From NCBI GenBank assembly GCA_963821235.1, contig CAWGCS010000001.1:510751-574750 (forward strand): 64,000 bases of DNA. The letters are read 5' to 3'. Below the pieces are notes generated by a model that saw only the letters and a list, made by a program, of their open reading frames with translations, had not been told where the DNA came from and made no database searches. Of the stretch, positions 1 to 64,000 are shown in pieces. The stretch is from an uncultured Chloroflexia bacterium (GTDB taxonomy: Bacteria; Chloroflexota; Limnocylindria; Limnocylindrales; CSP1-4). The first letter of the stretch is position 1. Each line of letters opens with the position of its first letter. The translations under genes and the position numbers were made by a program.

Positions 1-212
1 CGCGGCGACGGTCGTCCCGACGTGGGATGCCCCCCCTCTGGCGGCATCCTACCCGTCCGCTCGCCTCCGGACCACCCTCTCGTCCGGGACGTCTCATTCG
101 CGCCCCGGCGGGTGCCCGCGAGCGGCTGCTCGGGACGCGGCGGCGTCCGGGGACGGAGGGCACGGAGATGGTGCGCGCCGGCACCACGGGCCTCCGGGAG
201 TCGGGGGAGGCC

Positions 213-289
213 TGGTACCCCCAACCGGATTCGAACCGGTGATCTCCACCTTGAAAGGGTGGCGTCCTAGGCCTCTAGACGATGGGGGC
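213..289 (-). tRNA. tRNA-Glu (anticodon UUC), CCA encoded
   Basis: Reverse complement reads GCCCCCATCGTCTAGAGGCCTAGGACGCCACCCTTTCAAGGTGG...GGTTCGAATCCGGTTGGGGGTACCA. It has a 7-bp acceptor stem, a GTCTAGAGG D-loop typical of tRNA-Glu, a CTTTCAA anticodon loop with TTC anticodon, a GGTTCGAATCC T-loop and a 3' CCA. Confidence 0.9.
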
Positions 290-344
290 CGGCGGTCCGA
301 GTCTAGCAGGGGCCGAAGGCGCGACGCCGCGGCGGCGAGGCGGC

Positions 345-725
345 TCAGGCCACCCCCCACAGGAGGGAGAGGACCACCGCCGCGGCGAAGCAGCCGAAGG
401 CGATGAGGGCCGCCACTCCGCCCACCACGGCCGCCACGACCGACCGCCCGGGCCGATCGGCCCGGGCCGATCGCACCGTCTCGACCGCGCCGGCGATGGC
501 CAGGGCGGCGAAGACGAGGCCGAGGACGGCCGCTCCCGAGGCGAGCATGGGAATCTGGGTGGCATCCCGGACCGTGATCGCGTAGACGAGGTAGCCGACG
601 GAGCCGACGACGGCGACGAGGAGGACGACCCGTATCGCGGTGACGCGGACCGGCCCGACGAACAGCCCCTCGCGGCGGCTCGTCCCATCCGGGCTGCGCG
701 GCCCCACGTGCCGCTGGTGGCTCAC
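345..725 (-). CDS. small hydrophobic membrane protein (hypothetical)
   Basis: 126-aa ORF with at least 3 predicted TM helices (LLVAVVGSVGYLVYAI, AAVLGLVFAALAIAGAV, VAALIAFGCFAAAVVLSLL). Its start overlaps the upstream methyltransferase stop by 4 bp, suggesting an operon. No recognisable family. Confidence 0.4.
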   Translation of the reverse strand: MSHQRHVGPRSPDGTSRREGLFVGPVRVTAIRVVLLVAVVGSVGYLVYAITVRDATQIPMLASGAAVLGLVFAALAIAGAVETVRSARADRPGRSVVAAVVGGVAALIAFGCFAAAVVLSLLWGVA

Positions 726-1456
726 GACGCGACCCTGACGGGGCTCGCCTCGCCGGTCATCGCCGCGCCTGGAGCCGCGTGGCCCTCAGCCTCCTCGGCC
801 CTGGCGCGGTGATAGACGGCCACGTTCCAGGAGAGCCTGGGCCGCCGGATCGCCCGACCCAGCACGGATCCTCGCTCGCCGAAGGCCTCCGCCAGGAAGG
901 AGCGCGCCTCCTCGACCGAGGAGAACGTCCAGTAGCAGTGGAGGACCCTGATCCGGAAGCCGCCGCGCAGGAACGGGCCGTCGCGCCGGCTCCACCGCGC
1001 GTACTGGGGCGCGTCGGCCGCCTGCAGGGAGCTCACCTCGTCGCGCCCGTAGTCGTGGATGACGAGGAGCCGGCCGCCCGGCCGGAGGACCCGGTCCGCC
1101 TCCGCGAGCGCAGCCAGGTCCACGCCGCGGAACCCCGACCAGGCGAAGACGAGGGCGTCGAGGCTGCCCGGGGCGGCGTCGAGCCGCAGCGGCTCGCTCG
1201 GCGACAGGTGGCGGATCCTGGCGCCGAGATCGCCCAGGGAGCCGGCCAGGCGCCCATCGGGCGCGTCCACGAGGCCGACCTCGCCGTTGGCCAACGAGCC
1301 CAGCGCCACGAGGGCGCGGGGGATCTTACCTTCGACATCGGCGACGGCCTGGAGGCGCGACGCGAGCGCTGCCGGGAGCTGCCTTGCCTGGTCGACCACG
1401 GGGACGAGGATACGCGGGCACCGCTGGGCCCGTCGCGCAAGCCCCGGTGCGGGCAT
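722..1456 (-). CDS. class I SAM-dependent methyltransferase
   Basis: Has a glycine-rich SAM-binding motif I (GLVDAPDGRLAGSLGDLGARI) and a post-II motif (RVLRPGGRLLVIHDYG) typical of Methyltransf_11/25. Codon bias is consistent with coding. Confidence 0.7.
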   Translation of the reverse strand: MPAPGLARRAQRCPRILVPVVDQARQLPAALASRLQAVADVEGKIPRALVALGSLANGEVGLVDAPDGRLAGSLGDLGARIRHLSPSEPLRLDAAPGSLDALVFAWSGFRGVDLAALAEADRVLRPGGRLLVIHDYGRDEVSSLQAADAPQYARWSRRDGPFLRGGFRIRVLHCYWTFSSVEEARSFLAEAFGERGSVLGRAIRRPRLSWNVAVYHRARAEEAEGHAAPGAAMTGEASPVRVAS

Positions 1457-1523
1457 CGGGCGCGGGGCGCCACCGACCGGCGTGTGCGGCCCCGCCCCGG
1501 TCAGCGGCCGCCGGACCGCCTCC

Positions 1524-4500
1524 TCAGCCGCACTGGTCGACGTCGCGCCACCTGGCGACCTCGTCGGGGACCTGCTGCGTCCCGTCCGCGCCGAACGTGA
1601 CGGTGACCGTCCGGTTGGGGATCTCGCCGCAGGCGGCGTCCTTCTCGACCGCCTCCCAGGAGCCGCGGGTGTACTTGTACTGCGGCGTGTCGCCCTCCGT
1701 GAAGGGCAGGGTGATCGTCCACGTCCGCTCGTCGACCCTGGTCATCGGCGTTGCCGCCGGGTCCCATCCCTGGAAGTCGCCGGCGATATGGATCGTGTCG
1801 GCCGCCGGGGTGTTGGCCGGCAGCGACACGGTGAAGGTGACGGCCACCTGCCGCGTCTGGGCCTCGACGCTCGCCTCGGCCGAGAGGGCGGACCGGTTGT
1901 AGCTGCTGTCGACGGCGGCCACGACGTACGCGTAGGTCGCCCCCGTGGCAATCGTGTCGTCGGTGTAGGTGGGGTCGGTGGCCAGGCCGATCTGCTCGTA
2001 CGGGCCGCCGGGGCTGCTGCTCCGCAGGACCGCGTAGCGGTAGAGGTCGCCGGCCGGGACGGGATCCCAGGCCAGGGTGATCGACGAGCCGGCGACCGTC
2101 GCGACGCGCGGCCGGGCCGGGGCTGGCGGCGGCTCGCGGTCGGGTCCCTGGGTGGCCTGCAGCGACAGCGCCTGCTCGGCCCGGTAGGCCCACGGCCGGC
2201 CCTCGCCGGCCACGATGCCGCCACGGTCGGCATAGGACCACGTCAGCCCGCCGTCGGTCGAGATCCGGAGGACCACGCTGAACGTCCCAAGCGCCTCCGG
2301 GCGCACCGTCCCGACGAGGCGGTCCGCGCCGTCGACGTCGGCCTCGAAGGCCATGTCGCTCCACGCGTAGTCCGCGGCGGGGTCGGCGGAGGAGGCCGGC
2401 CCGACCCCGAGCTGGGCGCGCAGCCCGATGCTGGTCCCGGCGGCAGCCGAGACGTCGGAGCGGACGAGGGCCCGGATCGGCGTCCCGGCGGCCACCGCCG
2501 AGAGAGGCTGGCTCAGGCTCGCCTCGTCCTCGAGGCGCGCGTCGGTGATCGCGACCTCCGCCAGGGCGTCCGCCTCGGGCGACCGCGCGCCGGCGTTGCC
2601 GGCCGCGTCCCGGGCCGTCACGACGTAGTGGTAGCGGGTGCCGTTGCGGATCGTGGCATCGACGAAGGTCGCGGCTTTGGCGCTCCCGACGACCTCGTAG
2701 CCGCCGCCCGCCAGGATCGAGCGCCAGACCTCGTAGCCGGCTGCGCCGTTGACCGGCTCCCAGGCGAGCTCGACCCGGCCAGTGGCGGCCGTCGCGATGA
2801 GGGCGCCCGGCGCACCGGGCGCCTGCAGATCCGTCCCCGGAGCCGTCAGCAGGACGGCGAGGCCCCGGGCCGGCAGCTGGACGGTCACGCCGCCGGGCCC
2901 CGCCACCGTCGTGGCGCCGCCGATCGCGTCGCGGAGCCGGGTCCCGACCGGGAGCCGGTCCGCGAGGTCCACCGCCACCGTCCGGGCCTGGTCCGCGAGG
3001 TTGAGGACCACGACCGCGGCCTCGTCGGGGCTCCGCCGCAGGTAGGCCAGGGTGCCCGCCGCGTCGTCGGCGTGGACGAACTGGAGGTCGCCCGTTCGCA
3101 ACGCCTCGTGGTCGCGGCGCAGCTGGCCCAGCGTCCGGTACCAGTCCCGCAGCTCGGTGTCGATCGAGTCCCAGGGGTACGGCCGCCGGTCGTCGGGGTC
3201 GTCGTGGCCGGTCAGCCCGGCCTCGGTGCCGTAGTAGATGGAGGCCATGCCCGGCCAGGTGAGCTGGAGCCCGGAGACGAGCCGCAGCTTCGCCTTCGCC
3301 TCGGCCAGCCCGGCCGACGACTCCTTGACCGCCGGATCGTCCCGGCCGGGTGCGAGGGTCCACAGGATCCTCGTCGTGTCGTGGCTGTCGACGAGGTTGA
3401 GGAGTGCCTCGAAGGCCGGCGCCGGGTAGTCCTCCATGACGCCGCGCATCCGCTCCACGAACTGCGACGGCGCCAGGCCGGCGATCGCCCCGTCGAGGTC
3501 GGCCGTGTCGCCGGCGACGAGGCCGATCACGGCCCGCCGGAAGCGGTAGTTCATCGTGCTGTCCGCCTCGTCGCCGAGGAGCCAGGCGGACGCGTCCCCC
3601 CACTGCTCGCCCAGGACCAGGGCGTCCGGGTCGGTGGCCTTCGCCGCCTCGCGGATGCGGCGCATGAAGCCGGCGCTGAGATTGTCCATGACGTCGAGGC
3701 GCCAGCCGGCAGTCCCGGCCGCCAGCCACCGCCGGACGACCCCGTCCGGGCCCGTGAACAGGTCGTAGACCGCGCCCTGCTCGACGACCTCGGGGATCGT
3801 GTCGAAGCCGAACCAGCCGACGTAGTAGGTGTCCGTCCCGCCTGTCGTCGAGGGCGCGCAGGGGGACGGCTCGTTCGGCTTCGGGGCGCGGAAGGTGAAC
3901 CAGGCGCGATAGGGCGAGCCGGCCGCCTCGCAGGCGCCGACCTGGGCGTACCGCCGCTCCCGGTCGAACCACGGCGAATCCGACGACACGTGGTTGAAGA
4001 CGCCGTCGAGGAGGACCCGGATCCCCCGTGCCTTCGCCTCGTCGACCAGCCGCTCGAAGTCCGCCTGGGTCCCGAGGTCGGGGTCGATGACCTCGTAGCT
4101 GCTCGTGTCGTAGCGGTGATTGGACGGCGCGGCGAAGATCGGGTTGAGGTAGAGGACCGTGACCCCGAGGGCGGCGAGGTCGTCGAGCCTGGCCGTGATC
4201 CCAGCCAGGTCGCCGCCGTAGAAGTCGCGCCCGAGCGGGCTCTCGGTGCAGGCCACGCCCTGGTAGGCCCGACAGTACCCCTCCGGAAGGTCGTCCCAGG
4301 CCTTCTTCAGGATGGGGTTGCCGTAGACGTCGCCGTACCGGTAGACCGCGGCGCCGGTCGTTCCCGGCCGGGCATCGGGGGAGGGGTCGTTCGTCGGGTC
4401 GCCGTTGGCGAAACGGTCCGGGAAGACCTGATAGACGACGGCTCCGTGGGCCCAGGCGGGGGTCGTGAAGTCGGGTCGGTAGACATCGATCTGCCAGGAC

Positions 4501-5096
4501 GCGTCGATGCTCGTCGCATAGACGCGGCCGGCGCCGCCGTCGCTGCCCTCGTTCGCCGCGCCGCCCGCCGCATCCGGCGGATCGTCCTCGACGTATCTCG
4601 TGCTCGGCCCGTCGCGGACGATGAAGCGGTACCACAGGACGGTCGGGCGGGCGGAGGTCCGGATCGTCGCCTGCCAGTAGTCGTAGCCGTGCTCGCCCAG
4701 GGTGCGGTCGCTGGCGACGACGGACATCGGGACCAGAGCCTGGATGCTCTCCCCGGCGTCCCAGACCCGCGCGGTCGCGCCGGTCAGGTCGCCCGCGGTC
4801 GCCCGCAGGCGGAGCGTGACGGCCGTGCCGGCCGGCACGGCCCCGAAGGGGATGCGGTACGTGTCGCTGCGGCTGTCGTGGGCCAGACCGGCCTCGTCGA
4901 TGGCCCCGTCCGGGACGAGGGGGACGCGGTCGGCGACGGCGACCGGCCCGCCCGACGGAGAGGGCGACGGCGTCGGCGTCGGCCCCGGGCGCGTGAGCAC
5001 GAGCGCCACGCCGACCAGGGCGACGGCCGCAACGACCCCGGCGACGGCGAGCGGGCCCCGGCGAGCCGCCGGGCGGGGTTGGGTCGTCGGAGCCAT
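1524..5096 (-). CDS. membrane-anchored multidomain GH13 alpha-amylase/pullulanase-like enzyme with FN3 domains and a C-terminal starch-binding module
   Basis: Has an N-terminal signal anchor (LAVAGVVAAVALVGVALVL) followed by a Pro/Ser/Thr linker. GH13 catalytic regions are present: YQVFPDRFANGDP, VLYLNPIF, GIRVLLDGVFNH, GWRLDV, and DSHDT (conserved region IV). Two or three FN3-like modules follow (ITLAWDPVPAGDLYRY; RVELAWEPVNGAAGYEVWRS). The C-terminus is a CBM20/25-like starch-binding domain (IHIAGDFQGWDP...YKYTRGSWE). Start was moved to the internal ATG (MAPTTQP) because the 5' part of the ORF overlaps the upstream gene. Confidence 0.85.
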   Translation of the reverse strand: MAPTTQPRPAARRGPLAVAGVVAAVALVGVALVLTRPGPTPTPSPSPSGGPVAVADRVPLVPDGAIDEAGLAHDSRSDTYRIPFGAVPAGTAVTLRLRATAGDLTGATARVWDAGESIQALVPMSVVASDRTLGEHGYDYWQATIRTSARPTVLWYRFIVRDGPSTRYVEDDPPDAAGGAANEGSDGGAGRVYATSIDASWQIDVYRPDFTTPAWAHGAVVYQVFPDRFANGDPTNDPSPDARPGTTGAAVYRYGDVYGNPILKKAWDDLPEGYCRAYQGVACTESPLGRDFYGGDLAGITARLDDLAALGVTVLYLNPIFAAPSNHRYDTSSYEVIDPDLGTQADFERLVDEAKARGIRVLLDGVFNHVSSDSPWFDRERRYAQVGACEAAGSPYRAWFTFRAPKPNEPSPCAPSTTGGTDTYYVGWFGFDTIPEVVEQGAVYDLFTGPDGVVRRWLAAGTAGWRLDVMDNLSAGFMRRIREAAKATDPDALVLGEQWGDASAWLLGDEADSTMNYRFRRAVIGLVAGDTADLDGAIAGLAPSQFVERMRGVMEDYPAPAFEALLNLVDSHDTTRILWTLAPGRDDPAVKESSAGLAEAKAKLRLVSGLQLTWPGMASIYYGTEAGLTGHDDPDDRRPYPWDSIDTELRDWYRTLGQLRRDHEALRTGDLQFVHADDAAGTLAYLRRSPDEAAVVVLNLADQARTVAVDLADRLPVGTRLRDAIGGATTVAGPGGVTVQLPARGLAVLLTAPGTDLQAPGAPGALIATAATGRVELAWEPVNGAAGYEVWRSILAGGGYEVVGSAKAATFVDATIRNGTRYHYVVTARDAAGNAGARSPEADALAEVAITDARLEDEASLSQPLSAVAAGTPIRALVRSDVSAAAGTSIGLRAQLGVGPASSADPAADYAWSDMAFEADVDGADRLVGTVRPEALGTFSVVLRISTDGGLTWSYADRGGIVAGEGRPWAYRAEQALSLQATQGPDREPPPAPARPRVATVAGSSITLAWDPVPAGDLYRYAVLRSSSPGGPYEQIGLATDPTYTDDTIATGATYAYVVAAVDSSYNRSALSAEASVEAQTRQVAVTFTVSLPANTPAADTIHIAGDFQGWDPAATPMTRVDERTWTITLPFTEGDTPQYKYTRGSWEAVEKDAACGEIPNRTVTVTFGADGTQQVPDEVARWRDVDQCG

Positions 5097-5103
5097 GGCC
5101 GGA

Positions 5104-6657
5104 TCAGGCCTCCACGCGGAGGGCGAGGCCAGCGCGGGCCGGGACCTCGATGACCGCCCGGCCGTCCGCCACGACCGGGGGCCCGACCGGCTCCGCATCG
5201 CCGGGGAGGGGCACGTGGACGAGCCGGCGCCCGGCCGCCTCGGGCACGTCGACCTCGAGCCGGGCGGCCTCCTCGCCGGCGTTGAGAGCGATGACGAAGG
5301 CTGACTCGCCGTCGCTGCGCAGGTAGGCCATCGCCATCCCCTGCGCCTCCAGGACCCGGAAGGCGCCACGGCGCAGGACTGGGTTCGCCCGACGGAGGGC
5401 CGCGGCGGCGGTCACGTAGGCGAGGAGCTCTCGATCCCACGCCTCCGGCGTGGCCCACGGGAACGCCCCCCGGCAAGCGGGGTCCTGGGCGCCCGCCAGG
5501 CCGATCTCGTCGCCGTAGAAGATCGAGGGCGCGCCGGGCACCGTCATCTGGACGAGCGTCGCGAGGCGCAGCGAGGCTCGATCGCCGCTGCACATCGTGA
5601 TGAAGCGCGGCGTGTCGTGGCTGTCGAGGAGGTTGAGCTGGACCGCCACCACCTCCGGGTCGTACATCGTCAGGACGTGCTCGAGGCGGCGGGCGAAGGC
5701 CGGCCCGTCGTCGCGGGTCACCTGGCGGCGGATCGTGAAGTGCGAGCCGATGACCTCGTCGTCGTGGTGGAGGGCGCCTACGAACGACAGCACGGCGGCC
5801 ATGAACGGGTAGTTCATGAGCGCGTCGTACTGGTCGCCCCTGAGCGCCTCCGGCCGCTCCTCCCAGATCTCGGCCACGATGTAGGCCTCCGGGTTGATGG
5901 CCTTGACCCGGCGCCGGAACTCGCGCCAGAACTCGACGTCGCGGATCTCCTCCGGAACGTCGAGGCGCCAGCCGTCGATGCCGAAGCGGAGCCAGTGCTC
6001 GGCGACCCCGAAGAGGTACTCGCGGACCTCGGGGTTGTCCGTGTTCAGCTTGGGGAGCGCCGGGAGGTCCCACCAGGCCCGGTAGCCCAGCTCGCGCAGG
6101 GAGCTGACGCCGTCGAGGCGCTCGAACGGCGCGTCGGCCAGGTCGAGGACGTCGGTGCGCTCCTCGGGGAATGCGCGGACCTGGCGGCCGGTGTCGAGCG
6201 CCTCCTGGTCGAAGTAGAACCAATACCTGTAGGGCGAATCCCGACCGACCTCCATGACGTGGTTGAAGGGCCAGAAGCCGCGGCTGGCGTGGTTGAAGAC
6301 GCCGTCCAGGACGACCCGGATGCCGCGCGCGTGGCAGGCGTCCAGCAGCTCGCGCAGGGCGGCGTCGCCGCCCAGGAGCGGGTCGACGACCAGGTAGTCG
6401 TAGGTGTGGTAGCGGTGGTTCGAGGCCGACTGGAAGACCGGGTTGAGGTAGATCGCCGTGACCCCCAGCTCGATGAGGTGGTCGAGGTGCTCGACCACGC
6501 CCAGGAGGTCCCCGCCCTTGAACCCCGTCGTCGTCGGAGGCGACTCCCAGGGCTCCAGGGGTCCCGGCTTGTGGACGCGGGCGCTCGACGCGAACCGGTC
6601 TGGGAAGACCTGGTAGAAGACGGCGTCGCGGACCCAGGCGGGGGTTACGATGGACAC
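5104..6657 (-). CDS. cytoplasmic GH13 family glycosidase (neopullulanase/cyclomaltodextrinase/alpha-glucosidase-like)
   Basis: No signal peptide. GH13 motifs are present: AVFYQVFPDRFA, AIYLNPVF, GIRVVLDGVFNH, GWRLDV, IVAEIWEE, LLDSHDTPRF and FYGDEIG. Confidence 0.85.
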   Translation of the reverse strand: MSIVTPAWVRDAVFYQVFPDRFASSARVHKPGPLEPWESPPTTTGFKGGDLLGVVEHLDHLIELGVTAIYLNPVFQSASNHRYHTYDYLVVDPLLGGDAALRELLDACHARGIRVVLDGVFNHASRGFWPFNHVMEVGRDSPYRYWFYFDQEALDTGRQVRAFPEERTDVLDLADAPFERLDGVSSLRELGYRAWWDLPALPKLNTDNPEVREYLFGVAEHWLRFGIDGWRLDVPEEIRDVEFWREFRRRVKAINPEAYIVAEIWEERPEALRGDQYDALMNYPFMAAVLSFVGALHHDDEVIGSHFTIRRQVTRDDGPAFARRLEHVLTMYDPEVVAVQLNLLDSHDTPRFITMCSGDRASLRLATLVQMTVPGAPSIFYGDEIGLAGAQDPACRGAFPWATPEAWDRELLAYVTAAAALRRANPVLRRGAFRVLEAQGMAMAYLRSDGESAFVIALNAGEEAARLEVDVPEAAGRRLVHVPLPGDAEPVGPPVVADGRAVIEVPARAGLALRVEA

Positions 6658-6698
6658 GGGCTGGACCTCAGGCGGGTTGCGGCCAGGAGACTGGGTGC

Positions 6699-7253
6699 AT
6701 GCGGGTGAAGGTGCGGACGGTCGCTCCGCCCACCGACGACACCGGGCTCGACGAGCTCGTCGCGGAGCCGATGCCGGGCCAGGAGCGGCGGGAAGAAGCC
6801 AGGATGGCCGACGGGCCTCGCCCGGCCGGTGGCGACGTCCACCTCGAGACGCGCCGGCGGTCGCTGGCGGCGTCCGACCTCGGACCGAACGGGGACGTCG
6901 TCCTCGATCTGCTCGCCCGGGCCGCGCGGCTGACGCCGGCGGAGTGCCGGGCGCTCGATGGGGCGGCGGCCTGGCGGTGGTGGATGCTGACCCCCCTTCC
7001 CGGCTTCGGCATGCCCGGTGCCCGCGCGCTCGCGCTGCTCCGGGGCCGCGCCGACGGACGCGCGGGCGCGCTCGCGGCGCTGGAGGCGGCGGCCGCCGGG
7101 ATCGCCGTCGGGGTCGGCGGGGCGAAGGCCGGCCGCTCGCGACTGCGCACCGCCATCTCGAACGCCGGCCTGGCCGTCCTCGTCCGCGATCTCATCGAGC
7201 CGGACACCTTCGAGATCCTCTTCGGACCCTGGCGCGAGGTCATGCATCACTGA
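6699..7253 (+). CDS. hypothetical protein
   Basis: 184-aa ORF with strong GC3 codon bias consistent with coding. It sits in a 645-bp gap between minus-strand mal genes. No recognisable domain. The true start may be an internal Met. Confidence 0.4.
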   Translation: MRVKVRTVAPPTDDTGLDELVAEPMPGQERREEARMADGPRPAGGDVHLETRRRSLAASDLGPNGDVVLDLLARAARLTPAECRALDGAAAWRWWMLTPLPGFGMPGARALALLRGRADGRAGALAALEAAAAGIAVGVGGAKAGRSRLRTAISNAGLAVLVRDLIEPDTFEILFGPWREVMHH

Positions 7254-7302
7254 GGGACGCGGTGCCGGCCCGTCCGGATCGGGCGGGCCGGCGACCGGCG
7301 AC

Positions 7303-8208
7303 CTAGCCCTTGACGCCGCCGGCGGTGACGCCTGAGACGAGCCACTTGGACGAATAGAGGAAGAGCGCGATCACGGGGATCGAGATGAGGATGGAGGCCG
7401 CCGCGAGGTCGTTCCACTGGGTCTGGAACTGCTGCTGGAAGCGCTGGAGGCCCAGCGGCCACGTCAGCAGCCCCTCCTTGGAGAGGAGGATGCGGGCCAG
7501 GAAGTAGTCGTTCCAGGCGGCCAGGAAGTTGAACAGGAAGACGATCGCCAGGGCCGGCGTGGAGAGCGGCAGGAGGACCCGGTAGAACGCCTCCAGCTGG
7601 GAGCAGCCGTCGATCCGGGCCGCCTCCTCGAGCTCGACCGGGACCGTGTCGTAGTAGCCCTTCAGGATCCAGATGCTGAACGGCACCGACGTGACGGACA
7701 GGCCGATGACCATGCCCACGTAGGTGTTCGCCAGCTTGAACTGCACGGCGAGGATGTAGATCGGGACCAGCAGCATGGCGGCCGGGATGAGCTGGGTCGC
7801 CAGGAGGGTCGTCAGGCCCACGCCGCGGCCGGGGAACTTGAAGCGGCTGAAGGCGTACGCCGACGTCGCCGCGACGATGACTCCCACGATCGCCGTGCCT
7901 GTCGTCACGACCATGCTGTTGAAGAGCCACAGGGGCAGGTCCGTCTCGCCCAGCACGTGGCGGAACGCGTCGAGCGTGGCCCCGTCGGGAATGAGGGAGA
8001 AGTGGGAGTCCAGCAGCCGGTTCCCGGGCCGCAGGGCGACGCCGAGGACGCGCACGATGGGGAACGCGGCGATGATCGCCGCCCCGCCCAGCAGGAGGTG
8101 GATGGCGAGCCGCTTGAGAGGGCGATCGGTCCGGCCGCTGGCGGTCTTCGCCGGGACGGACCGGCCTGCGACCAGCGGGGTGGGGGGGACGACGTTCGAG
8201 CCGCTCAT
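7303..8208 (-). CDS. ABC sugar (maltose/maltodextrin-type) transporter permease, MalG-like
   Basis: 301 aa with 6 TM helices and the ABC permease EAA-like motif (EEAARIDGCSQLEAFYRVLLPL). Its ATG overlaps the upstream permease stop in an ATGA arrangement. The 699-aa ORF in the track is a 5' extension artefact. Confidence 0.9.
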   Translation of the reverse strand: MSGSNVVPPTPLVAGRSVPAKTASGRTDRPLKRLAIHLLLGGAAIIAAFPIVRVLGVALRPGNRLLDSHFSLIPDGATLDAFRHVLGETDLPLWLFNSMVVTTGTAIVGVIVAATSAYAFSRFKFPGRGVGLTTLLATQLIPAAMLLVPIYILAVQFKLANTYVGMVIGLSVTSVPFSIWILKGYYDTVPVELEEAARIDGCSQLEAFYRVLLPLSTPALAIVFLFNFLAAWNDYFLARILLSKEGLLTWPLGLQRFQQQFQTQWNDLAAASILISIPVIALFLYSSKWLVSGVTAGGVKG

Positions 8209-9230
8209 TCGTAGGCCCCCTTCAGGCTGCCCGTGCGACGGATGTAGACGACGGTGAAGGCCAGCAGGATCAGGAAGACCACGAACGCGAACGCGGCGGC
8301 GTCGCCGTAGCGGTTGTACTGGAAGGCCTGCCGGAAGAGCGCCGTCACCAGGATGTCGCTCGTCTCGAGCTCGTTCTGGTTGATGAAGTACGGGACGTTG
8401 ATGTTGTTGAACGTCCACACGGTGCCGAGGATGATCGCCGGCGTCAGGACCGGTCGCAGCAACGGCAGGGTGATCCGGCGGAACGCCTGGCGGCTGCTCG
8501 CGCCGTCGATCTCCGCCGCCTCGTAGAAGTCGGCCGGGATGCTCTGCAGGCCGCCCAGGATGATCACCATCATGAACGGGACGCCCAGCCAGACGTTCGT
8601 GATGACCATCGCCGCGAAGTTCCAGAACGGGTCGGAGAGCCAGGCGATGGGCCCCAGGCCGACCAGCCCCAGGAGCTGGTTGGCCGCGCCGAACTCGTAG
8701 TTGTACTCGGTCCGCCAGATGAGGAGGGCGATGATCTGGGGGATGGCCCACGGCAGGACGATGAGGGCACGGTAGATCCCCTTCCCCCGCATCTTGCGGT
8801 GGAGGAGGAGGGCGAGCCCCATCCCCAGCGACACGTGGAAGAAGACGTTGATCGACGTCCACAGCACCGTCTGGGCGAAGAGCTGCCAGAAACCCGTCAG
8901 CTTGAGGACGGGCTCGGTGAAGACCTGGACGTAGTTCTCGAGCCCCACGAAGAGCCCGTTGGAGAGCCCCAGGAACCCCGGATCCTTGAAGTTCCGGAGG
9001 CTCATCTTGGTGAACGAGACGTTCAGCTCCCAGAGGAGCGGCCAGCCGATCAGGAGCGCCAGGCCCAGCGCGGCGGGCGCGACGAGCATGATCGGGATGG
9101 CGTACTTCGTCTTGATGAGCCTGACGAGGAGCAGGTAGAGCAGCCCCTCGAGCAGGGCGACGACGACGGCGATGACGATGAGCGTCAGCCCGACCTGCCC
9201 GATGGCGGTCGTGACCGCGTCCAGGTTCAA
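8205..9230 (-). CDS. ABC sugar transporter permease, MalF-like
   Basis: 341 aa, multi-TM, with the permease signature EAAEIDGASSRQAFRRITLPLLRP. Confidence 0.9.
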   Translation of the reverse strand: MNLDAVTTAIGQVGLTLIVIAVVVALLEGLLYLLLVRLIKTKYAIPIMLVAPAALGLALLIGWPLLWELNVSFTKMSLRNFKDPGFLGLSNGLFVGLENYVQVFTEPVLKLTGFWQLFAQTVLWTSINVFFHVSLGMGLALLLHRKMRGKGIYRALIVLPWAIPQIIALLIWRTEYNYEFGAANQLLGLVGLGPIAWLSDPFWNFAAMVITNVWLGVPFMMVIILGGLQSIPADFYEAAEIDGASSRQAFRRITLPLLRPVLTPAIILGTVWTFNNINVPYFINQNELETSDILVTALFRQAFQYNRYGDAAAFAFVVFLILLAFTVVYIRRTGSLKGAYE

Positions 9231-9316
9231 GGGTTCCTCCCTCGGTGCGCAGGTTCCGGGCGTCGACGGGCGGTATGGCGAGGGCCCCGGGGCGGCAGCC
9301 CCGGGGCCCTCTGCCG

Positions 9317-10627
9317 TTACTGCTGGGAGATGCAGGTCTCCGCGGACGACTGCATCGTCTTGGTGATGCCGGCGATGTCGCTGTTGCCCGTGAACAGGTC
9401 ACGGACGCCCGCGGTCATCGAGTCGAACACGCAGCGCATCTCGAGGTTGGTCGGCTGCGGGATGCCCTTCTGCGCGGCCGCCGCGGCGCCGGCGAGCAAC
9501 GTGTCGCCCGTCACGATCGGGTCGGCGATCGCCTCGGCGTTGCCGGGGAGGCGCTTGAGGGCCTTGACCATGGCCACCTGCTGGTCCCTGGCCGTGGCGT
9601 AGTTGATGAAGTCGGTCACGACGGCGAGCTTGTCGGCGTCGTCGCCGACGGCCTTGCCGACCATGAGGAAGGTGCCCGCGATGTAGGGCTTCGGATCCTC
9701 GTGGCCGGTGATCATCGGCAGCGGGCCGACGCCGAGCTTGTCGCCGAGCGCCTCGGCGTAGGCGGCGATGGTCCAGTCGCCGTTGATGATGAAGGCGGCC
9801 TTGCCGTCCTTGAAGAGCCCGTCGGCGACGTTGTAGTCGGCTTCCTTGGGGGTGACCTTGTCCGTGTACTTGAGGTCGTACATGAACTGCAGGGCGCCCT
9901 TCATGGCGTCCGTGTCGAGGGTCGGGGTGACACCGTCGTCGGCGAAGACCCGGCCGCCGAAGCCGCCCAGGAACGGGATGAGCCAGAACGACTCGGTCTG
10001 GTTGAAGACGAGGCCGTAGTTGTCGCCCTTCGTCTGCGCCTTGGCCGTGGCGATCAGCGCGGCGCTGTCCGCCGGAACGGCGTCGCCGGCCAGGGACTTG
10101 TTCCAGAACAGCATCAGCTGGTTGCCGAAGGACGTCGGGGCGCCCCACAGCTTGCCGTCGGCAGTGACGATGTCGGCGGCGGCGGGCACGAAGCTCGCCT
10201 TGTCGACGACGCTGTCGAGCGGCAGGATCAGGTCGGCCGCGGTGAACGGGCCGACGTGGTCGGCGACGGTCCAGAGGAGCTCCGGCGCGTCGCCGGCGAG
10301 GCTCGCAGTCTGGAAGTCCTCGCGGAGCGCCTCCACGTCCTTGTTCACCACGTCGATCGTGACGTTGGAATGCAGGACCTTGTAGTCGTCGGCGAGCTTC
10401 TTGACGAACTGGAAGCTGCCGTCGGCCTCGCCCTCCTTGGTCCAGAGGGTCAGCTTGATGTCGCCCGTGGGGTAGGCGACCGGGGTCGGGGTCGGGGCCT
10501 CGGTCGCTGGCGCGGCCGTCGGCTCCGCGGACGCCGGCGCGGGCGTCGGGGTGGCTCCGCCGCTACACGCGCCGACGACGATGGCGAGCGCGCCGAGCGC
10601 GGTCACCAGCCTGGTCGTTCGCTGCAT
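9317..10627 (-). CDS. extracellular solute-binding lipoprotein of ABC sugar transporter (MalE-like)
   Basis: Has a lipoprotein signal with lipobox (LGALAIVVGAC|SGG) and a Pro/Thr/Ala linker, followed by a family 1 SBP fold. Start was set to the internal ATG (MQRTTRL). Confidence 0.9.
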   Translation of the reverse strand: MQRTTRLVTALGALAIVVGACSGGATPTPAPASAEPTAAPATEAPTPTPVAYPTGDIKLTLWTKEGEADGSFQFVKKLADDYKVLHSNVTIDVVNKDVEALREDFQTASLAGDAPELLWTVADHVGPFTAADLILPLDSVVDKASFVPAAADIVTADGKLWGAPTSFGNQLMLFWNKSLAGDAVPADSAALIATAKAQTKGDNYGLVFNQTESFWLIPFLGGFGGRVFADDGVTPTLDTDAMKGALQFMYDLKYTDKVTPKEADYNVADGLFKDGKAAFIINGDWTIAAYAEALGDKLGVGPLPMITGHEDPKPYIAGTFLMVGKAVGDDADKLAVVTDFINYATARDQQVAMVKALKRLPGNAEAIADPIVTGDTLLAGAAAAAQKGIPQPTNLEMRCVFDSMTAGVRDLFTGNSDIAGITKTMQSSAETCISQQ

Positions 10628-10757
10628 GGGTCTCTGTGCTCCTCCTGCGGCCGGCCGCCACATGGCGCCGGCATCGTCCGGTTCTGCCCGTCGCCCGATG
10701 CGGACGGGTTCCGGCCTCGGATCGCCGCACGCGCGGCGACCCGCTCCTCCGGCTGGG

Positions 10758-11825
10758 TCAGTTCCTCTCGGTCACCTCCTCGCGCCGCACGGGCGCTGGG
10801 CCGCTCGAGGCCCGGACGATGAGCCGGGTCTCCAGGCGGCGATGGACCGGCCGCGTCTCCCGTCGCTCGATCGCCGCGAGCAGGAGGCGGCAGGCCTCCT
10901 CGCCCTTGCGGCGAATCGGCTGGTGCACGGTCGTGAGGGGGGGCTGCACGTAGCTGGCAAGCTCGATGTCGTCGAAGCCGACGACGCTCAGGTCGTCTGG
11001 CACGACGAGGCCGCGCCGGCAGGCGTCCCGGATCGCCCCGATGGCCATCACGTCGCTCATCGCCAGGACGGCGGTCGGGCGGAGGCCGTCCTCCCACGTC
11101 CGCGAGAAGCAGGCCGCCCCGCCGTCGACGCTTGCCGGGCCGACGACGACGCGGTCGTCCGGGAATGCGACGCCGGCATCCTCGAGGGCCGCCCGGAAGC
11201 CGGCAAGCCGGCGTCCGAGGACGCCCCCGAAGTCGGCCTTCGAGCCCGGCGGCGGCGGCTCGACCCCGATGACCAGGAAGTCGCGGTGGCCGAGGGCGAG
11301 CAGGTGCTCGGCCGCGGACCGCGCGCCGCCCTCGTCGTCGACGTCCACGGCGTTGTGCTCCGGGAACGCGGCCGAGTCGACGAGCACGATCGGCAGGTCC
11401 GCCTTGCGGATCTGCCCGACCTCCGGGTGCTCCTCCGAGAGGCCGATGGCCACGAAGCCGTCGACCGTGGCCCGCCCGACGGCCCGCGCGAGCGATCCGT
11501 GGACCGGCGACACGAACAGGAGGCCGTAGCCGGCCTCCTCGGCGGCGGCCGCCACGCCCTCGCTGAACGTCGCGAAGAACGGGTTGGCAAACACGATCGA
11601 AAGGGCCTGCGGGGTGAGGACGCCCAGGGTCCGCGTGCGCCGCTGGGTCAGCATGCGGGCGACCGGGTGCGGCCGGTAGCCGAGCGAATCGGCGACCGCG
11701 CGGATCCGCGTCGCGGTGTCCGGGCTGAGGCGCTCCGGGCTGTTGAAGGCGAACGAGACCGCGGTCTTGGACACGCCCGCCTCCCGGGCGACATCGGCGA
11801 TGCGCGGCCGGCCCCGGTGCTCCAC
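10758..11825 (-). CDS. LacI-family transcriptional repressor of the maltodextrin operon
   Basis: N-terminal HTH (IADVAREAGVSKTAVSFAFN) plus a periplasmic-binding-protein-like sugar-binding core. The ORF-track start at 11891 is a TTG lying inside the operator palindromes, so the start was moved to the GTG (VEHRGRPRIADVA). Confidence 0.8.
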   Translation of the reverse strand: MEHRGRPRIADVAREAGVSKTAVSFAFNSPERLSPDTATRIRAVADSLGYRPHPVARMLTQRRTRTLGVLTPQALSIVFANPFFATFSEGVAAAAEEAGYGLLFVSPVHGSLARAVGRATVDGFVAIGLSEEHPEVGQIRKADLPIVLVDSAAFPEHNAVDVDDEGGARSAAEHLLALGHRDFLVIGVEPPPPGSKADFGGVLGRRLAGFRAALEDAGVAFPDDRVVVGPASVDGGAACFSRTWEDGLRPTAVLAMSDVMAIGAIRDACRRGLVVPDDLSVVGFDDIELASYVQPPLTTVHQPIRRKGEEACRLLLAAIERRETRPVHRRLETRLIVRASSGPAPVRREEVTERN

Positions 11826-11873
11826 GCTGGCCTGCACCTCCTCGTGCCGGCGGCTGGCTCCCGCTTGCCGGCG

Positions 11874-11903
11874 TGCAAACCGGTTTAGCAAACCGGTTTA
11901 GCA
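11874..11903. promoter_or_regulatory. tandem LacI-type operator: two copies of the perfect palindrome AAACCGGTTT within TGCAAACCGGTTTAGCAAACCGGTTTAGCA
   Basis: Direct reading shows two 10-bp perfect palindromes 13 bp apart. The flanks match the LacI-family TGnAAnCGnTTnCA pattern. The site lies about 50 bp upstream of the lacI-family gene and about 140 bp upstream of a divergent membrane-protein gene. Confidence 0.5.
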
Positions 11904-12041
11904 GACGGTACCGGGGCGACCAGATGGTGTCAAGGGGGGAACGTGGGCCTCCGCCCGGCCGCGAAGGACGGCGCTGCGGGAGGCCCGCTGCCCGGGTCGC
12001 GGCCGGCGTCGCAGGCGCCAGGCGCATGGCAGAATCCTTGC

Positions 12042-12419
12042 ATGACGCCTCCGTCCGGCACCCGCCTTCCCCCGCCGGGCCTCCTCCTCTTCCTCGCCTA
12101 CGCCTTCCTCATCCTGGCCGCCATCGGCGTCTCCCTGCCGTGGGTCGTCGACCAGGCGATCTCCGCGCCGGTCAGCCTCCCCGGCATCGTCGGCATGGTC
12201 CTCCTGGCCTACACGATCTTCACCATCACGATGGTGCTCCAGCGCAAGCAGGCGGCCTGGGGCCTGGCCGTCTGGCTGTCCACGCTGACCCTGCCGGCGG
12301 TGCCGCTCCTCCTGCTCGGCCCCGTGCCGGCCGCCGCCGTCGCCCCGGCCGTGCTCGCGATCCTCCTCTTCGCCGGCCTGCGCCGGCCGTCCGCCCGGGC
12401 CTGGCTCTCCGAGCTGTGA
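12042..12419 (+). CDS. small integral membrane protein (hypothetical)
   Basis: Three or four TM helices (LLLFLAYAFLILAAIGVSL, IVGMVLLAYTIFTITMVL, LAVWLSTLTLPAVPLLLLG). Transcribed divergently from the LacI operator region. Confidence 0.4.
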   Translation: MTPPSGTRLPPPGLLLFLAYAFLILAAIGVSLPWVVDQAISAPVSLPGIVGMVLLAYTIFTITMVLQRKQAAWGLAVWLSTLTLPAVPLLLLGPVPAAAVAPAVLAILLFAGLRRPSARAWLSEL

Positions 12420-12521
12420 GCCGCGACGCGGCGCTCGCGGGCCTCCGTCGCGGCCCGATCTCCGGTCCTCCGCTACCCTGTCCGCTCCATCGTCCCCTGT
12501 GACCCTCGAGGACCAACTCCC

Positions 12522-13340
12522 GTGCCCAAGCGCTCCCGGAGCACTCGACCCGCCAGCCCGACGAGCCCGTCGCGCCCGGCCACCTCGCGTCCGTCGGCGC
12601 CGGGCGCAGCGCCGACGGCGCCCGGCGGCCGCATCCGGTCCTCCGCCCCCGCCCGGCGGCCGGGCCTGGAGCGCTACCGTGGCGCGATCATCGGGGCCAT
12701 CGTCGTGACGATCCTCGTCGTCGGCGGCGCGTTCGTCTTCCTGGGGGCGACGCAGCCCGCCTACGCCTGCGACACGCTGCTGACGCCCGAGCCGGCGGCG
12801 ACGCCGGCGGCGGACGCCACGCCGCGCCTGGGGCAGGTGACGCGAGACCTCGGCCGCAGCCACGTGGAGACGGGGAGCCGGGTCACCTATGAGTTCTGCC
12901 CGCCGACGTCCGGCGCGCACTACAACGACGCTCGCTACGGCCCCATCGCCACGCGCTTCTACAGCGCCGACGACCGGACAGAGCCCGAGGGCTGGGTCCA
13001 CAACCTGGAGCACGGCCAGACGGCCGTCCTCTACCGCTGCCCGGAGGGCTGCGACGCGGCCGCCCAGACCGCCCTCGGTGCCCTCCAGCAAGAGCTGCCG
13101 GCGAGCCCGCTCTGCTCCCTGCCACCTGCCTCGTCCGTCGTCGTGACGCGCTTCGACGACCTGCCCACGCCGTACGCCGTCGTCGTCTGGGGTCGGGTCC
13201 TCTTCCTGGACACCCTCGACGTGCCCGCCATCACCACCTTCCGGACCCAGAGTGCCGATCGCGGCCCCGAGCCCCAGTGCCAGAACGCCGTGCCCGGCGC
13301 GAGCCCGTCCGCGGCGCCGTCGGCGACCCCCAGCCCCTAG
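12522..13340 (+). CDS. DUF3105 domain membrane-anchored protein
   Basis: Basic, Pro-rich N-terminus, a single TM (IIGAIVVTILVVGGAFVFL), then the DUF3105-like core with the CPPTSGAHY motif and conserved Cys pairs. Confidence 0.6.
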   Translation: MPKRSRSTRPASPTSPSRPATSRPSAPGAAPTAPGGRIRSSAPARRPGLERYRGAIIGAIVVTILVVGGAFVFLGATQPAYACDTLLTPEPAATPAADATPRLGQVTRDLGRSHVETGSRVTYEFCPPTSGAHYNDARYGPIATRFYSADDRTEPEGWVHNLEHGQTAVLYRCPEGCDAAAQTALGALQQELPASPLCSLPPASSVVVTRFDDLPTPYAVVVWGRVLFLDTLDVPAITTFRTQSADRGPEPQCQNAVPGASPSAAPSATPSP

Positions 13341-13359
13341 GCAGCGCAGGAGCCGGCCG

Positions 13360-14379
13360 ATGCGCCTCGTCGCCCACCTCGACGACCTCGACCTGCCGGT
13401 GGCCGGCATCCTCGCCGACGGCCGGGTCCTGACCCTCGACCTCCTGGCCGCGCGGGCTGGCCTCCGCGAGGAGCTGGCCTTCCTCGATCCCCGCGGCCTG
13501 CTGGCCGAGGACGAGGACCTCGCCGAGACGCGGGCGGCGTTCGAGCGGGCCCGGGATCTCGGCCTGACCGGGGTCGAGCCGGCCAGCCTCCGCCCGACGG
13601 CGCCCCTGGAGCCGGGCAAGGTCATCTGCATCGGCCAGAACTATGCCGGCCACGTCCGCGAGCAGGGCCTGCCCCTGCCGGCTCGGCCGCTCCTCTTCGC
13701 CAAGTTCGCCAATGCCGTCGTCGGCGACGGCGAGCCCGTCATCCGGCCGGCGACCACGCATGCCCTGGACCTCGAGGCGGAGATGGCCGTCGTCATCGGG
13801 CGCCGCGCCCGGCGGGTGACGGTCGCCGACGCGCTCCGGCACGTGGCCGGCTACGCCACCGCCAACGACATCTCGGCCCGCGACCTCCAGGGAAGCCGGC
13901 CGGCCCTCCGCGAGGGCGAGCGCGGGGACGGCCAGTGGCTCCGGGCGAAGGGCTCCGACACGTTCCTGCCGCTGGGCCCGTGCCTCGTCACGGCCGACGA
14001 GCTGGGGGACCCGGGCGACCTGGCGGTGCGGGGCTACCACACCCCGGCCGGCGGTCCCGGTGCCGGGCGCGAGGCCATGGTCCAGGACGGGCGCACCTCC
14101 GACATGATCTTCGCGGTGGCCGAGCTCATCGCCTTCATCTCGGCGAGCATCACCCTGGAACCGGGGGACGTCGTCATCACCGGTACGCCGTCTGGCGTCG
14201 GCGTCTTCCGCGATCCCCCGGTCTTCCTCGAGCCGGGCGACGTCGTGCGGGTCGAGGTGGAGGGGATCGGGTCGGTCCGCAATCCCATCGTCGACGAGGC
14301 CGGGGCGGCGCCCGCCGGGTCGCCGGCCGCCAGCCTGCTTGCCGGACGGGCTGCCGGCGCGGGGGGCGGAGCGGCCTGA
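13360..14379 (+). CDS. fumarylacetoacetate hydrolase (FAH) family protein
   Basis: FAH-fold motifs are present ([28 protein letters not shown]-like region, GTPSGVG). Start was set at MRLVAHL. Confidence 0.8.
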
Positions 14380-14506
14380 CGCGCCGCGGGCGCCGGTCCG
14401 GTGGAGGGCGCAGAATCGCGGCGCTGACGACGACGTCGGTGAGAGCCGCCCTCGCCTCGTCGCGTCGGCGCGACAGGCCGCGACAGGCACTGCAGAGGAG
14501 GCGTCG

Positions 14507-15535
14507 ATGCTCGCCCTCGTGAAGACGGCGCCGGGTCCCGGGCTGGAGCTGCGCGACGTGCCGGTCCCGGAGATCGGGATCAACGACGTCCTCGTCCGGG
14601 TCCGGCGGACCGGCATCTGCGGCACCGACCTCCACATCGCCGGCTGGGACGCGTGGGCGGCGCGGACCATCGTCCCGCCCCTCGTCGTCGGCCACGAGTT
14701 CGTCGGCCAGATCGTGGCGGTCGGCTCGAACGTCGCCGACTTCCACCCGGGGGACCTGGTGAGCGGCGAGGGCCACGTCGTGTGCGGACGCTGCCGGCAC
14801 TGCCTGGCCGGGCGGCGGCACCTCTGCGCCCGGACGATCGGCCTGGGCGTCGGCCGGGACGGGGCGTTCGCCGAGTACGTGACCCTCCCGATGACCAACA
14901 TCTGGCACCACTGGCCGGGGATCGACGAGGAGGTCGCCGCGATCTTCGACCCGTTCGGGAACGCCGTCCACACGGCCCTGGCCTTCCCCCTCCTCGGCGA
15001 GGACGTCCTCGTCTCGGGGGCGGGTCCCATCGGCCTGATGGCGACGGCCGTGGCCAGGCACGCGGGCGCCCGCTGCATCGTCGTCTCCGAGCCGAACCCG
15101 GTCCGCCGCGAGATCGCCCTCCGCATGGGCGCCACGGCGGCCGTCGACCCTCGCGAGCGCGACCTCCGCGAGGTCGGGCGCGAGCTCGGCCTGGTGGAGG
15201 GCTACGACGTTGCCCTCGAGATGTCCGGCAACCCGGCCGCGTTGCGGGCCGCAATCGGCAGCATGGCCCACGGCGGCGGCATCGCCATCCTCGGCATCCC
15301 GACCGAGGAGCTCGCGATCGACGTCAACGAGATCGTCTTCAAGATGCTCACCCTGCGGGGCATCTACGGCCGCGAGATGTACGAGACCTGGTACAAGATG
15401 ACCGTGATGCTCCAGTCCGGCCTGGACATCACCCCGGCGATCACCCATCGCTTCTCGTTCCGCGACCACGAGGCGGCGTTCGCGGCGGCGCGCTCCGGGG
15501 ACGCCGGCAAGGTGATCATGGACTGGACGTCGTGA
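14507..15535 (+). CDS. tdh: L-threonine 3-dehydrogenase
   Basis: Zn-dependent MDR with GHEFVG, a C-x2-C-x2-C-x7-C structural zinc cluster ([15 protein letters not shown]) and the Tdh-type C-terminus. It lies immediately upstream of kbl. Confidence 0.9.
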
Positions 15536-15563
15536 GCCGCTTCCCAGCACGAGGACGGAGGCC

Positions 15564-16777
<1,214 letters not shown>

Positions 16778-16781
<4 letters not shown>

Positions 16782-17689
16782 GCAACGCCGTCGACGGGCT
16801 GCCCGCGCCGGGACGCGAGGTGGACCGCGACCTTCCCCTCGACGCCCACCTGCACACGGACCAGTCGGCGGACAGTGACGTGCCCATCGACCGCTACTGC
16901 GCCTCGGCCGTGGAGCGCGGCGTCGCCGAGATCGTGATCACGGACCACCTCGACTTCGATCCCCGGGCGCCCGCCTTCGCCTTCGCCTGCTTCGCGGCCC
17001 GGGAGCGATCCGTGCGCGAGGCCGCGGCGCGCTGGGCCGACCGCGGCCTCGCCATCCGCTTCGGCGTCGAGATCAGCTACGAGGCCCATCGCGAGGCGGA
17101 GATCCGCGATCACCTCGCCCGCCACCCGTACGACTACGCCATCGGCTCCGTCCACGTCATGTCGTACTCGCCGTACACCGGGCGTCGCGTCGCCGCGTGG
17201 GTCGCCGGCAAGTCGTTCGAAGAGATCGTGGCGCCCTACTTCGCCGAGGTCCGGGCCGCCATCGAGAGCGAGCTGTTCGACGTCGTGGGGCACCTCGACT
17301 ACGTGAAGAAGTACCTGGCCGCCCACGTCCCGCCGTCGGCCTTCGCCGCCGCGCCGGACGTCTACGAGCCGGTCCTGCGGGCGCTCGTGGAGAGCGGCAC
17401 GGGCCTCGAGGTCAATGCGTCCGGGCTCCGCCAGGTTCCCGGAGAGACGTACCCGCCGCCGTGGGTGGTGGCCCGCTACCGCGAGCTCGGAGGGTCGATC
17501 GTGACGGTCGGCTCGGACGCCCACCGGGCTGGGGCCTTCGCCTATGGGATCGCCCACGCCTACGGGATCGCCGCGGGGGCTGGCTTCGAGGAGGTCGCCG
17601 TCCGTCGCGCTCCAGGGGTCCCGCGGGCGGGATCCCGGGCGGCCATCCCCGACCGGATTCGCAGGGCCCGGCTGATCGGCGCACCCTAA
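16778..17689 (+). CDS. PHP-family metal-dependent phosphoesterase (histidinol-phosphatase-like)
   Basis: PHP motifs are present: an N-terminal HxH (DAHLHTDQS), ITDHLDFD, and GSVHV. Confidence 0.6.
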
Positions 17690-17710
17690 CGGCATGGGCC
17701 CGGGCTCGTT

Positions 17711-18301
17711 ATGACACCCGACGACGACGCGATCGAATGGCTCGTGGGGGCGGCGAAGGCAGGTGACGCGGAAGCGTTCGGCCGGCTCTTCGACCGCTAT
17801 CACGAACCCGTCTACCGCTACGTCGCCGCCCGGATACGCCGCCCGAGCGACGCAGAGGACCTGGCGCAGCTCGTCTTCGTCAAGGCCCTGGAGGCGCTCC
17901 CGCGATATGAGCAGCGGGGCATCCCCTTCGGGGGCTGGCTCTTTCGGCTGGCCAGGAACGTGGTGATCGATCATCTTCGGACGAACCGCGAGCACGTCGA
18001 GCTGGACGCGCTTGCGGAGCGGCCGGATCTGGGGGCCGGGCCGGAGGCGCAGATCCTCGCTCGACAGGAGATGGACGCCGTGGCCGAGGCGCTCGACCTC
18101 CTGACCGACGAGCAGCGCGACGCGATCGCGCTGCGATTCTTCGCAGGGCTCTCCGCTCGCGAGGCGGCGGAGGCGATGGGCAAGCAGGAAGGAACGGTGC
18201 GGGGGCTCCAGTTCCGGGCGATCGCGGCGCTTCGACGCCACCTCGGCCGGGACATCGCAGCCGGCGTCGAGGCGCCGAGCGACGAGGACAGCGGGAAATG
18301 A
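17711..18301 (+). CDS. ECF-type RNA polymerase sigma-70 factor
   Basis: Has a sigma-70 region 2 (YHEPVYRYVAARI...DAEDLAQLVFVKA) and a region 4 HTH (LSAREAAEAMGKQEGTVRGLQFRA). Confidence 0.85.
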   Translation: MTPDDDAIEWLVGAAKAGDAEAFGRLFDRYHEPVYRYVAARIRRPSDAEDLAQLVFVKALEALPRYEQRGIPFGGWLFRLARNVVIDHLRTNREHVELDALAERPDLGAGPEAQILARQEMDAVAEALDLLTDEQRDAIALRFFAGLSAREAAEAMGKQEGTVRGLQFRAIAALRRHLGRDIAAGVEAPSDEDSGK

Positions 18302-19335
18302 GCGACCACGAGCGCGACGAGCGGGGCAAGGACTGGGGCGACGACGGCGAGCTGGGCCCGCTGCTCGACGCCTATGCCGCGGCGCGCCTGCGGTCCGACC
18401 CCGAGCGCACCGGCGTCGCGCGCGCCAGGGTGATGGCGGAGGCCCGCCGCCAGCTGGATGCCCGCGGGCGAGGCGCGGAGCAGCCGGAGGGGGCCGCGCT
18501 CCCGACGGCCGCGGCAGGCGCTCCCGGGCCGCGGGGCGGGGCTGCGACCGATGGCTCCCGCGAGCGCTGGCGCCTCCCCTGGATCCGACCGCTCCGGGGA
18601 TCGTTCGCGGCCGTCGCCTTCCTGGTTGTCGCCCTGGCCGTGGCGGGTGGGGTCGCCGCGGGCAGTGGCCCTGGCGGCCCGTTCTACGAGCCCAGGCTCT
18701 GGTTCGAGGACCTGACCCTGCCGTCGGATCCGGTCGCCCGCGAGGCTGCGCAGCTTGCGCACCTGGAGGCGCGGCTCGACGAGGCGAGGGAGGCGGCCGC
18801 ATCGGGCAACGGCCCCGCGGTCACCGCCGCACTGGACGCATACCAGCGGACGGCCGACGCCGCGATGGAGGCTGCCGGCTCCGACCTGAGTCGCCGGGAG
18901 CACGTCGCCGCGGCGCTCGGAAGGCACGTGGCGGTCCTCCGGGCGCTCGTGTCCAGCGTGCCGGCGCGGGCCAGCGACGCGATCCGCCAGGCCGTGGAGC
19001 GCACGGAGATCCGGATCGAGCAGATCCTGGCGTCGCCGCCCCCCAACCCGCCCAAGCCGGAGGCGACGCCCAAGCCGACGAAGTCGCCCAAGCCGGAGGC
19101 GACGCCCAAGCCGACGAAGTCGCCCAAGCCGGAGGCGACGCCCAAGCCGACGCCGCCCGGCAAGCCGGAGGCGACGCCCAAGCCGACGAAGTCGCCCAAG
19201 CCGGAGGCGACGCCCAAGCCGACGAAGTCGCCCAAGCCGGAGGCGACGCCCAAGCCGACGAAGTCGCCCAAGCCGACGAAGTCGCCCCGGCCCACGAAGT
19301 CGCCGCCGCCGAACCGCCCCACTCCGGCGCCCTGA
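18298..19335 (+). CDS. putative anti-sigma factor (single-pass membrane protein with C-terminal Pro/Lys/Thr tandem repeats)
   Basis: Overlaps the sigma factor stop by 4 bp. One TM helix (FAAVAFLVVALAVAGGVAAG). The C-terminus carries about six perfect repeats of PEATPKPTKSPK. Confidence 0.6.
   Translation: MSDHERDERGKDWGDDGELGPLLDAYAAARLRSDPERTGVARARVMAEARRQLDARGRGAEQPEGAALPTAAAGAPGPRGGAATDGSRERWRLPWIRPLRGSFAAVAFLVVALAVAGGVAAGSGPGGPFYEPRLWFEDLTLPSDPVAREAAQLAHLEARLDEAREAAASGNGPAVTAALDAYQRTADAAMEAAGSDLSRREHVAAALGRHVAVLRALVSSVPARASDAIRQAVERTEIRIEQILASPPPNPPKPEATPKPTKSPKPEATPKPTKSPKPEATPKPTPPGKPEATPKPTKSPKPEATPKPTKSPKPEATPKPTKSPKPTKSPRPTKSPPPNRPTPAP
19048..19310 (+). repeat. perfect 36-bp tandem repeat array (about 6-7 units, CCCAAGCCGGAGGCGACGCCCAAGCCGACGAAGTCG)
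   Basis: Read directly from the sequence. The units are identical or nearly so and encode PKPEATPKPTKS. Boundaries are approximate. Confidence 0.8.
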
Positions 19336-19519
19336 CGGGTCGCCCGCCCGAGGCATCCTCGAGGGCCTCGCGCCGCATCGCTCGACCCGGTACGCTCCGG
19401 TGAGTGTCATCGTCTGTTGCGTCTTCCGGCTTGGCTCCTACGCTCCTTGCCCACCCGCAAGGTGTGGCTTCCATGCGTTGTGCCGGCCGGGAGACACGAC
19501 AGACCGGCCGGCGTGACTT

Positions 19520-20650
19520 GATAGGAGCGTGGCTGCGCCCCAACTCAGCCGTGTCCGCCGACCGGTCCTCGGTCACCTCACACGAGGAGGAGACGGTGGA
19601 CATGGTGATCCTCGGTGCCGACCTGCACAAGCGCTGGCACACGGTCGTGGCCGTCAGCGAGACCGGCCGCAAGCTCGGCGAGCTGACGATCCCGGCAACC
19701 CCGGACGGGCACCTCGAGCTCCGCCGCTGGGCGGCGCGCTTCCCTGGCCGGCGCTGGGCTCTCAAGGACTGCCGGCACCTGAGCCGCCGGCTCGAGGTCG
19801 ACCTGCTCCGCTCGGGCGAGGCGGTCGTCCGGGTCCCGCCCAAGCTCATGGCCGGCGTCCGGCGCTCGGTGCGTGAGCCCGGCAAGAGCGACCCGATCGA
19901 TGCCCTCGCCGTCGCCCAGGCCGCGCTGCGCGAGCCCGGCCTCCCGGTCGCCACGCTCGACGGCCCCGAGCGCGCGCTCCGGCTGCTCGTCGATCACCGC
20001 GAGGACCTCGTCGCCGAGCGCACCCGGCACATGCAGCGGTTGCGCTGGCACCTGCTCGACCTCGGCATCGCGGAGCCCGGTCCCCGATCGCTCGACCGGG
20101 CGGTCGTCCTGGCGGATCTCGAGGGCCGGCTGGCCGGCCGCACCGAGCCTGCCGCGCGCCTGGCCCGCGACCTCCTCGGCCGGGTGCGCGACCTGACGGC
20201 GGCGATCCGGCCGCTCGAGCGCGAGGTCGAGACCTTGGTCGCGGCCCTCGCCCCGACCCTGCTCGCCCTGCCGGGCTGCGGTCCGCTGACCGCGGGCAAG
20301 ATCGTGGGCGAGACGGCGGGCATGCGCCGCTTCCGCTCCAAGGAGGCCTTCGCCCGCCACAACGGCAGTGCCCCCGTCCCGGTCTGGTCGGGCAACGTCA
20401 CCCGGTTCCGCCTTTCACGGGGCGGCAACCGACAGCTCAACCTCGCCCTTCACCGGATCGCCATCACCCAGATGCGGATCGACGAGCGCGGCCGGGCCTA
20501 CCTTGAGCACCGACGGGCCGTCGGCGACACGAAGACCGAGGCCATCCGGGCGCTGCGGAGGAGGATCAGCGACGAGGTGTTCCGGCGCCTGCGAGCCGAC
20601 GAGGCAGCCCGGGTGACGCCCCTGGCCGTCGCGGCTTGACATAGGAGCAA
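19520..20650 (+). mobile_element. IS110-family insertion sequence (ends approximate)
   Basis: The transposase is wedged between the anti-sigma factor stop (19335) and the MBL-fold gene start (20654). A shared motif TTGA(C)ATAGGAGC occurs at about 19519-19531 and about 20637-20650. IS110 elements lack terminal inverted repeats, so the boundaries are inferred only. Confidence 0.45.
19602..20639 (+). CDS. IS110-family transposase
   Basis: N-terminal DEDD/RuvC-like region (MVILGADLHKRWHTVVAV) and a C-terminal IS110 Transposase_20 region (LLALPGCGPLTAGKIVGE). A strong RBS (GAGGAGGAGACGGTGGAC) precedes the ATG. Confidence 0.9.
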   Translation: MVILGADLHKRWHTVVAVSETGRKLGELTIPATPDGHLELRRWAARFPGRRWALKDCRHLSRRLEVDLLRSGEAVVRVPPKLMAGVRRSVREPGKSDPIDALAVAQAALREPGLPVATLDGPERALRLLVDHREDLVAERTRHMQRLRWHLLDLGIAEPGPRSLDRAVVLADLEGRLAGRTEPAARLARDLLGRVRDLTAAIRPLEREVETLVAALAPTLLALPGCGPLTAGKIVGETAGMRRFRSKEAFARHNGSAPVPVWSGNVTRFRLSRGGNRQLNLALHRIAITQMRIDERGRAYLEHRRAVGDTKTEAIRALRRRISDEVFRRLRADEAARVTPLAVAA

Positions 20651-20653
20651 CCC

Positions 20654-21406
20654 ATGGAGCTCCTCGTCGTCGGGTCGGGCTCGGCCTATCCGGACCGGCC
20701 CGGCACGGCCTCCAGCGCCTACGTCGTCGCCATCGGGGAGGAGTGCATCTGCCTGGATCTCGGCCAGGGCGCCTTCGCCGGCCTGGCGGGGCGCCTGGAG
20801 CCGAGCTCGCTCCTGGCCGTCGTCGTCAGCCACCTCCACCCCGACCACTTCGTGGACCTGGTGGCCCTCCGGCACTACCTTCGCTACGAGTTCTCGCCGC
20901 CGCGCCGCGTGCGCGTCGTCGCCCCAGCGGGCCTTGCCGGCCGGCTGGACGCCCTCCTGGCCGAGCCCGGATTCGCCTCCCAGGCGCTCGATGTCGAGCC
21001 GCGTCGCGCCGGGCGGATGCGGGTCGGGCCGTTCGACCTCGAGAGCGTCCTCGTCCGGCACACGAACGAGAGCTACGCCGTCCGGATCTCACCCGCGAGC
21101 GATCCCGAGGCGCCCGCCCTCGTCTTCTCCGGCGATTGCGGGCGGGCCGCCGACCTGGTGCCGCTCGTGCGGGCCGGCGACACGCTCCTGAGCGAGGTCG
21201 CCTTCGGGGCCGGGCCGGTTCCCGTCGGCGATCTCCACCTCGACGGGCCGTCGGTGGGCGCGCTCGCGGCGGCGACGCGACCCGGCCGCGTCCTGCTCAC
21301 CCACCTCCAGCTTGGACGCGACCCGGCAGCCACGGTCGCCACTGTCCGAGCTGCCTATGAGGGCCCGGTCGCACTCGTCGCGGACGGCGACCGCTTCACG
21401 ATCTGA
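20654..21406 (+). CDS. MBL-fold metallo-hydrolase
   Basis: Carries the HxHxDH motif (VVVSHLHPDHFVD) and downstream conserved His/Asp residues. Confidence 0.75.
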   Translation: MELLVVGSGSAYPDRPGTASSAYVVAIGEECICLDLGQGAFAGLAGRLEPSSLLAVVVSHLHPDHFVDLVALRHYLRYEFSPPRRVRVVAPAGLAGRLDALLAEPGFASQALDVEPRRAGRMRVGPFDLESVLVRHTNESYAVRISPASDPEAPALVFSGDCGRAADLVPLVRAGDTLLSEVAFGAGPVPVGDLHLDGPSVGALAAATRPGRVLLTHLQLGRDPAATVATVRAAYEGPVALVADGDRFTI

Positions 21407-21535
21407 GTCGGGTCCGCGTCCCATTCCTTCGCCTCCGGTCCGGGCTCTCGTGTCCGGGCCCTGGACACGGAGAAGCCGGGACCCGAAGGTCCCGGCTTCT
21501 GCCTCCGTCTCGGGGACGGCGAACGTGGGGCCGGC

Positions 21536-22810
21536 CTAGCTGCGGCGGCGAGCCCGTGCCGGGGAGGCCGGGGTCAGGAGCAGGACCGTGGCGAGGAGTC
21601 CCGCCAGGGCCAGGAGGGCGATCCGCCAGGCCCCCGCATCGGGACCGGCCGGGCTGCCCGGCACGGTCGCGGTGGGCGGCGGGGTGATGTGCGGGCGGCT
21701 GGTGACGGCCTCGACGATTCCCGTCGGGCTGGCCGTGGCGGCCTCGACGGTTGCGGTCGGGGTCGCCGTCGGCGGCTCCGTGGGCGGGGTGGTCGGCGGG
21801 GTGGTCGGCGGGGTCGTGGGCGGGGTCGTCGGGGGCTCCGTGGGTGGCGGGGGCTCCGTGGGCGGGGTCGTGGGCGGCTCGGTTGGCGGGGTCGTCGGGG
21901 GCTCCGTGGGCGGCGGGGGCTCGGCGACGTTGTAGGCGATGCAGGTGATGGCGTCCTCACCATTCCAGCCGAAGACGCCCTCGAGGTTGTCGCCGTTGAG
22001 GATGTCGCTGTAGCAGCGCAGGGCGCCGAAGTCGTAGCCGGCCTGGACCTCCTCGAGCACGACGACGCCGGTGTCCCAGGTCCCGTTCTTGACGAGGTCG
22101 GCGTTGGCGCCGCTGAGGTTGACGACGACCGAGCCGTCGGGGCCCGTCGTCGGCGAGGTGATGACGGCGCCCTGGTACTGGGCGGTCAAGGTGAACTGCC
22201 AGCCCGGCTGGGCGGTGCAGCTCGCGGGCACATCCGTGGCGTGGTCCACGAGGCTGATCCCGTACGAGGTGTCGAGCTCGCCGCCATGGCCGCCCGTGTC
22301 GTCCTGGCTGGTCGGCGCCTGGTTGGCCGGGATGACGTCGTACGACGGGCAGATGTACTTCCAGAGGGTGATGTCGACGCTCGACGGCGGGGTCGTCGGC
22401 GGGGTCGTCGGTTGCTCGCAGGCGTCGATCGCCAGGTTGAAGGTCCTGCTCCAGCTCGGGTTCGAGGGGGCGTCCCAGGCGACCACGGTGACCGTGGCCG
22501 TGTGCGCGACGGTCTTGTCGGCGATGGGATACGTCTGCGTGAACGAGCTGCCGAAGTGGAACGGCGAGCCGGCCAGCTCCACGCCGTCGATCCAGATGGC
22601 GACCGTGTTGTCGGCGGGGTGATCGGCGTTCGTCACGTAGGCGGTCAGGTTGACCCACAGCCCGCTCTGGCAGGTGAGGGTCGCCTGCGGCGTGTGGCCG
22701 AGGACGGTGGCCGGCGAGGCGAAGAGCGCGGACAGGGTGAGCGCCGCAACGGCAAGCCAGCCGAGACGGCGGAACGTGGAGGCGCGTCGTCGCGCCCGCT
22801 GTGCGTGCAT
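21536..22810 (-). CDS. secreted Pro/Thr-repeat protein with C-terminal hydrophobic anchor
   Basis: Signal peptide (LGWLAVAALTLSALFASPATVLG), a beta-rich N-domain, a long (PTTPPTEPPTT)n linker, and a C-terminal hydrophobic segment (IALLALAGLLATVLLL) followed by a basic tail. Start was set at the internal ATG (MHAQRA). Confidence 0.55.
   Translation of the reverse strand: MHAQRARRRASTFRRLGWLAVAALTLSALFASPATVLGHTPQATLTCQSGLWVNLTAYVTNADHPADNTVAIWIDGVELAGSPFHFGSSFTQTYPIADKTVAHTATVTVVAWDAPSNPSWSRTFNLAIDACEQPTTPPTTPPSSVDITLWKYICPSYDVIPANQAPTSQDDTGGHGGELDTSYGISLVDHATDVPASCTAQPGWQFTLTAQYQGAVITSPTTGPDGSVVVNLSGANADLVKNGTWDTGVVVLEEVQAGYDFGALRCYSDILNGDNLEGVFGWNGEDAITCIAYNVAEPPPPTEPPTTPPTEPPTTPPTEPPPPTEPPTTPPTTPPTTPPTTPPTEPPTATPTATVEAATASPTGIVEAVTSRPHITPPPTATVPGSPAGPDAGAWRIALLALAGLLATVLLLTPASPARARRRS
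21750..21930 (-). repeat. low-complexity tandem repeats encoding a PTTPPTEPP linker
   Basis: On the plus strand this reads as repeated GGGGTCGTGGGCGG/GGTGGTCGGCGG units. Boundaries are approximate. Confidence 0.6.
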
Positions 22811-23138
22811 CGATCCATACCCCGAGACGTGCGGCTGGGAGATGTGCCGCGGATGATTCCGTGCGTCTCGGGTTCCCCGCGACCAGATGAGTCGGTCGCC
22901 CCCGGACGGCCATCCCATCCTCTTGGAGGCGCCAGTACTCGTCCAGTACCGCTGCTCGCGCCTATCCGTACCGGACCCCACCAGACCGTCGCCACGGTTC
23001 GGGATGCGGTGCGAGATCGCACCGGATGAGGGTGGTACCTGCCCGGACCGACGGGGGATGCACGCCAGGTACTTCCGTCCGGGCCGTCTGACGCCGGGGC
23101 CCGGGACCTGCCCGTCGGCCGGTCGGTGCTCCGCTAGG

Positions 23139-24863
23139 ATGGGCTCGATGGATGAGCGCGCCCCCGGCCCGACCTCCCTGCGAGCCCGTGCCCGCGACGC
23201 GGTGGCCGCCGCCTGGGCGCGCGCCGTCGCCTCCAGCTCGCTCCCCGCCGCGAGCGGCGCGATGGAGCTGCCCGCGGTGGAGATCGAGCGGCCGGCGAAT
23301 CCCGATCACGGGGACCTGGCGACCGGCCTGGCGATGAAGCTGGCGCGGCCCTACCGGATGCCGCCCCTCCGGATCGCGGAGGCGATCGCGGCCGAGCTGG
23401 CGGCCGCGGCGGGCGCCGATCGCTCGCCCATCGCCTCGGTCGAGGTGGCGCCCCCGGGCTTCCTGAACCTGCAGCTCGCCGACGCTGCCCTGGAGGGTGT
23501 CGTGGCCGGCGTGCTGGCCGAGCCCGCGGCCTGGGGCCGCGTCCGGGCCGCGCATCCACGGCGCGTCAACGTGGAGTTCGTCTCCGCCAATCCGACCGGG
23601 CCCCTCCACATCGGCAACGCCCGGGGCGCGTTCGTCGGCGACCTGCTCTGTCGCGTCCTCGAGGCGGCCGGCCACGAGGTGACCCGCGAGTACTACTTCA
23701 ACGACTTCGGGGCCCAGGTGCGGAACCTCGGCGCGTCGGTCGTGGCCATCCGCCGTGGCACGGAGGTCCCCGAGGACGGCTATCGGGGCGCGTATGTCCA
23801 CGACCTGGCCCACGAGATCCCGGCCGACGTGGCGGCGGCCGCGGAGGCGGCCGGCGAGGGCGGGGAGCGTGATGCGGCCTGGATCGTCGGCGAGTGGGCC
23901 TCAGAGCGAGTCCGAGCCGGGATCGAGGCCTCGCTCGCGACGCTCGGCGTCCGCTTCGACGTCTGGAAGAGCGAGGGCTCCCTCTATCGCGAGGGCTGGG
24001 TCGAGCGTGCCGTCGGCCGCCTGCGCGCGTCGGGCCATCTCTACGAGCAGGATGGCGCCCTCTGGTTCCGCTCGACCGACTTCGGGGACGACAAGGACCG
24101 GGTGGTCCGCAAGTCGAACGGCGACTACACCTACTTCGGCTCGGACATCGGCTACGTCGTGGAGAAGTTCAGCCGCGGCTTCGACCACCTCGTCTACATC
24201 TGGGGCGCCGACCACCACGGGACGGTGGCCCGGCTGCGGAACGCCGCCGAGGCGATGGGCTTCGACCGGGCGGCGGTCCAGATGGTCCTCATGGCCTGGG
24301 TCCGCTTCGTCCGCGACGGCGTCGAGGTCTCGATGTCGAAGCGGGCCGGCGAGTTCATCACCCTCGACGAGCTCCTGGCCGAGATCGGCGTGGACGCGGC
24401 GCGCTGGTTCTTCGCCGCCCGCGGCCACACCGTCGGCATCGACTTCGACATCGAGCTGGCCAAGAAGCAGTCGAACGAGAACCCCGTCTACTACGTCCAG
24501 TACGCCCACGCCCGGATCGCCTCCATCCTGCGCAAGGCGGCCGAGGCGGGCCTGGCGCCGGACGCCGGCGTGACGGCCGGCTCCCTGGGCGACTCGGCGA
24601 CGCCGGAGGGGGCGCTGGGCCGGGTGCTGGCCCGCTACCCGGACGTCATCGAGGACGCCGCGGCGGCCGAAGAGACCCAGGGCGTGACCGCCTTCGCGAC
24701 CGAGCTGGCCACGCAGTTCCACGCCTTCTACCGGGACGCGCGGGTGGTGGACCCCGGCGAGCCGGCCCGCTCGCGGTCGCGCCTCGCCCTCGTGCGGGCG
24801 ACTCAGCTCACCCTGGCAAGCGCGCTCGCCCTGCTCGGGATCTCGGCCCCGGAAGCGATGTAG
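23139..24863 (+). CDS. argS: arginine--tRNA ligase
   Basis: Class I aaRS with the HIGN motif (PTGPLHIGNARGAFVGD) and an ArgRS-type KMSK-like region (SMSKRAGEF), plus a DALR anticodon-binding C-terminus. Confidence 0.9.
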   Translation: MGSMDERAPGPTSLRARARDAVAAAWARAVASSSLPAASGAMELPAVEIERPANPDHGDLATGLAMKLARPYRMPPLRIAEAIAAELAAAAGADRSPIASVEVAPPGFLNLQLADAALEGVVAGVLAEPAAWGRVRAAHPRRVNVEFVSANPTGPLHIGNARGAFVGDLLCRVLEAAGHEVTREYYFNDFGAQVRNLGASVVAIRRGTEVPEDGYRGAYVHDLAHEIPADVAAAAEAAGEGGERDAAWIVGEWASERVRAGIEASLATLGVRFDVWKSEGSLYREGWVERAVGRLRASGHLYEQDGALWFRSTDFGDDKDRVVRKSNGDYTYFGSDIGYVVEKFSRGFDHLVYIWGADHHGTVARLRNAAEAMGFDRAAVQMVLMAWVRFVRDGVEVSMSKRAGEFITLDELLAEIGVDAARWFFAARGHTVGIDFDIELAKKQSNENPVYYVQYAHARIASILRKAAEAGLAPDAGVTAGSLGDSATPEGALGRVLARYPDVIEDAAAAEETQGVTAFATELATQFHAFYRDARVVDPGEPARSRSRLALVRATQLTLASALALLGISAPEAM

Positions 24864-24913
24864 GAGCGGGCCGGTCGCCCGCGCCCGCCTACCATCGGGC
24901 CCGGCGGCGATCG

Positions 24914-26245
24914 TCAGGGCAGGGCGCGGATCGCCGCCTCCAGCGTATCGAGCGTGGTTGCGTCGCTCGCCGCCAGGACGACCACCCGGTCGGCCTGCGC
25001 CGCGGCACTCGCCTGCTGGACGACCACGCGTGCCGCGCCGGGGAGGCTCGCCGCCGCCTTCGTGGCCGCCGCCTGGAACGCGTCCGCGTCGGCCTGCGTG
25101 TCCCAGGACGTCACGAGCGCGAGGGCGTGCTTCCCGTCCGGGCCCCGCAGGTAGGCCAGCCGGTCACCGCCCCAGCCCGCGGCCGCCGCCGACGCGTCGA
25201 GCGCAAGCACGCCGTTCTGGCGGAGCCAGACCGAGAGCTGGAACTCGCCGAGGGTGTCCTCCGGCGTCCCGCTCCAGCCCGCGCCGAGCGCCGAGACGAT
25301 CGGGTCCTCGTCGAGCGCGACGGCGACCGGCTTCTCGTCGGCCTGGTACTTCGCGGGATGGAGGACCTGCTCCGTCGAATCGGGCAGCCGCCCGTAGGCC
25401 CGATCGACCGCCTCCCAGCCGCCGCTGGCCCACAGGCTGTTCACGAAGATCACGCCCTGCTGGTAGGGGAAGAGCAAGGTCTCGCGGAGGATCGCCGGCA
25501 GGGCCTCCAGCTGGGCCTGCGCCGCCGGATCGACCTTGAGCAGCTCCTGGAGGTCGGCGGCCGTGAGATTCTGGCTCAGCCAGCGGGTCATGAGGAGCGT
25601 CGCATCGCCCTCGACGAGGGCGAGCCGACCGAGCGAGCGGTCGCCCTGGCCGACGGCGTCGACGTCGATCCCCTGCAGCCCGAGGTCCTGGTCCTGGAGG
25701 GCGTGGGTGAACTCGTGGGCGAAGGTGACCTTCTCGGTCGCCCCGATCGTGCCCGACCGGGAGACCACGAAGAGCTGCTTGGCCTCGGGATCGTAGAAGC
25801 CGGCCACCTGCGAGCCGAGCATGTCGACATACAGCTGCCCCAGCGAGGCGCCGGCCGGGAGGAGCCCGAGCGCCTGGAGCGTCTCCTCGGCGACGGCGAC
25901 CTCGTCGGGCGGGTTGTCCTTCTCGAACTGCGCCTTGAGCCGCGCCTTGACCTGGTCCTCGGTCAGGATGGTCGGCTCGAGACGCTGCTTCGCCTGCAGG
26001 CCCCGCTCGGCGATGACCTGGTCCTCGATCTCGCGGTAGAGGGCGGCCTGGTCGACGCTGGCCGCGGGCGTGGCCGAGGGCGACGCGGTGGGGGTCGGGC
26101 GGGCCGTGGAGGTCGGCATGGGGGCGGCGCTGGCGGTGGTCGTGGCCGAGGGCGCGGTGTTGCCGCACCCGGCGACGAGGACCAGGGTCGCCGCGATCGC
26201 CGCGAGGGTGGAGGCACGCCGGATCGGTCGGCTCATGGCGGCCAT
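24914..26245 (-). CDS. lipoprotein with HExxH zinc-metallopeptidase motif (putative secreted metalloprotease)
   Basis: Lipobox (LVLVAGC|GN), a Pro/Thr/Ala/Ser linker, and an HEFTHALQD zinc-binding motif with a downstream E. Confidence 0.6.
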   Translation of the reverse strand: MAAMSRPIRRASTLAAIAATLVLVAGCGNTAPSATTTASAAPMPTSTARPTPTASPSATPAASVDQAALYREIEDQVIAERGLQAKQRLEPTILTEDQVKARLKAQFEKDNPPDEVAVAEETLQALGLLPAGASLGQLYVDMLGSQVAGFYDPEAKQLFVVSRSGTIGATEKVTFAHEFTHALQDQDLGLQGIDVDAVGQGDRSLGRLALVEGDATLLMTRWLSQNLTAADLQELLKVDPAAQAQLEALPAILRETLLFPYQQGVIFVNSLWASGGWEAVDRAYGRLPDSTEQVLHPAKYQADEKPVAVALDEDPIVSALGAGWSGTPEDTLGEFQLSVWLRQNGVLALDASAAAAGWGGDRLAYLRGPDGKHALALVTSWDTQADADAFQAAATKAAASLPGAARVVVQQASAAAQADRVVVLAASDATTLDTLEAAIRALP

Positions 26246-26534
26246 TCTGGCACGAGGCTCGCGGATGGCGGTTTCTTAACCTCGCCCAGCATTGCTCCTG
26301 AACACGCGCCGCCTACTCTCTTCCGCAGGACCTGCGGGATCGAGTCGATCCCTCCGACTCCCACAGATCCGCCCTCCCTCCCTCAGACCGGGGGCGCCAA
26401 TGGGCAGGCGCCCCCGGTCTCCTCGTCTCCGGGGCGTCGGCCCGTCGGCAGTCGCGTGGCGGGCCGGCGATGGCGGCGCCGGGACGCTCGGGACGGGAAG
26501 GCCGGGTGCAGCCGCCCGTGGCAGAATCCTCGTC

Positions 26535-27209
26535 ATGGAACTCACGTGGTACGGGCGCACCTGCATCCGCCTCAAGGGCCGGGATGCCGTCGTGGTCGCG
26601 GATCCCTACCAGGCGGTCGTCGGGCCGACCGGCCGCGGCATCACCGGCGACATCGTGACCTACAGCCACCCTGACGACGCCCCGCTGCCCAGGGCGAAGG
26701 GGCGGACGACCCGCGACGGGGCGACCCACCTCCCCTCGAGCCTCGACGACGCCTTCGTCCTCGACGGCCCCGGTGAGTACGAGATCAAGCACGTCCTCGT
26801 CAACGGGGTGCGGACCTTCCGCGACGAGAAGCGGGGGGTGGAGCGGGGACGCAACGTGGCGTTCGTGACCGAGCTCGACGGCGTGCACGTGATCCATCTC
26901 GGCGACATCGCCCACACGCTGACCGAGGAGAAGCTCGGCGAGATCGGCAGCGTGGACGTGGCCTGCGTGCCGGTCGGGGGCCAGCTGTCCCCGACCAAGG
27001 CCGCCGCCCTCGTCGCCCAGCTCGACCCGAAGATCGTCGTGCCGATGCCGGTCTGCGATGACGACGCAGCCTGCGACGCGATCCTCGCCAAGTTCTTCCA
27101 CGAGATGGGCACCACGGCGAGCGAGCCGCAGCCGCGCCTCTCCATCACGTCGAGCGGCCTTCCCGAAGAGACGACGACCGTCCTTCTCGAGTCGCGCGGC
27201 AAGGTCTAG
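26535..27209 (+). CDS. MBL-fold metal-dependent hydrolase (UPF0173/UlaG-like)
   Basis: Begins MELTWYGRTCIRL. Has the DIVTYSHPDD and HLGDIAH beta-lactamase-fold motifs. Confidence 0.7.
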   Translation: MELTWYGRTCIRLKGRDAVVVADPYQAVVGPTGRGITGDIVTYSHPDDAPLPRAKGRTTRDGATHLPSSLDDAFVLDGPGEYEIKHVLVNGVRTFRDEKRGVERGRNVAFVTELDGVHVIHLGDIAHTLTEEKLGEIGSVDVACVPVGGQLSPTKAAALVAQLDPKIVVPMPVCDDDAACDAILAKFFHEMGTTASEPQPRLSITSSGLPEETTTVLLESRGKV

Positions 27210-28543
27210 CCGCCGGCGACGATCCGCCCGCCGGCGACGACCACCCGCACGAGGTCCGCGCCGGCCCAGTACGGGATCTGCCCGAGCGTCGGCACGTCCC
27301 AGACGACGAGATCGGCCCGCAGCCCCGGGGCGATGGCTCCCCGGTCGGCCAGGCCCAGGGCCGCTGCGGCGTTGACCGTCGTTGCGGCGAGCGCCTCGGC
27401 GGGGTCCAGGCGAAGGGTCACCACGGCCGAGGCCATCGCCAGGGGCAGGCTCGTCACGGGCGAGGTCCCCGGGTTGAAGTCCGTGCCGAGCGCGACGGGC
27501 ACGCCGGCCCGGATGAGCTCGCGGGCGGGCTCGCGCGCCGCGAGGCCCAGGAACCACGGCACGGTCGGCAGGAGGACCGCGACGACCGGCCTGCCGCCGT
27601 CCGCGACGCGGGCCAGCGCCTCGATCCCCCGCGCTGACGGCGCGCCGAGGTGGTCGACCGAGAGTGCGCCCAGCTCCGCCGCGAGCTCGGCACCGCCGGA
27701 GGGTGACAGCTCGTCTGCGTGGAGCCGGACCGCGAGGCCGAGCTGCCTGGCGGCCAGCAGGATCCGGCGCGACTGCTCGACGGAGAAGACCCCGGTCTCG
27801 CAGAAGACATCGCAGGAACGGGCGATCCCCTGGGCCGCCACGGCCGGGAGCTGCTCCCCGATCACCGCGGCCACGTACGCCTCGGTCGCGGCCGCCGGAT
27901 CGCCCGGGTGGGCCGCCCGGACCTCGGGCGGGACGGCATGGGCGCCGAGGAAGGTCGGGATCACGTCGACGGGGCCACCGGCGGCGAGCCGGCCGGCGAT
28001 GGCCAGCAGGCGCAGCTCCGTCGCGACGTCGAGGCCATAGCCGGACTTCGCCTCGACCGTCGTCGTCCCGGTCCGCAGCATCTGGCCGAGCCAGTGCCGC
28101 CCGCGCTCGTAGAGGGCCGCGTCCGGGGCGGCGCGGGTGGCGCGGACGGTCGAGAGGATGCCGCCGCCGGCGGCGAGGATCTCCAGGTAGGTGGCGCCGC
28201 GGGCCCGCATCGCCACCTCGTCCTCGCGCGATCCGGCGAAGACGAGGTGTGTATGGGGGTCGACGAGGCCGGGCGTGACGGTGGCCCCCGTCGCGTCGAG
28301 GCGCTCGATCCCGGCGGGATCGCGGCCCGCCCCCTCGAGCGCGGCGGCCAGGGCGCCGGCGACCTCGCCGGCCGGCCCGACGGCGACGATGCGGCCGTCG
28401 AGGCAGGCCACCGCCGTCCCCGGCGGGGCGACGGCCGGCTCTGCCTGCCCGGGCCCCCGGCGAAGCCCGCCGCCGAGGGTCGCGACCTCGGCCGCGCCGA
28501 GGACGAGGAGCCCGCGCCGAGCGGCGTCGCCGGCGTGGGCCAT
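27206..28543 (-). CDS. hutI: imidazolonepropionase
   Basis: Amidohydrolase-fold HutI motifs (GLVDPHTHLVFAG, the TTVEAKSGYGLD region, RLHADE, GTDFNPG). Confidence 0.9.
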   Translation of the reverse strand: MAHAGDAARRGLLVLGAAEVATLGGGLRRGPGQAEPAVAPPGTAVACLDGRIVAVGPAGEVAGALAAALEGAGRDPAGIERLDATGATVTPGLVDPHTHLVFAGSREDEVAMRARGATYLEILAAGGGILSTVRATRAAPDAALYERGRHWLGQMLRTGTTTVEAKSGYGLDVATELRLLAIAGRLAAGGPVDVIPTFLGAHAVPPEVRAAHPGDPAAATEAYVAAVIGEQLPAVAAQGIARSCDVFCETGVFSVEQSRRILLAARQLGLAVRLHADELSPSGGAELAAELGALSVDHLGAPSARGIEALARVADGGRPVVAVLLPTVPWFLGLAAREPARELIRAGVPVALGTDFNPGTSPVTSLPLAMASAVVTLRLDPAEALAATTVNAAAALGLADRGAIAPGLRADLVVWDVPTLGQIPYWAGADLVRVVVAGGRIVAGG

Positions 28544-29502
28544 CAGTCGCCGGCCGCCCGCGCCAGGCGGAGCTCGAGGGCCATGAGCGGCGACGCGTCG
28601 CGCAGCCTCAGGAATCGACCGGCCGCCAGGACGCGCTCCGCGGGAGCCGCGTCGGCCGGCGCGCCGGCGTGCTCCGCGACGGCGTCGAGCGCCGCCAGCG
28701 GCGCCAGCCCGATCAGCTCCGACTCGGCGAGCTCGACGCGGTCGGCCTGCGCCTCCGCCCGAACCGTCTCCCAGACCAGCCAGAGCGGGGTACGCCCGAA
28801 GTCCAGGACGTTCATCGAGACCTGGGCGCAGCCGAGCTCGTCGATGAAGAAGCCTTTCGCCTGGATCGCCGGGAGCCCGCCCGACGACTCGCGGATTCGA
28901 TGGGCGATCCGCCTCGCCAGGTCGACGTCGGGCGAGGCGAGGTTGATGTTGTAGGCGATGAGGAAGGGGCGCGCCCCGACGCAGGTCGCCCCTCCCCGCG
29001 GATGGGTGCGCGCCGGCCCGAAGTCGGGCTCGCGGCCGCGGGTGGCGATCTCGGTCCGGAGGCCCTCGTACTGGCCGCGCCGCAGGTCGGCCAGCTTCAC
29101 CCGGTCGGGTCGGGTCGCTGCTGCGGCGTAGAGGTAGATGGGGAGGTCGAAGCGCGCTGCGATGCGCCGGCCGAAGGCCCGCGCGTACCCGACGCACTCC
29201 TCGAGGGTCGTCTCGCCGAGCGGCACGAAGGGGACGACGTCGACGGCCCCGATCCGCGGATGCTCCCCGACCTGCTGCTCCATGTCGATCTCGCGGAGGG
29301 CGACGCCGACGAGCCGCTCCAGGGCGTCCGCGACCGCGTCGCTCTCCCCGGCGACGGTGAAGACGCTGCGGTTGTGGCTGGCATCGCTGGTCCGGTCGAG
29401 GAGCTGGGCGCCGGGCACCGATTCGAGGGCCGTGGCCAGGCGGTCGACGACCTCGGGCCGGCGGCCCTCCGACACGTTGGGGACAGACTCGACGAGCGCC
29501 AC
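28543..29502 (-). CDS. ftcD: glutamate formimidoyltransferase (stand-alone transferase domain of FtcD)
   Basis: N-terminus VESVPNVSEGRR is the hallmark of the formiminotransferase domain. The start overlaps the hutI stop in an ATGA arrangement. Start was set at the GTG (VALVES) to avoid a head-on overlap with the divergent MFS gene start. Confidence 0.8.
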   Translation of the reverse strand: MALVESVPNVSEGRRPEVVDRLATALESVPGAQLLDRTSDASHNRSVFTVAGESDAVADALERLVGVALREIDMEQQVGEHPRIGAVDVVPFVPLGETTLEECVGYARAFGRRIAARFDLPIYLYAAAATRPDRVKLADLRRGQYEGLRTEIATRGREPDFGPARTHPRGGATCVGARPFLIAYNINLASPDVDLARRIAHRIRESSGGLPAIQAKGFFIDELGCAQVSMNVLDFGRTPLWLVWETVRAEAQADRVELAESELIGLAPLAALDAVAEHAGAPADAAPAERVLAAGRFLRLRDASPLMALELRLARAAGD

Positions 29503-29542
29503 CTCGCTATCGTGGCACACCGATCCGGTATCGTGGCCGACC

Positions 29543-30844
29543 ATGCCGGGACCGCCGCCGACGCCCGCCACGAGCCTCGTCCGCCACCCCGACTTCGTGC
29601 GCCTCTGGACGGCCGAGACGATCAGCCAGCTCGGGACGCAGGTCAGCGCGCTCGCCATCCCGTTCGTGGCGATCGACATCCTTGGCGCCTCGACCTTCGA
29701 GGTGGCCCTCCTCAACGTCGTCGACTTTCTGCCCTTCCTCCTCATCGGGTTGCCGGCCGGCGTGTGGGTCGACCGGCTGCGGCGGCGCCCGGTGATGATC
29801 GTCGGGGACCTGGGCCGGGCAGCCGCCCTGGCCACGATCCCGCTGGCCTTCGTGGCCGGCGTCCTGACGGTCGCCCAGCTCTACGTCGTCGGGTTCGTCG
29901 TCGGCACCCTGACGGTCTTCTTCGACGTCGCCTACCAGAGCTACCTCCCCTCGATCGTCGCGCGCGAACAGCTGCAGGAGGGGAACGCCAAGCTCGAGAT
30001 CAGCCGGGCCGGTGCCCAGGTGGTCGGGCCGGGGCTCGCCGGCGTCTTGATCGGGATCGTCCGGGCGCCGTTCGCGGTGGCCCTGGACGCGGCCTCGTTC
30101 GTCGGGTCGGCGCTCTTCCTGTTCCTCATCCGGCGCCCCGAGCCGCCGCCCGAGCCGCGCCACCCGGGCGGGCAGGCCGGGCCGGGGATGCGCCGCGAGA
30201 TCACCGAGGGGCTGCGCTACGTCTTCGGCCACCCGTACCTCAAGAACATCGCCGCCTGCACGGCGATGTCGAACCTCTTCTCCAACGAGGCCGGGGCCGT
30301 GCTCCTCATCTTCGCGATCCGCGAGCTGGGGATGACGGCCGAGACGATCGGCGCCGGCATCTCCATCGGCGCGACGGGGGCGCTCCTGGGGGCCCTGGTG
30401 GCGAACCGGGTCTCGGCGCGCCTGGGCGTGGGGCGGACGATCATCGTCTTCGCCCCGATCGTGGGCCCCGCCCTCCTCCCACTCGCCCTCGCGCCCGTCG
30501 GGACGTCGTCCCTCGTCCTCGTCGCCTTCGTCGCCCTCTTCGGCTTCGTCGGGGGCCTCTCGTCGGTCGTCTACAACGTCGCCCAGGTGAGCCTCCGCCA
30601 GGCGATCACGCCGTCCCGGATGCAGGGCCGGATGAACGCCACGATGCGCTGGTTCGTGTGGGGGACGATCCCCATCGGGGGCCTGCTGGGCGGCGTGCTG
30701 GGCTCGCTGCTCGGCGTGCGGACGGCGATCGTGATCGGGTCGGTCGGGATGACCGCGGCACTCCTGCCCGTCCTCTTCAGCCAGGTCCGCGGGATCCGGG
30801 AGATCCCCGCCCAGGCCGCCGACGAGCCGGCTCTCCGACCCTAG
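29543..30844 (+). CDS. MFS transporter
   Basis: 12-TM topology with an MFS_1-like pattern (GLPAGVWVDRLRRRPVMI). Confidence 0.8.
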   Translation: MPGPPPTPATSLVRHPDFVRLWTAETISQLGTQVSALAIPFVAIDILGASTFEVALLNVVDFLPFLLIGLPAGVWVDRLRRRPVMIVGDLGRAAALATIPLAFVAGVLTVAQLYVVGFVVGTLTVFFDVAYQSYLPSIVAREQLQEGNAKLEISRAGAQVVGPGLAGVLIGIVRAPFAVALDAASFVGSALFLFLIRRPEPPPEPRHPGGQAGPGMRREITEGLRYVFGHPYLKNIAACTAMSNLFSNEAGAVLLIFAIRELGMTAETIGAGISIGATGALLGALVANRVSARLGVGRTIIVFAPIVGPALLPLALAPVGTSSLVLVAFVALFGFVGGLSSVVYNVAQVSLRQAITPSRMQGRMNATMRWFVWGTIPIGGLLGGVLGSLLGVRTAIVIGSVGMTAALLPVLFSQVRGIREIPAQAADEPALRP

Positions 30845-30957
30845 GCGGCTGCCCAGCGAGCCCAACGGAGCGCCGCCCGACGGCTCGTCGTTCGTCCATG
30901 CCGGGCCTGGACGCGAGCCAGTGGGGACGACGGTGGCCGGCCCGCGACCATGCAGCC

Positions 30958-31515
30958 ATGGATGCCGCGTGGACGCACCCCGATCTCTCCCGGGAGGCCG
31001 TCGCCTGGCTCGGCACGACCGGGCCGGACGGGCAGGCAGCGCTCGTCCCCACCTGGTTCGCCTGGGACGGCGAGGCGTTCCTCGTGGCCTCCAAGCCCGG
31101 CGCCCGCAAGGTGCGCAACGTCCTGGCCAACCCGCGGGTCATGGTGGGCGTCGCCGCCGTCGGCACCGGGATGCGGGCCCAGCTCGTGGAGGGCCGGGCG
31201 GAGCTCCTCCAGGCCCCCTCGGCCGAGGCGTTCCGCGGCCTCGACCTGGCGAAGTACGACGCGCTCCTGGCCGCCGACGGCCTGACCTGGGATGGCTACT
31301 TCGCCCGGTACCCGGCGGCGATCCGGATCGTCCCCACCCGCTTCCTGCCGTGGCAGGGGCCCGCGCTGGCACGGGCCGACCTGGCGCCCAAGGCTGGCCG
31401 GAAGGGGATCCGGGCAAGCCTCGCGGAGGCCCTCCGGCGGCTCGACCCGCGACCTGCGGCGAGACCGGTGCCGCGACCGGCGGCGCTCCTGGCCCCGCGG
31501 CCGGCGGCGGCCTAG
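30958..31515 (+). CDS. pyridoxamine 5'-phosphate oxidase family / PPOX-class F420-dependent enzyme
   Basis: Has the PNPOx-like split-barrel N-terminus ([53 protein letters not shown]). Confidence 0.6.
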
Positions 31516-33218
31516 CCTCCGCCCTCCCCCATCGGGATCCGGATCCCGCGCTCGCGAGCGACCTCGTGCGCACGCTCGTAGCCCGCGTCGGCATGGCGGA
31601 TCACGCCCATCCCCGGATCCGTCGTGAGGACCCGCTCCAGCTTCGCCGCCGCCAGGTCCGTCCCGTCAGCCACCACGACCATCCCGGCGTGCTGGCTGTA
31701 CCCGATCCCCACGCCGCCCCCGTGGTGGATGCTCACCCACGTCGCCCCGGCCGCCGTGTTCACGAGAGCGTTGAGGAGCGGCCAGTCGGCCACCGCGTCC
31801 GTCCCATCGGCCATCGCCTCCGTCTCGCGGTTCGGCGAGGCGACCGAGCCCGAGTCCAGGTGGTCGCGACCGATGACGATCGGGGCGCTGACGACCCCCG
31901 AGCGCACCAGCTCGTTGAAGGCGAGGCCGGCCCGCGCCCGCTCGCCATAGCCCAGCCAGCAGATCCGGGCCGGCAGCCCCTGGAACGGCACCCTGGCCTC
32001 GGCCATCTCGATCCAGCGCCGGAGGCCGGCGTCGTCCGGGAAGAGGCGCAGGATCTCCGCGTCGGTCGCCAGGATGTCGGCCGGGTCGCCGGAGAGCGCG
32101 GCCCAGCGGAAGGGGCCTCGCCCCTCGCAGAACTGGGGCCGGATGAAGAGCGGCACGAACCCGGCGAAGTCGAACGCGTTCGCCACCCCCGCCTGCTGGG
32201 CCTGGGCCCGGATGTTGTTGCCGTAGTCGAAGACGACGGCGCCCCGCTCCCCGAAGGCGAGCATCGCCCGGACGTGGGCGGCCATCCCCTCCATCGCCCG
32301 CCGCTGGTAGACGTCCGGCCGGGTGGTCCGCAGGACGAGCGCGTCGGCCAGGGTGATCTCGGGCGGGACGTAGCCGCCGAGGGCGTCGTGGGCCGACGTC
32401 TGGTCCGTGACCGCATCGAAGCGCTCGCCCGACCTCGCCCACGCCGGCGCGATCTCGGCCGCGTTGCCGACGAGGGCGATCGACAGCGGCTCGCCGCGCG
32501 AGGCGGAGTGGCGAGCCATCGCCAGCGCGGCCTCGGGTGAATCGGTGAGATGGTCGACGTAGCCGATCTCGTGCCGGCGGCGGGCCCGCTCCCCGTCGAC
32601 CTCGATGGCGATGCAGACGCCATCGTTCATGGTGACGGCGAGCGGCTGGGCGCCGCCCATCCCACCCAGGCCGGCCGTCAGGACCAGCCGCCCGCGCAGC
32701 GTCCCCCCGAAGTGCTGGCGTGCCAGCTCGGCGAAGGTCTCGAAGGTGCCCTGCAGGATCCCCTGGGTCCCGATGTAGATCCAGGAGCCGGCCGTCATCT
32801 GGCCGTACATCATCAGGCCCTTCCACTCCAGCTCCCGGAAGTGCTCCCAGGTTGCCCAGCGGCCGACGAGGTTCGAGTTGGCGATGAGGACCCGCGGCGC
32901 CCAGGGATGGGTGCGGAAGACGCCGACCGGCTTGCCGGACTGGACGAGCAGCGTCTCGTCGTCGGCGAGGGCGCGCAGCTCGCGGACGATGGCGTCGAAG
33001 GCCGCCCAGGAGCGGACGGCTCGACCCGTGCCGCCGTAGACGACGAGGGCGTCGGGGTTCTCGGCGACCTCGGGGTCGAGGTTGTTCATGAGCATCCGGA
33101 GGACCGCCTCCTGCTGCCAGCCGCGACAGGAGATCTCCGTGCCCCGGGGAGCGCGTACGGGGCGGGCGCCCGGCAGCGGCGGGGCGTCGTGGGCGCCGGG
33201 GGTCGTCGTCATGGCCAC
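31512..33218 (-). CDS. hutU: urocanate hydratase
   Basis: Full-length urocanase with signature regions ([41 protein letters not shown]-binding [12 protein letters not shown]). Confidence 0.95.
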
Positions 33219-33304
33219 AGTGTCGCGCCGCCGAGGTGCGGTGTCACGCCGGCGTGGTGCGGTGTCGCGTCGCCGGGACCCCCCGATCGGCTACCCTCGG
33301 GGCC

Positions 33305-34630
33305 ATGGGAATCCTCGCCGTCCGTCGCTGGGCCGACCTCGACGTCGCGGAGCAGGCCCGCCTCTGCGCCCGCTCGACGGCCGCTGTCTTCGAGCCCGGC
33401 CTGCAGCGCTCGATCGAGGCTCTCTTCGAGGACGTCCGCGCCCGGGGTGACGCCGCCGTCATCGAGGCGACCGAGCGCTTCGACGGCGTCCGGTTCGCCG
33501 CCGAGGACCTCCGAGTCCGGCCCGACGAGCTGGCCGCCGCCCACGAGGCCTGCGACCCGCCGCTCCTGGCGGGGATCCGCGAGGCGATCCGCAACAGCCG
33601 GCTCTTCAACGAGGCCCAGGTCCGGGCGACGGCGAGCGGCTGGCATGAAGAGGTGCGGCCGGGGTTCGTCCTCGGCGAGCAGGTCGCCCCCATCCCCTCC
33701 GCCGGCCTGTACGTCCCGGCCGGCAAGGGCAGCTTCCCGTCCGTCCTGGTCCAGGTCGGGGTGCCGGCGCTCGTGGCCGGCGTGCCCGAGATCGCGGTGC
33801 TCGTGCCGCCCATGCCGGGGACGGGCGCCGTGGACGGCGCCACCCTGGCGACGGCCCGGGAGCTCGGCCTGGCGAACGTCTTCCGGGCGAACGGCCCGGC
33901 CGGGATCGCCGCCCTCACCTTCGGCACGGCGACCCTCCCGCGGGTCCGCAAGATCGTCGGCCCGGGCAGCCCCGCCGTGACCGCCGCGCAGGTGCTGGCC
34001 CAGCGCTTCGGCACGGCGACGAACATGCTCTGCGGCCCGTCCGAGAGCCTCCTCCTCGCCGACGCGACGGCCGATCCGTGGCGCCTCGCCCTGGACCTCG
34101 TCAACGAGGCCGAGCATGGGACGGATTCGGCGGCCCTCGTCATCACCGACGCGCCCGGCCTGGTGGCGTCGCTCGAGGCCGCCGTCGCCGAGCAGGTGGC
34201 CGCGCTTCCGGAGCCGCGCCGCGGCTACGCGAGCGCCGTCCTCGGCGACCTCGGCGGGGTCCTCCTCTTCGACACGATGGACGGCGTCATCGCCTTCGCC
34301 AACGACTACGCGGCGGAGCACGTCCAGGTCGCGACCGCCGACCCGGAGGCGACCCGGCGCCGTCTCCGCTACGCCGGCGAGATCCTGCTCGGCCAGGACA
34401 CGCCGATCGGGGCCAGCAGCTACTCGATCGGGATCCCGGCGACCCTCCCGACCGGCGGCTACGCCCAGCTCAACGGCGGCGTGACGGCCCGCACCTTCCA
34501 GACGACGAGCTCGCTGGCCACGCTGACGCCGGACGCCCTGGCCGGCCTCGCCGGCCCGACGACCGCGCTCGCCGACCACGAGGGTTTCCCGGCCCACGCC
34601 AACGCCTTCCGCGGCCGCGGGCTGGGCTGA
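33305..34630 (+). CDS. histidinol dehydrogenase family protein (HisD paralog)
   Basis: HisD-like motifs are present (AGPSEsLLLADataDp region, NEAEHGTDSAAL, HVQV). Confidence 0.75.
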   Translation: MGILAVRRWADLDVAEQARLCARSTAAVFEPGLQRSIEALFEDVRARGDAAVIEATERFDGVRFAAEDLRVRPDELAAAHEACDPPLLAGIREAIRNSRLFNEAQVRATASGWHEEVRPGFVLGEQVAPIPSAGLYVPAGKGSFPSVLVQVGVPALVAGVPEIAVLVPPMPGTGAVDGATLATARELGLANVFRANGPAGIAALTFGTATLPRVRKIVGPGSPAVTAAQVLAQRFGTATNMLCGPSESLLLADATADPWRLALDLVNEAEHGTDSAALVITDAPGLVASLEAAVAEQVAALPEPRRGYASAVLGDLGGVLLFDTMDGVIAFANDYAAEHVQVATADPEATRRRLRYAGEILLGQDTPIGASSYSIGIPATLPTGGYAQLNGGVTARTFQTTSSLATLTPDALAGLAGPTTALADHEGFPAHANAFRGRGLG

Positions 34631-34633
34631 CCG

Positions 34634-34957
34634 ATGGCGGCGATGGTGACCCCGGACCCCGTCCTCGCGCTTCCCGCCCGGGCGGTCGCCGCGGCCACCG
34701 GAGCCAGCCAGCGCACCGCCCAGCGATGGCGCGCCGGCAGCCGACCCCGCCGACGCACGTACGTAGAGCGGCTGGCCGATCTCGCCGTGGTCGTGGGGAT
34801 CCTCGGCGCGTCGCTGGCCCCGCGGGGGACGGCGGCGTGGCTCACCGCGCCCAACGCCTACCTCGGCTGGGAGCGCCCGGCCGACCTGCTGGCCCGCGGC
34901 GAGACCGAGCGGGTCCGCGGGGCCGCCCTCGCCTACGCCGCGGGCGACGCGACCTGA
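34634..34957 (+). CDS. Xre-like antitoxin of RES-Xre toxin-antitoxin system (DUF2384/MbcA-ParS-like)
   Basis: 107 aa. C-terminal motif GWERPADLLARGETERVRGAALAYAAG is typical of DUF2384 antitoxins. The gene lies immediately upstream of a RES-domain gene. Confidence 0.7.
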   Translation: MAAMVTPDPVLALPARAVAAATGASQRTAQRWRAGSRPRRRTYVERLADLAVVVGILGASLAPRGTAAWLTAPNAYLGWERPADLLARGETERVRGAALAYAAGDAT

Positions 34958-35553
34958 GCGCCCGGCCGCGCCCGCACCCGTCGCCCGGCGTCGCTTCCGG
35001 ACCGCCCCTCGGCCGGTTCGCCGGGCGCATCTACCGGCAGACCGCTCTCCGGGTGCCGGCCTGCACGCCCCCGGCCGAACAGGCGACCCACCCGGGCCGC
35101 TACCACGGGCCCGGCGATCCCTGGCCGCTGTACGCCGCCCTCGACGAGCCGACGGTCTGGGCGGAGTGGGCCCACGCGACGGGCGGTGCCGTGCGCCCCG
35201 AGGACGACCGCCGCTGGCGTTGCGCCTTCGAGGCCGACCTCGCCGTCCTGGACCTCCGCGACGAAGGCACGCGGAGGGCCCTCGGCGTGGCCCTCGACGC
35301 CCTCACCGGCGCGTGGTCGCCGGACCGCCCGAACGGAGCCTGCCGCCGGGTGATGGCGGCCGCGATCGAGGCCGGCGCGGACGCGATCATCGTGCCGTCC
35401 GCGGCGCGGCCGGGCGGCTGGTCGATCGACGTCCTGCCGCGAGCGTTCGGGCGCCTGCGCCTCGTCTCCCGCGAGGAGATGGCCCCGGCCCCGCCGCACG
35501 GCGACCGGCCGAGCACCGAGGTCGGTCAGAGCTCGCGGCGGACCACGGGGTAG
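34954..35553 (+). CDS. RES-domain toxin (MbcT/ParT-like NAD+-targeting toxin)
   Basis: Has the RES signature: GRYHGPGDPWPLYAALDEPTVWAEW (R...E) and the IIVPSAARPGGWSIDVLP S-motif. The N-terminus is unresolved: there is no in-frame ATG or GTG between the antitoxin stop and the conserved core. A CTG overlaps the antitoxin TGA. Confidence 0.65.
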   Translation: MSARPRPHPSPGVASGPPLGRFAGRIYRQTALRVPACTPPAEQATHPGRYHGPGDPWPLYAALDEPTVWAEWAHATGGAVRPEDDRRWRCAFEADLAVLDLRDEGTRRALGVALDALTGAWSPDRPNGACRRVMAAAIEAGADAIIVPSAARPGGWSIDVLPRAFGRLRLVSREEMAPAPPHGDRPSTEVGQSSRRTTG

Positions 35554-36314
35554 CGCTCGTCGTCGACGACGACGGCGAAGCCAGCCTGCTCCCAGAACGC
35601 GGGCGTGGCCGCGGAGGTGGCGTCAGCCTTCTTGCCGACCTCGGGGTAGGCCTCCACGGCGGTGAAGCCACGACCCGCGAGGTCCTCGCAGACGGCTTCG
35701 ACGAGGCGCAGGCCAAGGTTGCGTCCGCGATCGGCGGCCGTGACGGCCACGCAGGTGACGACCGCCGGCAGGGGCGCCCGGGGGAGCTTCGGGTAGAGCT
35801 CGCGCAGCCGCAGGGCGCGCGGATAGGCGGACAGGGGCCCGAACTGCGTGTAGGCGGCCGGTCGCTCGCCGTCCTCGTCCACGACGAGCAGCACCTTCGC
35901 GTAGCTGCCGAAGACCGCCAGGCCGCGCCCGAGGAGCGCGAGCTTCGGCGGCGCCCCGGGACCGACCGCGGGGCGGGCGGCGCGCCTCGGTGCGAACGGG
36001 TTGTCGGCCAGGGCGTCATCGTCCGCGTCGAGCGCGAACGGGTTGAGCGGGGCGGCCCGCTTCGGCGCGAACGGGTTGTCGCGCTCCTCGAGGTCGGCGA
36101 GGAATGGGTTGACGGGGGCACGACGGGCCGGCGACGGGGCGCTCCCGGACCCGGCCTCGCCCATGCGCAGCCAGCTGGCCCGGTGGGCCCTGGAGCCCCG
36201 GTCGGCGTCCTCCCAGTAGTCACAGGTGCGATGATCGAACGTGGCGTCGGCGCACGGGGGCAGGAGGCCGAAGGCCTCGGCGTCGGTCACGTCGACGATG
36301 CGAATCCGATCCAT
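35526..36314 (-). CDS. GNAT-family N-acetyltransferase with internal NPF-repeat insertion
   Basis: GNAT motifs (RGRNLGLRLVEAVCEDLAGRGFTAVEAY). Unusual NPF x4 repeats (VNPFLADLEERDNPFAPKRAAPLNPFALD...DNPFAPRR) are inserted in the middle. The 3' end overlaps the RES gene 3' end by about 28 bp. Confidence 0.55.
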   Translation of the reverse strand: MDRIRIVDVTDAEAFGLLPPCADATFDHRTCDYWEDADRGSRAHRASWLRMGEAGSGSAPSPARRAPVNPFLADLEERDNPFAPKRAAPLNPFALDADDDALADNPFAPRRAARPAVGPGAPPKLALLGRGLAVFGSYAKVLLVVDEDGERPAAYTQFGPLSAYPRALRLRELYPKLPRAPLPAVVTCVAVTAADRGRNLGLRLVEAVCEDLAGRGFTAVEAYPEVGKKADATSAATPAFWEQAGFAVVVDDERYPVVRREL

Positions 36315-36432
36315 GGGCAGAGGGTAGCGCGGCGCCGCGACGGCGCGGGCGCGGTCACGGCGCGGTGGCCACCGCTCCCGGCCGGATCGGGACGCCCGGC
36401 ACTGGCGAATCCGCCGCTCCACGGGCGACGCT

Positions 36433-37134
36433 GTGTCCATGAGCACCGTCGTCGCCACGCCACCGACCCCCCTCGACGCCAGCGAGGATCCCGCATCGGG
36501 CCCGGCCCTGGCCCCGCCGCCCGCCATGTCGAGCCTGGTCCAGGCCCTCAGCGACGCCAGCGTGACCCTCTTCCGCTACGGCAACCGGTACGCGATGGTG
36601 CCGTTCCATCGCGCCGGGCTGGCGGCCTGGCTCGGCACTCCCCTGACCGGCTGGCAGTGCCTGGTCACCACCACGGGCCGCCGCTCCGGCCTGCCGCGCC
36701 ACACGCCGCTGGGCTACATGGTCGCCGACGGCGCGGTGTGGGTCATGGCCGGCTACGGCCCGAAGACGCTGTGGTTCCGGAACCTCCTCGACGAGCCGCG
36801 GACGACGCTCCTGCTCCCCGGCCGGCCGCCGATCGCCACGATCGCCAGCGAGGAGCGCGACCCGAGCGTCCGGGCCCGGATCCTGCCGCCCCTCGTGCGG
36901 TCGATGAAGCTGCCCGGGTCGTTGATCGGGAGCTACCCCCCGGCCACCAGCGACGAGCGGATCCTCGAGCTGGTGGCATGGATTCCCCTCGTCCGCCTCG
37001 AGGCGGCGGACGGAGCGCCGATCGCGGCCGGCCCGGACGATCCCGGTGGGCTGGGCTGGACCTGGCGCCAGGCGCTGGCCGTGGGAGCCACGCTCCTCGG
37101 TTGCCGGGCCCTCTGGCGCGCCGTCCGTCGCTGA
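36433..37134 (+). CDS. deazaflavin (F420H2)-dependent nitroreductase family protein (DDN/DUF385)
   Basis: Core motif TTTGRRSGLPRHTPLGYMVADGAVWVMAGYGPKTLWFRNL matches the DDN split-barrel family. Confidence 0.7.
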   Translation: MSMSTVVATPPTPLDASEDPASGPALAPPPAMSSLVQALSDASVTLFRYGNRYAMVPFHRAGLAAWLGTPLTGWQCLVTTTGRRSGLPRHTPLGYMVADGAVWVMAGYGPKTLWFRNLLDEPRTTLLLPGRPPIATIASEERDPSVRARILPPLVRSMKLPGSLIGSYPPATSDERILELVAWIPLVRLEAADGAPIAAGPDDPGGLGWTWRQALAVGATLLGCRALWRAVRR

Positions 37135-37254
37135 CGGCGGCGGCACCGCGCTCCGTTCGTCACGCCTGACAGTGCGCCGCGGCGCACGGTCAGGCCGGGC
37201 ACGCGCGAGAGCGAACCCGCGAGGCAGCACCGGCGCCCGGAGCCCGCGAGCCGG

Positions 37255-38940
37255 TCAGGCCTCGACGAGGTCGGCCAGCGCGCCGGCGTGGACGAGGTGG
37301 GTGACCGCCGCGATGTCGCCGCCCATCTCGCGGTCGTCGTCGAGGGCCGGCACGACGGCCCGGATCCGGCGGTGGGCCTCCGCCACCCCGGCTCCCGGCG
37401 CCGGCGCCTCGGAGGCGGGGAGGCCGAGGGCGGCCGCCACGGCAGCCCGCCGCAGGTCGAGCGCCTGCGCCCCGACGAGCAGCTCGAGGGCCACGATGCT
37501 CTCCACGCCGTCGAGGACCTGCCGGGCGTGGCGTGCCGCCGTCGCGCCCATCGAGACGTGGTCCTCCTGGTTGGCGGAGGTCGGGATGGAGTCGACGGAC
37601 GACGGGTGGGCCAGGACCTTGTTCTCGGACGCCAGGGCTGCCGCCGTGTACTGCAGGAGCATCATCCCCGAGTTGAGGCCCGGAGCCGGCGCCAGGAAGG
37701 CGGGCAGGCCGCCATTGAGGCGCGCGTCGAGCAGGAGGGCGATGCGCCGCTCGCTGATCGCTCCCAGCTCGGCGAGGGCGAGCTTGGCGAAGTCGAGGGC
37801 CAGCGCGATCGGCTCGCCGTGGAAGTTGCCGCCGGAGATCACGAGCCCGCCGCCGGTCGCGGCCGTCCCCGTGTCGGCGACGCCGCCCTCCGGGAAGACG
37901 AGCGGGTTGTCGGTCGCCGCGTTCATCTCCACGTCGAGGACCCGCCGGAGGTGATCGAGGGCGTCGCGCACGGCGCCGTGGACCTGCGGCACGCAGCGGA
38001 GGGAATACGGGTCCTGGACCTTGTGCGACGAGGCGTGGTGGTGGGCCATGAGCCCGGAATCGCGCAGGACGTGACGCATCTCGGCGGCGACCGCGACCTG
38101 CCCGGGATGCGGACGGGCGAGCTGGTACGCCGCGGCGTAGGCAACGTCGGTCCCGAGGAACGCCTCCAGCGACTGGCCGGCCGCGAGGGACGCCGTGCGG
38201 GCCAGCCGGTCCGCGTCGGCCAGCAGCAGCGCCCCGAAGGCGCTCATGAGCTGGGTCCCGTTGAGGAGCGCCAGCCCCTCCTTCGCCTCGAGGACGAGCG
38301 GCTGCAGGCCCATCTCGCGGAGGGCCAGCAGGGCCGGCATCAGGCGGCCGTCCAGCTCCACCTCGCCCCGGCCGATGAGGGGCAGCGCGAGGTGGGCCAG
38401 CGGCGCCAGGTCTCCCGATGCGCCCACGCTCCCCTGCGCCGGCACGGCCGGGTGGATGCCGAGCTCGAGGAATTGCAGGAGGCGATCGACGATCTCCGGC
38501 CGGCAGCCCGAATGGCCGAGGGCCAGCGTGTTCGCCCGCAGCAGCAGCATGGCCCGCACGACGTCGCGCGGCAGCGGCGGGCCCACGCCGACGGCGTGGC
38601 TGGCCAGGAGGTTCTCCTGGAGGCGGCGCGCGTCGGCGGGCGGGATGAACGTCGTCGCCAGGTCGCCGAACCCGGTCGTGATGCCGTACACGATCTCGCC
38701 CGCCGCGACGAGGCGCTCGACGACGGCCCGAGCCTCGTTCATCCGCGCCCGGGCATGGCGGTCGAGGGAGGCCCGGGCGCCGCCGCGGGCCACCGCCTCG
38801 ACGGCCGCGATCGTCAGGTCGGCGCCCGTCAGCACGACCACGTCGCGCTCCGCGTCCGGCGCGGGAAGACCCGGCTCGAACTGCGGCCCGCTCGCGTGGT
38901 CGACGGGCGGGACGGTCGGCTCAGTCACGCCGCCGAGCAT
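37255..38940 (-). CDS. hutH: histidine ammonia-lyase
   Basis: Carries the ASG triad for the MIO prosthetic group (SVGASGDLAPLAHL) and HAL motifs (GGNFHGEPIALALD, SANQEDHVSMG). Confidence 0.9.
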   Translation of the reverse strand: MLGGVTEPTVPPVDHASGPQFEPGLPAPDAERDVVVLTGADLTIAAVEAVARGGARASLDRHARARMNEARAVVERLVAAGEIVYGITTGFGDLATTFIPPADARRLQENLLASHAVGVGPPLPRDVVRAMLLLRANTLALGHSGCRPEIVDRLLQFLELGIHPAVPAQGSVGASGDLAPLAHLALPLIGRGEVELDGRLMPALLALREMGLQPLVLEAKEGLALLNGTQLMSAFGALLLADADRLARTASLAAGQSLEAFLGTDVAYAAAYQLARPHPGQVAVAAEMRHVLRDSGLMAHHHASSHKVQDPYSLRCVPQVHGAVRDALDHLRRVLDVEMNAATDNPLVFPEGGVADTGTAATGGGLVISGGNFHGEPIALALDFAKLALAELGAISERRIALLLDARLNGGLPAFLAPAPGLNSGMMLLQYTAAALASENKVLAHPSSVDSIPTSANQEDHVSMGATAARHARQVLDGVESIVALELLVGAQALDLRRAAVAAALGLPASEAPAPGAGVAEAHRRIRAVVPALDDDREMGGDIAAVTHLVHAGALADLVEA

Positions 38941-39014
38941 AGCCCCGCGGGACCACGCTCGACCGGACGATCGGCGGGAGGTCGCGCGTCGCCGCCTCGC
39001 GTATCCTCCGGGCA

Positions 39015-39692
39015 ATGCTCGCCTTCATCGACCAGATCGTCATCCCCTTCCTCGGGAACCTCTACGGTGCGGTCGGCTATCTCGGCGTGACGCTCGCCAT
39101 GGCCATCGAATTGGCCATGATCCCCCTCCCGTCGGAGCTGATCCTCCCGTTCGCCGGCTTCCTCATCTCCGACCCGGCGCAGGCGGAGCCGCTCACCGGC
39201 CAGCCGTGGAGCTTCTGGCTCGTCGTCGTGGTGGGGACGATCGGGAACACGCTCGGTTCGCTCATCGCCTACGCCATCGGCGCATACGGCGGGCGGCCGT
39301 TCCTGGAGCGCTACGGCAAGTACCTCCTCATCCGGCAGCACGAGATCGAGATCGCCGACCACTTCTTCGCCCGCTGGGGTGCCCAGACGGCGTTCTTCAG
39401 CCGCCTCCTGCCGATCGTCCGGACCTTCATCAGCTTCCCGGCCGGGGTCGCCCGGATGGACCTCCGGAAGTTCATCGCCTACTCGACCGCCGGTGCCTTC
39501 CTGTGGTCGACCGCCCTCGTCTGGGCCGGCGTCCAGCTCGGCGCGAACTGGGTGGAGATCCGGGAGATGCTGCAGCCGTTCGACCTGGCGATCGCCGTCG
39601 CGGTGGTGGTCGGCCTCGTGGTCCTCCTCTGGCTTCGCCTGGGTCGGCCGATCCCGGGCCGTCGAGGGGCGCCCGGTCCGGGGGCCGAATAG
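39015..39692 (+). CDS. DedA-family membrane protein
   Basis: SNARE_assoc/DedA motifs (LPFAGFLIS, GNTLGSLIAYAIG, FFSRLLPIVRTFISFPAG). Confidence 0.85.
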   Translation: MLAFIDQIVIPFLGNLYGAVGYLGVTLAMAIELAMIPLPSELILPFAGFLISDPAQAEPLTGQPWSFWLVVVVGTIGNTLGSLIAYAIGAYGGRPFLERYGKYLLIRQHEIEIADHFFARWGAQTAFFSRLLPIVRTFISFPAGVARMDLRKFIAYSTAGAFLWSTALVWAGVQLGANWVEIREMLQPFDLAIAVAVVVGLVVLLWLRLGRPIPGRRGAPGPGAE

Positions 39693-39741
39693 CGGCGCCG
39701 CGAGTCGGGGCCTCGACTCCGCGAGCCCGGGGTGACTCCGC

Positions 39742-40431
39742 TCAGGCGCCGGGCGACGGCTCCCAGGGCGCCTGGCCCGGAGCCGCGACGTGCGACGTGT
39801 CGTTGACCGCCAGCACGCGGGCCTCGTCCGGCGACGCGCCGGGCGGCCAGCGCAGGACGGTCAGGTTGGCCTGGCCCTGGGTGAACCGGCGGCGGTACTC
39901 GCCGACCGGGACGCGGATCGCGACGCACAGCAGGATCCGATTGAACGTGCTGTGGGCGACGGCGAGGGCCACCCCGTCGACGCCGGCCCCCGCGGCCGCG
40001 CCTGGGCGGGCGGCGGCCCAGGCCAGGAGGTCGACGAGGAACGAACGGGCCCGGACCGCGACGTCGGCGCCCGATTCGCCGCCCGGGCACGGGGTCGCCC
40101 CAAGATCCCCGAGCCAGCGCGCCCGCAGGGCGGCATCGCGAGCGTCGATCTCCTCGTAGGTGAGGCCCTCCCAGGCGCCGTAGTCCATCTCCATGAGCCG
40201 CCCGTCTGCCTCGACGGGCCGTCCGCGGGCGACGGCCGAGGCCGTCTCCATGGCCCGCCGGAGCGGGCTGCTGACGATCCGGTCGAAGCGCTCGTCGGCG
40301 ATGCGCGCGGCGAGGGCGGCCGCCTGGGCGACGCCCGCGGCCGAGAGGCCGAGGTCGATCCCCTGGCCGAGGTGCTGCTCGGGCTCCGATCGCGCGGTCA
40401 GCCCGTGGCGGGTCAGGACGAGCGTCAGCAT
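39742..40431 (-). CDS. histidine phosphatase family protein (phosphoglycerate-mutase-like)
   Basis: Has the LTRHG catalytic motif (LVLTRHGLTA) and a downstream His (VAHSTFNR). Confidence 0.8.
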   Translation of the reverse strand: MLTLVLTRHGLTARSEPEQHLGQGIDLGLSAAGVAQAAALAARIADERFDRIVSSPLRRAMETASAVARGRPVEADGRLMEMDYGAWEGLTYEEIDARDAALRARWLGDLGATPCPGGESGADVAVRARSFLVDLLAWAAARPGAAAGAGVDGVALAVAHSTFNRILLCVAIRVPVGEYRRRFTQGQANLTVLRWPPGASPDEARVLAVNDTSHVAAPGQAPWEPSPGA

Positions 40432-40515
40432 CGCCGGCCGAGTGTACCGGCCGTTGGTACGATGCCGCCATCCGGCCGGGGAACGTCACCCGAAGCCGGC
40501 AGCCAGGCGAGGACC

Positions 40516-40722
40516 ATGAGCGACCCGACGAGCGCCGCCGCCGACGCGCACGGCGACCACGAGCCCGACGACGCAGGCCACGGCCACGCTGGCCATGACG
40601 AGCACGGCGACCACGCCCAGGCGCTCGGCCCGGTCGACTGGCTCGCCTGGGGGGCCGGCATCCTGGGCGTGGCGGCCGGCCTCGCCGTCGCCTTCTGCCT
40701 CCTCGTCGCGACGAACCTGTAG
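40516..40722 (+). CDS. small His-rich membrane-anchored protein (hypothetical)
   Basis: 68 aa. The N-terminal 35 aa are His/Asp/Glu-rich (HGDHEPDDAGHGHAGHDEHGDH), followed by one TM helix. A plausible RBS (AGGCGAGGA) precedes the ATG. Confidence 0.35.
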   Translation: MSDPTSAAADAHGDHEPDDAGHGHAGHDEHGDHAQALGPVDWLAWGAGILGVAAGLAVAFCLLVATNL

Positions 40723-40727
40723 GACCG

Positions 40728-41252
40728 GTGGCTTCCCCCTTCGGACCCAACGCGAGCGCCGCCGAGCGGCTGCTCGACGCCCTCGATCGCCTGCCGCCCG
40801 GCGCGGTGGTGGCCCTCGCGGCCGCCGGCAGCGAGCTGGGGACGGCCGACGACGACCCGGCGGTGGCCGCCCGGGCCGAGCTGCGCGGTCGCCTCCGCGC
40901 GGTGGCGAAGAGCGCCCGCCGGCTGGAGGCGGTGCGCGCGATCGGCGACGAGGTCGCGGCGTGGGCCTCCAGCGCCTCCCACTGGTTCCCCGCCGGCATC
41001 GCCGGCACCGGGGACAGCACGGCGGAGATCGCGCCGCGAATGGCGGCCGTGCCCGTCGTCCTGGACGCCGCCTATGCGGTGATCCTGGAGGACCTCCTCT
41101 CCGACGACGAGCTGGACCTCCTCCTGGGACCGTGGGAGGAGGTCGTCGGCTCGCCCTTCGACGAGCCCGGGGAAGGCGGCGACGACACGCGGGACGGCTG
41201 GGACGATCGGCTCGACGACGCCCAGCCCCTGCCCGTGGACGACGAGGGCTAG
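40728..41252 (+). CDS. hypothetical acidic protein
   Basis: 174 aa, GTG start, Asp/Glu-rich C-terminus. No recognisable domain, but the codon bias is coding-like. Confidence 0.35.
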   Translation: MASPFGPNASAAERLLDALDRLPPGAVVALAAAGSELGTADDDPAVAARAELRGRLRAVAKSARRLEAVRAIGDEVAAWASSASHWFPAGIAGTGDSTAEIAPRMAAVPVVLDAAYAVILEDLLSDDELDLLLGPWEEVVGSPFDEPGEGGDDTRDGWDDRLDDAQPLPVDDEG

Positions 41253-42955
41253 AAGAGCCCGACGACGTTCCCGTCGGCGTCGATGTCGATCTTCTCGCCG
41301 GCGGGCCGCGAGGGGAGCCCCGGCATCGTCCGCATGTCGCCCGCGAGCGGGTAGATGAAGCCGGCCCCGGCCGCCAGGCGCACGTCGCGGACCGGCAGGC
41401 GGAAGCCCGTCGGGCGACCCTTGAGGGCCGGGTCGTGGGACAGCGAGAGGTGGGTCTTGGCGACGCAGACGGGGAGGTGGCCGAATCCCAGGCCCTCGTA
41501 CTCGGCGAGGGCCTTCGTCGCCGCGGGCGCGAAGTCGACCCCGTCGGCCCCGTAGACGCGGGTCGCGATCATCTCGATCTTCGCCCGCAGCGGCATCTCG
41601 TCGGGGTAGAGGAAGCGGAACGCGCCGCCGTCGGCCGCGGCCGCCTCCCAGACCGCCGCCGCCAGCGCCTCGGCGCCCCTGCCGCCCTCGGCGAAGTTCG
41701 TGGTGACCACCGCGTCGCGGGCGCCGGCGGCGACCGCGATCTCGCGGACGGCCTCGAGCTCGGCCGGCGTGTCGGTCGGGAAGGCGTTCATGGCCACGAC
41801 CACCGGCACGCCGTAGGAGCGGACGATCTCGACCTGTGCCGCCAGGTTGGCGCCGCCGGCCCGGACCGCCTCGACGTTCTCCGTGGTGAGGGCCGGGTCG
41901 AGCGGCTTGCCGGCCACGATCCGGCCCACCCCGCCGTGCATCTTGAGGGCCCGGATGGTGGCCACCACGACGGCGGCGTCGGGGCGCAGCCCCGAGGCCC
42001 GGCACTTGATGTCGAAGAACTTCTCGGCCCCCATGTCGGCCCCGAAGCCGGCCTCCGTGACGACGATGTCGGAGGTGGCCAGGGCGACCCGGTCGGCCAG
42101 GATCGAGCTGTTGCCGTGGGCGATGTTGGCGAAGGGGCCGCAGTGGACGTAGGCCGGGCCGCCCTCGAGCGTCTGGAGGAGGTTGGGCTTGATGGCGTCG
42201 CGGAGGAGGACGGTCATCGCGCCGGCGACGCCGAGGTCCTCGGTCGTGACCGCCTTGCCTTCGCGCGAGGTCGCCACGACGATGCGGCCGAGGCGCGCCC
42301 GCAGGTCCCGCAGGTCCTTCGAGAGGGCCAGGATCGCCATCACCTCGGAGGCGACCGTGATCACCCACTCGGCCTCGCGGGGGACGCCGTTCTCCTTGCC
42401 GCCGAGGCCGATGATCGCCCGCCGGATGGCCCGGTCGCTGATGTCGACGACGCGCGGCCAGCGGATGGAGAAGGGGTCGATCCCGAGGGCGTTGCCGTGA
42501 TGGAGGTGGTTGTCGAGGAAGGCGGACGCCAGGTTGTGGGCGGCGCTGATGGCGTGCACGTCGCCGGTCAGGTGGAGGTTGAAGTCCTCCATCGGGATGA
42601 TCTGGGAGTAGCCGCCCCCGGCGGCGCCGCCCTTGATCCCGAAGACGGGCCCCAGCGACGGCTGGCGGATGGCGACGGCCGCCTTGCGGCCGATCCGGGT
42701 GAGGCCCTGGGCCAGGCCCACGGTGGTCGTCGTCTTGCCCTCGCCCAGGGGCGTCGGGGTGATGGCCGTCACGACGACGTACCTGCCCCGCGGTCGCTCG
42801 CGCTCGACGCGCTCCACCCCGGCGAGGGTCACCTTGGCCTTCGTCGGGCCGTACAGCTCGATCTCGTCGGGCCGCAGGCCGAGGTCGGCGGCCACGTCGC
42901 CGATGGGCCGCGGGGTGACGGAGCGCGCGATCTCGAGATCGGACGGGAACGACAT
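41249..42955 (-). CDS. fhs: formate--tetrahydrofolate ligase
   Basis: Full-length FTHFS with the P-loop region (PTPLGEGKTTTTVGLAQ) and conserved core. Confidence 0.95.
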   Translation of the reverse strand: MSFPSDLEIARSVTPRPIGDVAADLGLRPDEIELYGPTKAKVTLAGVERVERERPRGRYVVVTAITPTPLGEGKTTTTVGLAQGLTRIGRKAAVAIRQPSLGPVFGIKGGAAGGGYSQIIPMEDFNLHLTGDVHAISAAHNLASAFLDNHLHHGNALGIDPFSIRWPRVVDISDRAIRRAIIGLGGKENGVPREAEWVITVASEVMAILALSKDLRDLRARLGRIVVATSREGKAVTTEDLGVAGAMTVLLRDAIKPNLLQTLEGGPAYVHCGPFANIAHGNSSILADRVALATSDIVVTEAGFGADMGAEKFFDIKCRASGLRPDAAVVVATIRALKMHGGVGRIVAGKPLDPALTTENVEAVRAGGANLAAQVEIVRSYGVPVVVAMNAFPTDTPAELEAVREIAVAAGARDAVVTTNFAEGGRGAEALAAAVWEAAAADGGAFRFLYPDEMPLRAKIEMIATRVYGADGVDFAPAATKALAEYEGLGFGHLPVCVAKTHLSLSHDPALKGRPTGFRLPVRDVRLAAGAGFIYPLAGDMRTMPGLPSRPAGEKIDIDADGNVVGLF

Positions 42956-42985
42956 CGGCAGGGCCTCCGCCGCGCTCGTGCGCGG

Positions 42986-43933
42986 CTACGACGTGGGGGT
43001 GGACGGCGGGGGGCTCGAGGTGGGGATCGGCTGGCGGAGCGAGACGGCGCCCGGGGCAGTCAGGCCCTCGGCCTGGTTGCGGGCGGCCCGGACGAGGTGG
43101 GTGAGGAGGATGGCGTTCGTCAGGGGGCCGACGCCGCCCGGCACCGGCGCGATCGCCGCCGCGACCCGAGCCGCGGACTCGAAGTCGACGTCACCCACCA
43201 GGCGGCCATCGACGACGTTGATCCCGACGTCGACGACCACCGCCCCGGGCTTCAGCATCTCGCCGGTGATGAGCCCGGGCCGTCCCGCCGCGACGACCAC
43301 GACGTCCGCCTCCCGGACCTGGGCCGCGAGATCGCGGGTCCGCGAGTGGCAGATGGTCACCGTCGCGTGCTCGCGGAGGAGGAGGAGGGCGGCCGGCTTG
43401 CCGACCACGTTGGAGCGGCCGACGACCACGGCCCGGGCGCCGGCCAGCGGCACGCCCGAGCGGCGCAGGAGCTCCACCGCGGCGTGGGCGGTCGCCGGCA
43501 GGAAGCCGTCGTAGCCGAGGGCCAGGAGCCCCGCGTTGAGCGGGTGGATCCCGTCGATGTCCTTGGCCGGGTCGAGAGTGTCGATCACGACGCGGAGGGG
43601 GATCGTGGCCGGCAGCGGCTGCTGGACGATGATCCCGGCCACGGTCCGCTCGGCGCCGAGGGCCGCGATCTCGCGGCCGAGGGCCTCCGCGGTGCAGTCG
43701 TCGCCCAGCTCCACGAGGCGATCCTGGATGCCGACCAGGCGGCAGCCGTCGAGGATCTTGTGGAGGTAGACGGTGGAGGGGGCGTCGCGACCGACGATGA
43801 CGACGGCCAGCTCCGGCGTGTACGCGTGGCGGGCCTTGAAGGCGGCGACGTCGGCCGCGACCGTGGTGCGAACCTCCGCCGCGACCGGCCCGCCGCGCAG
43901 GAGGCGCGGGCCTTCGTCGTTGAGGAGCGTCAC
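42986..43933 (-). CDS. folD: bifunctional methylenetetrahydrofolate dehydrogenase / methenyltetrahydrofolate cyclohydrolase
   Basis: FolD motifs (VIVGRDAPSTVYLHKI, GRSNVVGKPAALLLL, PVPGGVGPLT). The GTG start overlaps the upstream gene stop in a GTGA arrangement. Confidence 0.9.
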   Translation of the reverse strand: MTLLNDEGPRLLRGGPVAAEVRTTVAADVAAFKARHAYTPELAVVIVGRDAPSTVYLHKILDGCRLVGIQDRLVELGDDCTAEALGREIAALGAERTVAGIIVQQPLPATIPLRVVIDTLDPAKDIDGIHPLNAGLLALGYDGFLPATAHAAVELLRRSGVPLAGARAVVVGRSNVVGKPAALLLLREHATVTICHSRTRDLAAQVREADVVVVAAGRPGLITGEMLKPGAVVVDVGINVVDGRLVGDVDFESAARVAAAIAPVPGGVGPLTNAILLTHLVRAARNQAEGLTAPGAVSLRQPIPTSSPPPSTPTS

Positions 43934-44598
43934 GCGCCGGCCTCGGGCTCGCGGAGCTCGCGACGCTCGACGTGGGCCCGGGTGGCCTCGGCGAGGTCCT
44001 CGATCTCGGCGAGGAGCTCCCCGACCCGGCCGCGCATCCCGTCGGCGAGGCCCTCGTCGCCGAGCGAGGGGAGGTTGACGAGGACGTTCTCGGCGGCCCC
44101 GTGGGCGGAGGCCTCGGCGAGGCGCGAGGCGACGGCGAGGTCGCTGGCGGCGTTGAGGTTGCTGCGCCCCGCCAGCCCCTCCGACGCGCGGACCACGTCG
44201 CGGCACGCCTCGAGGGTCCGCAGGGGGGCCTCCGCGGCGACGCGGGCCGAGGCCCGGATGGCGGCCGCCCGGGCCACCCGCTCCCCGTCCGACTCGCGAG
44301 GCAGCTTGAGCGCGGCGGCGAACGCGGCGTAGGCGTCGGCGTCCTCGTCGGCCAGGGCAAGGAGCCGGGCCGCGAGCTCGCGACCCGCCGCGCCGTGACG
44401 AGCGTGGCTCGCCTCGTGCGCGGCGTACCTGGGGCGGCCCTCGGAGAGCGCCGCGACCATCGCGACGAGCGCGGCGCCGCACGAGGCGGCCACGGCCGAG
44501 GCCGCCCCTCCGCCGGGGCTGGGGGTCGCCGACGCGAGGCTGTCGATGAACCCGTCGAGGGTCATCGACCCGAAACGAGCCGGGGGTGTCTCGGACAT
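43930..44598 (-). CDS. formimidoyltetrahydrofolate cyclodeaminase (stand-alone FtcD cyclodeaminase domain)
   Basis: The N-terminus (TLDGFIDSLASATPSPGGGAASAVAASCGAALVAMVAAL) is the signature of the cyclodeaminase domain. The 839-aa ORF in the track is a 5' extension artefact. Confidence 0.85.
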   Translation of the reverse strand: MSETPPARFGSMTLDGFIDSLASATPSPGGGAASAVAASCGAALVAMVAALSEGRPRYAAHEASHARHGAAGRELAARLLALADEDADAYAAFAAALKLPRESDGERVARAAAIRASARVAAEAPLRTLEACRDVVRASEGLAGRSNLNAASDLAVASRLAEASAHGAAENVLVNLPSLGDEGLADGMRGRVGELLAEIEDLAEATRAHVERRELREPEAGA

Positions 44599-44891
44599 GG
44601 GCTCGATTGTATGAGGCGAGTGACCCACCGACAGAGCCGTCCCGCCCGGACGGCCGGGCCGCGGGAACCGGCCCTGGATGACGGGCGGCTGCGCAGGGTG
44701 CCCGGCGCGGAGGCCCGCTGCCGGCCGGTCTGGTGCGATGGGACCTGAGGTCCAGGACGTGGCCGGGCCCGAGGCGAGCGCGGTACCGGTCGCGTTCACC
44801 CCGGGCCCGAGGAGATGGCCCGCCGGGAGGACGGCGGGCCGTGGCGCCGGGCGGAGGTCCGGCGCGGTAGATGCGGGCGGGTCGCCTCGCC

Positions 44892-45164
44892 TCAGGCGGC
44901 CCGGGCGACGTCGGTGTCCAGGCCCTCGACCAGCCAGCGCCGGCCGCGATGCCGGAAGGTCAGGGCGAGGCGAACCTCGGGCGTCTCGACCTCGAACGTC
45001 GTGCGCGGGCCGATCTCCGTCGGGTAGGCGGCGGTCTCGCGGCGCACCGCCGCGATGGCGGTCACCTGGATCGTCCGTTCGCCCCAGCGGATCTCCCGGG
45101 GGCGGCCGGAGAGCCAGTCGGTCCGGACCCGGACTTCGACCGGCTCGACGCGGGTCATGGCCAT
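44892..45164 (-). CDS. small hypothetical protein with LexA (Cheo) boxes in its promoter
   Basis: About 90 aa (MAMTRVEPVEVRV...). Its only upstream intergenic region contains two GAAC-N4-GTTC boxes. Start was chosen at the ATG downstream of the boxes. No recognisable family. Confidence 0.4.
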   Translation of the reverse strand: MAMTRVEPVEVRVRTDWLSGRPREIRWGERTIQVTAIAAVRRETAAYPTEIGPRTTFEVETPEVRLALTFRHRGRRWLVEGLDTDVARAA

Positions 45165-45215
45165 CGATCTGCTCCTTCTCGGCGGCTCGTCGTCGCCCGG
45201 GGCACTCGGGAGACA

Positions 45216-45261
45216 GAACACCTGTTCGACTCAAACGACACTCTAGATCGAACGTCCGTTC
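45216..45261. promoter_or_regulatory. two LexA-binding Cheo boxes (CAGAACACCTGTTCGA and TCGAACGTCCGTTCGA)
   Basis: Two direct matches to the Gram-positive SOS box consensus (T)CGAAC-N4-GTTCG(A), spaced 34 bp apart, between the dinB 3' end and the small ORF 5' end. Confidence 0.6.
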
Positions 45262-45362
45262 GATGTCAAGACCCCCGCTCGACGGGGATGGCGGGAGCGT
45301 CGCCGGTGGCGGTGCCAGCTTGAATGGCACAGGCGTTCGACGGTCGCGGGGCTGCCAGCGAC

Positions 45363-46652
45363 TCAGGCGTCGGCGTCGTCGGCGCTGTCGGGGGGCGGAC
45401 GATCGCCGTCTGGCGCCGTCGGCGCCGGGCGGGCGCGTCCCACCCGCCGCGGCTGCAGCGGCTGCATCGGGTCGCGGCCGGCCGGGTCGGCGAGGCGGTC
45501 GCCGAGCAGGCGCGCCTTCGTGAGGGAGCGGCTGCCGTACTTGCGCCGGATCGCGTCCTGCGCCTCCGCCGCCCTGCGCCGTCGCGGATCCTCGCTCGCG
45601 AAGAGCCCCAGCTGGGCCGGCTCTCCGAGGCCGTGCGCGCCCACCCCCAGCAGGCGAATCTTGCGGCCTCGGACCTCCGGCCGGACCAGGTCGAGGGCCG
45701 TCCGGAAGATGGGCTCGGCAAGATCGGTCGGCTCGGCCAGGGTGCGCTGGCGGGTGACGGTGTGGAACGCGCTGTCGCGGACCTTCACCTGGACCGTCGA
45801 CGCCCGGACCTCGCCGGCGCGCAGGCGCGAGGCAACCCCCTCGGAGAGGGCGAGGAGCGTGCGCTCGATGACCTCCGGGTCGGAGGTGTCGAGGTCGAAG
45901 GTATGCTCGTGGCTGACCGACTTGGCGGCGATCTCCCCGACGACGGGCGACGGGTCGATCCCCAGGGCCCGCTCGTGGAGCGTCGCCCCGTGCGCCCCGA
46001 GCCGACGGACCAGCACGTCGACCGGGAGCGCCGCGAGGTCGCCGATCGTGGCCACTCCGTGCTCGGCGAGGACCAGCCGCGTCTGCTCGCCCACGCCCCA
46101 CAGGCGGCGGATGGGGAGCGGCGCCAGGAACGCCGCCTCCCGGCCGGGCGGCACGACGACGAGGCCGTCGGGCTTGCGCAGGTCGGAGGCCACCTTGGCG
46201 ACGAGCTTCGTGGTGGCCGCGCCGACGCTCGCCGTCAGGCCCACCTCGCCCCGGACGTCGGCCTTGATCCGGCGGGCGATCTCCTCCGGCGGGCCGAAGA
46301 GCGCCTCGCTGCCGGCCACGTCGAGGAAGGCCTCGTCGATCGAGACCTGCTCGAGGAGCGGGGTGAAGCGGCCGAGGATCTCCATGACCCGCCGGCTCTC
46401 GCGGCGGTACGACGCCCCGTCGACCGGCAGGAAGACCCCCTGCGGACACAGCGCGGCCGCCGTCCGCAGGGGCATCGCCGATCGCACGCCGAACGCCCGC
46501 GCCTCGTAGCTGGCGGCCGAGACGACGCCGCGGGCGCCCGGGTCGCCGCCGACGATCACGGGCCGGCCCCGCAGCTCCGGCCGGTCGCGCTGCTCGACCG
46601 CCGCGAAGAAGGCGTCGAGGTCGACGTGGAGGATCGTGGGGCTGCTTCGCAC
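45363..46652 (-). CDS. dinB: DNA polymerase IV (Y-family translesion polymerase)
   Basis: Catalytic motifs (ILHVDLDAFFAAVE, SIDEAFLDV), palm/fingers, and the little-finger domain. Start was set at the GTG (VRSSPTILHVD). Confidence 0.9.
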   Translation of the reverse strand: MRSSPTILHVDLDAFFAAVEQRDRPELRGRPVIVGGDPGARGVVSAASYEARAFGVRSAMPLRTAAALCPQGVFLPVDGASYRRESRRVMEILGRFTPLLEQVSIDEAFLDVAGSEALFGPPEEIARRIKADVRGEVGLTASVGAATTKLVAKVASDLRKPDGLVVVPPGREAAFLAPLPIRRLWGVGEQTRLVLAEHGVATIGDLAALPVDVLVRRLGAHGATLHERALGIDPSPVVGEIAAKSVSHEHTFDLDTSDPEVIERTLLALSEGVASRLRAGEVRASTVQVKVRDSAFHTVTRQRTLAEPTDLAEPIFRTALDLVRPEVRGRKIRLLGVGAHGLGEPAQLGLFASEDPRRRRAAEAQDAIRRKYGSRSLTKARLLGDRLADPAGRDPMQPLQPRRVGRARPAPTAPDGDRPPPDSADDADA

Positions 46653-46672
46653 CCCTCTATCATCGCGGCGAC

Positions 46673-48679
46673 GTGAGTCCCGCCGATAGCCCCCTCCGCG
46701 CCGCCCCGTCGCTCGTGGCGGGCCGCCCGCTCGAGGTCGGGGCGGTCGGCGCGATCGGCTTCCTGCTCGCCTGGTTCGCACCGCCCCTGGCGGTCGCCGT
46801 CGCCTGGCCGTTCCTCTTCTTCGTCCCTGGGTGGCTGCTGGTCAGCCGGGTCGTGCCGAGGCTCGGGCCGGCCGGTCGCCTCGGCGTCGGCGTCGTCACC
46901 TCGACGTTCGTGGCCGCCCACCTCGGGAACGTGGTCGGCCTGGCAGCCGGGGGCTTCGACCGGCCGGTCGCCTTCGCGGTGGCGGCGATCCTCGCGGTGG
47001 CCAGCCTCGTCCTCGCGGTCGTGCCGATCCCGGGCCTGGCCCGGCCGCCATCGCTCGATCCGCGGGACGGCCTCGCCGCCGTCCGCCGCGAGCCGGCGCC
47101 GTTCGCGCTCGCCGCGCTCGCGGCCCTCGGGGTGGGGGGAGTCCTGGCCGCGAACGCGTGGCACGAGATCCCGGGCGGCTGGGTCTCAGGCGGGTGGAAC
47201 TGGAGCGACTTCCTCGTCCACGTGGCGATCGGCCAGAGCATCGTCGAGGGCAACTTCCCGCCCCAGGTCCCCTACTTCGCGGGCGTCCCGCTGACCTACC
47301 ACTGGTTCGCCGACTTCCACGGCGCGATCGCGGCGACGGTCGCCGGCTCGCACGTGATCCCGGTCTTCATCGCCTCCAGCGCGCTCCTGGCGGGCACCCT
47401 GGCCCTCGTGGCCTGGGAGCTGGCCCTGCGCCTCTTCGGGAGCCGCCGCGCGGCCACGATCGCGACGCTCCTCGTCTTCCTGGCCGGCGGGATGGGCTGG
47501 CTCCGCCTCGTCCTCGACCTCGGGGCGGGCGACGGGACGCCCTGGGACCTCATCCGGACGCGGGCCTACGACAACAGCTGGGACGACGGCTGGCCGTACT
47601 TCAGGATCGCCTCGATCCTCGGCACCGGGCTGTTCCCCCACCGGGCCACCACCTTCGGGCTGCCGGGGCTCCTGGCGGTCCTGTTGCTGGTCCGGGTCTC
47701 CCTGGGCCGGCGCCCCGCCGGCACCGCCCTGGCCGGCGTCCTGGCCGCCCTCCTGGCGCCCTTCCACTTCTACTTCTTCCCGACGACCTACCTGCTGGTC
47801 GGGCTCTACGCCGTCGCCCACCGCGCCTGGCGCCGCCGGGGCTGGCTCCGCGACGCGGCCCTCTTCCTGGCGCCGATCGTGCTGGCCCTGCCGTTCGTCG
47901 TCGGCCCCGCCCTCCTCCAGCGGGATCGGGGCGCCATTCGCTTCGTCCTCGGCTGGGAGGAGGCCCGCATCGAGGACGGGCCGGCGGCCGTCCTCTTCTT
48001 CTACCTCACCAACATCGGGCTGCCGCTGGTCCTGGGGGTCGTCGCGCTGATCGCCAGCCGGCCACCCGGGCGGGCGTACCTGGCGGCCTGGGCGGTGGCC
48101 TTCTTCATGATCCCCAACCTCGTCATGGCCGGCGCCGTGGCCTTCGACATGAACAAGTACTTCCAGCTCATGTCGGTCGCCCTCGCTCTCCTCGGCGGGT
48201 GGCTGCTCCACCGGCGGCGGACCGCCGTCGTCGCGATCGTGATCGCCGCGACGGCCGTGTCACCCGTGCTCGTCGCGACCTGGCACCTCGTGTCGGAGAC
48301 GGTCGCCCTCAGCACGGGCCAGGAGAAGGCCGCGCGCTGGATCGAGCAGAACACGCCGCAGCTGGCGGTCTTCGTGACCGACGCCTACATCAACAGCCCG
48401 GCCGACTACGCCGGCCGCCTGCGGGTCACGACGTTCTCGACGTACGCCGCCAACCTCGGCTACGACCCGTGGCCACGCGAAGCTGCCGTCCAGGTGGCCT
48501 ACTGCGACGGCCCCGAGGCGGCGGCGGGCGTGATGGCCCAGTACGGCGCGACGTACGTCCTGTCCTCGGGCGGGCAGCCCGACTGTGGCGGGGGGCCGCT
48601 CACGGACTTCTCGGGAAGCCCGCTCTTCGAGACGGTCTACGACGCCGACGGCGTCCAGATCTGGCGGCTGCGCGGCTGA
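46673..48679 (+). CDS. large polytopic membrane protein, GT-C-like glycosyltransferase fold (hypothetical)
   Basis: 668 aa with about 12 or more TM helices, large loops, and a C-terminal soluble domain. The N-terminal loop motif (NWSDFLVHVAIGQSIVEGNFPPQVPYFAGVPLTYHWFADF) resembles the lipid-linked sugar transferase (GT-C / DUF2029-type) architecture. The assignment is tentative. Confidence 0.5.
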   Translation: MSPADSPLRAAPSLVAGRPLEVGAVGAIGFLLAWFAPPLAVAVAWPFLFFVPGWLLVSRVVPRLGPAGRLGVGVVTSTFVAAHLGNVVGLAAGGFDRPVAFAVAAILAVASLVLAVVPIPGLARPPSLDPRDGLAAVRREPAPFALAALAALGVGGVLAANAWHEIPGGWVSGGWNWSDFLVHVAIGQSIVEGNFPPQVPYFAGVPLTYHWFADFHGAIAATVAGSHVIPVFIASSALLAGTLALVAWELALRLFGSRRAATIATLLVFLAGGMGWLRLVLDLGAGDGTPWDLIRTRAYDNSWDDGWPYFRIASILGTGLFPHRATTFGLPGLLAVLLLVRVSLGRRPAGTALAGVLAALLAPFHFYFFPTTYLLVGLYAVAHRAWRRRGWLRDAALFLAPIVLALPFVVGPALLQRDRGAIRFVLGWEEARIEDGPAAVLFFYLTNIGLPLVLGVVALIASRPPGRAYLAAWAVAFFMIPNLVMAGAVAFDMNKYFQLMSVALALLGGWLLHRRRTAVVAIVIAATAVSPVLVATWHLVSETVALSTGQEKAARWIEQNTPQLAVFVTDAYINSPADYAGRLRVTTFSTYAANLGYDPWPREAAVQVAYCDGPEAAAGVMAQYGATYVLSSGGQPDCGGGPLTDFSGSPLFETVYDADGVQIWRLRG

Positions 48680-48703
48680 CCGGGCCTCGGGCAGGCGGCC
48701 GGA

Positions 48704-49150
48704 TCAGCCCTTGGGCTCGACGACGACCGTCACCTCGGGCGTCATCCCCGCGTAGACCTTCACGGCGACCTTGTAGGTGCCCAGCGACTTGAGCGGCTGG
48801 TCCAGGTCGACCTTGTGCTTGTCGACGGTGATCCCCCGGCGACCGAGGGCGTCGGCGATGTCCTGGGCCGTGATCGAGCCGTAGAGCTTGCCGCCCTCGC
48901 CGACCTTGACCCCCATCGTGAGGGTGGTCGACCCGATCCGGTTGGCCGCGATCTCCGCCTCGCCGCGCTCGCGCTGGCGCTTCTCCTCGCGGCTCGCGAT
49001 GTCGTGCTGCCAGGCGCGGTAGGCGCCTCCGGCGGCGGGCACGGCGAGCTTGTGCGGGATCAGGAAGTTGCGGGCGTACCCATCGGTGACGTCCTTGAGC
49101 TCGCCGCTCTTGCCGAGCTTGGCGACATCGGTGGTCAGGATGACCTTCAC
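48704..49150 (-). CDS. rplI: 50S ribosomal protein L9
   Basis: MKVILTTDVAKLGKSGELKDVTDGYARNFLIPHKLAV is a canonical L9 N-domain. A C-domain is also present. Confidence 0.95.
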   Translation of the reverse strand: MKVILTTDVAKLGKSGELKDVTDGYARNFLIPHKLAVPAAGGAYRAWQHDIASREEKRQRERGEAEIAANRIGSTTLTMGVKVGEGGKLYGSITAQDIADALGRRGITVDKHKVDLDQPLKSLGTYKVAVKVYAGMTPEVTVVVEPKG

Positions 49151-49710
49151 GCGGGAGAACCCTCCTTGTTGAGCAGGTCCCGCACGCGCGGACCGAGCTT
49201 CGCCCGGCGGGCCACGCGGCCCCCGAGCTCCAGCGCAGCGGGCAGTCGATGGACGAGGCGGCGGAGCGGTCGCGGGACGAGGCGGCGGATCCGCTGGACG
49301 TCCTCGTCGAATGCCGCCCGGGGCAGGCCGGCAGCCCCGAGCTGCTCCTCGAGCACGTCGTCGGGCACGCCGTCGATGAACGTGTCGAAGGCGAGCGCGG
49401 CGATCACCAAGTCGTCGAGGACCCCCAGGAGCGGGACCCGGTCGGGGATGACGTCGAGCGGCGAGACGGCGTAGCCGAAGGCCCCGGCCAGGAGCGCCTT
49501 GCGCGCCGCCGGAACGCGAGGATCGCCCAGCAGGCCGACGAGGATCCGGGCGTGGACGGGCAGGCGGCCGGCAAGCGGGAGCAGGGCCAGGAGCGCGATC
49601 GTGCGCCCGATCATCGCCCGCCGGCGGTTGCCCCGCCGGCGCCGCCTCGGGGCCGTCTTCTCCGTCGCCGATTCCGCCATCCCTGGTTCGCGTGCTCCGT
49701 TGCTCTGCAT
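49147..49710 (-). CDS. DUF1232 (YkvA-like) membrane protein
   Basis: Basic N-terminus, then TM helices and the DUF1232 core (LLAGAFGYAVSPLDVIPDRVPLLGVLDDLVIAALAF). Confidence 0.55.
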   Translation of the reverse strand: MQSNGAREPGMAESATEKTAPRRRRRGNRRRAMIGRTIALLALLPLAGRLPVHARILVGLLGDPRVPAARKALLAGAFGYAVSPLDVIPDRVPLLGVLDDLVIAALAFDTFIDGVPDDVLEEQLGAAGLPRAAFDEDVQRIRRLVPRPLRRLVHRLPAALELGGRVARRAKLGPRVRDLLNKEGSPA

Positions 49711-49776
49711 CCCGCGCGTCGCGCTCGGGCGAAGGGAGAGTCTAGCAGTCCCGATCGGCGGCGCCGATCGCCACGC

Positions 49777-50196
49777 TCAGGCCCCGGGCGCGGCGGGCGG
49801 GCGGCTCTCGCCGCGGGCTGCGAGCGCCGCCTCGATCGCCGCCGCCAGGCGCTCGCCCGACGGCCGCCCGACGAGGGGGGTCACCCCGTGGAGGCCGGCC
49901 GTCTCCATCCAGGCCGGCTCCATGCCCGAGGCCACGAGGACGATGGGGACATCCGGGTGGATCTCGCGCATGCCTTCGATCAGGGCCTGGGCGCCGTCCG
50001 GCTCGCCGGTCACGAAGGCGTCGTAGACGAGCACGTCGGCGTCGGCCGCCAGGTCGCACTCGAGGCCGGAGAGGATCGGGCAGGAGGAGCCGATCGGGCC
50101 CAGGCACTGGCGGGCCTCGTAGCCCCGCCGGCGGAGGCTGTCCACCTCCTGGTCGGACAGGTCGATGTCGTGGTGGATGACGAGGACGCGGGTCAT
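49777..50196 (-). CDS. stand-alone response-regulator receiver-like domain protein
   Basis: 139 aa with a CheY-like pattern (MTRVLVIHHDIDL...DVLVYD...PIVLVASG). The phospho-acceptor Asp context is degenerate. The 632-aa ORF in the track is an artefact. Confidence 0.5.
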   Translation of the reverse strand: MTRVLVIHHDIDLSDQEVDSLRRRGYEARQCLGPIGSSCPILSGLECDLAADADVLVYDAFVTGEPDGAQALIEGMREIHPDVPIVLVASGMEPAWMETAGLHGVTPLVGRPSGERLAAAIEAALAARGESRPPAAPGA

Positions 50197-50290
50197 GACG
50201 CCACCTCTGCCGTGGAGCTTGGATTGCGGATGGTCGCCCGGACCGCGACCCGGCGCCAGTGCCGAACGTCCCCGCGGGCGCCCTTGACAT

Positions 50291-50306
50291 TCGAACGGGT
50301 GTTCTG
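50291..50306. promoter_or_regulatory. LexA (Cheo) box TCGAACGGGTGTTCTG upstream of lexA, overlapping a TTGACA -35-like hexamer
   Basis: GAAC-N4-GTTC match 35-50 bp upstream of the lexA GTG start, with TTGACAT directly adjacent at about 50284. This is the classic autoregulatory arrangement. Confidence 0.6.
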
Positions 50307-50340
50307 TACGCTGCTGCCAACGGCTCGGAAAGGAGCACGC

Positions 50341-50991
50341 GTGACCAGGCACGATGCCGAGCGCAAGCGCAGGATCCTCGACTACATCGCGGCGATGATC
50401 CGGGCCAACGGGGTTCCGCCCTCCGTCCGCGAGATCGCCCGCGCGGTCGGGCTCGCCTCCACGTCGGCCGTCCACCACCACCTGCGGGCCCTCGAGGAGG
50501 ACGGCTTCCTCGACCGAGGTGCTTCCCAGTCGCGGATGATCCGCCTGACGCCCAAGGCCGCCCTCCAGCTGAGCCTCTCGTCGGAGCTGACGCCGCAGTC
50601 GATGCCGGTCGAGGCCCACATGCTGCCGGTGATCGGCGAGATCGCGGCCGGCGGGCCCATCGAGGCATACGCCACGGCGGACGAGTACCGGGCCATCCCT
50701 GACATCCTCGCCCCGTCGGGCGACGCCTACCTCCTCCGCGTCCGCGGCGACTCGATGATCGAGGCGCTCATCGCGGACGGCGACTACGTCGTGATCCGGC
50801 CGCAGCAGACGGCCCGCAACGGCGACATCGTGGTGGCCCAGGTCGAGGAGAACGCGGTCACCCTGAAGCGCTTCTTCAAGGAGGATGGCCGGATCAGGCT
50901 CCAGCCGGCCAACCCGCAGTACCCGGCCCAGTTCTACGACGACGTCCGAATCCAGGGCAAGCTCATCGGGGTCATCCGCCGCCTCGACTGA
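50341..50991 (+). CDS. lexA: LexA repressor
   Basis: N-terminal wHTH (SVREIARAVGLASTSAVHHHLRALEEDGFL), the Ala-Gly cleavage site (EIAAGGPIEA), and the S24 peptidase Ser/Lys dyad (VRGDSMIEA...TLKRF). Confidence 0.9.
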   Translation: MTRHDAERKRRILDYIAAMIRANGVPPSVREIARAVGLASTSAVHHHLRALEEDGFLDRGASQSRMIRLTPKAALQLSLSSELTPQSMPVEAHMLPVIGEIAAGGPIEAYATADEYRAIPDILAPSGDAYLLRVRGDSMIEALIADGDYVVIRPQQTARNGDIVVAQVEENAVTLKRFFKEDGRIRLQPANPQYPAQFYDDVRIQGKLIGVIRRLD

Positions 50992-51000
50992 CGATCCGGC

Positions 51001-53775
51001 GTGATCGTCCACAGCCCGTCCACAGGATGGGCAATGGACTGCACGCTCGCGGGCGACCTGGGGGACCTCCTCGTGGACAACCCCCTCGCGCCGCGCGCCG
51101 CCAGCGGGCACGATGGCAGCGAACCCAGAGCCCCAGCCGGAGTGCCCGTGTCCGTCGATCGCCTTCCGCCGCAGAGCCTCGAGGCCGAGCAGTCGGTCCT
51201 GGGCGCCGTCCTCATCGATCGCGACGCCATCATCGAGGTGGCCGACATCCTCCGGCCGGCCGACTTCTACCGGCAGGCGAACGCCACCATCTACGGGGCC
51301 ATGCTCGAGCTGTGGGAGCGCCGCGAGCCGATCGACATCGTCACGGTCGCCGAGGCGCTCGAGCGCGCCGCCAGCCTCGACGGGATCGGGGGCCGGGCCT
51401 ACCTCTCGTCGCTCGCGGAGCAGACGCCGACCGCCGTCTTCGCGGCGCAGTACGCCCGCATCGTGGAGCGCAAGGCCGTCCTGCGGAACCTGATCGCGGC
51501 CGCCGGCCGGATCGCCGGCATCGGCTACGAGGACTCGCCGGAGGTCCAGGAGGCGATCGATCGCGCCGAGGCGGAGCTGTACGCCGTCTCGGAGCGGCGG
51601 CTCGCCGCCGGGTTCAGCCCGCTGCGCGAGCTGCTCCACGAGGCCTTCGATCGGCTCGACTACCTCCACACCCACCGCGGGGAGATCAGCGGCGTGCGGA
51701 CGGGCTTCCCCGATCTCGACGCCCTGACGACGGGCCTCCAGCCCTCGGACCTCGTGATCCTCGCGGCGCGGCCGTCGGTCGGCAAGACGAGCCTCGCCCT
51801 GAACATCGCCGAGTTCGCGGCGATCGGTAACTCCCCGCCGCGCTCGGTCGGCATCTTCAGCCTCGAGATGAGCAAGGAGCAGCTCGTCCTCCGGCTCCTC
51901 TCGTCGGTCGGCGGCATCGACAGCCAGCGGCTGCGGACCGGCTTCCTCGACGAGATGGATTTCGTCGGCGTCTCGAAGGCGATGACGGCGCTCTCCGAGG
52001 CTCCCATCTACATCGACGACACGCCGAACATCAGCACGATGGAGCTCCGCACGAAGGCTCGCCGGCTCCAGGCCGAGACCGGCCTCGATCTCGTGATCGT
52101 GGACTACCTCCAGCTCATGCAGTCCTCGACGACGTCGAAGGACGCCAACCGGGTCCAGGAGGTCTCCGAGATCAGCCGCGGCCTCAAGGCGCTGGCGCGC
52201 GAGCTGAAGGTCCCGGTGCTCGCCCTGTCGCAGCTCTCACGCCAGCCGGAAGCCCGCACCACGCCCGAGCCGCGCCTGTCCGACCTTCGGGAGTGCGTCA
52301 CAGGGGAAACGCCGGTCGTCCTCGCAGACGGTCGCCGCGTGCCGATCCGGGACCTCGTCGGCACCACGCCGTGGATCCTGGCATGGCACGAGGATGGCCG
52401 GCTCGCACCTGCCGAGTCGGACCTCATCTGGTCCGTCGGGCGGAAGTGCGTAGTCACCGTCCGTCTCGCGAGTGGCCGGATGATCCGGGCGACCCCGAAG
52501 CATCAGCTGTTGACCGGGTTCGGCTGGCGACGTGTCGAGGAGATGGAAGCCGGCGACCGCGTCGCGTTGGCACGGCCACTCCCGGAGCCGCTAGAGGCGG
52601 AGCGGTGGCCCGACCAGCACGTGGTGCTGCTCGGCCACCTCGTCGGGGACGGCAGCTACCTCTCCAATCGACCGATGCGCTACACGACGGCCAGCGAGGC
52701 CAACTCCGCGGCGGTGGCGAGCGCAGCCACCTCGGCGTTCGGCGCGAACGTGACGCGAATGGCTGGCCGGGGGAGCTGGCACCAACTCCTGATCTCGGGC
52801 AACGGGAATCGATGGCACCCGGCCGGCGTGAACAAGTGGCTTCGGGACCTTGGGGTCTTCGGGCAGCGCTCGCCTGAGAAGCGCCTGCCGGAGTCGGTCT
52901 TCCGCCTCCGGAACGAGCAGCTCGTGCTGCTGCTCCGCCATCTCTGGGCCACCGATGGCACGATTTGCGCAGCGCCCGTCGGATCGCGCACGACGCACAA
53001 GGTGATGTACTCCACGAGCAGTCCCGGCCTGGCCGCCGACGTTGCCGCGGCACTCCTGCGCCTCGGGATCGTCGCCCGCATCAAGACGGCGACGAAGGCC
53101 GGTTACCGGCCTAGCTACCACGTCAACGTGTCCGGCGCGGCCGACCAGCACGCGTTCCTTGAACTCGTCGGCGGGTTCGGGCCGCGCGCGCCACAGGCTG
53201 AGCGGCTGGCCGCGGCACTCGCGGCCATTCGACCGAACACTAACGTGGACACCCTCCCGGCGGCCTTCTTCAACCGAGTCCGCGACAGGGCAGAGGAGCT
53301 CGGACTGTCGATGCGCAAGATCGCTGCCCTGCGCGAGACCGCGTACGCGGGATCTGCCCACACCGCCTTCCGGCCGTCGCGAGCCGTCGCCGCCGACTAC
53401 GCGACTCTGCTCGATGATCCGGATCTCGATCGCATGATCAATGAGCCGCTCTTCTGGGATCGGGTGGTCGCAATCGAGCCGGCGGGGATCGAGGAGGTCT
53501 TCGACCTGACTGTTCCGGGCCCCTCCAGCTGGCTTGCCGATGGCTTGGTGAGCCATAACTCGGGCGCGCTTGAGCAGGATGCGGACCTCGTCGTCTTCCT
53601 GTGGCGCGAGAAGGAGCGGGGATCCGAGGACCACGACGCCGATGGCGAGGTGGTGAAGCTGCGGCTGGCAAAGCACCGCAACGGCCCGACCGGCGAGATC
53701 GACCTCTGGTTCAAGAAGACCCAGACGCGCTTCGTGAGCTACGCCGGCGAGCGCTTCAGCGGCGCCGCGCCGTAG
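51001..53775 (+). CDS. dnaB: replicative DNA helicase DnaB, interrupted by an intein
   Basis: DnaB N-domain (QSLEAEQSVLGAVLID), Walker A (AARPSVGKTSLALNIA), Walker B (DLVIVDYLQLM), and the RecA-like C-domain. The conserved DLRE|SGALEQDADLV motif is split by a 422-aa insertion. The N-terminal start is uncertain: GTG at 51001 or ATG at 51034. Confidence 0.9.
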   Translation: MIVHSPSTGWAMDCTLAGDLGDLLVDNPLAPRAASGHDGSEPRAPAGVPVSVDRLPPQSLEAEQSVLGAVLIDRDAIIEVADILRPADFYRQANATIYGAMLELWERREPIDIVTVAEALERAASLDGIGGRAYLSSLAEQTPTAVFAAQYARIVERKAVLRNLIAAAGRIAGIGYEDSPEVQEAIDRAEAELYAVSERRLAAGFSPLRELLHEAFDRLDYLHTHRGEISGVRTGFPDLDALTTGLQPSDLVILAARPSVGKTSLALNIAEFAAIGNSPPRSVGIFSLEMSKEQLVLRLLSSVGGIDSQRLRTGFLDEMDFVGVSKAMTALSEAPIYIDDTPNISTMELRTKARRLQAETGLDLVIVDYLQLMQSSTTSKDANRVQEVSEISRGLKALARELKVPVLALSQLSRQPEARTTPEPRLSDLRECVTGETPVVLADGRRVPIRDLVGTTPWILAWHEDGRLAPAESDLIWSVGRKCVVTVRLASGRMIRATPKHQLLTGFGWRRVEEMEAGDRVALARPLPEPLEAERWPDQHVVLLGHLVGDGSYLSNRPMRYTTASEANSAAVASAATSAFGANVTRMAGRGSWHQLLISGNGNRWHPAGVNKWLRDLGVFGQRSPEKRLPESVFRLRNEQLVLLLRHLWATDGTICAAPVGSRTTHKVMYSTSSPGLAADVAAALLRLGIVARIKTATKAGYRPSYHVNVSGAADQHAFLELVGGFGPRAPQAERLAAALAAIRPNTNVDTLPAAFFNRVRDRAEELGLSMRKIAALRETAYAGSAHTAFRPSRAVAADYATLLDDPDLDRMINEPLFWDRVVAIEPAGIEEVFDLTVPGPSSWLADGLVSHNSGALEQDADLVVFLWREKERGSEDHDADGEVVKLRLAKHRNGPTGEIDLWFKKTQTRFVSYAGERFSGAAP
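52294..53559 (+). other. DnaB intein (422 aa) with embedded LAGLIDADG homing-endonuclease domain
   Basis: Begins with Cys1 (CVTGETPVVLADG, block A), carries block B (TPKHQLLT), LAGLIDADG motifs (LLGHLVGDGSY and LLRHLWATDGTI), and ends with VSHN followed by the Ser +1 extein nucleophile. It is inserted in the DnaB H4/RESG site. Confidence 0.85.
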
Positions 53776-53832
53776 GGCGAGCGGCGCCGCGGTCGGGCGG
53801 CTGGCGACTCCCGTCAGAGCCGCCGACTCCCG

Positions 53833-54780
53833 TCAGAGCTGCTCGTCGGGCAGGAGCGGCCGGAGGCCCAGCACGTAGGTCTTGCCGTCCGGCCCAAGGA
53901 GCGCGATCCCGGAGACGCCGCCCTCGGGGTTCTCCAGGCCGAGGACCGACATCTCCAGGCCGCTCAGGACCTTCGAGGCGAATCCGAACCCACTGTCCTG
54001 GTCCACGACGGTGAAGGCGTCGGGACCGAACGTCGGCCAGGGCCACGACCGGGCCGGCCCCTCGGCGAAGCCGCCTTCGAGCAGCGAAGCGCGGAATCGG
54101 TCCGGGCGGTAGAGCCCGACATCCGTCGCGTTGCCCTTCACGACCTCCTGATCGAAGTTGCGGAGGCGCTCGGCGAAGGCGGCCATCGCCTCCAGGATCG
54201 CGTCGTCCGGCTTCGGGTTGGCAGGATCGCTGCCGAACCCCAGGGCGTAGGCGGTCACCTGCTTCTGGCGGCCGTCGGCGTTGACCACGAAGACTGCGGT
54301 CGGGGCGTCGGCGACCATGCCGTTGTCGTAGCGCGGCTTCGCCACGCCCAGGCCGCCGGCGCCCAGCCCATCGGCGAGGAGCGCCTGGACCTGGGCCTCG
54401 GTCATCGTCGCCACCTGGAGCGGGGGGAAGCGCATCGGCTGGCCCTGCTTCTGCTCCGGGAAGGCCGCCGAGACCGGCCGATAGATGACGGTGCCGTCGC
54501 CGTACAGGGAGAAGTACGGGGTCTGCACGAGCGCGAAGTTCGGGGCGACGAAGCCGCCTCCCTCGGAGAATCTCAGGACCAGCTCGTTGGCGCCCCTCGG
54601 ATGGGCGATCTGGCCGGTCGGGGAGCTCGGCGACGGCGCTGGGGACCCGCCGGCGCTCGTGGGCGCCGCGCTCCCGGACGGAGCGGTCGGAGACGGAGAG
54701 GCGCCGCCCGTGCAGGCGGCCACGGCGAAGGCGGTCGCGAGGCCCGCGACCAGGAGTCGGCGATCAGCTGGCTTCCACAT
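53833..54780 (-). CDS. secreted lipoprotein (hypothetical)
   Basis: Lipobox (AFAVAAC|TGG), a Pro/Ser/Ala-rich linker, and a globular domain of unknown function. The longer ORF in the track is a 5' artefact. Confidence 0.5.
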   Translation of the reverse strand: MWKPADRRLLVAGLATAFAVAACTGGASPSPTAPSGSAAPTSAGGSPAPSPSSPTGQIAHPRGANELVLRFSEGGGFVAPNFALVQTPYFSLYGDGTVIYRPVSAAFPEQKQGQPMRFPPLQVATMTEAQVQALLADGLGAGGLGVAKPRYDNGMVADAPTAVFVVNADGRQKQVTAYALGFGSDPANPKPDDAILEAMAAFAERLRNFDQEVVKGNATDVGLYRPDRFRASLLEGGFAEGPARSWPWPTFGPDAFTVVDQDSGFGFASKVLSGLEMSVLGLENPEGGVSGIALLGPDGKTYVLGLRPLLPDEQL

Positions 54781-54915
54781 GGCAACCCTGACGGCGGTCC
54801 GGCCCCGCCGGTTCCGCGCCACCGGCGGTTCGGGCCCGCGATCCTGCCCGTTGCCACGGTCGATTCGGTCCAGTATCGTCCCGCAATCCAGCGCGGAACG
54901 GTTGCGAGGGGAACC

Positions 54916-55212
54916 GTGTACGAGGATCGAGAGCTGACCTGCCGCGACTGCGGCGTGTCGTTCACCTTCACCCAGGGGGAGCAGGCGTTCTACGCCAGCA
55001 AGGGCCTCCTCAACGATCCCCAGCGATGCTCGGGATGCCGCGCAGCGGCCAAGCAGGCCCGGACGAACGCCGGCCCGCGCGAGCTCCATGCCGCCGTCTG
55101 CCACGGCTGCGGGGGCCAGGCGCTCGTCCCCTTTGCGCCCCGCGCCGACAAGCCCGTCTATTGCAGCGCCTGCTTCGAGCGAGTCCGGCCCGCGCCGCCG
55201 TCGCTCGTGTGA
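54916..55212 (+). CDS. small Cys4/Cys4 zinc-ribbon protein
   Basis: 98 aa, GTG start. Two CxxC...CxxC knuckle pairs (CRDCGVSF...CSGCR and CHGCGGQ...CSACF). Confidence 0.5.
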   Translation: MYEDRELTCRDCGVSFTFTQGEQAFYASKGLLNDPQRCSGCRAAAKQARTNAGPRELHAAVCHGCGGQALVPFAPRADKPVYCSACFERVRPAPPSLV

Positions 55213-55280
55213 GCGCGCCCCTCGCCTAGACTTCCGGCGACGGCCGGCGCGAGCGTGCGGCCCAGCTGGGAGGGTCTGCA

Positions 55281-55484
55281 ATGGGCGTCATCATCATCCG
55301 CGAGATGGTCGGCACGAGCCCGACGTCCTGGAGCGACGCGGCGCGGCAGGCGGTTGCCACCGCATCGCGCACCGTCCGCAACATCCGCAGCGTCGAGGTC
55401 GTGAAGTCGACCGCGACGGTCGAGAACGGCGAGATCGTCGAGTATCGGGTGGACCTGAAGATCGGGTTCGAATACGACGGCTGA
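55281..55484 (+). CDS. dodecin-family flavin-binding protein
   Basis: 67 aa. An RBS (GGGAGGG) precedes the ATG. Dodecin-like beta-alpha-beta-beta pattern (VEVVKSTATVENGEIVEYRVDLKIGFEY). Confidence 0.65.
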   Translation: MGVIIIREMVGTSPTSWSDAARQAVATASRTVRNIRSVEVVKSTATVENGEIVEYRVDLKIGFEYDG

Positions 55485-55573
55485 CCCGCCCTTCGGGACC
55501 GGTGGGCGTGCCCGTTGCGTGCTCCGGGGCACGCGTGGGACAGATAAGTGGGCGATGAGCGACCTGCGGCAGC

Positions 55574-58282
55574 ATGCACCGCATGCCACGTCCCCTCTCG
55601 GACCTCGCTCCTCAGCGCGCGCGCCATGCGGGCGGCCTCGTCGCCGTCGGGCCCGGGCGGGTCGAGCGCCCGAGCACCCCGACATCGCCGCCGGACGCGC
55701 CCGCCGCCCCCGATCCGGACGTCACCCTGATGGCTGAGCAGGCCTCCGGCGAGCTCGACGTCTTCGGCTTTCCCGTCCAGCTCGGCAAGGTCCAGCCGCC
55801 TCTGCTCCCGACGGAGACCCTAGAGCGCGAGCGCCTGCTCGGCTGGATGGCGGCGAAGGTTCACTCCCGGCTCGTGCTGATCGTCGCGGACGCCGGGTAC
55901 GGGAAGACCACCCTGCTGGCCGACTGGAGCCGCCGGACGCGGATCCAGACGCTCTGGTATCGCCTCGACGAGGCGGACCGGGACTGGGTCGTCTTCGTCA
56001 ACCACGTGGTCGCGGCCGGGCGCGAGATCGACCCGGGCTTCGCCCCCAACACGATGTCGCTCATCCGGGAGCTCGGTGCCGGCATGGGCGACCGGGCCTC
56101 CATCGTCCGGACGCTGCTGACCGAGATCCGGCGCTGGGTGACCGGCGGGACAGCGATGATCCTCGACGACTACCACCTCGTCGACGACGTCCCCGAAGTC
56201 CGCGAGATCGTGCGCGAGCTGCTCGTTCGCGGCCCGGAGCGGCTGGCCGTGGTCATCTCGACGCGACGGACGCCCACGCTGCCCCTCGCCCGCCTGCGCG
56301 CCCTCGGCGAGATCGCCGAGCTCTTCACGGCGGACCTGCGGTTCGACCGCGACGAGATGGAGCGCCTCTTCCGGGAGACGTATCGCCATCCCCTCGATGC
56401 GGACCTGCTCGAGGCCCTGGCGCGAACGACGGAAGGCTGGGCGGCAACGCTCCGTCTCGTGGAGACCGCCGTGCGGGGACGCCCGCGCGAGGAGGTGCGG
56501 GCGGTCATCCAGGGCCTCTCGGCGCGACACGGCGACCTCCACGACTACCTGGCCGAGGAGGTCGTCGGCCGGATGCCGACGGAGCTCCAGGACTTCCTCG
56601 AACGCTGCGCGCTCCTGCACGTGGCCACGCCCCAGCTCGCCAGTGCCGCAGCCGCCGTCTCGATCGTCGACGCCCGCCGCCTGCTGGACGTCACGGAGGA
56701 GGCCGGCCTCCTCTCGCGGCGGGGTCGCACGGGCCAGGCCGGGCGCCTCCTCCACCCGCTGGTGCGAAGCTTCCTCGAGGGCCGCCTCCTCGAGGCCGTC
56801 GGACCGGACGGCGTCGCCGAGATCCACGTGCGCATCGCCATCGCCGCGGAGCTCAACAGCTGGTGGCTGGCCGCCCACCACTACGCCGCCGCCGGTCGTC
56901 ACGACGACGTGGCCCGGGTCCTCTCCGGCTCCCTCGAGGCGATCCTCGGATCGGGTGGTGCCCAGGCCGCCGTCGACCTCATGGCGGCTGGGGTTGAGCC
57001 GGATCGCGCGTGGCACCGAGTCCTGATTGCCCGTCGACACCTCGGAGAGGGACGGTTCCGCGATGGTGCCCAAGAGGCCAACCTCGCATGGCAGGCGGTG
57101 AGGAGCGGGGACGACATCGGGGCGGATTGGGTCCTGTTAACCCTGATCGCCGCGTGCTTTGCGCAAGGCGACTACGCCGGCGGGTCCTCATGGGGCCTCG
57201 GCTCTCACTGGCTCGGCGCAGGGCTCAATGGCCCGGTCAGTCGCCAAAGCCGTCCTAGCCTTGGCTGACTCGACCGTAGACGGGTCGCTTGATCTGACTG
57301 CGGATCTCATTGCTGACACAGCGCGGCTCGCGGCCGAACTCGGACACCGACACTTCTACGGCATCTCGATGCTCAACCTCGGTTGGGTTGACCGCTACAG
57401 AGGTCTCACACCAGAGGTGGCCGACCACGCCCGCGCCGCCGAACGCGCCTTGAGTGAGACTTCAGCCGGTCCGGAATTGTCGACGGTCCACACGCTCCTC
57501 GCCTGGTCGCACGCACAAGCATGCGAGATCGGTCGCGCGCGCGAGGAACTCCAACTCGCGAGAGGCCTCTCGCGTGAGGCCACGCGCTACGAGACGCTCG
57601 TCGAGGCCGCGGACATCGTTGGTGCGTACTCAGACACCGAAGAGGCTCATGAGCTCCTCCTGGCGGCAGCCTCCTCCCAGCCAAGACTCCGCCGCCGACG
57701 AAGCCCTCTACGCGCTGACGTGCGCGGAGAACGAGCTCCGACGGGGCGATGTCACAACCGCCGCTGAGGCGCTCGCCCGGACACCCGACGGCATAGTCGC
57801 TGGTCACCCGGCGTTTCGTGCGCGCCGGATGCTCGCAAGGCTGACGATCGAGCTCGAAAGCGGGTTGATCAGAGACGAAGCGGTCGTTCATGCCGCCATC
57901 GAGCGCGCCCAGAGCCAGGGGGCGGGCGCGGTTGTCCCGGGACTGCAACTCGTGCTTGGCGCGATTGGCGGCTCTGACGCCCTCAGCCGATCTGTGAAGC
58001 GGGTTGGCGAGCGCGGCGACCGGGCGGTCCTCAGCGTTCATGCAGAACTCCTCGTTTCCCGACTGGACCAGCTGGATGAATCGCGCCGCCAGACTCGTCC
58101 GTACCGAGGCTCAGAGACGACCGACGAGGTGGCGCCCCGCGTTGCGGCGCGCGCTCGCCGGCCGACCTGCCTTGGCACTGCAGGCGGCTCAAGTCCTCGA
58201 GCTGATCGGTGATGCCAGCGACGTAGTCGTGCTCCGGCGATTGAGCAAGGATTTGCGCGGAGCTCTCGAAGGCCTGACCTAG
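55574..58282 (+). pseudogene. STAND-type (MalT/AfsR-like) P-loop ATPase with TPR/helical C-terminal region, disrupted by about 3 frameshifts
   Basis: Walker A (LVLIVADAGYGKTTLLADW) and an NB-ARC-like domain are intact in one frame to about 57.2 kb. The helical TPR-like continuation is readable only by switching frames at about 57.2, 57.67 and 58.08 kb. Codon usage here has lower GC3 than the rest of the window. Sequencing indels cannot be excluded. Confidence 0.5.
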
Positions 58283-58314
58283 GTCGGGCACTCGCGCGCC
58301 GGATCGCACCGCGC

Positions 58315-59023
58315 GTGTGGGTGGAAGATCAAGGGCGGGTAGTCCTCCGCGTCGGTGCCAACGAGATACCGGGCACGTCGGTCCGTCGCAAGGCGCTGGC
58401 ACTGCTCTGCTACCTGCTGACGAGGCCCGGCTTCTCTGCCTCGCGAGACCAGGTTCTCGACGCATTGTGGCCGGAGCAGGATCCCGACCAGTCGGTCAAC
58501 TCCCTCCATCAGACCGCGTACTTCCTGCGCCGCGTGTTCGAACCACAGTACGCGGACGATTTGTCGCCGGGATACCTCAACCACAACCCGGAGCTGCTCT
58601 GGCTCGACCCTGAGCTTGTTGACAGCCGAAGCAGCGCATGCCGTCGCCTTCTCGACTCATGTGGCCGACCCCCGAGTCCAGCGAGGTCGACGCGCTCTCG
58701 ATCACCTACCGAGGGGCCTTCGCGCTGGACTTCGCCTACGAGGAGTGGGCGTCGCCGTATCGGGAGACTCTGCACGCCCGCTACCTCGAAACCCTGGAAA
58801 TGGCATCCAGGCGGATATCGCCGGTGGCCACCTCGATCGAGCGATTGTCTTGGCGCGTCGCTTGCTGGAGGTCGATCCCGACGTCGATGAGGTAGAGCGA
58901 ACGCTCCTGCGTCTATACCGCGCTGCAGGAGCACACGCCGCGGCGGCTGAGCAGTACACGCACTACGCGGTAACCGTTCGCCGGGACCTTGGCCTTGATC
59001 CTCCGAGTCTCGCGGACGTGTGA
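58315..59023 (+). pseudogene. SARP-type regulator (OmpR-like winged helix + BTAD), disrupted by about 2 frameshifts
   Basis: The N-terminal wHTH (RRKALALLCYLLTRPGFSASRDQVLDALWP) is in one frame. BTAD segments (DFAYEEWASPYRETLHARYLETLEM; RLLEVDPDVDEVERTLLRLYRAAG) lie in two other frames. Confidence 0.45.
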
Positions 59024-59512
59024 TCAGGCAACCGGATTCGGACGGGCGGTCGAGGGCCATTAGGTAAGGTTCGGTATTGACCGGTTCGCCGCGACCGGCC
59101 TAGAGTCCCACCTGCTTCTGGTACGAAGGTACTAGTAAGCAATGTCAATCTCGGGACGCGCTGATACTCCGCCTGAAATGGGCACTTAGGGCGGAGTGGA
59201 GCGACTAGTGCAACCGACCGGTTCAAGGTCGGTTTCCGTGCTCAGGATGAGCGCGGAAACCCATTGGAGGGCACACGATGGGTCCCGAATTCGGCTCGAA
59301 GGGCTTCTAGCGGCCGGGATGAGGCAGTCCGGGGTATCGAGTGATGAAGCACCGACTCCTGCGCCTCTTGGCGGCGGTCAGCACGCTGGCCGCTGCCGTC
59401 CTCGCCGGTGGCGCCTCCCTGAAGGGGTTCTAGGTACTTAGGTCCCACTACAGGTCGCCCAATCGGCACGGTAGAGTCTGTCTGCCGAGTGGAAGCAGCG
59501 ACCTGAGGTCTA

Positions 59513-61057
59513 ATGCCTCGTAGCCTCAAGATCTACATCGCTGGGCTCGTCGCGGTCAGCGCATTTGCGTTGGTTGCGACGAGCCTTGTGATTCCCATCG
59601 ACACCCGGATTGCTCTCGGCCTAACGGGCAACGAGCCCGTGGACACTCTGGTCGGCATTGCGTTCTGGACCGTCATGACGCTGCTTGCGTCGGCCTTTCC
59701 GGTCCAGATGCCACGAGGCTCGTTGATCAACACGTCGATTGCGACACTCGTGGCTGCATTGAGTCTCGGCGGGCCAACTGCCGCGGGTTGGGTCGCGCTC
59801 ATTGGCACCACGGAACTGCGTGAGCTCTCTGGGCGGGTGCCCTGGTACGGGACGCTGGCAAACCATGCTGGCTTGGTCCTCCCCGCGGTCGTCGGAGGTG
59901 CGGTCAGTTCGGCTTTGGCTGGCAGCGCGGGCATGGACGCACCACCCCTGTGGAGCTTCATCGCGTCGATGGCCGGTGCGTCTGCCTTCTTTGCCTTGAA
60001 CGTGTCCTTCACGTCGGTGACGGTTGCCCTCAAGTCGGGGCAATCAATGAGAGTGGTCGTCTTCGGGGACCTGCCCACGTTCTTCGCCAACTGGGTCGCA
60101 CTCTCACCGCTCGCGTGGTTGATGGCTTTCGCGACGCTCAGGGTCGGATGGTGGGCGACTCTCCTGTTTGCGCTCCCCGTCTGGATCATGAGGGGGGCGC
60201 TTGACCAGATCATCGAGATGCGGGAGATGTTCACGCAGACGGTGCGGAGTCTGGCGGGGGCTGTCGACGCGAGGGATACGTTCACGGCGGGCCACAGCCG
60301 GCGCGTACAGCAGATCTCCGTGGACATCGGGCGCGTGCTGAGGCTGTCGGAGAGCGACCTGGAGGCCCTGGAATGGGGCGGGCTCCTGCACGACATCGGC
60401 AAGATCGGCGTGCGGGACGACGTGCTGAACAAGCCGGACAAGCTGACGAAGGAAGAGCGGGCGCTGATGAACGCCCACCCGGTGATCGGCGCGAACATCA
60501 TCGCCCCGGTCACGAAGCTGGCCCCGGAGCTGCCGCTCATCCGCCATCACCACGAGTGGTTCAACGGCTCGGGCTACCCGGATCGGCTGATCGGGGACGA
60601 GATCCCCAGGCTCGCCCGCATCCTGCACGTCGCGGACGCCTTCGAGGCCATGACCACGGCGCGCCCCTATCGGATGACGCCGCTCACCAACGACCAGGCG
60701 ATGGACGAGCTGCGGCGGTTCGCCGGCATCCAGTTCGACCCGGCGATGGTGGACGCCTTCGCCCGCACGCACTGGGCGGCCGGCGCCAGCGACCCTGGGC
60801 GACCCTCCGAGCTGAGGCCGCCGGTGCCGCTCCTGGCCCAGGCGGCCAGCCGGATGGCCCAGGCGCGCGGCAGGACCGACGCCGGCGACCCGGGGACGCC
60901 CGGATCGGCGATGGCCGGCTCGGCGGTCGCCGCCCTCATGCCGCCGACCCTCGTCCCGCCGGCCCTCGTGCCGCCGACCCTCGTGCCGCCGGTGCGCGTG
61001 CCCACGGCGATCGCTCCGCCCGGCACGTCCGGCCCCGCTTCCGACCCCGCGTCCTGA
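59513..61057 (+). CDS. HD-GYP domain c-di-GMP phosphodiesterase with N-terminal polytopic membrane sensor domain
   Basis: About 7 N-terminal TM helices, then the HD-GYP catalytic domain (TAGHSRRVQQISVDI; LLHDIGKIGV; HHEWFNGSGYPDRL; ILHVADAFEAMTTARPYR). The C-terminus has a Pro-rich tail with a (L/V)VPP(A/T)L repeat. Confidence 0.85.
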   Translation: MPRSLKIYIAGLVAVSAFALVATSLVIPIDTRIALGLTGNEPVDTLVGIAFWTVMTLLASAFPVQMPRGSLINTSIATLVAALSLGGPTAAGWVALIGTTELRELSGRVPWYGTLANHAGLVLPAVVGGAVSSALAGSAGMDAPPLWSFIASMAGASAFFALNVSFTSVTVALKSGQSMRVVVFGDLPTFFANWVALSPLAWLMAFATLRVGWWATLLFALPVWIMRGALDQIIEMREMFTQTVRSLAGAVDARDTFTAGHSRRVQQISVDIGRVLRLSESDLEALEWGGLLHDIGKIGVRDDVLNKPDKLTKEERALMNAHPVIGANIIAPVTKLAPELPLIRHHHEWFNGSGYPDRLIGDEIPRLARILHVADAFEAMTTARPYRMTPLTNDQAMDELRRFAGIQFDPAMVDAFARTHWAAGASDPGRPSELRPPVPLLAQAASRMAQARGRTDAGDPGTPGSAMAGSAVAALMPPTLVPPALVPPTLVPPVRVPTAIAPPGTSGPASDPAS

Positions 61058-61069
61058 CACAATCCCGGG

Positions 61070-63088
61070 ATGCTCCTCTCAGGGATCGTCCTGGGCCTCG
61101 TCGTCGGGCTCGCCGCGGGCGGCCGATTCGACAACCTCCTCGCGGTCCGCCTCCGCTGGACGCTGCTGCTCTTCCTGGCGGTCGCCCTTCGCCTGGGAAC
61201 GGAAGCGGCGCTGCAGCGCAACGTCGCCCTCGCGGACCAGTTCCGGATGCCCCTCCTCGCCCTGGCCTACGGGATCCTCATCGTGGCGCTGTGGGTCAAC
61301 CGGACGCGGCCGGGAATCAGCATGGCGCTCGTGGGATCGGTGCTGAACGCCACGGCGATCCTGGCCAACGGCGGCTTCATGCCGGTCTGGGACCAGGCCC
61401 TGCGGGGCGCCGAGCTCTCCCCCTCGGACATCCTCTCGCCGATCCACTTCCTGCTGGCGACCACGGACGCGTCCGAGTTCCTCCTCCGGGCGGGCCCGCT
61501 GGGGGACGTGATCCCGATCCCGATCCCCGTGTTCCGGAACGTCCTCTCGATCGGCGACGTCCTCCTGGCGCTCGGCCTCGCCTTCTTCGCCTTCGCCAGC
61601 CTCCTCCGCGAGCCGCCCACCGTCGACGCCGCTGGCAGGCCGATCGGCGGCGACATCGCGGTCGCCGGCGGGCTGGGCAGTCGCCACCGCGTCCGTCCGG
61701 CCACCGGGCTGTCGTCGAGCCTGACGGCGACGATCGCCCTCGAGCGGCCCGTCGTCCTGGGCGGCTCCGGCGCCGGCATCGCGATCCCCGCCCCCACCCC
61801 CTCCCCGGGGGCGCCCGGAGGCCTGGATGCGCGGACGAGGGGGATCCTTGCCCGGGCGCTCGGCCACCCCTACGTCCGCCTCGCCCAGAACGGCTCGTTC
61901 GGCGCGCTCTGGGTCGGCCAGCTGATCTCCCTCTTCGGCGACCGGGTCCACCAGATCGCCCTGGCATTCCTCGTCCTCCACACCACCGACTCGCTCATCG
62001 CGGTGGCCCTGACGTTCATGGCCGCGACCCTGCCGAACATCGTCTTCGGGCCCATCGCCGGCGCCCTCGTCGATCGCTGGGACCAGAAGCGGGTGATGAT
62101 CCTCTCCGACCTCCTGCGGGCCGCGATCGTGCTCCTGCTGCCGGTCGCAGCGGGGGCGAACGTGCTGCTCGTCTATCCCCTCGTCTTCAGCCTGACGACC
62201 GTCTCCCTCTTCTTCCGCCCCGCCCGGACGGCGGTCATCCCGCGAATCGTCCGCGACGACGAGCTCGTCGCGGCCAACTCGGCGACGTGGCTGGGGGAGA
62301 CGATCGCCGATGTCATCGGCTATCCGCTGGCGACCCTCTTCGTGGCCTTCCTCGGCGGCGCCCTGGCCCTCGCCTTCTGGATCGACGCCGCCTCCTACGT
62401 CGCCTCCGCGCTCCTGCTCCTGACGATGACCGTCCCGGCCGTGGTGCGGACGGTCGCCCAGTCGGTGCCGGGCCTGCGGGGCCTCCGTGACGACCTGCTC
62501 ACCGGCTGGCGGTTCCTGCGCGGGGAGCCCGTCCTCCTGGCGAACACCCTCCAGGCGGTCGTCGGCCAGTTCTCGATCGGGGTGACCATCGCGATCATGG
62601 CCGGCTACGCGCGGGACGCCCTGACCTCGGTCGCCTTCGACGACATCGCGCGCTACGGGTTCATCGAAGCGGCGATCGGGATCGGCAACCTGGCCGGCGG
62701 CTTCGTCATCGGCCTCATCGGCAACCGGATCGCCCGCGGCCGCCTCGTGATCGTCGGCTACGTCGGCTACGGGGCGTGCGTCGCGGGGCTGGCCCTGACC
62801 GGCAACCTGGAGGCCGCCCTGGGGCTGGCCCTGGGCATGGGCGTGGCGAACATGGTGTTCGTCATCCCGACGCAGACGCTCTTCATGGAGCGGACGCCGG
62901 GCGACATGATCGGGCGGGTCGTCGGCTTCCGCTTCGCCGCGGTGTTCGGCTCCATGACGCTGGCGATGGGCATCGGCGGGTTGCTGGGCGAGGCCTTCGG
63001 GGCCCCGGCGGTCTTCGGCGTCTTCGGAATCGTGACCGTCGCGGCGGGGCTGGCAGGCCTGTTGAGCCGTCCGCTGCGCGAGGCATGA
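61070..63088 (+). CDS. fusion of DUF5317-like membrane domain and MFS transporter
   Basis: The first ~230 aa are 5-6 TM helices resembling DUF5317. The remainder is a 12-TM MFS_1 transporter (GALWVGQLISLFGDRVHQIALAFLVL). A single uninterrupted ORF. Confidence 0.65.
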   Translation: MLLSGIVLGLVVGLAAGGRFDNLLAVRLRWTLLLFLAVALRLGTEAALQRNVALADQFRMPLLALAYGILIVALWVNRTRPGISMALVGSVLNATAILANGGFMPVWDQALRGAELSPSDILSPIHFLLATTDASEFLLRAGPLGDVIPIPIPVFRNVLSIGDVLLALGLAFFAFASLLREPPTVDAAGRPIGGDIAVAGGLGSRHRVRPATGLSSSLTATIALERPVVLGGSGAGIAIPAPTPSPGAPGGLDARTRGILARALGHPYVRLAQNGSFGALWVGQLISLFGDRVHQIALAFLVLHTTDSLIAVALTFMAATLPNIVFGPIAGALVDRWDQKRVMILSDLLRAAIVLLLPVAAGANVLLVYPLVFSLTTVSLFFRPARTAVIPRIVRDDELVAANSATWLGETIADVIGYPLATLFVAFLGGALALAFWIDAASYVASALLLLTMTVPAVVRTVAQSVPGLRGLRDDLLTGWRFLRGEPVLLANTLQAVVGQFSIGVTIAIMAGYARDALTSVAFDDIARYGFIEAAIGIGNLAGGFVIGLIGNRIARGRLVIVGYVGYGACVAGLALTGNLEAALGLALGMGVANMVFVIPTQTLFMERTPGDMIGRVVGFRFAAVFGSMTLAMGIGGLLGEAFGAPAVFGVFGIVTVAAGLAGLLSRPLREA

Positions 63089-63223
63089 GGCCGGCTGGGC
63101 CGGAATCCGCACGCCCGGCCCGGGCCCTCGGCTACACTCGCGGCGGAGCGCAGGTTCGGGGCGGCAATCGGCCCCTCGCGCTCGCCGCCCGTCGTGGCGG
63201 CACCAGGGAGTGACGACGCAACG

Positions 63224-63790
63224 ATGACCGAGCGGGACGGACGCGCCGCCGACGAGACGACCGAGATCGATGCCGACGAGGCGGCCGACGCAGCGGCTGC
63301 CGGGCTCGAAGGGGTCGAAGGCGAGGACGAGGCGGCCGCCGCGGCCGAGGAAGCCGACTTCGAGGACGCTGCCGCGCGGGAGGCCGGGTTCGACGAGACC
63401 GACCTCCTGGAAGAGGAGCCGGCGCCGGTCGGAGGGCCTGGCCGTGTCGAAGCGGCGCCCGGTCGCCGGCCCGCCCGTCGGGGACCGGCCGGCCCGGAGC
63501 GCGCGCCGTCCCTCTCCGAGATCGCGGTCCACATCGACGACCGCATCTCGAAGGTGTTCGTCATCGCCGTCACGGCGGTCTTCGCCCTGATCTTCCTCAA
63601 CGCGCTGCTCCTGGGCAAGGGCGGCCTCTTCTCGCCGGTCCCGACGCCCACGCCGGTCCCCAGCGCCACCGCGGCCCCGTCGGCGACCCCGGCGCCGTCG
63701 CTGACGGCGGCGCCCAGCGGCTCTCCCGGCGCATCCGCGACACCTGCGGCCAGCGCCACGCCCGTCCCCAGCGCGTCCGCCACGCCCTAG
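63224..63790 (+). CDS. hypothetical membrane-anchored protein with acidic N-terminus and Pro/Thr/Ala/Ser tail
   Basis: An Asp/Glu/Ala-rich N-terminal 100 aa, one TM helix (VFVIAVTAVFALIFLNALLL), then a low-complexity PTPVPSATAAPSATP tail. Confidence 0.35.
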   Translation: MTERDGRAADETTEIDADEAADAAAAGLEGVEGEDEAAAAAEEADFEDAAAREAGFDETDLLEEEPAPVGGPGRVEAAPGRRPARRGPAGPERAPSLSEIAVHIDDRISKVFVIAVTAVFALIFLNALLLGKGGLFSPVPTPTPVPSATAAPSATPAPSLTAAPSGSPGASATPAASATPVPSASATP

Positions 63791-63951
63791 CCGTCGCGAG
63801 CCGGCGGCCCGAGCTCCGCGCTCCGGGGGAGGCGTATCCTCGGCGCGTGGCTCCGCCCCGCGACAGCGCTCCTCCCGGCACCGCCCCGTCGGCGGGCCGC
63901 GACCGGTGGCGATCGGGCAATGGCGACCCATTCGCGGCCGCCCGGACGGCG

Positions 63952-64000
63952 ATGCTGCAGGGCCAGCTGCGCGCCCGCGGCATCCACGACGAGCGCGTCC
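63952..64000 (+). CDS. pcm: protein-L-isoaspartate O-methyltransferase, 5' fragment running off the window end
   Basis: MLQGQLRARGIHDERV matches the PCMT N-terminal consensus (..QLRARGI.DERVL). Only about 16 codons are visible. Confidence 0.45.
   Translation, partial: MLQGQLRARGIHDERV

Follow-up and report, generated by a model that had tools for sequence, protein, structure and literature searches.

A predicted c-di-GMP feedback operon next to a STAND regulator of MalT type with a C-terminal SARP domain in a high-GC Chloroflexota lineage

Does a run of low GC content with a repeatedly broken reading frame mark a foreign regulatory module in decay, or an old resident locus? The question arises for one tract in a window of 64 kb, the whole stretch of DNA analysed here. 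The original prediction placed an acquired island at about 57.1-60.3 kb, carrying a decaying STAND gene and a SARP gene next to an HD-GYP phosphodiesterase gene, and offered as its alternative an intact STAND/SARP pair whose breaks are assembly errors. The tract itself is borne out: in 500-nt windows GC is 0.62-0.66 over about 57.0-60.4 kb against 0.736 +/- 0.031 elsewhere in the window, and no other low-GC run in the 64 kb is as long. GC3 of the regulator gene falls from 0.90-0.92 (55574-56800) to 0.66-0.74 over the remainder, and that of the HD-GYP gene climbs from 0.74-0.78 in the first 200 codons back to 0.95-0.96. The centre of this trough is the promoter and leader between the two genes, and it extends over the variable, sensor-encoding halves of both.

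The supposed STAND/SARP pair is a single gene (Table 1). Comparison with homologues, proposed with the original prediction, gives one gene as the intact architecture: in 22 loci the homologues are single ORFs of about 1,080-1,190 codons with the order NOD, middle region, wHTH, BTAD, and the corrected translation of the window's own copy stays open up to a natural stop at 59021-59023. Public annotation holds the first 564-aa piece of the regulator alone (P0001). The protein begins with a MalT-type STAND NTPase, continues through a poorly conserved helical middle and ends in an OmpR-type wHTH plus BTAD, the SARP module. The type of the ATPase is MalT rather than Pfam NB-ARC: Walker A (GYGKTT, aa 108-113) and Walker B (ILDDY) can be read in the sequence of the NOD, which matches NCBIfam MalT (NF003420) with E = 1.3e-53, and PF25873 WHD_MalT is recorded for homologues. 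The winged helix matches Pfam PF00486 with E = 1e-6 to 6e-6 (26.8-29.1 bits; cut-off 26.2) and is the best conserved block in the C-terminal half, with a mean pairwise identity of 63%; BTAD matches PF03704 with 43.6 bits against a cut-off of 22.1. This arrangement suggests a fast-evolving helical sensor region set between a MalT-type STAND switch and a SARP-type DNA-binding and activation module.

Table 1. Positions of the features of the locus within the window
Feature	Position	Strand	Details
Regulator gene	55574..59023	+	1,149 codons once six 1-nt indels are removed; seven frame segments as assembled
NOD (nucleotide-binding + winged-helix) region	55787..56923	+	aa 72-450
Six frame-breaking 1-nt indels	57192..58805	+	against L052; global alignment, window 57030-64000
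Trans_reg_C, OmpR/PhoB-type winged-helix DNA-binding domain	58381..58548	+	aa 937-991 of corrected protein
BTAD domain	58700..59005 (approximate nt)	+	aa 1044-1143 of corrected protein; indel 58805 splits the domain in the assembly
Sigma-70-type promoter-like site	59077..59106	+	TTGACC, 18 nt, TAGAGT
c-di-GMP-II riboswitch aptamer	59145..59228	+	Rfam RF01786, full-length match
Two-hairpin expression platform	59212..59258	+	hairpin 1 59212-59234, hairpin 2 59234-59258
Leader mini-ORF	59278..59310	+	10 codons, MGPEFGSKGF-stop; SD GGAGGG at 59266-59271
Small ORF	59344..59433	+	29 codons, MKHRLLRLLAAVSTLAAAVLAGGASLKGF-stop; one hydrophobic helix, conserved AGGASL(K/R)G(F/W/L) end
HD-GYP c-di-GMP phosphodiesterase gene	59513..61057	+	intact; multi-pass membrane N-terminal domain, aa 1 to ~235
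DUF5317 membrane domain-MFS transporter fusion gene	61070..63088	+	start 13 nt past HD-GYP stop

The sequence as given does contain the breaks. An intact homologue aligns by tblastn in the frame order 2>3>1>2>1>3>2, and the indels can be placed against L052, a conspecific Illumina contig (coverage 4.4x) with 98.1% identity to the window over the global alignment. Relative to L052 the window has an extra base at 57192 (G4 vs G3), 57685 and 58083 and lacks one at 58267, 58678 (CC vs CCC) and 58805; in-frame 3-nt polymorphisms lie at 58013 and 58171, and 59330-64000 is free of indels, though it holds 80 SNPs. Five breaks had been predicted and six are found: the break at 58267 was missed, and four of the five predicted intervals contain an indel, the other (58.62-58.66 kb) lying 20-60 nt upstream of 58678. 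In L052 the C-terminal 663 codons of the regulator form one open frame. With the indels removed, the two copies differ by 25 synonymous and nine conservative nonsynonymous changes and no stop codon, a nonsynonymous fraction of 0.26 against a neutral expectation of 0.73 (p = 1.5e-8). The resulting pN/pS of 0.13 lies under the values of three intact neighbouring genes (0.17-0.34), and the regulator carries no excess of substitutions relative to L052.

Could the tract have come from elsewhere? GC and GC3 do lie clearly below the rest of the window, and the regulator frame is broken, as a horizontally acquired island with a decaying module would have it. However, the same trough sits at the corresponding place in 22 of 22 intact orthologous loci of other species, short-read assemblies included; in one locus (L001) the same GC drop crosses an open frame. 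The trough starts mid-gene, the 5' half of the regulator gene being normal in composition. Comparison of the proposed island borders with related genomes finds the locus in a conserved position, dnaB (intein), dodecin and the regulator gene being linked in 54-65 related loci, with downstream synteny conserved as well, and the flanks hold no mobility genes, neither integrase nor transposase, and no tRNA. Strong purifying selection argues against decay. An acquired island is already contradicted by these data and is highly improbable; judged from sequence, low GC3 appears as an ancestral property of the locus, not a foreign one, and the region is very probably an old signalling locus of the chromosome, passed on vertically in a high-GC, Limnocylindria-like Chloroflexota lineage. 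Least probable of all is the idea, hinted at in the original prediction, that the STAND protein senses phage in the manner of Avs systems and is not a transcription factor. STAND scaffolds are recurrent in defence systems, and the protein here fits that pattern in joining a STAND NTPase to a variable, sensor-like C-terminal region. Against it, PADLOC models give no match, wHTH and BTAD are the only output domains (nuclease, protease, TIR and other effector domains are absent), and the gene sits at a constant place in the core genome, linked to a signalling operon, rather than in a variable defence island.

The frameshifts might instead be real, the regulator having been pseudogenised very recently in this strain beside an intact riboswitch-controlled HD-GYP operon. 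The breaks are present in the deposited sequence and confined to the regulator, with none in 4.7 kb of adjacent genes compared with L052 (chance P = 5.5e-4 for all six), and the window flanks look clean: neither 44-57 kb nor 59.3-64 kb contains a supported frameshift, and at 27-30 and 41-47 kb the genes examined are unbroken. Assembly errors, if that is what they are, must therefore be local, with six packed into 1.6 kb; a change in the length of a short base run is clear for two of them only, unlike the classic long-homopolymer profile. Natural in-frame indel polymorphism exists within the species at 58013 and 58171, and indels account for two of five differences within the non-coding leader, so that indels may be locally frequent relative to substitutions. 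However, the conspecific copy is intact, all six indels are single-base, pN/pS is low and nonsense codons are lacking. With no excess of substitutions, six natural indels would require an indel:substitution ratio of about 0.5 or more; at ordinary ratios six independent indels are improbable, the probability of at least six being 3e-4 at a ratio of 0.1, and 3e-4 to 9e-3 over ratios of 0.1-0.2. In 34 loci from Nanopore-only Microflora Danica MAGs the regulator and HD-GYP genes show 1.10 breaks per 1,000 aa against 0.026 in 78 other loci, a 43-fold excess (p = 2e-20); in short-read assemblies such breaks are nearly absent, and several otherwise clean MFD loci are broken inside the trough only. 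Those MAGs were assembled with Flye and polished with one round of Medaka and no short reads (PMC12313526), and frameshifting indels are known to persist in bins under about 40x coverage (PMC9262707). The window's own contig is presumably long-read too, being 2.69 Mb long in an uncultured lineage. Recent loss of the regulator is therefore unlikely, and because breaks are 43 times commoner in Nanopore-only MAGs the six indels are most likely errors in the consensus of a metagenome assembled from long reads (Nanopore-type). L052 is not error-free or identical in every respect, since at position 59240 the family consensus agrees with the window and not with L052. The original alternative of an intact regulator upstream of the HD-GYP gene is thus the favoured one, with one fused gene in place of a pair and with an HD-GYP operon that has its own promoter and riboswitch.

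That operon, in all probability a separate transcription unit immediately downstream of the regulator gene, comprises the promoter, a class II riboswitch, the 10- and 29-codon ORFs, HD-GYP and DUF5317-MFS, and its parts and their order are conserved across about 100 loci. The riboswitch with its terminator-like hairpin, the conserved promoter and the two leader ORFs were missing from the original prediction. One promoter-like site was found where shuffles lead one to expect 0.1; TTGACC is identical in 42 of 43 aligned loci, TA(G/T)AGT is kept in most and the spacer varies freely. The aptamer scores 63.5 bits (E = 1e-13; gathering score 53.5), and 8 of 9 further loci likewise exceed the gathering score. 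Across 43 loci the aptamer core is invariant and the inner stem has compensatory changes (UA 18/CG 14; AU 19/GC 17). Hairpin 1 (AACCGACC/GGUCGGUU) is terminator-like and takes its 5' strand from the 3' part of the aptamer. It does not vary among 43 loci, and UUUUCGUGUU comes after it in most of them. The U-tract of hairpin 1 serves as the 5' strand of hairpin 2, which has compensatory changes in 36 loci. RNAfold predicts both hairpins (z = -4.95); a consensus terminator scan of the window, where the U-tract is short, did not call hairpin 1.

Of 92 loci, 87 have the 10-codon ORF, its length being exactly 10 codons in 82; it uses ATG or GTG starts and all three stop codons, and follows the consensus M-x-P-[ED]-x-x-x-K-[GP]-[FW]-stop, with variation in its Pro and Glu/Asp codons mostly at the third position. 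By a strict pattern the 29-codon ORF occurs in 67 of 99 loci, at exactly 29 codons in 65 of the 67; its GC3 is 0.90, it has no match in NCBIfam, and the two ORFs share a K-G-F-stop ending. The HD-GYP gene (pN/pS 0.29 vs L052), which comes next after the regulator gene in 82 of 86 loci, bears out the original prediction of an HD-GYP phosphodiesterase: Pfam HD_5 matches at E = 2e-35, the HD (aa 293), HHE (346) and GYP (354) motifs are present, and the N-terminal part has at least four hydrophobic segments. In NCBIfam the protein matches best a model of a response-regulator c-di-GMP phosphodiesterase, in the phosphodiesterase part; its N-terminus is a multi-pass membrane domain lacking a Pfam match, in place of a receiver domain. 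Its motif reads HHEWFNGSGYP, where the canonical HD-GYP motif has Asp at the position of Asn. Of 66 loci, 63 have DUF5317 downstream and 60 have MFS; in the fusion protein here, DUF5317 matches with E = 1.5e-25, MFS_1 with 3e-31 and TIGR00900 with 1e-59.

How far do known systems account for this combination? The NOD and winged helix align with MalT, the STAND-class activator of the E. coli maltose regulon (PDB 8bob, E = 6e-34), over about 370 residues, and a long helical sensor region comes next in both. The regulator nevertheless scores 182 bits, far under the MalT equivalog cut-off of 537, and where MalT has a LuxR-type HTH it has the OmpR-type wHTH and BTAD. With AfsR of Streptomyces coelicolor (PDB 8hvr) it shares SARP, NOD and a helical repeat region, aa 940-1144 aligning with AfsR residues 69-273 (E = 4e-5). 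In AfsR the SARP domain binds to direct repeats that overlap the -35 element and makes contact with RNA polymerase, and the NOD/TPR part modulates this domain (PMC10936776). In AfsR and the other SARPs of that study the SARP domain is N-terminal, whereas here the order is reversed. The MalT-like NOD, the host (Chloroflexota instead of Actinomycetota) and the neighbouring c-di-GMP operon in place of a biosynthetic gene cluster also set the protein apart, as does the promoter, at which no 11- or 22-nt direct repeats of SARP style are evident by eye.

For the leader, the closest parallel is with the class II c-di-GMP switches of C. difficile, such as Cdi-2-4 upstream of pilA1, which follow ON logic (PMC6366702). 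The aptamer family is the same, and here too a terminator-type platform competes with the aptamer, pointing to an ON switch; unlike those switches, the leader here has a second conserved hairpin and two conserved ORFs and belongs to a Chloroflexota host. A full-text literature search returned no paper connecting c-di-GMP-II riboswitches to Chloroflexi. Because the 3' part of the aptamer doubles as the 5' strand of the terminator-like hairpin, bound c-di-GMP would prevent termination. The locus is best read as an operon under c-di-GMP feedback next to a STAND regulator of MalT type with a C-terminal SARP domain. High c-di-GMP would induce its own predicted phosphodiesterase in negative feedback, and the STAND/SARP protein, judging by its linkage, may give a second, ligand-gated input at the promoter.

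The regulator that precedes the HD-GYP gene is encoded by one gene. An intact homologue aligns to the window in frames 2, 3, 1, 2, 1, 3 and 2, with every segment open, and in 22 related loci this homologue is a single ORF of ~1,080-1,190 codons. Six breaks in what is one gene in 22 loci mean that all the pieces belong together. The original prediction had placed five breaks in two adjacent genes, one for a STAND ATPase and one for a SARP; the broken frames are indeed present, but there are six of them and they interrupt one gene. With the six 1-nt indels removed, the window encodes a 1,149-aa protein, open up to the natural stop at 59021-59023 (hereafter the corrected protein). Database searches with the first piece, 564 aa long, find an identical protein on a 2.69-Mb contig and a large family in MAGs of Chloroflexota, many of them labelled Limnocylindrales.

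The N-terminal part of the corrected protein has the features of a MalT-like STAND NTPase. Residues 72-450 correspond to the part of MalT that comprises the nucleotide-binding and winged-helix domains (NCBIfam E = 1.3e-53; PDB 8bob E = 6e-34), the Walker A (GYGKTT) and Walker B (ILDDY) motifs of a P-loop NTPase are present, and PF25873 WHD_MalT is recorded on homologues. The similarity stops short of MalT orthology, as the score of 182 bits compares with an NCBIfam equivalog cut-off of 537 and covers model positions 6-377 of 903 only. The corrected protein also lacks a C-terminal LuxR-type HTH, and instead has an OmpR-type winged helix (Trans_reg_C, PF00486, aa 937-991; 26.8 bits, cut-off 26.2) followed by a BTAD domain (PF03704, aa 1044-1143; 43.6 bits, cut-off 22.1), which is the domain succession of a SARP. 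Jointly, the two align with the SARP domain of AfsR (E = 4e-5). This SARP module forms the last 210 residues and the nucleotide-binding NOD is N-terminal, so the corrected protein does not show the “large SARP” layout, in which the SARP is N-terminal and the NOD and TPR lie C-terminal to it. AfsR has its SARP domain at the N terminus (PMC10936776), and the domain order of the window's regulator is the reverse. Mean identity among orthologues is lowest over aa 400-900 (27-40%), and reaches 52-60% in the NOD and 63% in the winged helix (wHTH). An Avs-like antiphage role, which the original prediction had raised, finds no backing: there is no PADLOC match at E <= 0.01, and the output domains are of the DNA-binding kind only, with no effector domain. 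Given the MalT-type NOD, the wHTH and BTAD pair and the lack of a match to an antiphage model, the regulator is, as judged from its sequence, a STAND switch of the MalT type whose output is a C-terminal SARP module.

Features of the locus, in window coordinates
Feature	Coordinates	Strand	Properties
Regulator gene (STAND/SARP)	55574-59023	+	
Candidate sigma-70-type promoter	59077-59106	+	TTGACC, 18 nt, TAGAGT
c-di-GMP-II aptamer	59145-59228	+	RF01786, 63.5 bits (gathering score 53.5), model positions 1-84 of 84
Hairpin 2	59234-59258	+	U-run of hairpin 1 as 5' strand; compensatory changes in 36 loci
Leader ORF 1	59278-59310	+	10 codons, MGPEFGSKGF-stop; strong Shine-Dalgarno ahead
Leader ORF 2	59344-59433	+	29 codons, one hydrophobic helix, end AGGASLKGF-stop
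HD-GYP gene	59513-61057	+	PF13487, E = 2.2e-35; HD at aa 293, HHE at aa 346, GYP at aa 354
DUF5317-MFS fusion gene	61070-63088	+	start 13 nt past the HD-GYP stop

The regulator gene runs into a tract of low GC that the original prediction had described as an island of foreign origin. A sliding-window analysis (500 nt) bears out the uneven composition: in a window of 73.2% GC, with a mean of 0.736 +/- 0.031 outside the tract, GC falls to 0.62-0.66 at ~57.0-60.4 kb, which is the longest low-GC run within the 64 kb and an atypical base composition of the kind expected of a genomic island. The usual position-specific GC pattern is lost there. Read in the correct frames, GC3 is 0.90-0.92 in 55574-56800, after which most segments of the regulator gene have 0.66-0.74; the HD-GYP gene begins with 0.74-0.78 over 200 codons and then returns to 0.95-0.96. 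A GC-periodicity HMM, tried for detecting frameshifts across the window, proved too coarse and merely labelled 56.9-60.0 kb as non-coding.

The same trough is found in relatives. In L001, the closest syntenic contig (76-80% nucleotide identity), GC declines at the corresponding place from 0.72-0.77 to 0.61-0.65 while the frame stays open. All 22 intact loci, short-read assemblies included, have high GC3 in the initial 40% of the regulator gene and 0.6-0.8 in its remainder, followed by 0.56-0.67 GC in the 600 nt beyond it and a gradual recovery over ~2 kb. Since intact orthologues show an equal trough, pseudogene decay is rejected as the source of the low GC3. The onset lies mid-gene, inside the regulator gene, and comparison with related genomes across the supposed island borders finds the same neighbours in ~100 loci: upstream, dnaB (with intein and LAGLIDADG endonuclease), a 482-codon ORF and a dodecin gene recur in 50-65 loci, and downstream the HD-GYP gene is next in 82 of 86 loci and DUF5317-MFS follows in 60-63 of 66. 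In the window, DnaB (51001-53775, +) is split by the intein with its LAGLIDADG homing endonuclease (Pfam DnaB, DnaB_C, Intein_splicing, LAGLIDADG_3), and a LexA gene lies directly upstream of it at 49.1-51.0 kb. Other marks of an island, namely patchy presence, mobility genes or a border tRNA, are absent at the tract, whose flanks are dnaB, dodecin and an MFS transporter; the window's only tRNA is at 216-289. Because 22 intact loci share the trough, synteny is kept and neither mobility gene nor tRNA accompanies it, the evidence speaks against a foreign origin of the low GC, and the trough is an ancestral property of this core-genome locus.

Could the regulator gene nevertheless be decaying? 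As assembled, it has the disrupted frame of a pseudogene, with six 1-nt indels. The relevant comparison is with L052, a conspecific Illumina contig assembled from another sample (SPAdes, coverage 4.4x) and located via the 90% cluster to which the HD-GYP protein belongs; it is 98.1% identical to window positions 57030-64000 and therefore of the same species. No further conspecific contig was found in JGI metagenomes, where the best full-length match is 73% identical and a partial one 84%. L052 opens inside its first gene, of which 663 codons are present in one unbroken ORF. Relative to L052, the window's regulator gene carries one base too many at each of 57192, 57685 and 58083 and one too few at each of 58267, 58678 and 58805. 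The other indels are two in-frame 3-nt differences in the regulator gene and two 1-nt differences in the leader, and the following 4.67 kb contain none despite 80 SNPs. With the indels removed, the regulator gene differs from L052 by 25 synonymous and 9 conservative nonsynonymous changes; the nonsynonymous fraction is 0.26 vs 0.73 expected under neutrality (p = 1.5e-8), and pN/pS is 0.13, below that of three intact neighbouring genes (0.29, 0.34 and 0.17). The marks of relaxed selection, that is a pN/pS near 1, nonsense codons or an excess of substitutions, are thus absent from the regulator gene in this comparison. Its 34 differences compare with 36.5 expected at the constraint of the neighbouring genes, which means no substitution excess, and an indel:substitution ratio near 0.5 would therefore be needed for six natural indels; were the ratio 0.1, six or more would arise with a probability of 3e-4.

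Sequencing technology offers another source for the breaks. Related loci with broken frames are mostly from the Microflora Danica (MFD) MAGs, which were assembled with Flye from Nanopore reads only and given a single round of Medaka (PMC12313526), and work by the same group reports that bins below ~40x coverage retain frameshifting indels unless polished with short reads (PMC9262707). Frame breaks were counted with the corrected regulator and the HD-GYP protein as fixed references; an earlier all-against-all detector over-called by mirroring breaks of the query locus onto its subjects, and an intermediate one, which accepted a break only when two or more loci backed it and few matches spanned it, was later replaced by the fixed references. 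The 34 MFD loci have 56 breaks in 51,112 aligned residues, as against 2 in 77,820 for the 78 loci outside this set (JGI metagenome contigs and short-read MAGs), a 43-fold difference in rate (p = 2e-20). The two non-MFD breaks (L082 at ~5770 and L086 at ~5594) occur in contigs that resemble each other and at one shared position, ~aa 1109 of the regulator, and are possibly a genuine C-terminal variant. Some MFD loci (L017, L035, L036 and L046) are noisy throughout, as is L001. In some other MFD loci the breaks lie inside the trough only and the rest is clean, so the window's combination of clean flanks and a trough cluster recurs in such assemblies. The HD-GYP gene gives a similar picture: 24 of its 28 MFD breaks are within the low-GC first 232 codons (p = 1.7e-4), at ~11.0-11.7 kb in the locus coordinates of MFD loci among L002-L048, with zero in the 78 non-MFD loci, and this 5' part, which encodes the membrane domain, resembles an error hot spot that is specific to the technology and linked to the conserved GC trough.

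Together, these results make it probable that the six frameshifts are an assembly artefact, and they turn the fallback of the original prediction, assembly errors in an intact regulator, into its better reading. A very recent real pseudogene is improbable in view of the low pN/pS with neither nonsense codon nor substitution excess, the number of indels it would require and the degree to which breaks track Nanopore-only assemblies. From its length of 2.69 Mb in an uncultured lineage, we infer a long-read platform for the window's own contig. The clustering of the breaks might come from mixed strains at a hypervariable region or, equally conjecturally, from reads that derive from sibling species and are anchored by the strong conservation of the leader. 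Short-read contigs often start or stop in or just past the low-GC part of the regulator gene (the start of L052, at window 57030, and the ends of five further loci, L006, L023, L024, L026 and L027), and strain-level heterogeneity would fit contig breaks there. The GANTC methylation motif, picked post hoc after the data were seen, was considered as a cause of error. A GANTC site lies within 3 nt of three of the eight 1-nt differences (57685, 58083 and 58678; uncorrected p ~0.002, a hand estimate), and the tract has 13 sites in 2.5 kb vs 1.7 per kb window-wide. The motif does not explain the cluster, since 10 of the 13 tract sites and all 96 elsewhere in the window are without a break. Elsewhere, 27206-29835 and 41249-46781 (-) hold an intact one-carbon and histidine-degradation gene set, judged from translations alone (imidazolonepropionase, glutamate formiminotransferase, formate-tetrahydrofolate ligase, FolD and cyclodeaminase, with a DinB-type polymerase also there), and these genes are taken as an indication that frameshifts are absent from the remainder of the window.

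The 489-nt spacer between the regulator and HD-GYP genes is more conserved in nucleotide sequence than the flanking coding sequence. The -35 hexamer of the candidate promoter is identical in all but one of 43 aligned loci and the -10 is kept in most, with a variable spacer between them. SARPs bind direct repeats with a spacing of 11 or 22 bp, of which the final copy lies 8 bp from the -10; the only repeats flanking the -35 hexamer are those of GGTTCG, at a distance of 15 nt, and of GACCGG, at 14 nt, and inspection of the 43-locus alignment by eye reveals no conserved 11- or 22-nt periodicity at the promoter. Downstream lies the only c-di-GMP-II aptamer of the window, which the original prediction had missed. 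The RF01786 gathering score is passed in eight of nine further loci (57-66 bits), and the core-sequence pattern occurs in ~93 of 102. Inner-stem pairs alternate between UA and CG (18/14) and between AU and GC (19/17) in the 43 loci, the other pairs being invariant; these compensatory changes are supportive of the aptamer, though coming from related sequences they are not independent proof. No other Rfam family matches the leader at E <= 1.

Two hairpins and two short ORFs follow. Hairpin 1, which is terminator-like, takes the 3' part of the aptamer (AACCGACC) as its 5' strand; it is invariant, and a U-rich run comes after it in most loci. As this run is in turn a strand of hairpin 2, the two suggest a multi-state expression platform. 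Of 92 loci, 87 have the 10-codon ORF, 82 of them at precisely that length; it starts with ATG or GTG and uses all three stop codons. Its consensus is M-x-P-[ED]-x-x-x-K-[GP]-[FW]-stop, and most variation in the Pro and Glu/Asp codons is at their third position. The 29-codon ORF has no NCBIfam match. Both end in K-G-aromatic-stop. The HD-GYP protein has the HD superfamily domain with the HD and GYP motifs of its subtype, and the pairing of DUF5317 with MFS after it is kept in ~60 of 66 loci. DUF5317 is an uncharacterised membrane domain on which a literature search returned no papers, as did a search for c-di-GMP-II together with Chloroflexi.

How might these parts work? The parts of the locus, their order and their conservation are plain from the comparisons, and each part is of a known kind; it is the combination of reversed STAND/SARP, class II riboswitch, two leader ORFs, HD-GYP and DUF5317-MFS that is undescribed. 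In Clostridioides difficile, four class II switches terminate without ligand (PMC6366702), and by analogy the window's switch would share this ON logic: c-di-GMP binding would lock the shared strand into the aptamer and so prevent termination. High c-di-GMP would then induce a phosphodiesterase that degrades it. The neighbouring STAND/SARP protein may control the promoter, a proposal based on their invariant linkage only. A tentative reading, possible though less probable than not, is that the locus constitutes an undescribed clade-wide c-di-GMP homeostat, with a composite riboswitch leader of two hairpins and two leader ORFs and a promoter under the reversed-order STAND/SARP. The class II riboswitch would in that case work beyond a simple terminator, through two competing hairpins and two translated leader ORFs. 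Because the ORFs share the K-G-aromatic-stop ending, a peptide-dependent step, such as ribosome pausing or coupling, may gate expression of HD-GYP and DUF5317-MFS.

A GC dip with clustered frameshifts can mimic a decaying island; here the dip is ancient and the breaks follow technology, not biology. For that reason the 564-aa fragment given for this contig in the public annotation is probably an error, and many Nanopore-only MAGs of the same lineage contain calls truncated in a similar way. The locus itself, as predicted from sequence, couples a class II riboswitch for c-di-GMP directly with an enzyme that degrades this nucleotide, a form of self-regulation described as rare, in an uncultured, soil-abundant lineage of Chloroflexota, alongside two conserved leader peptides and a STAND regulator of unusual domain order.
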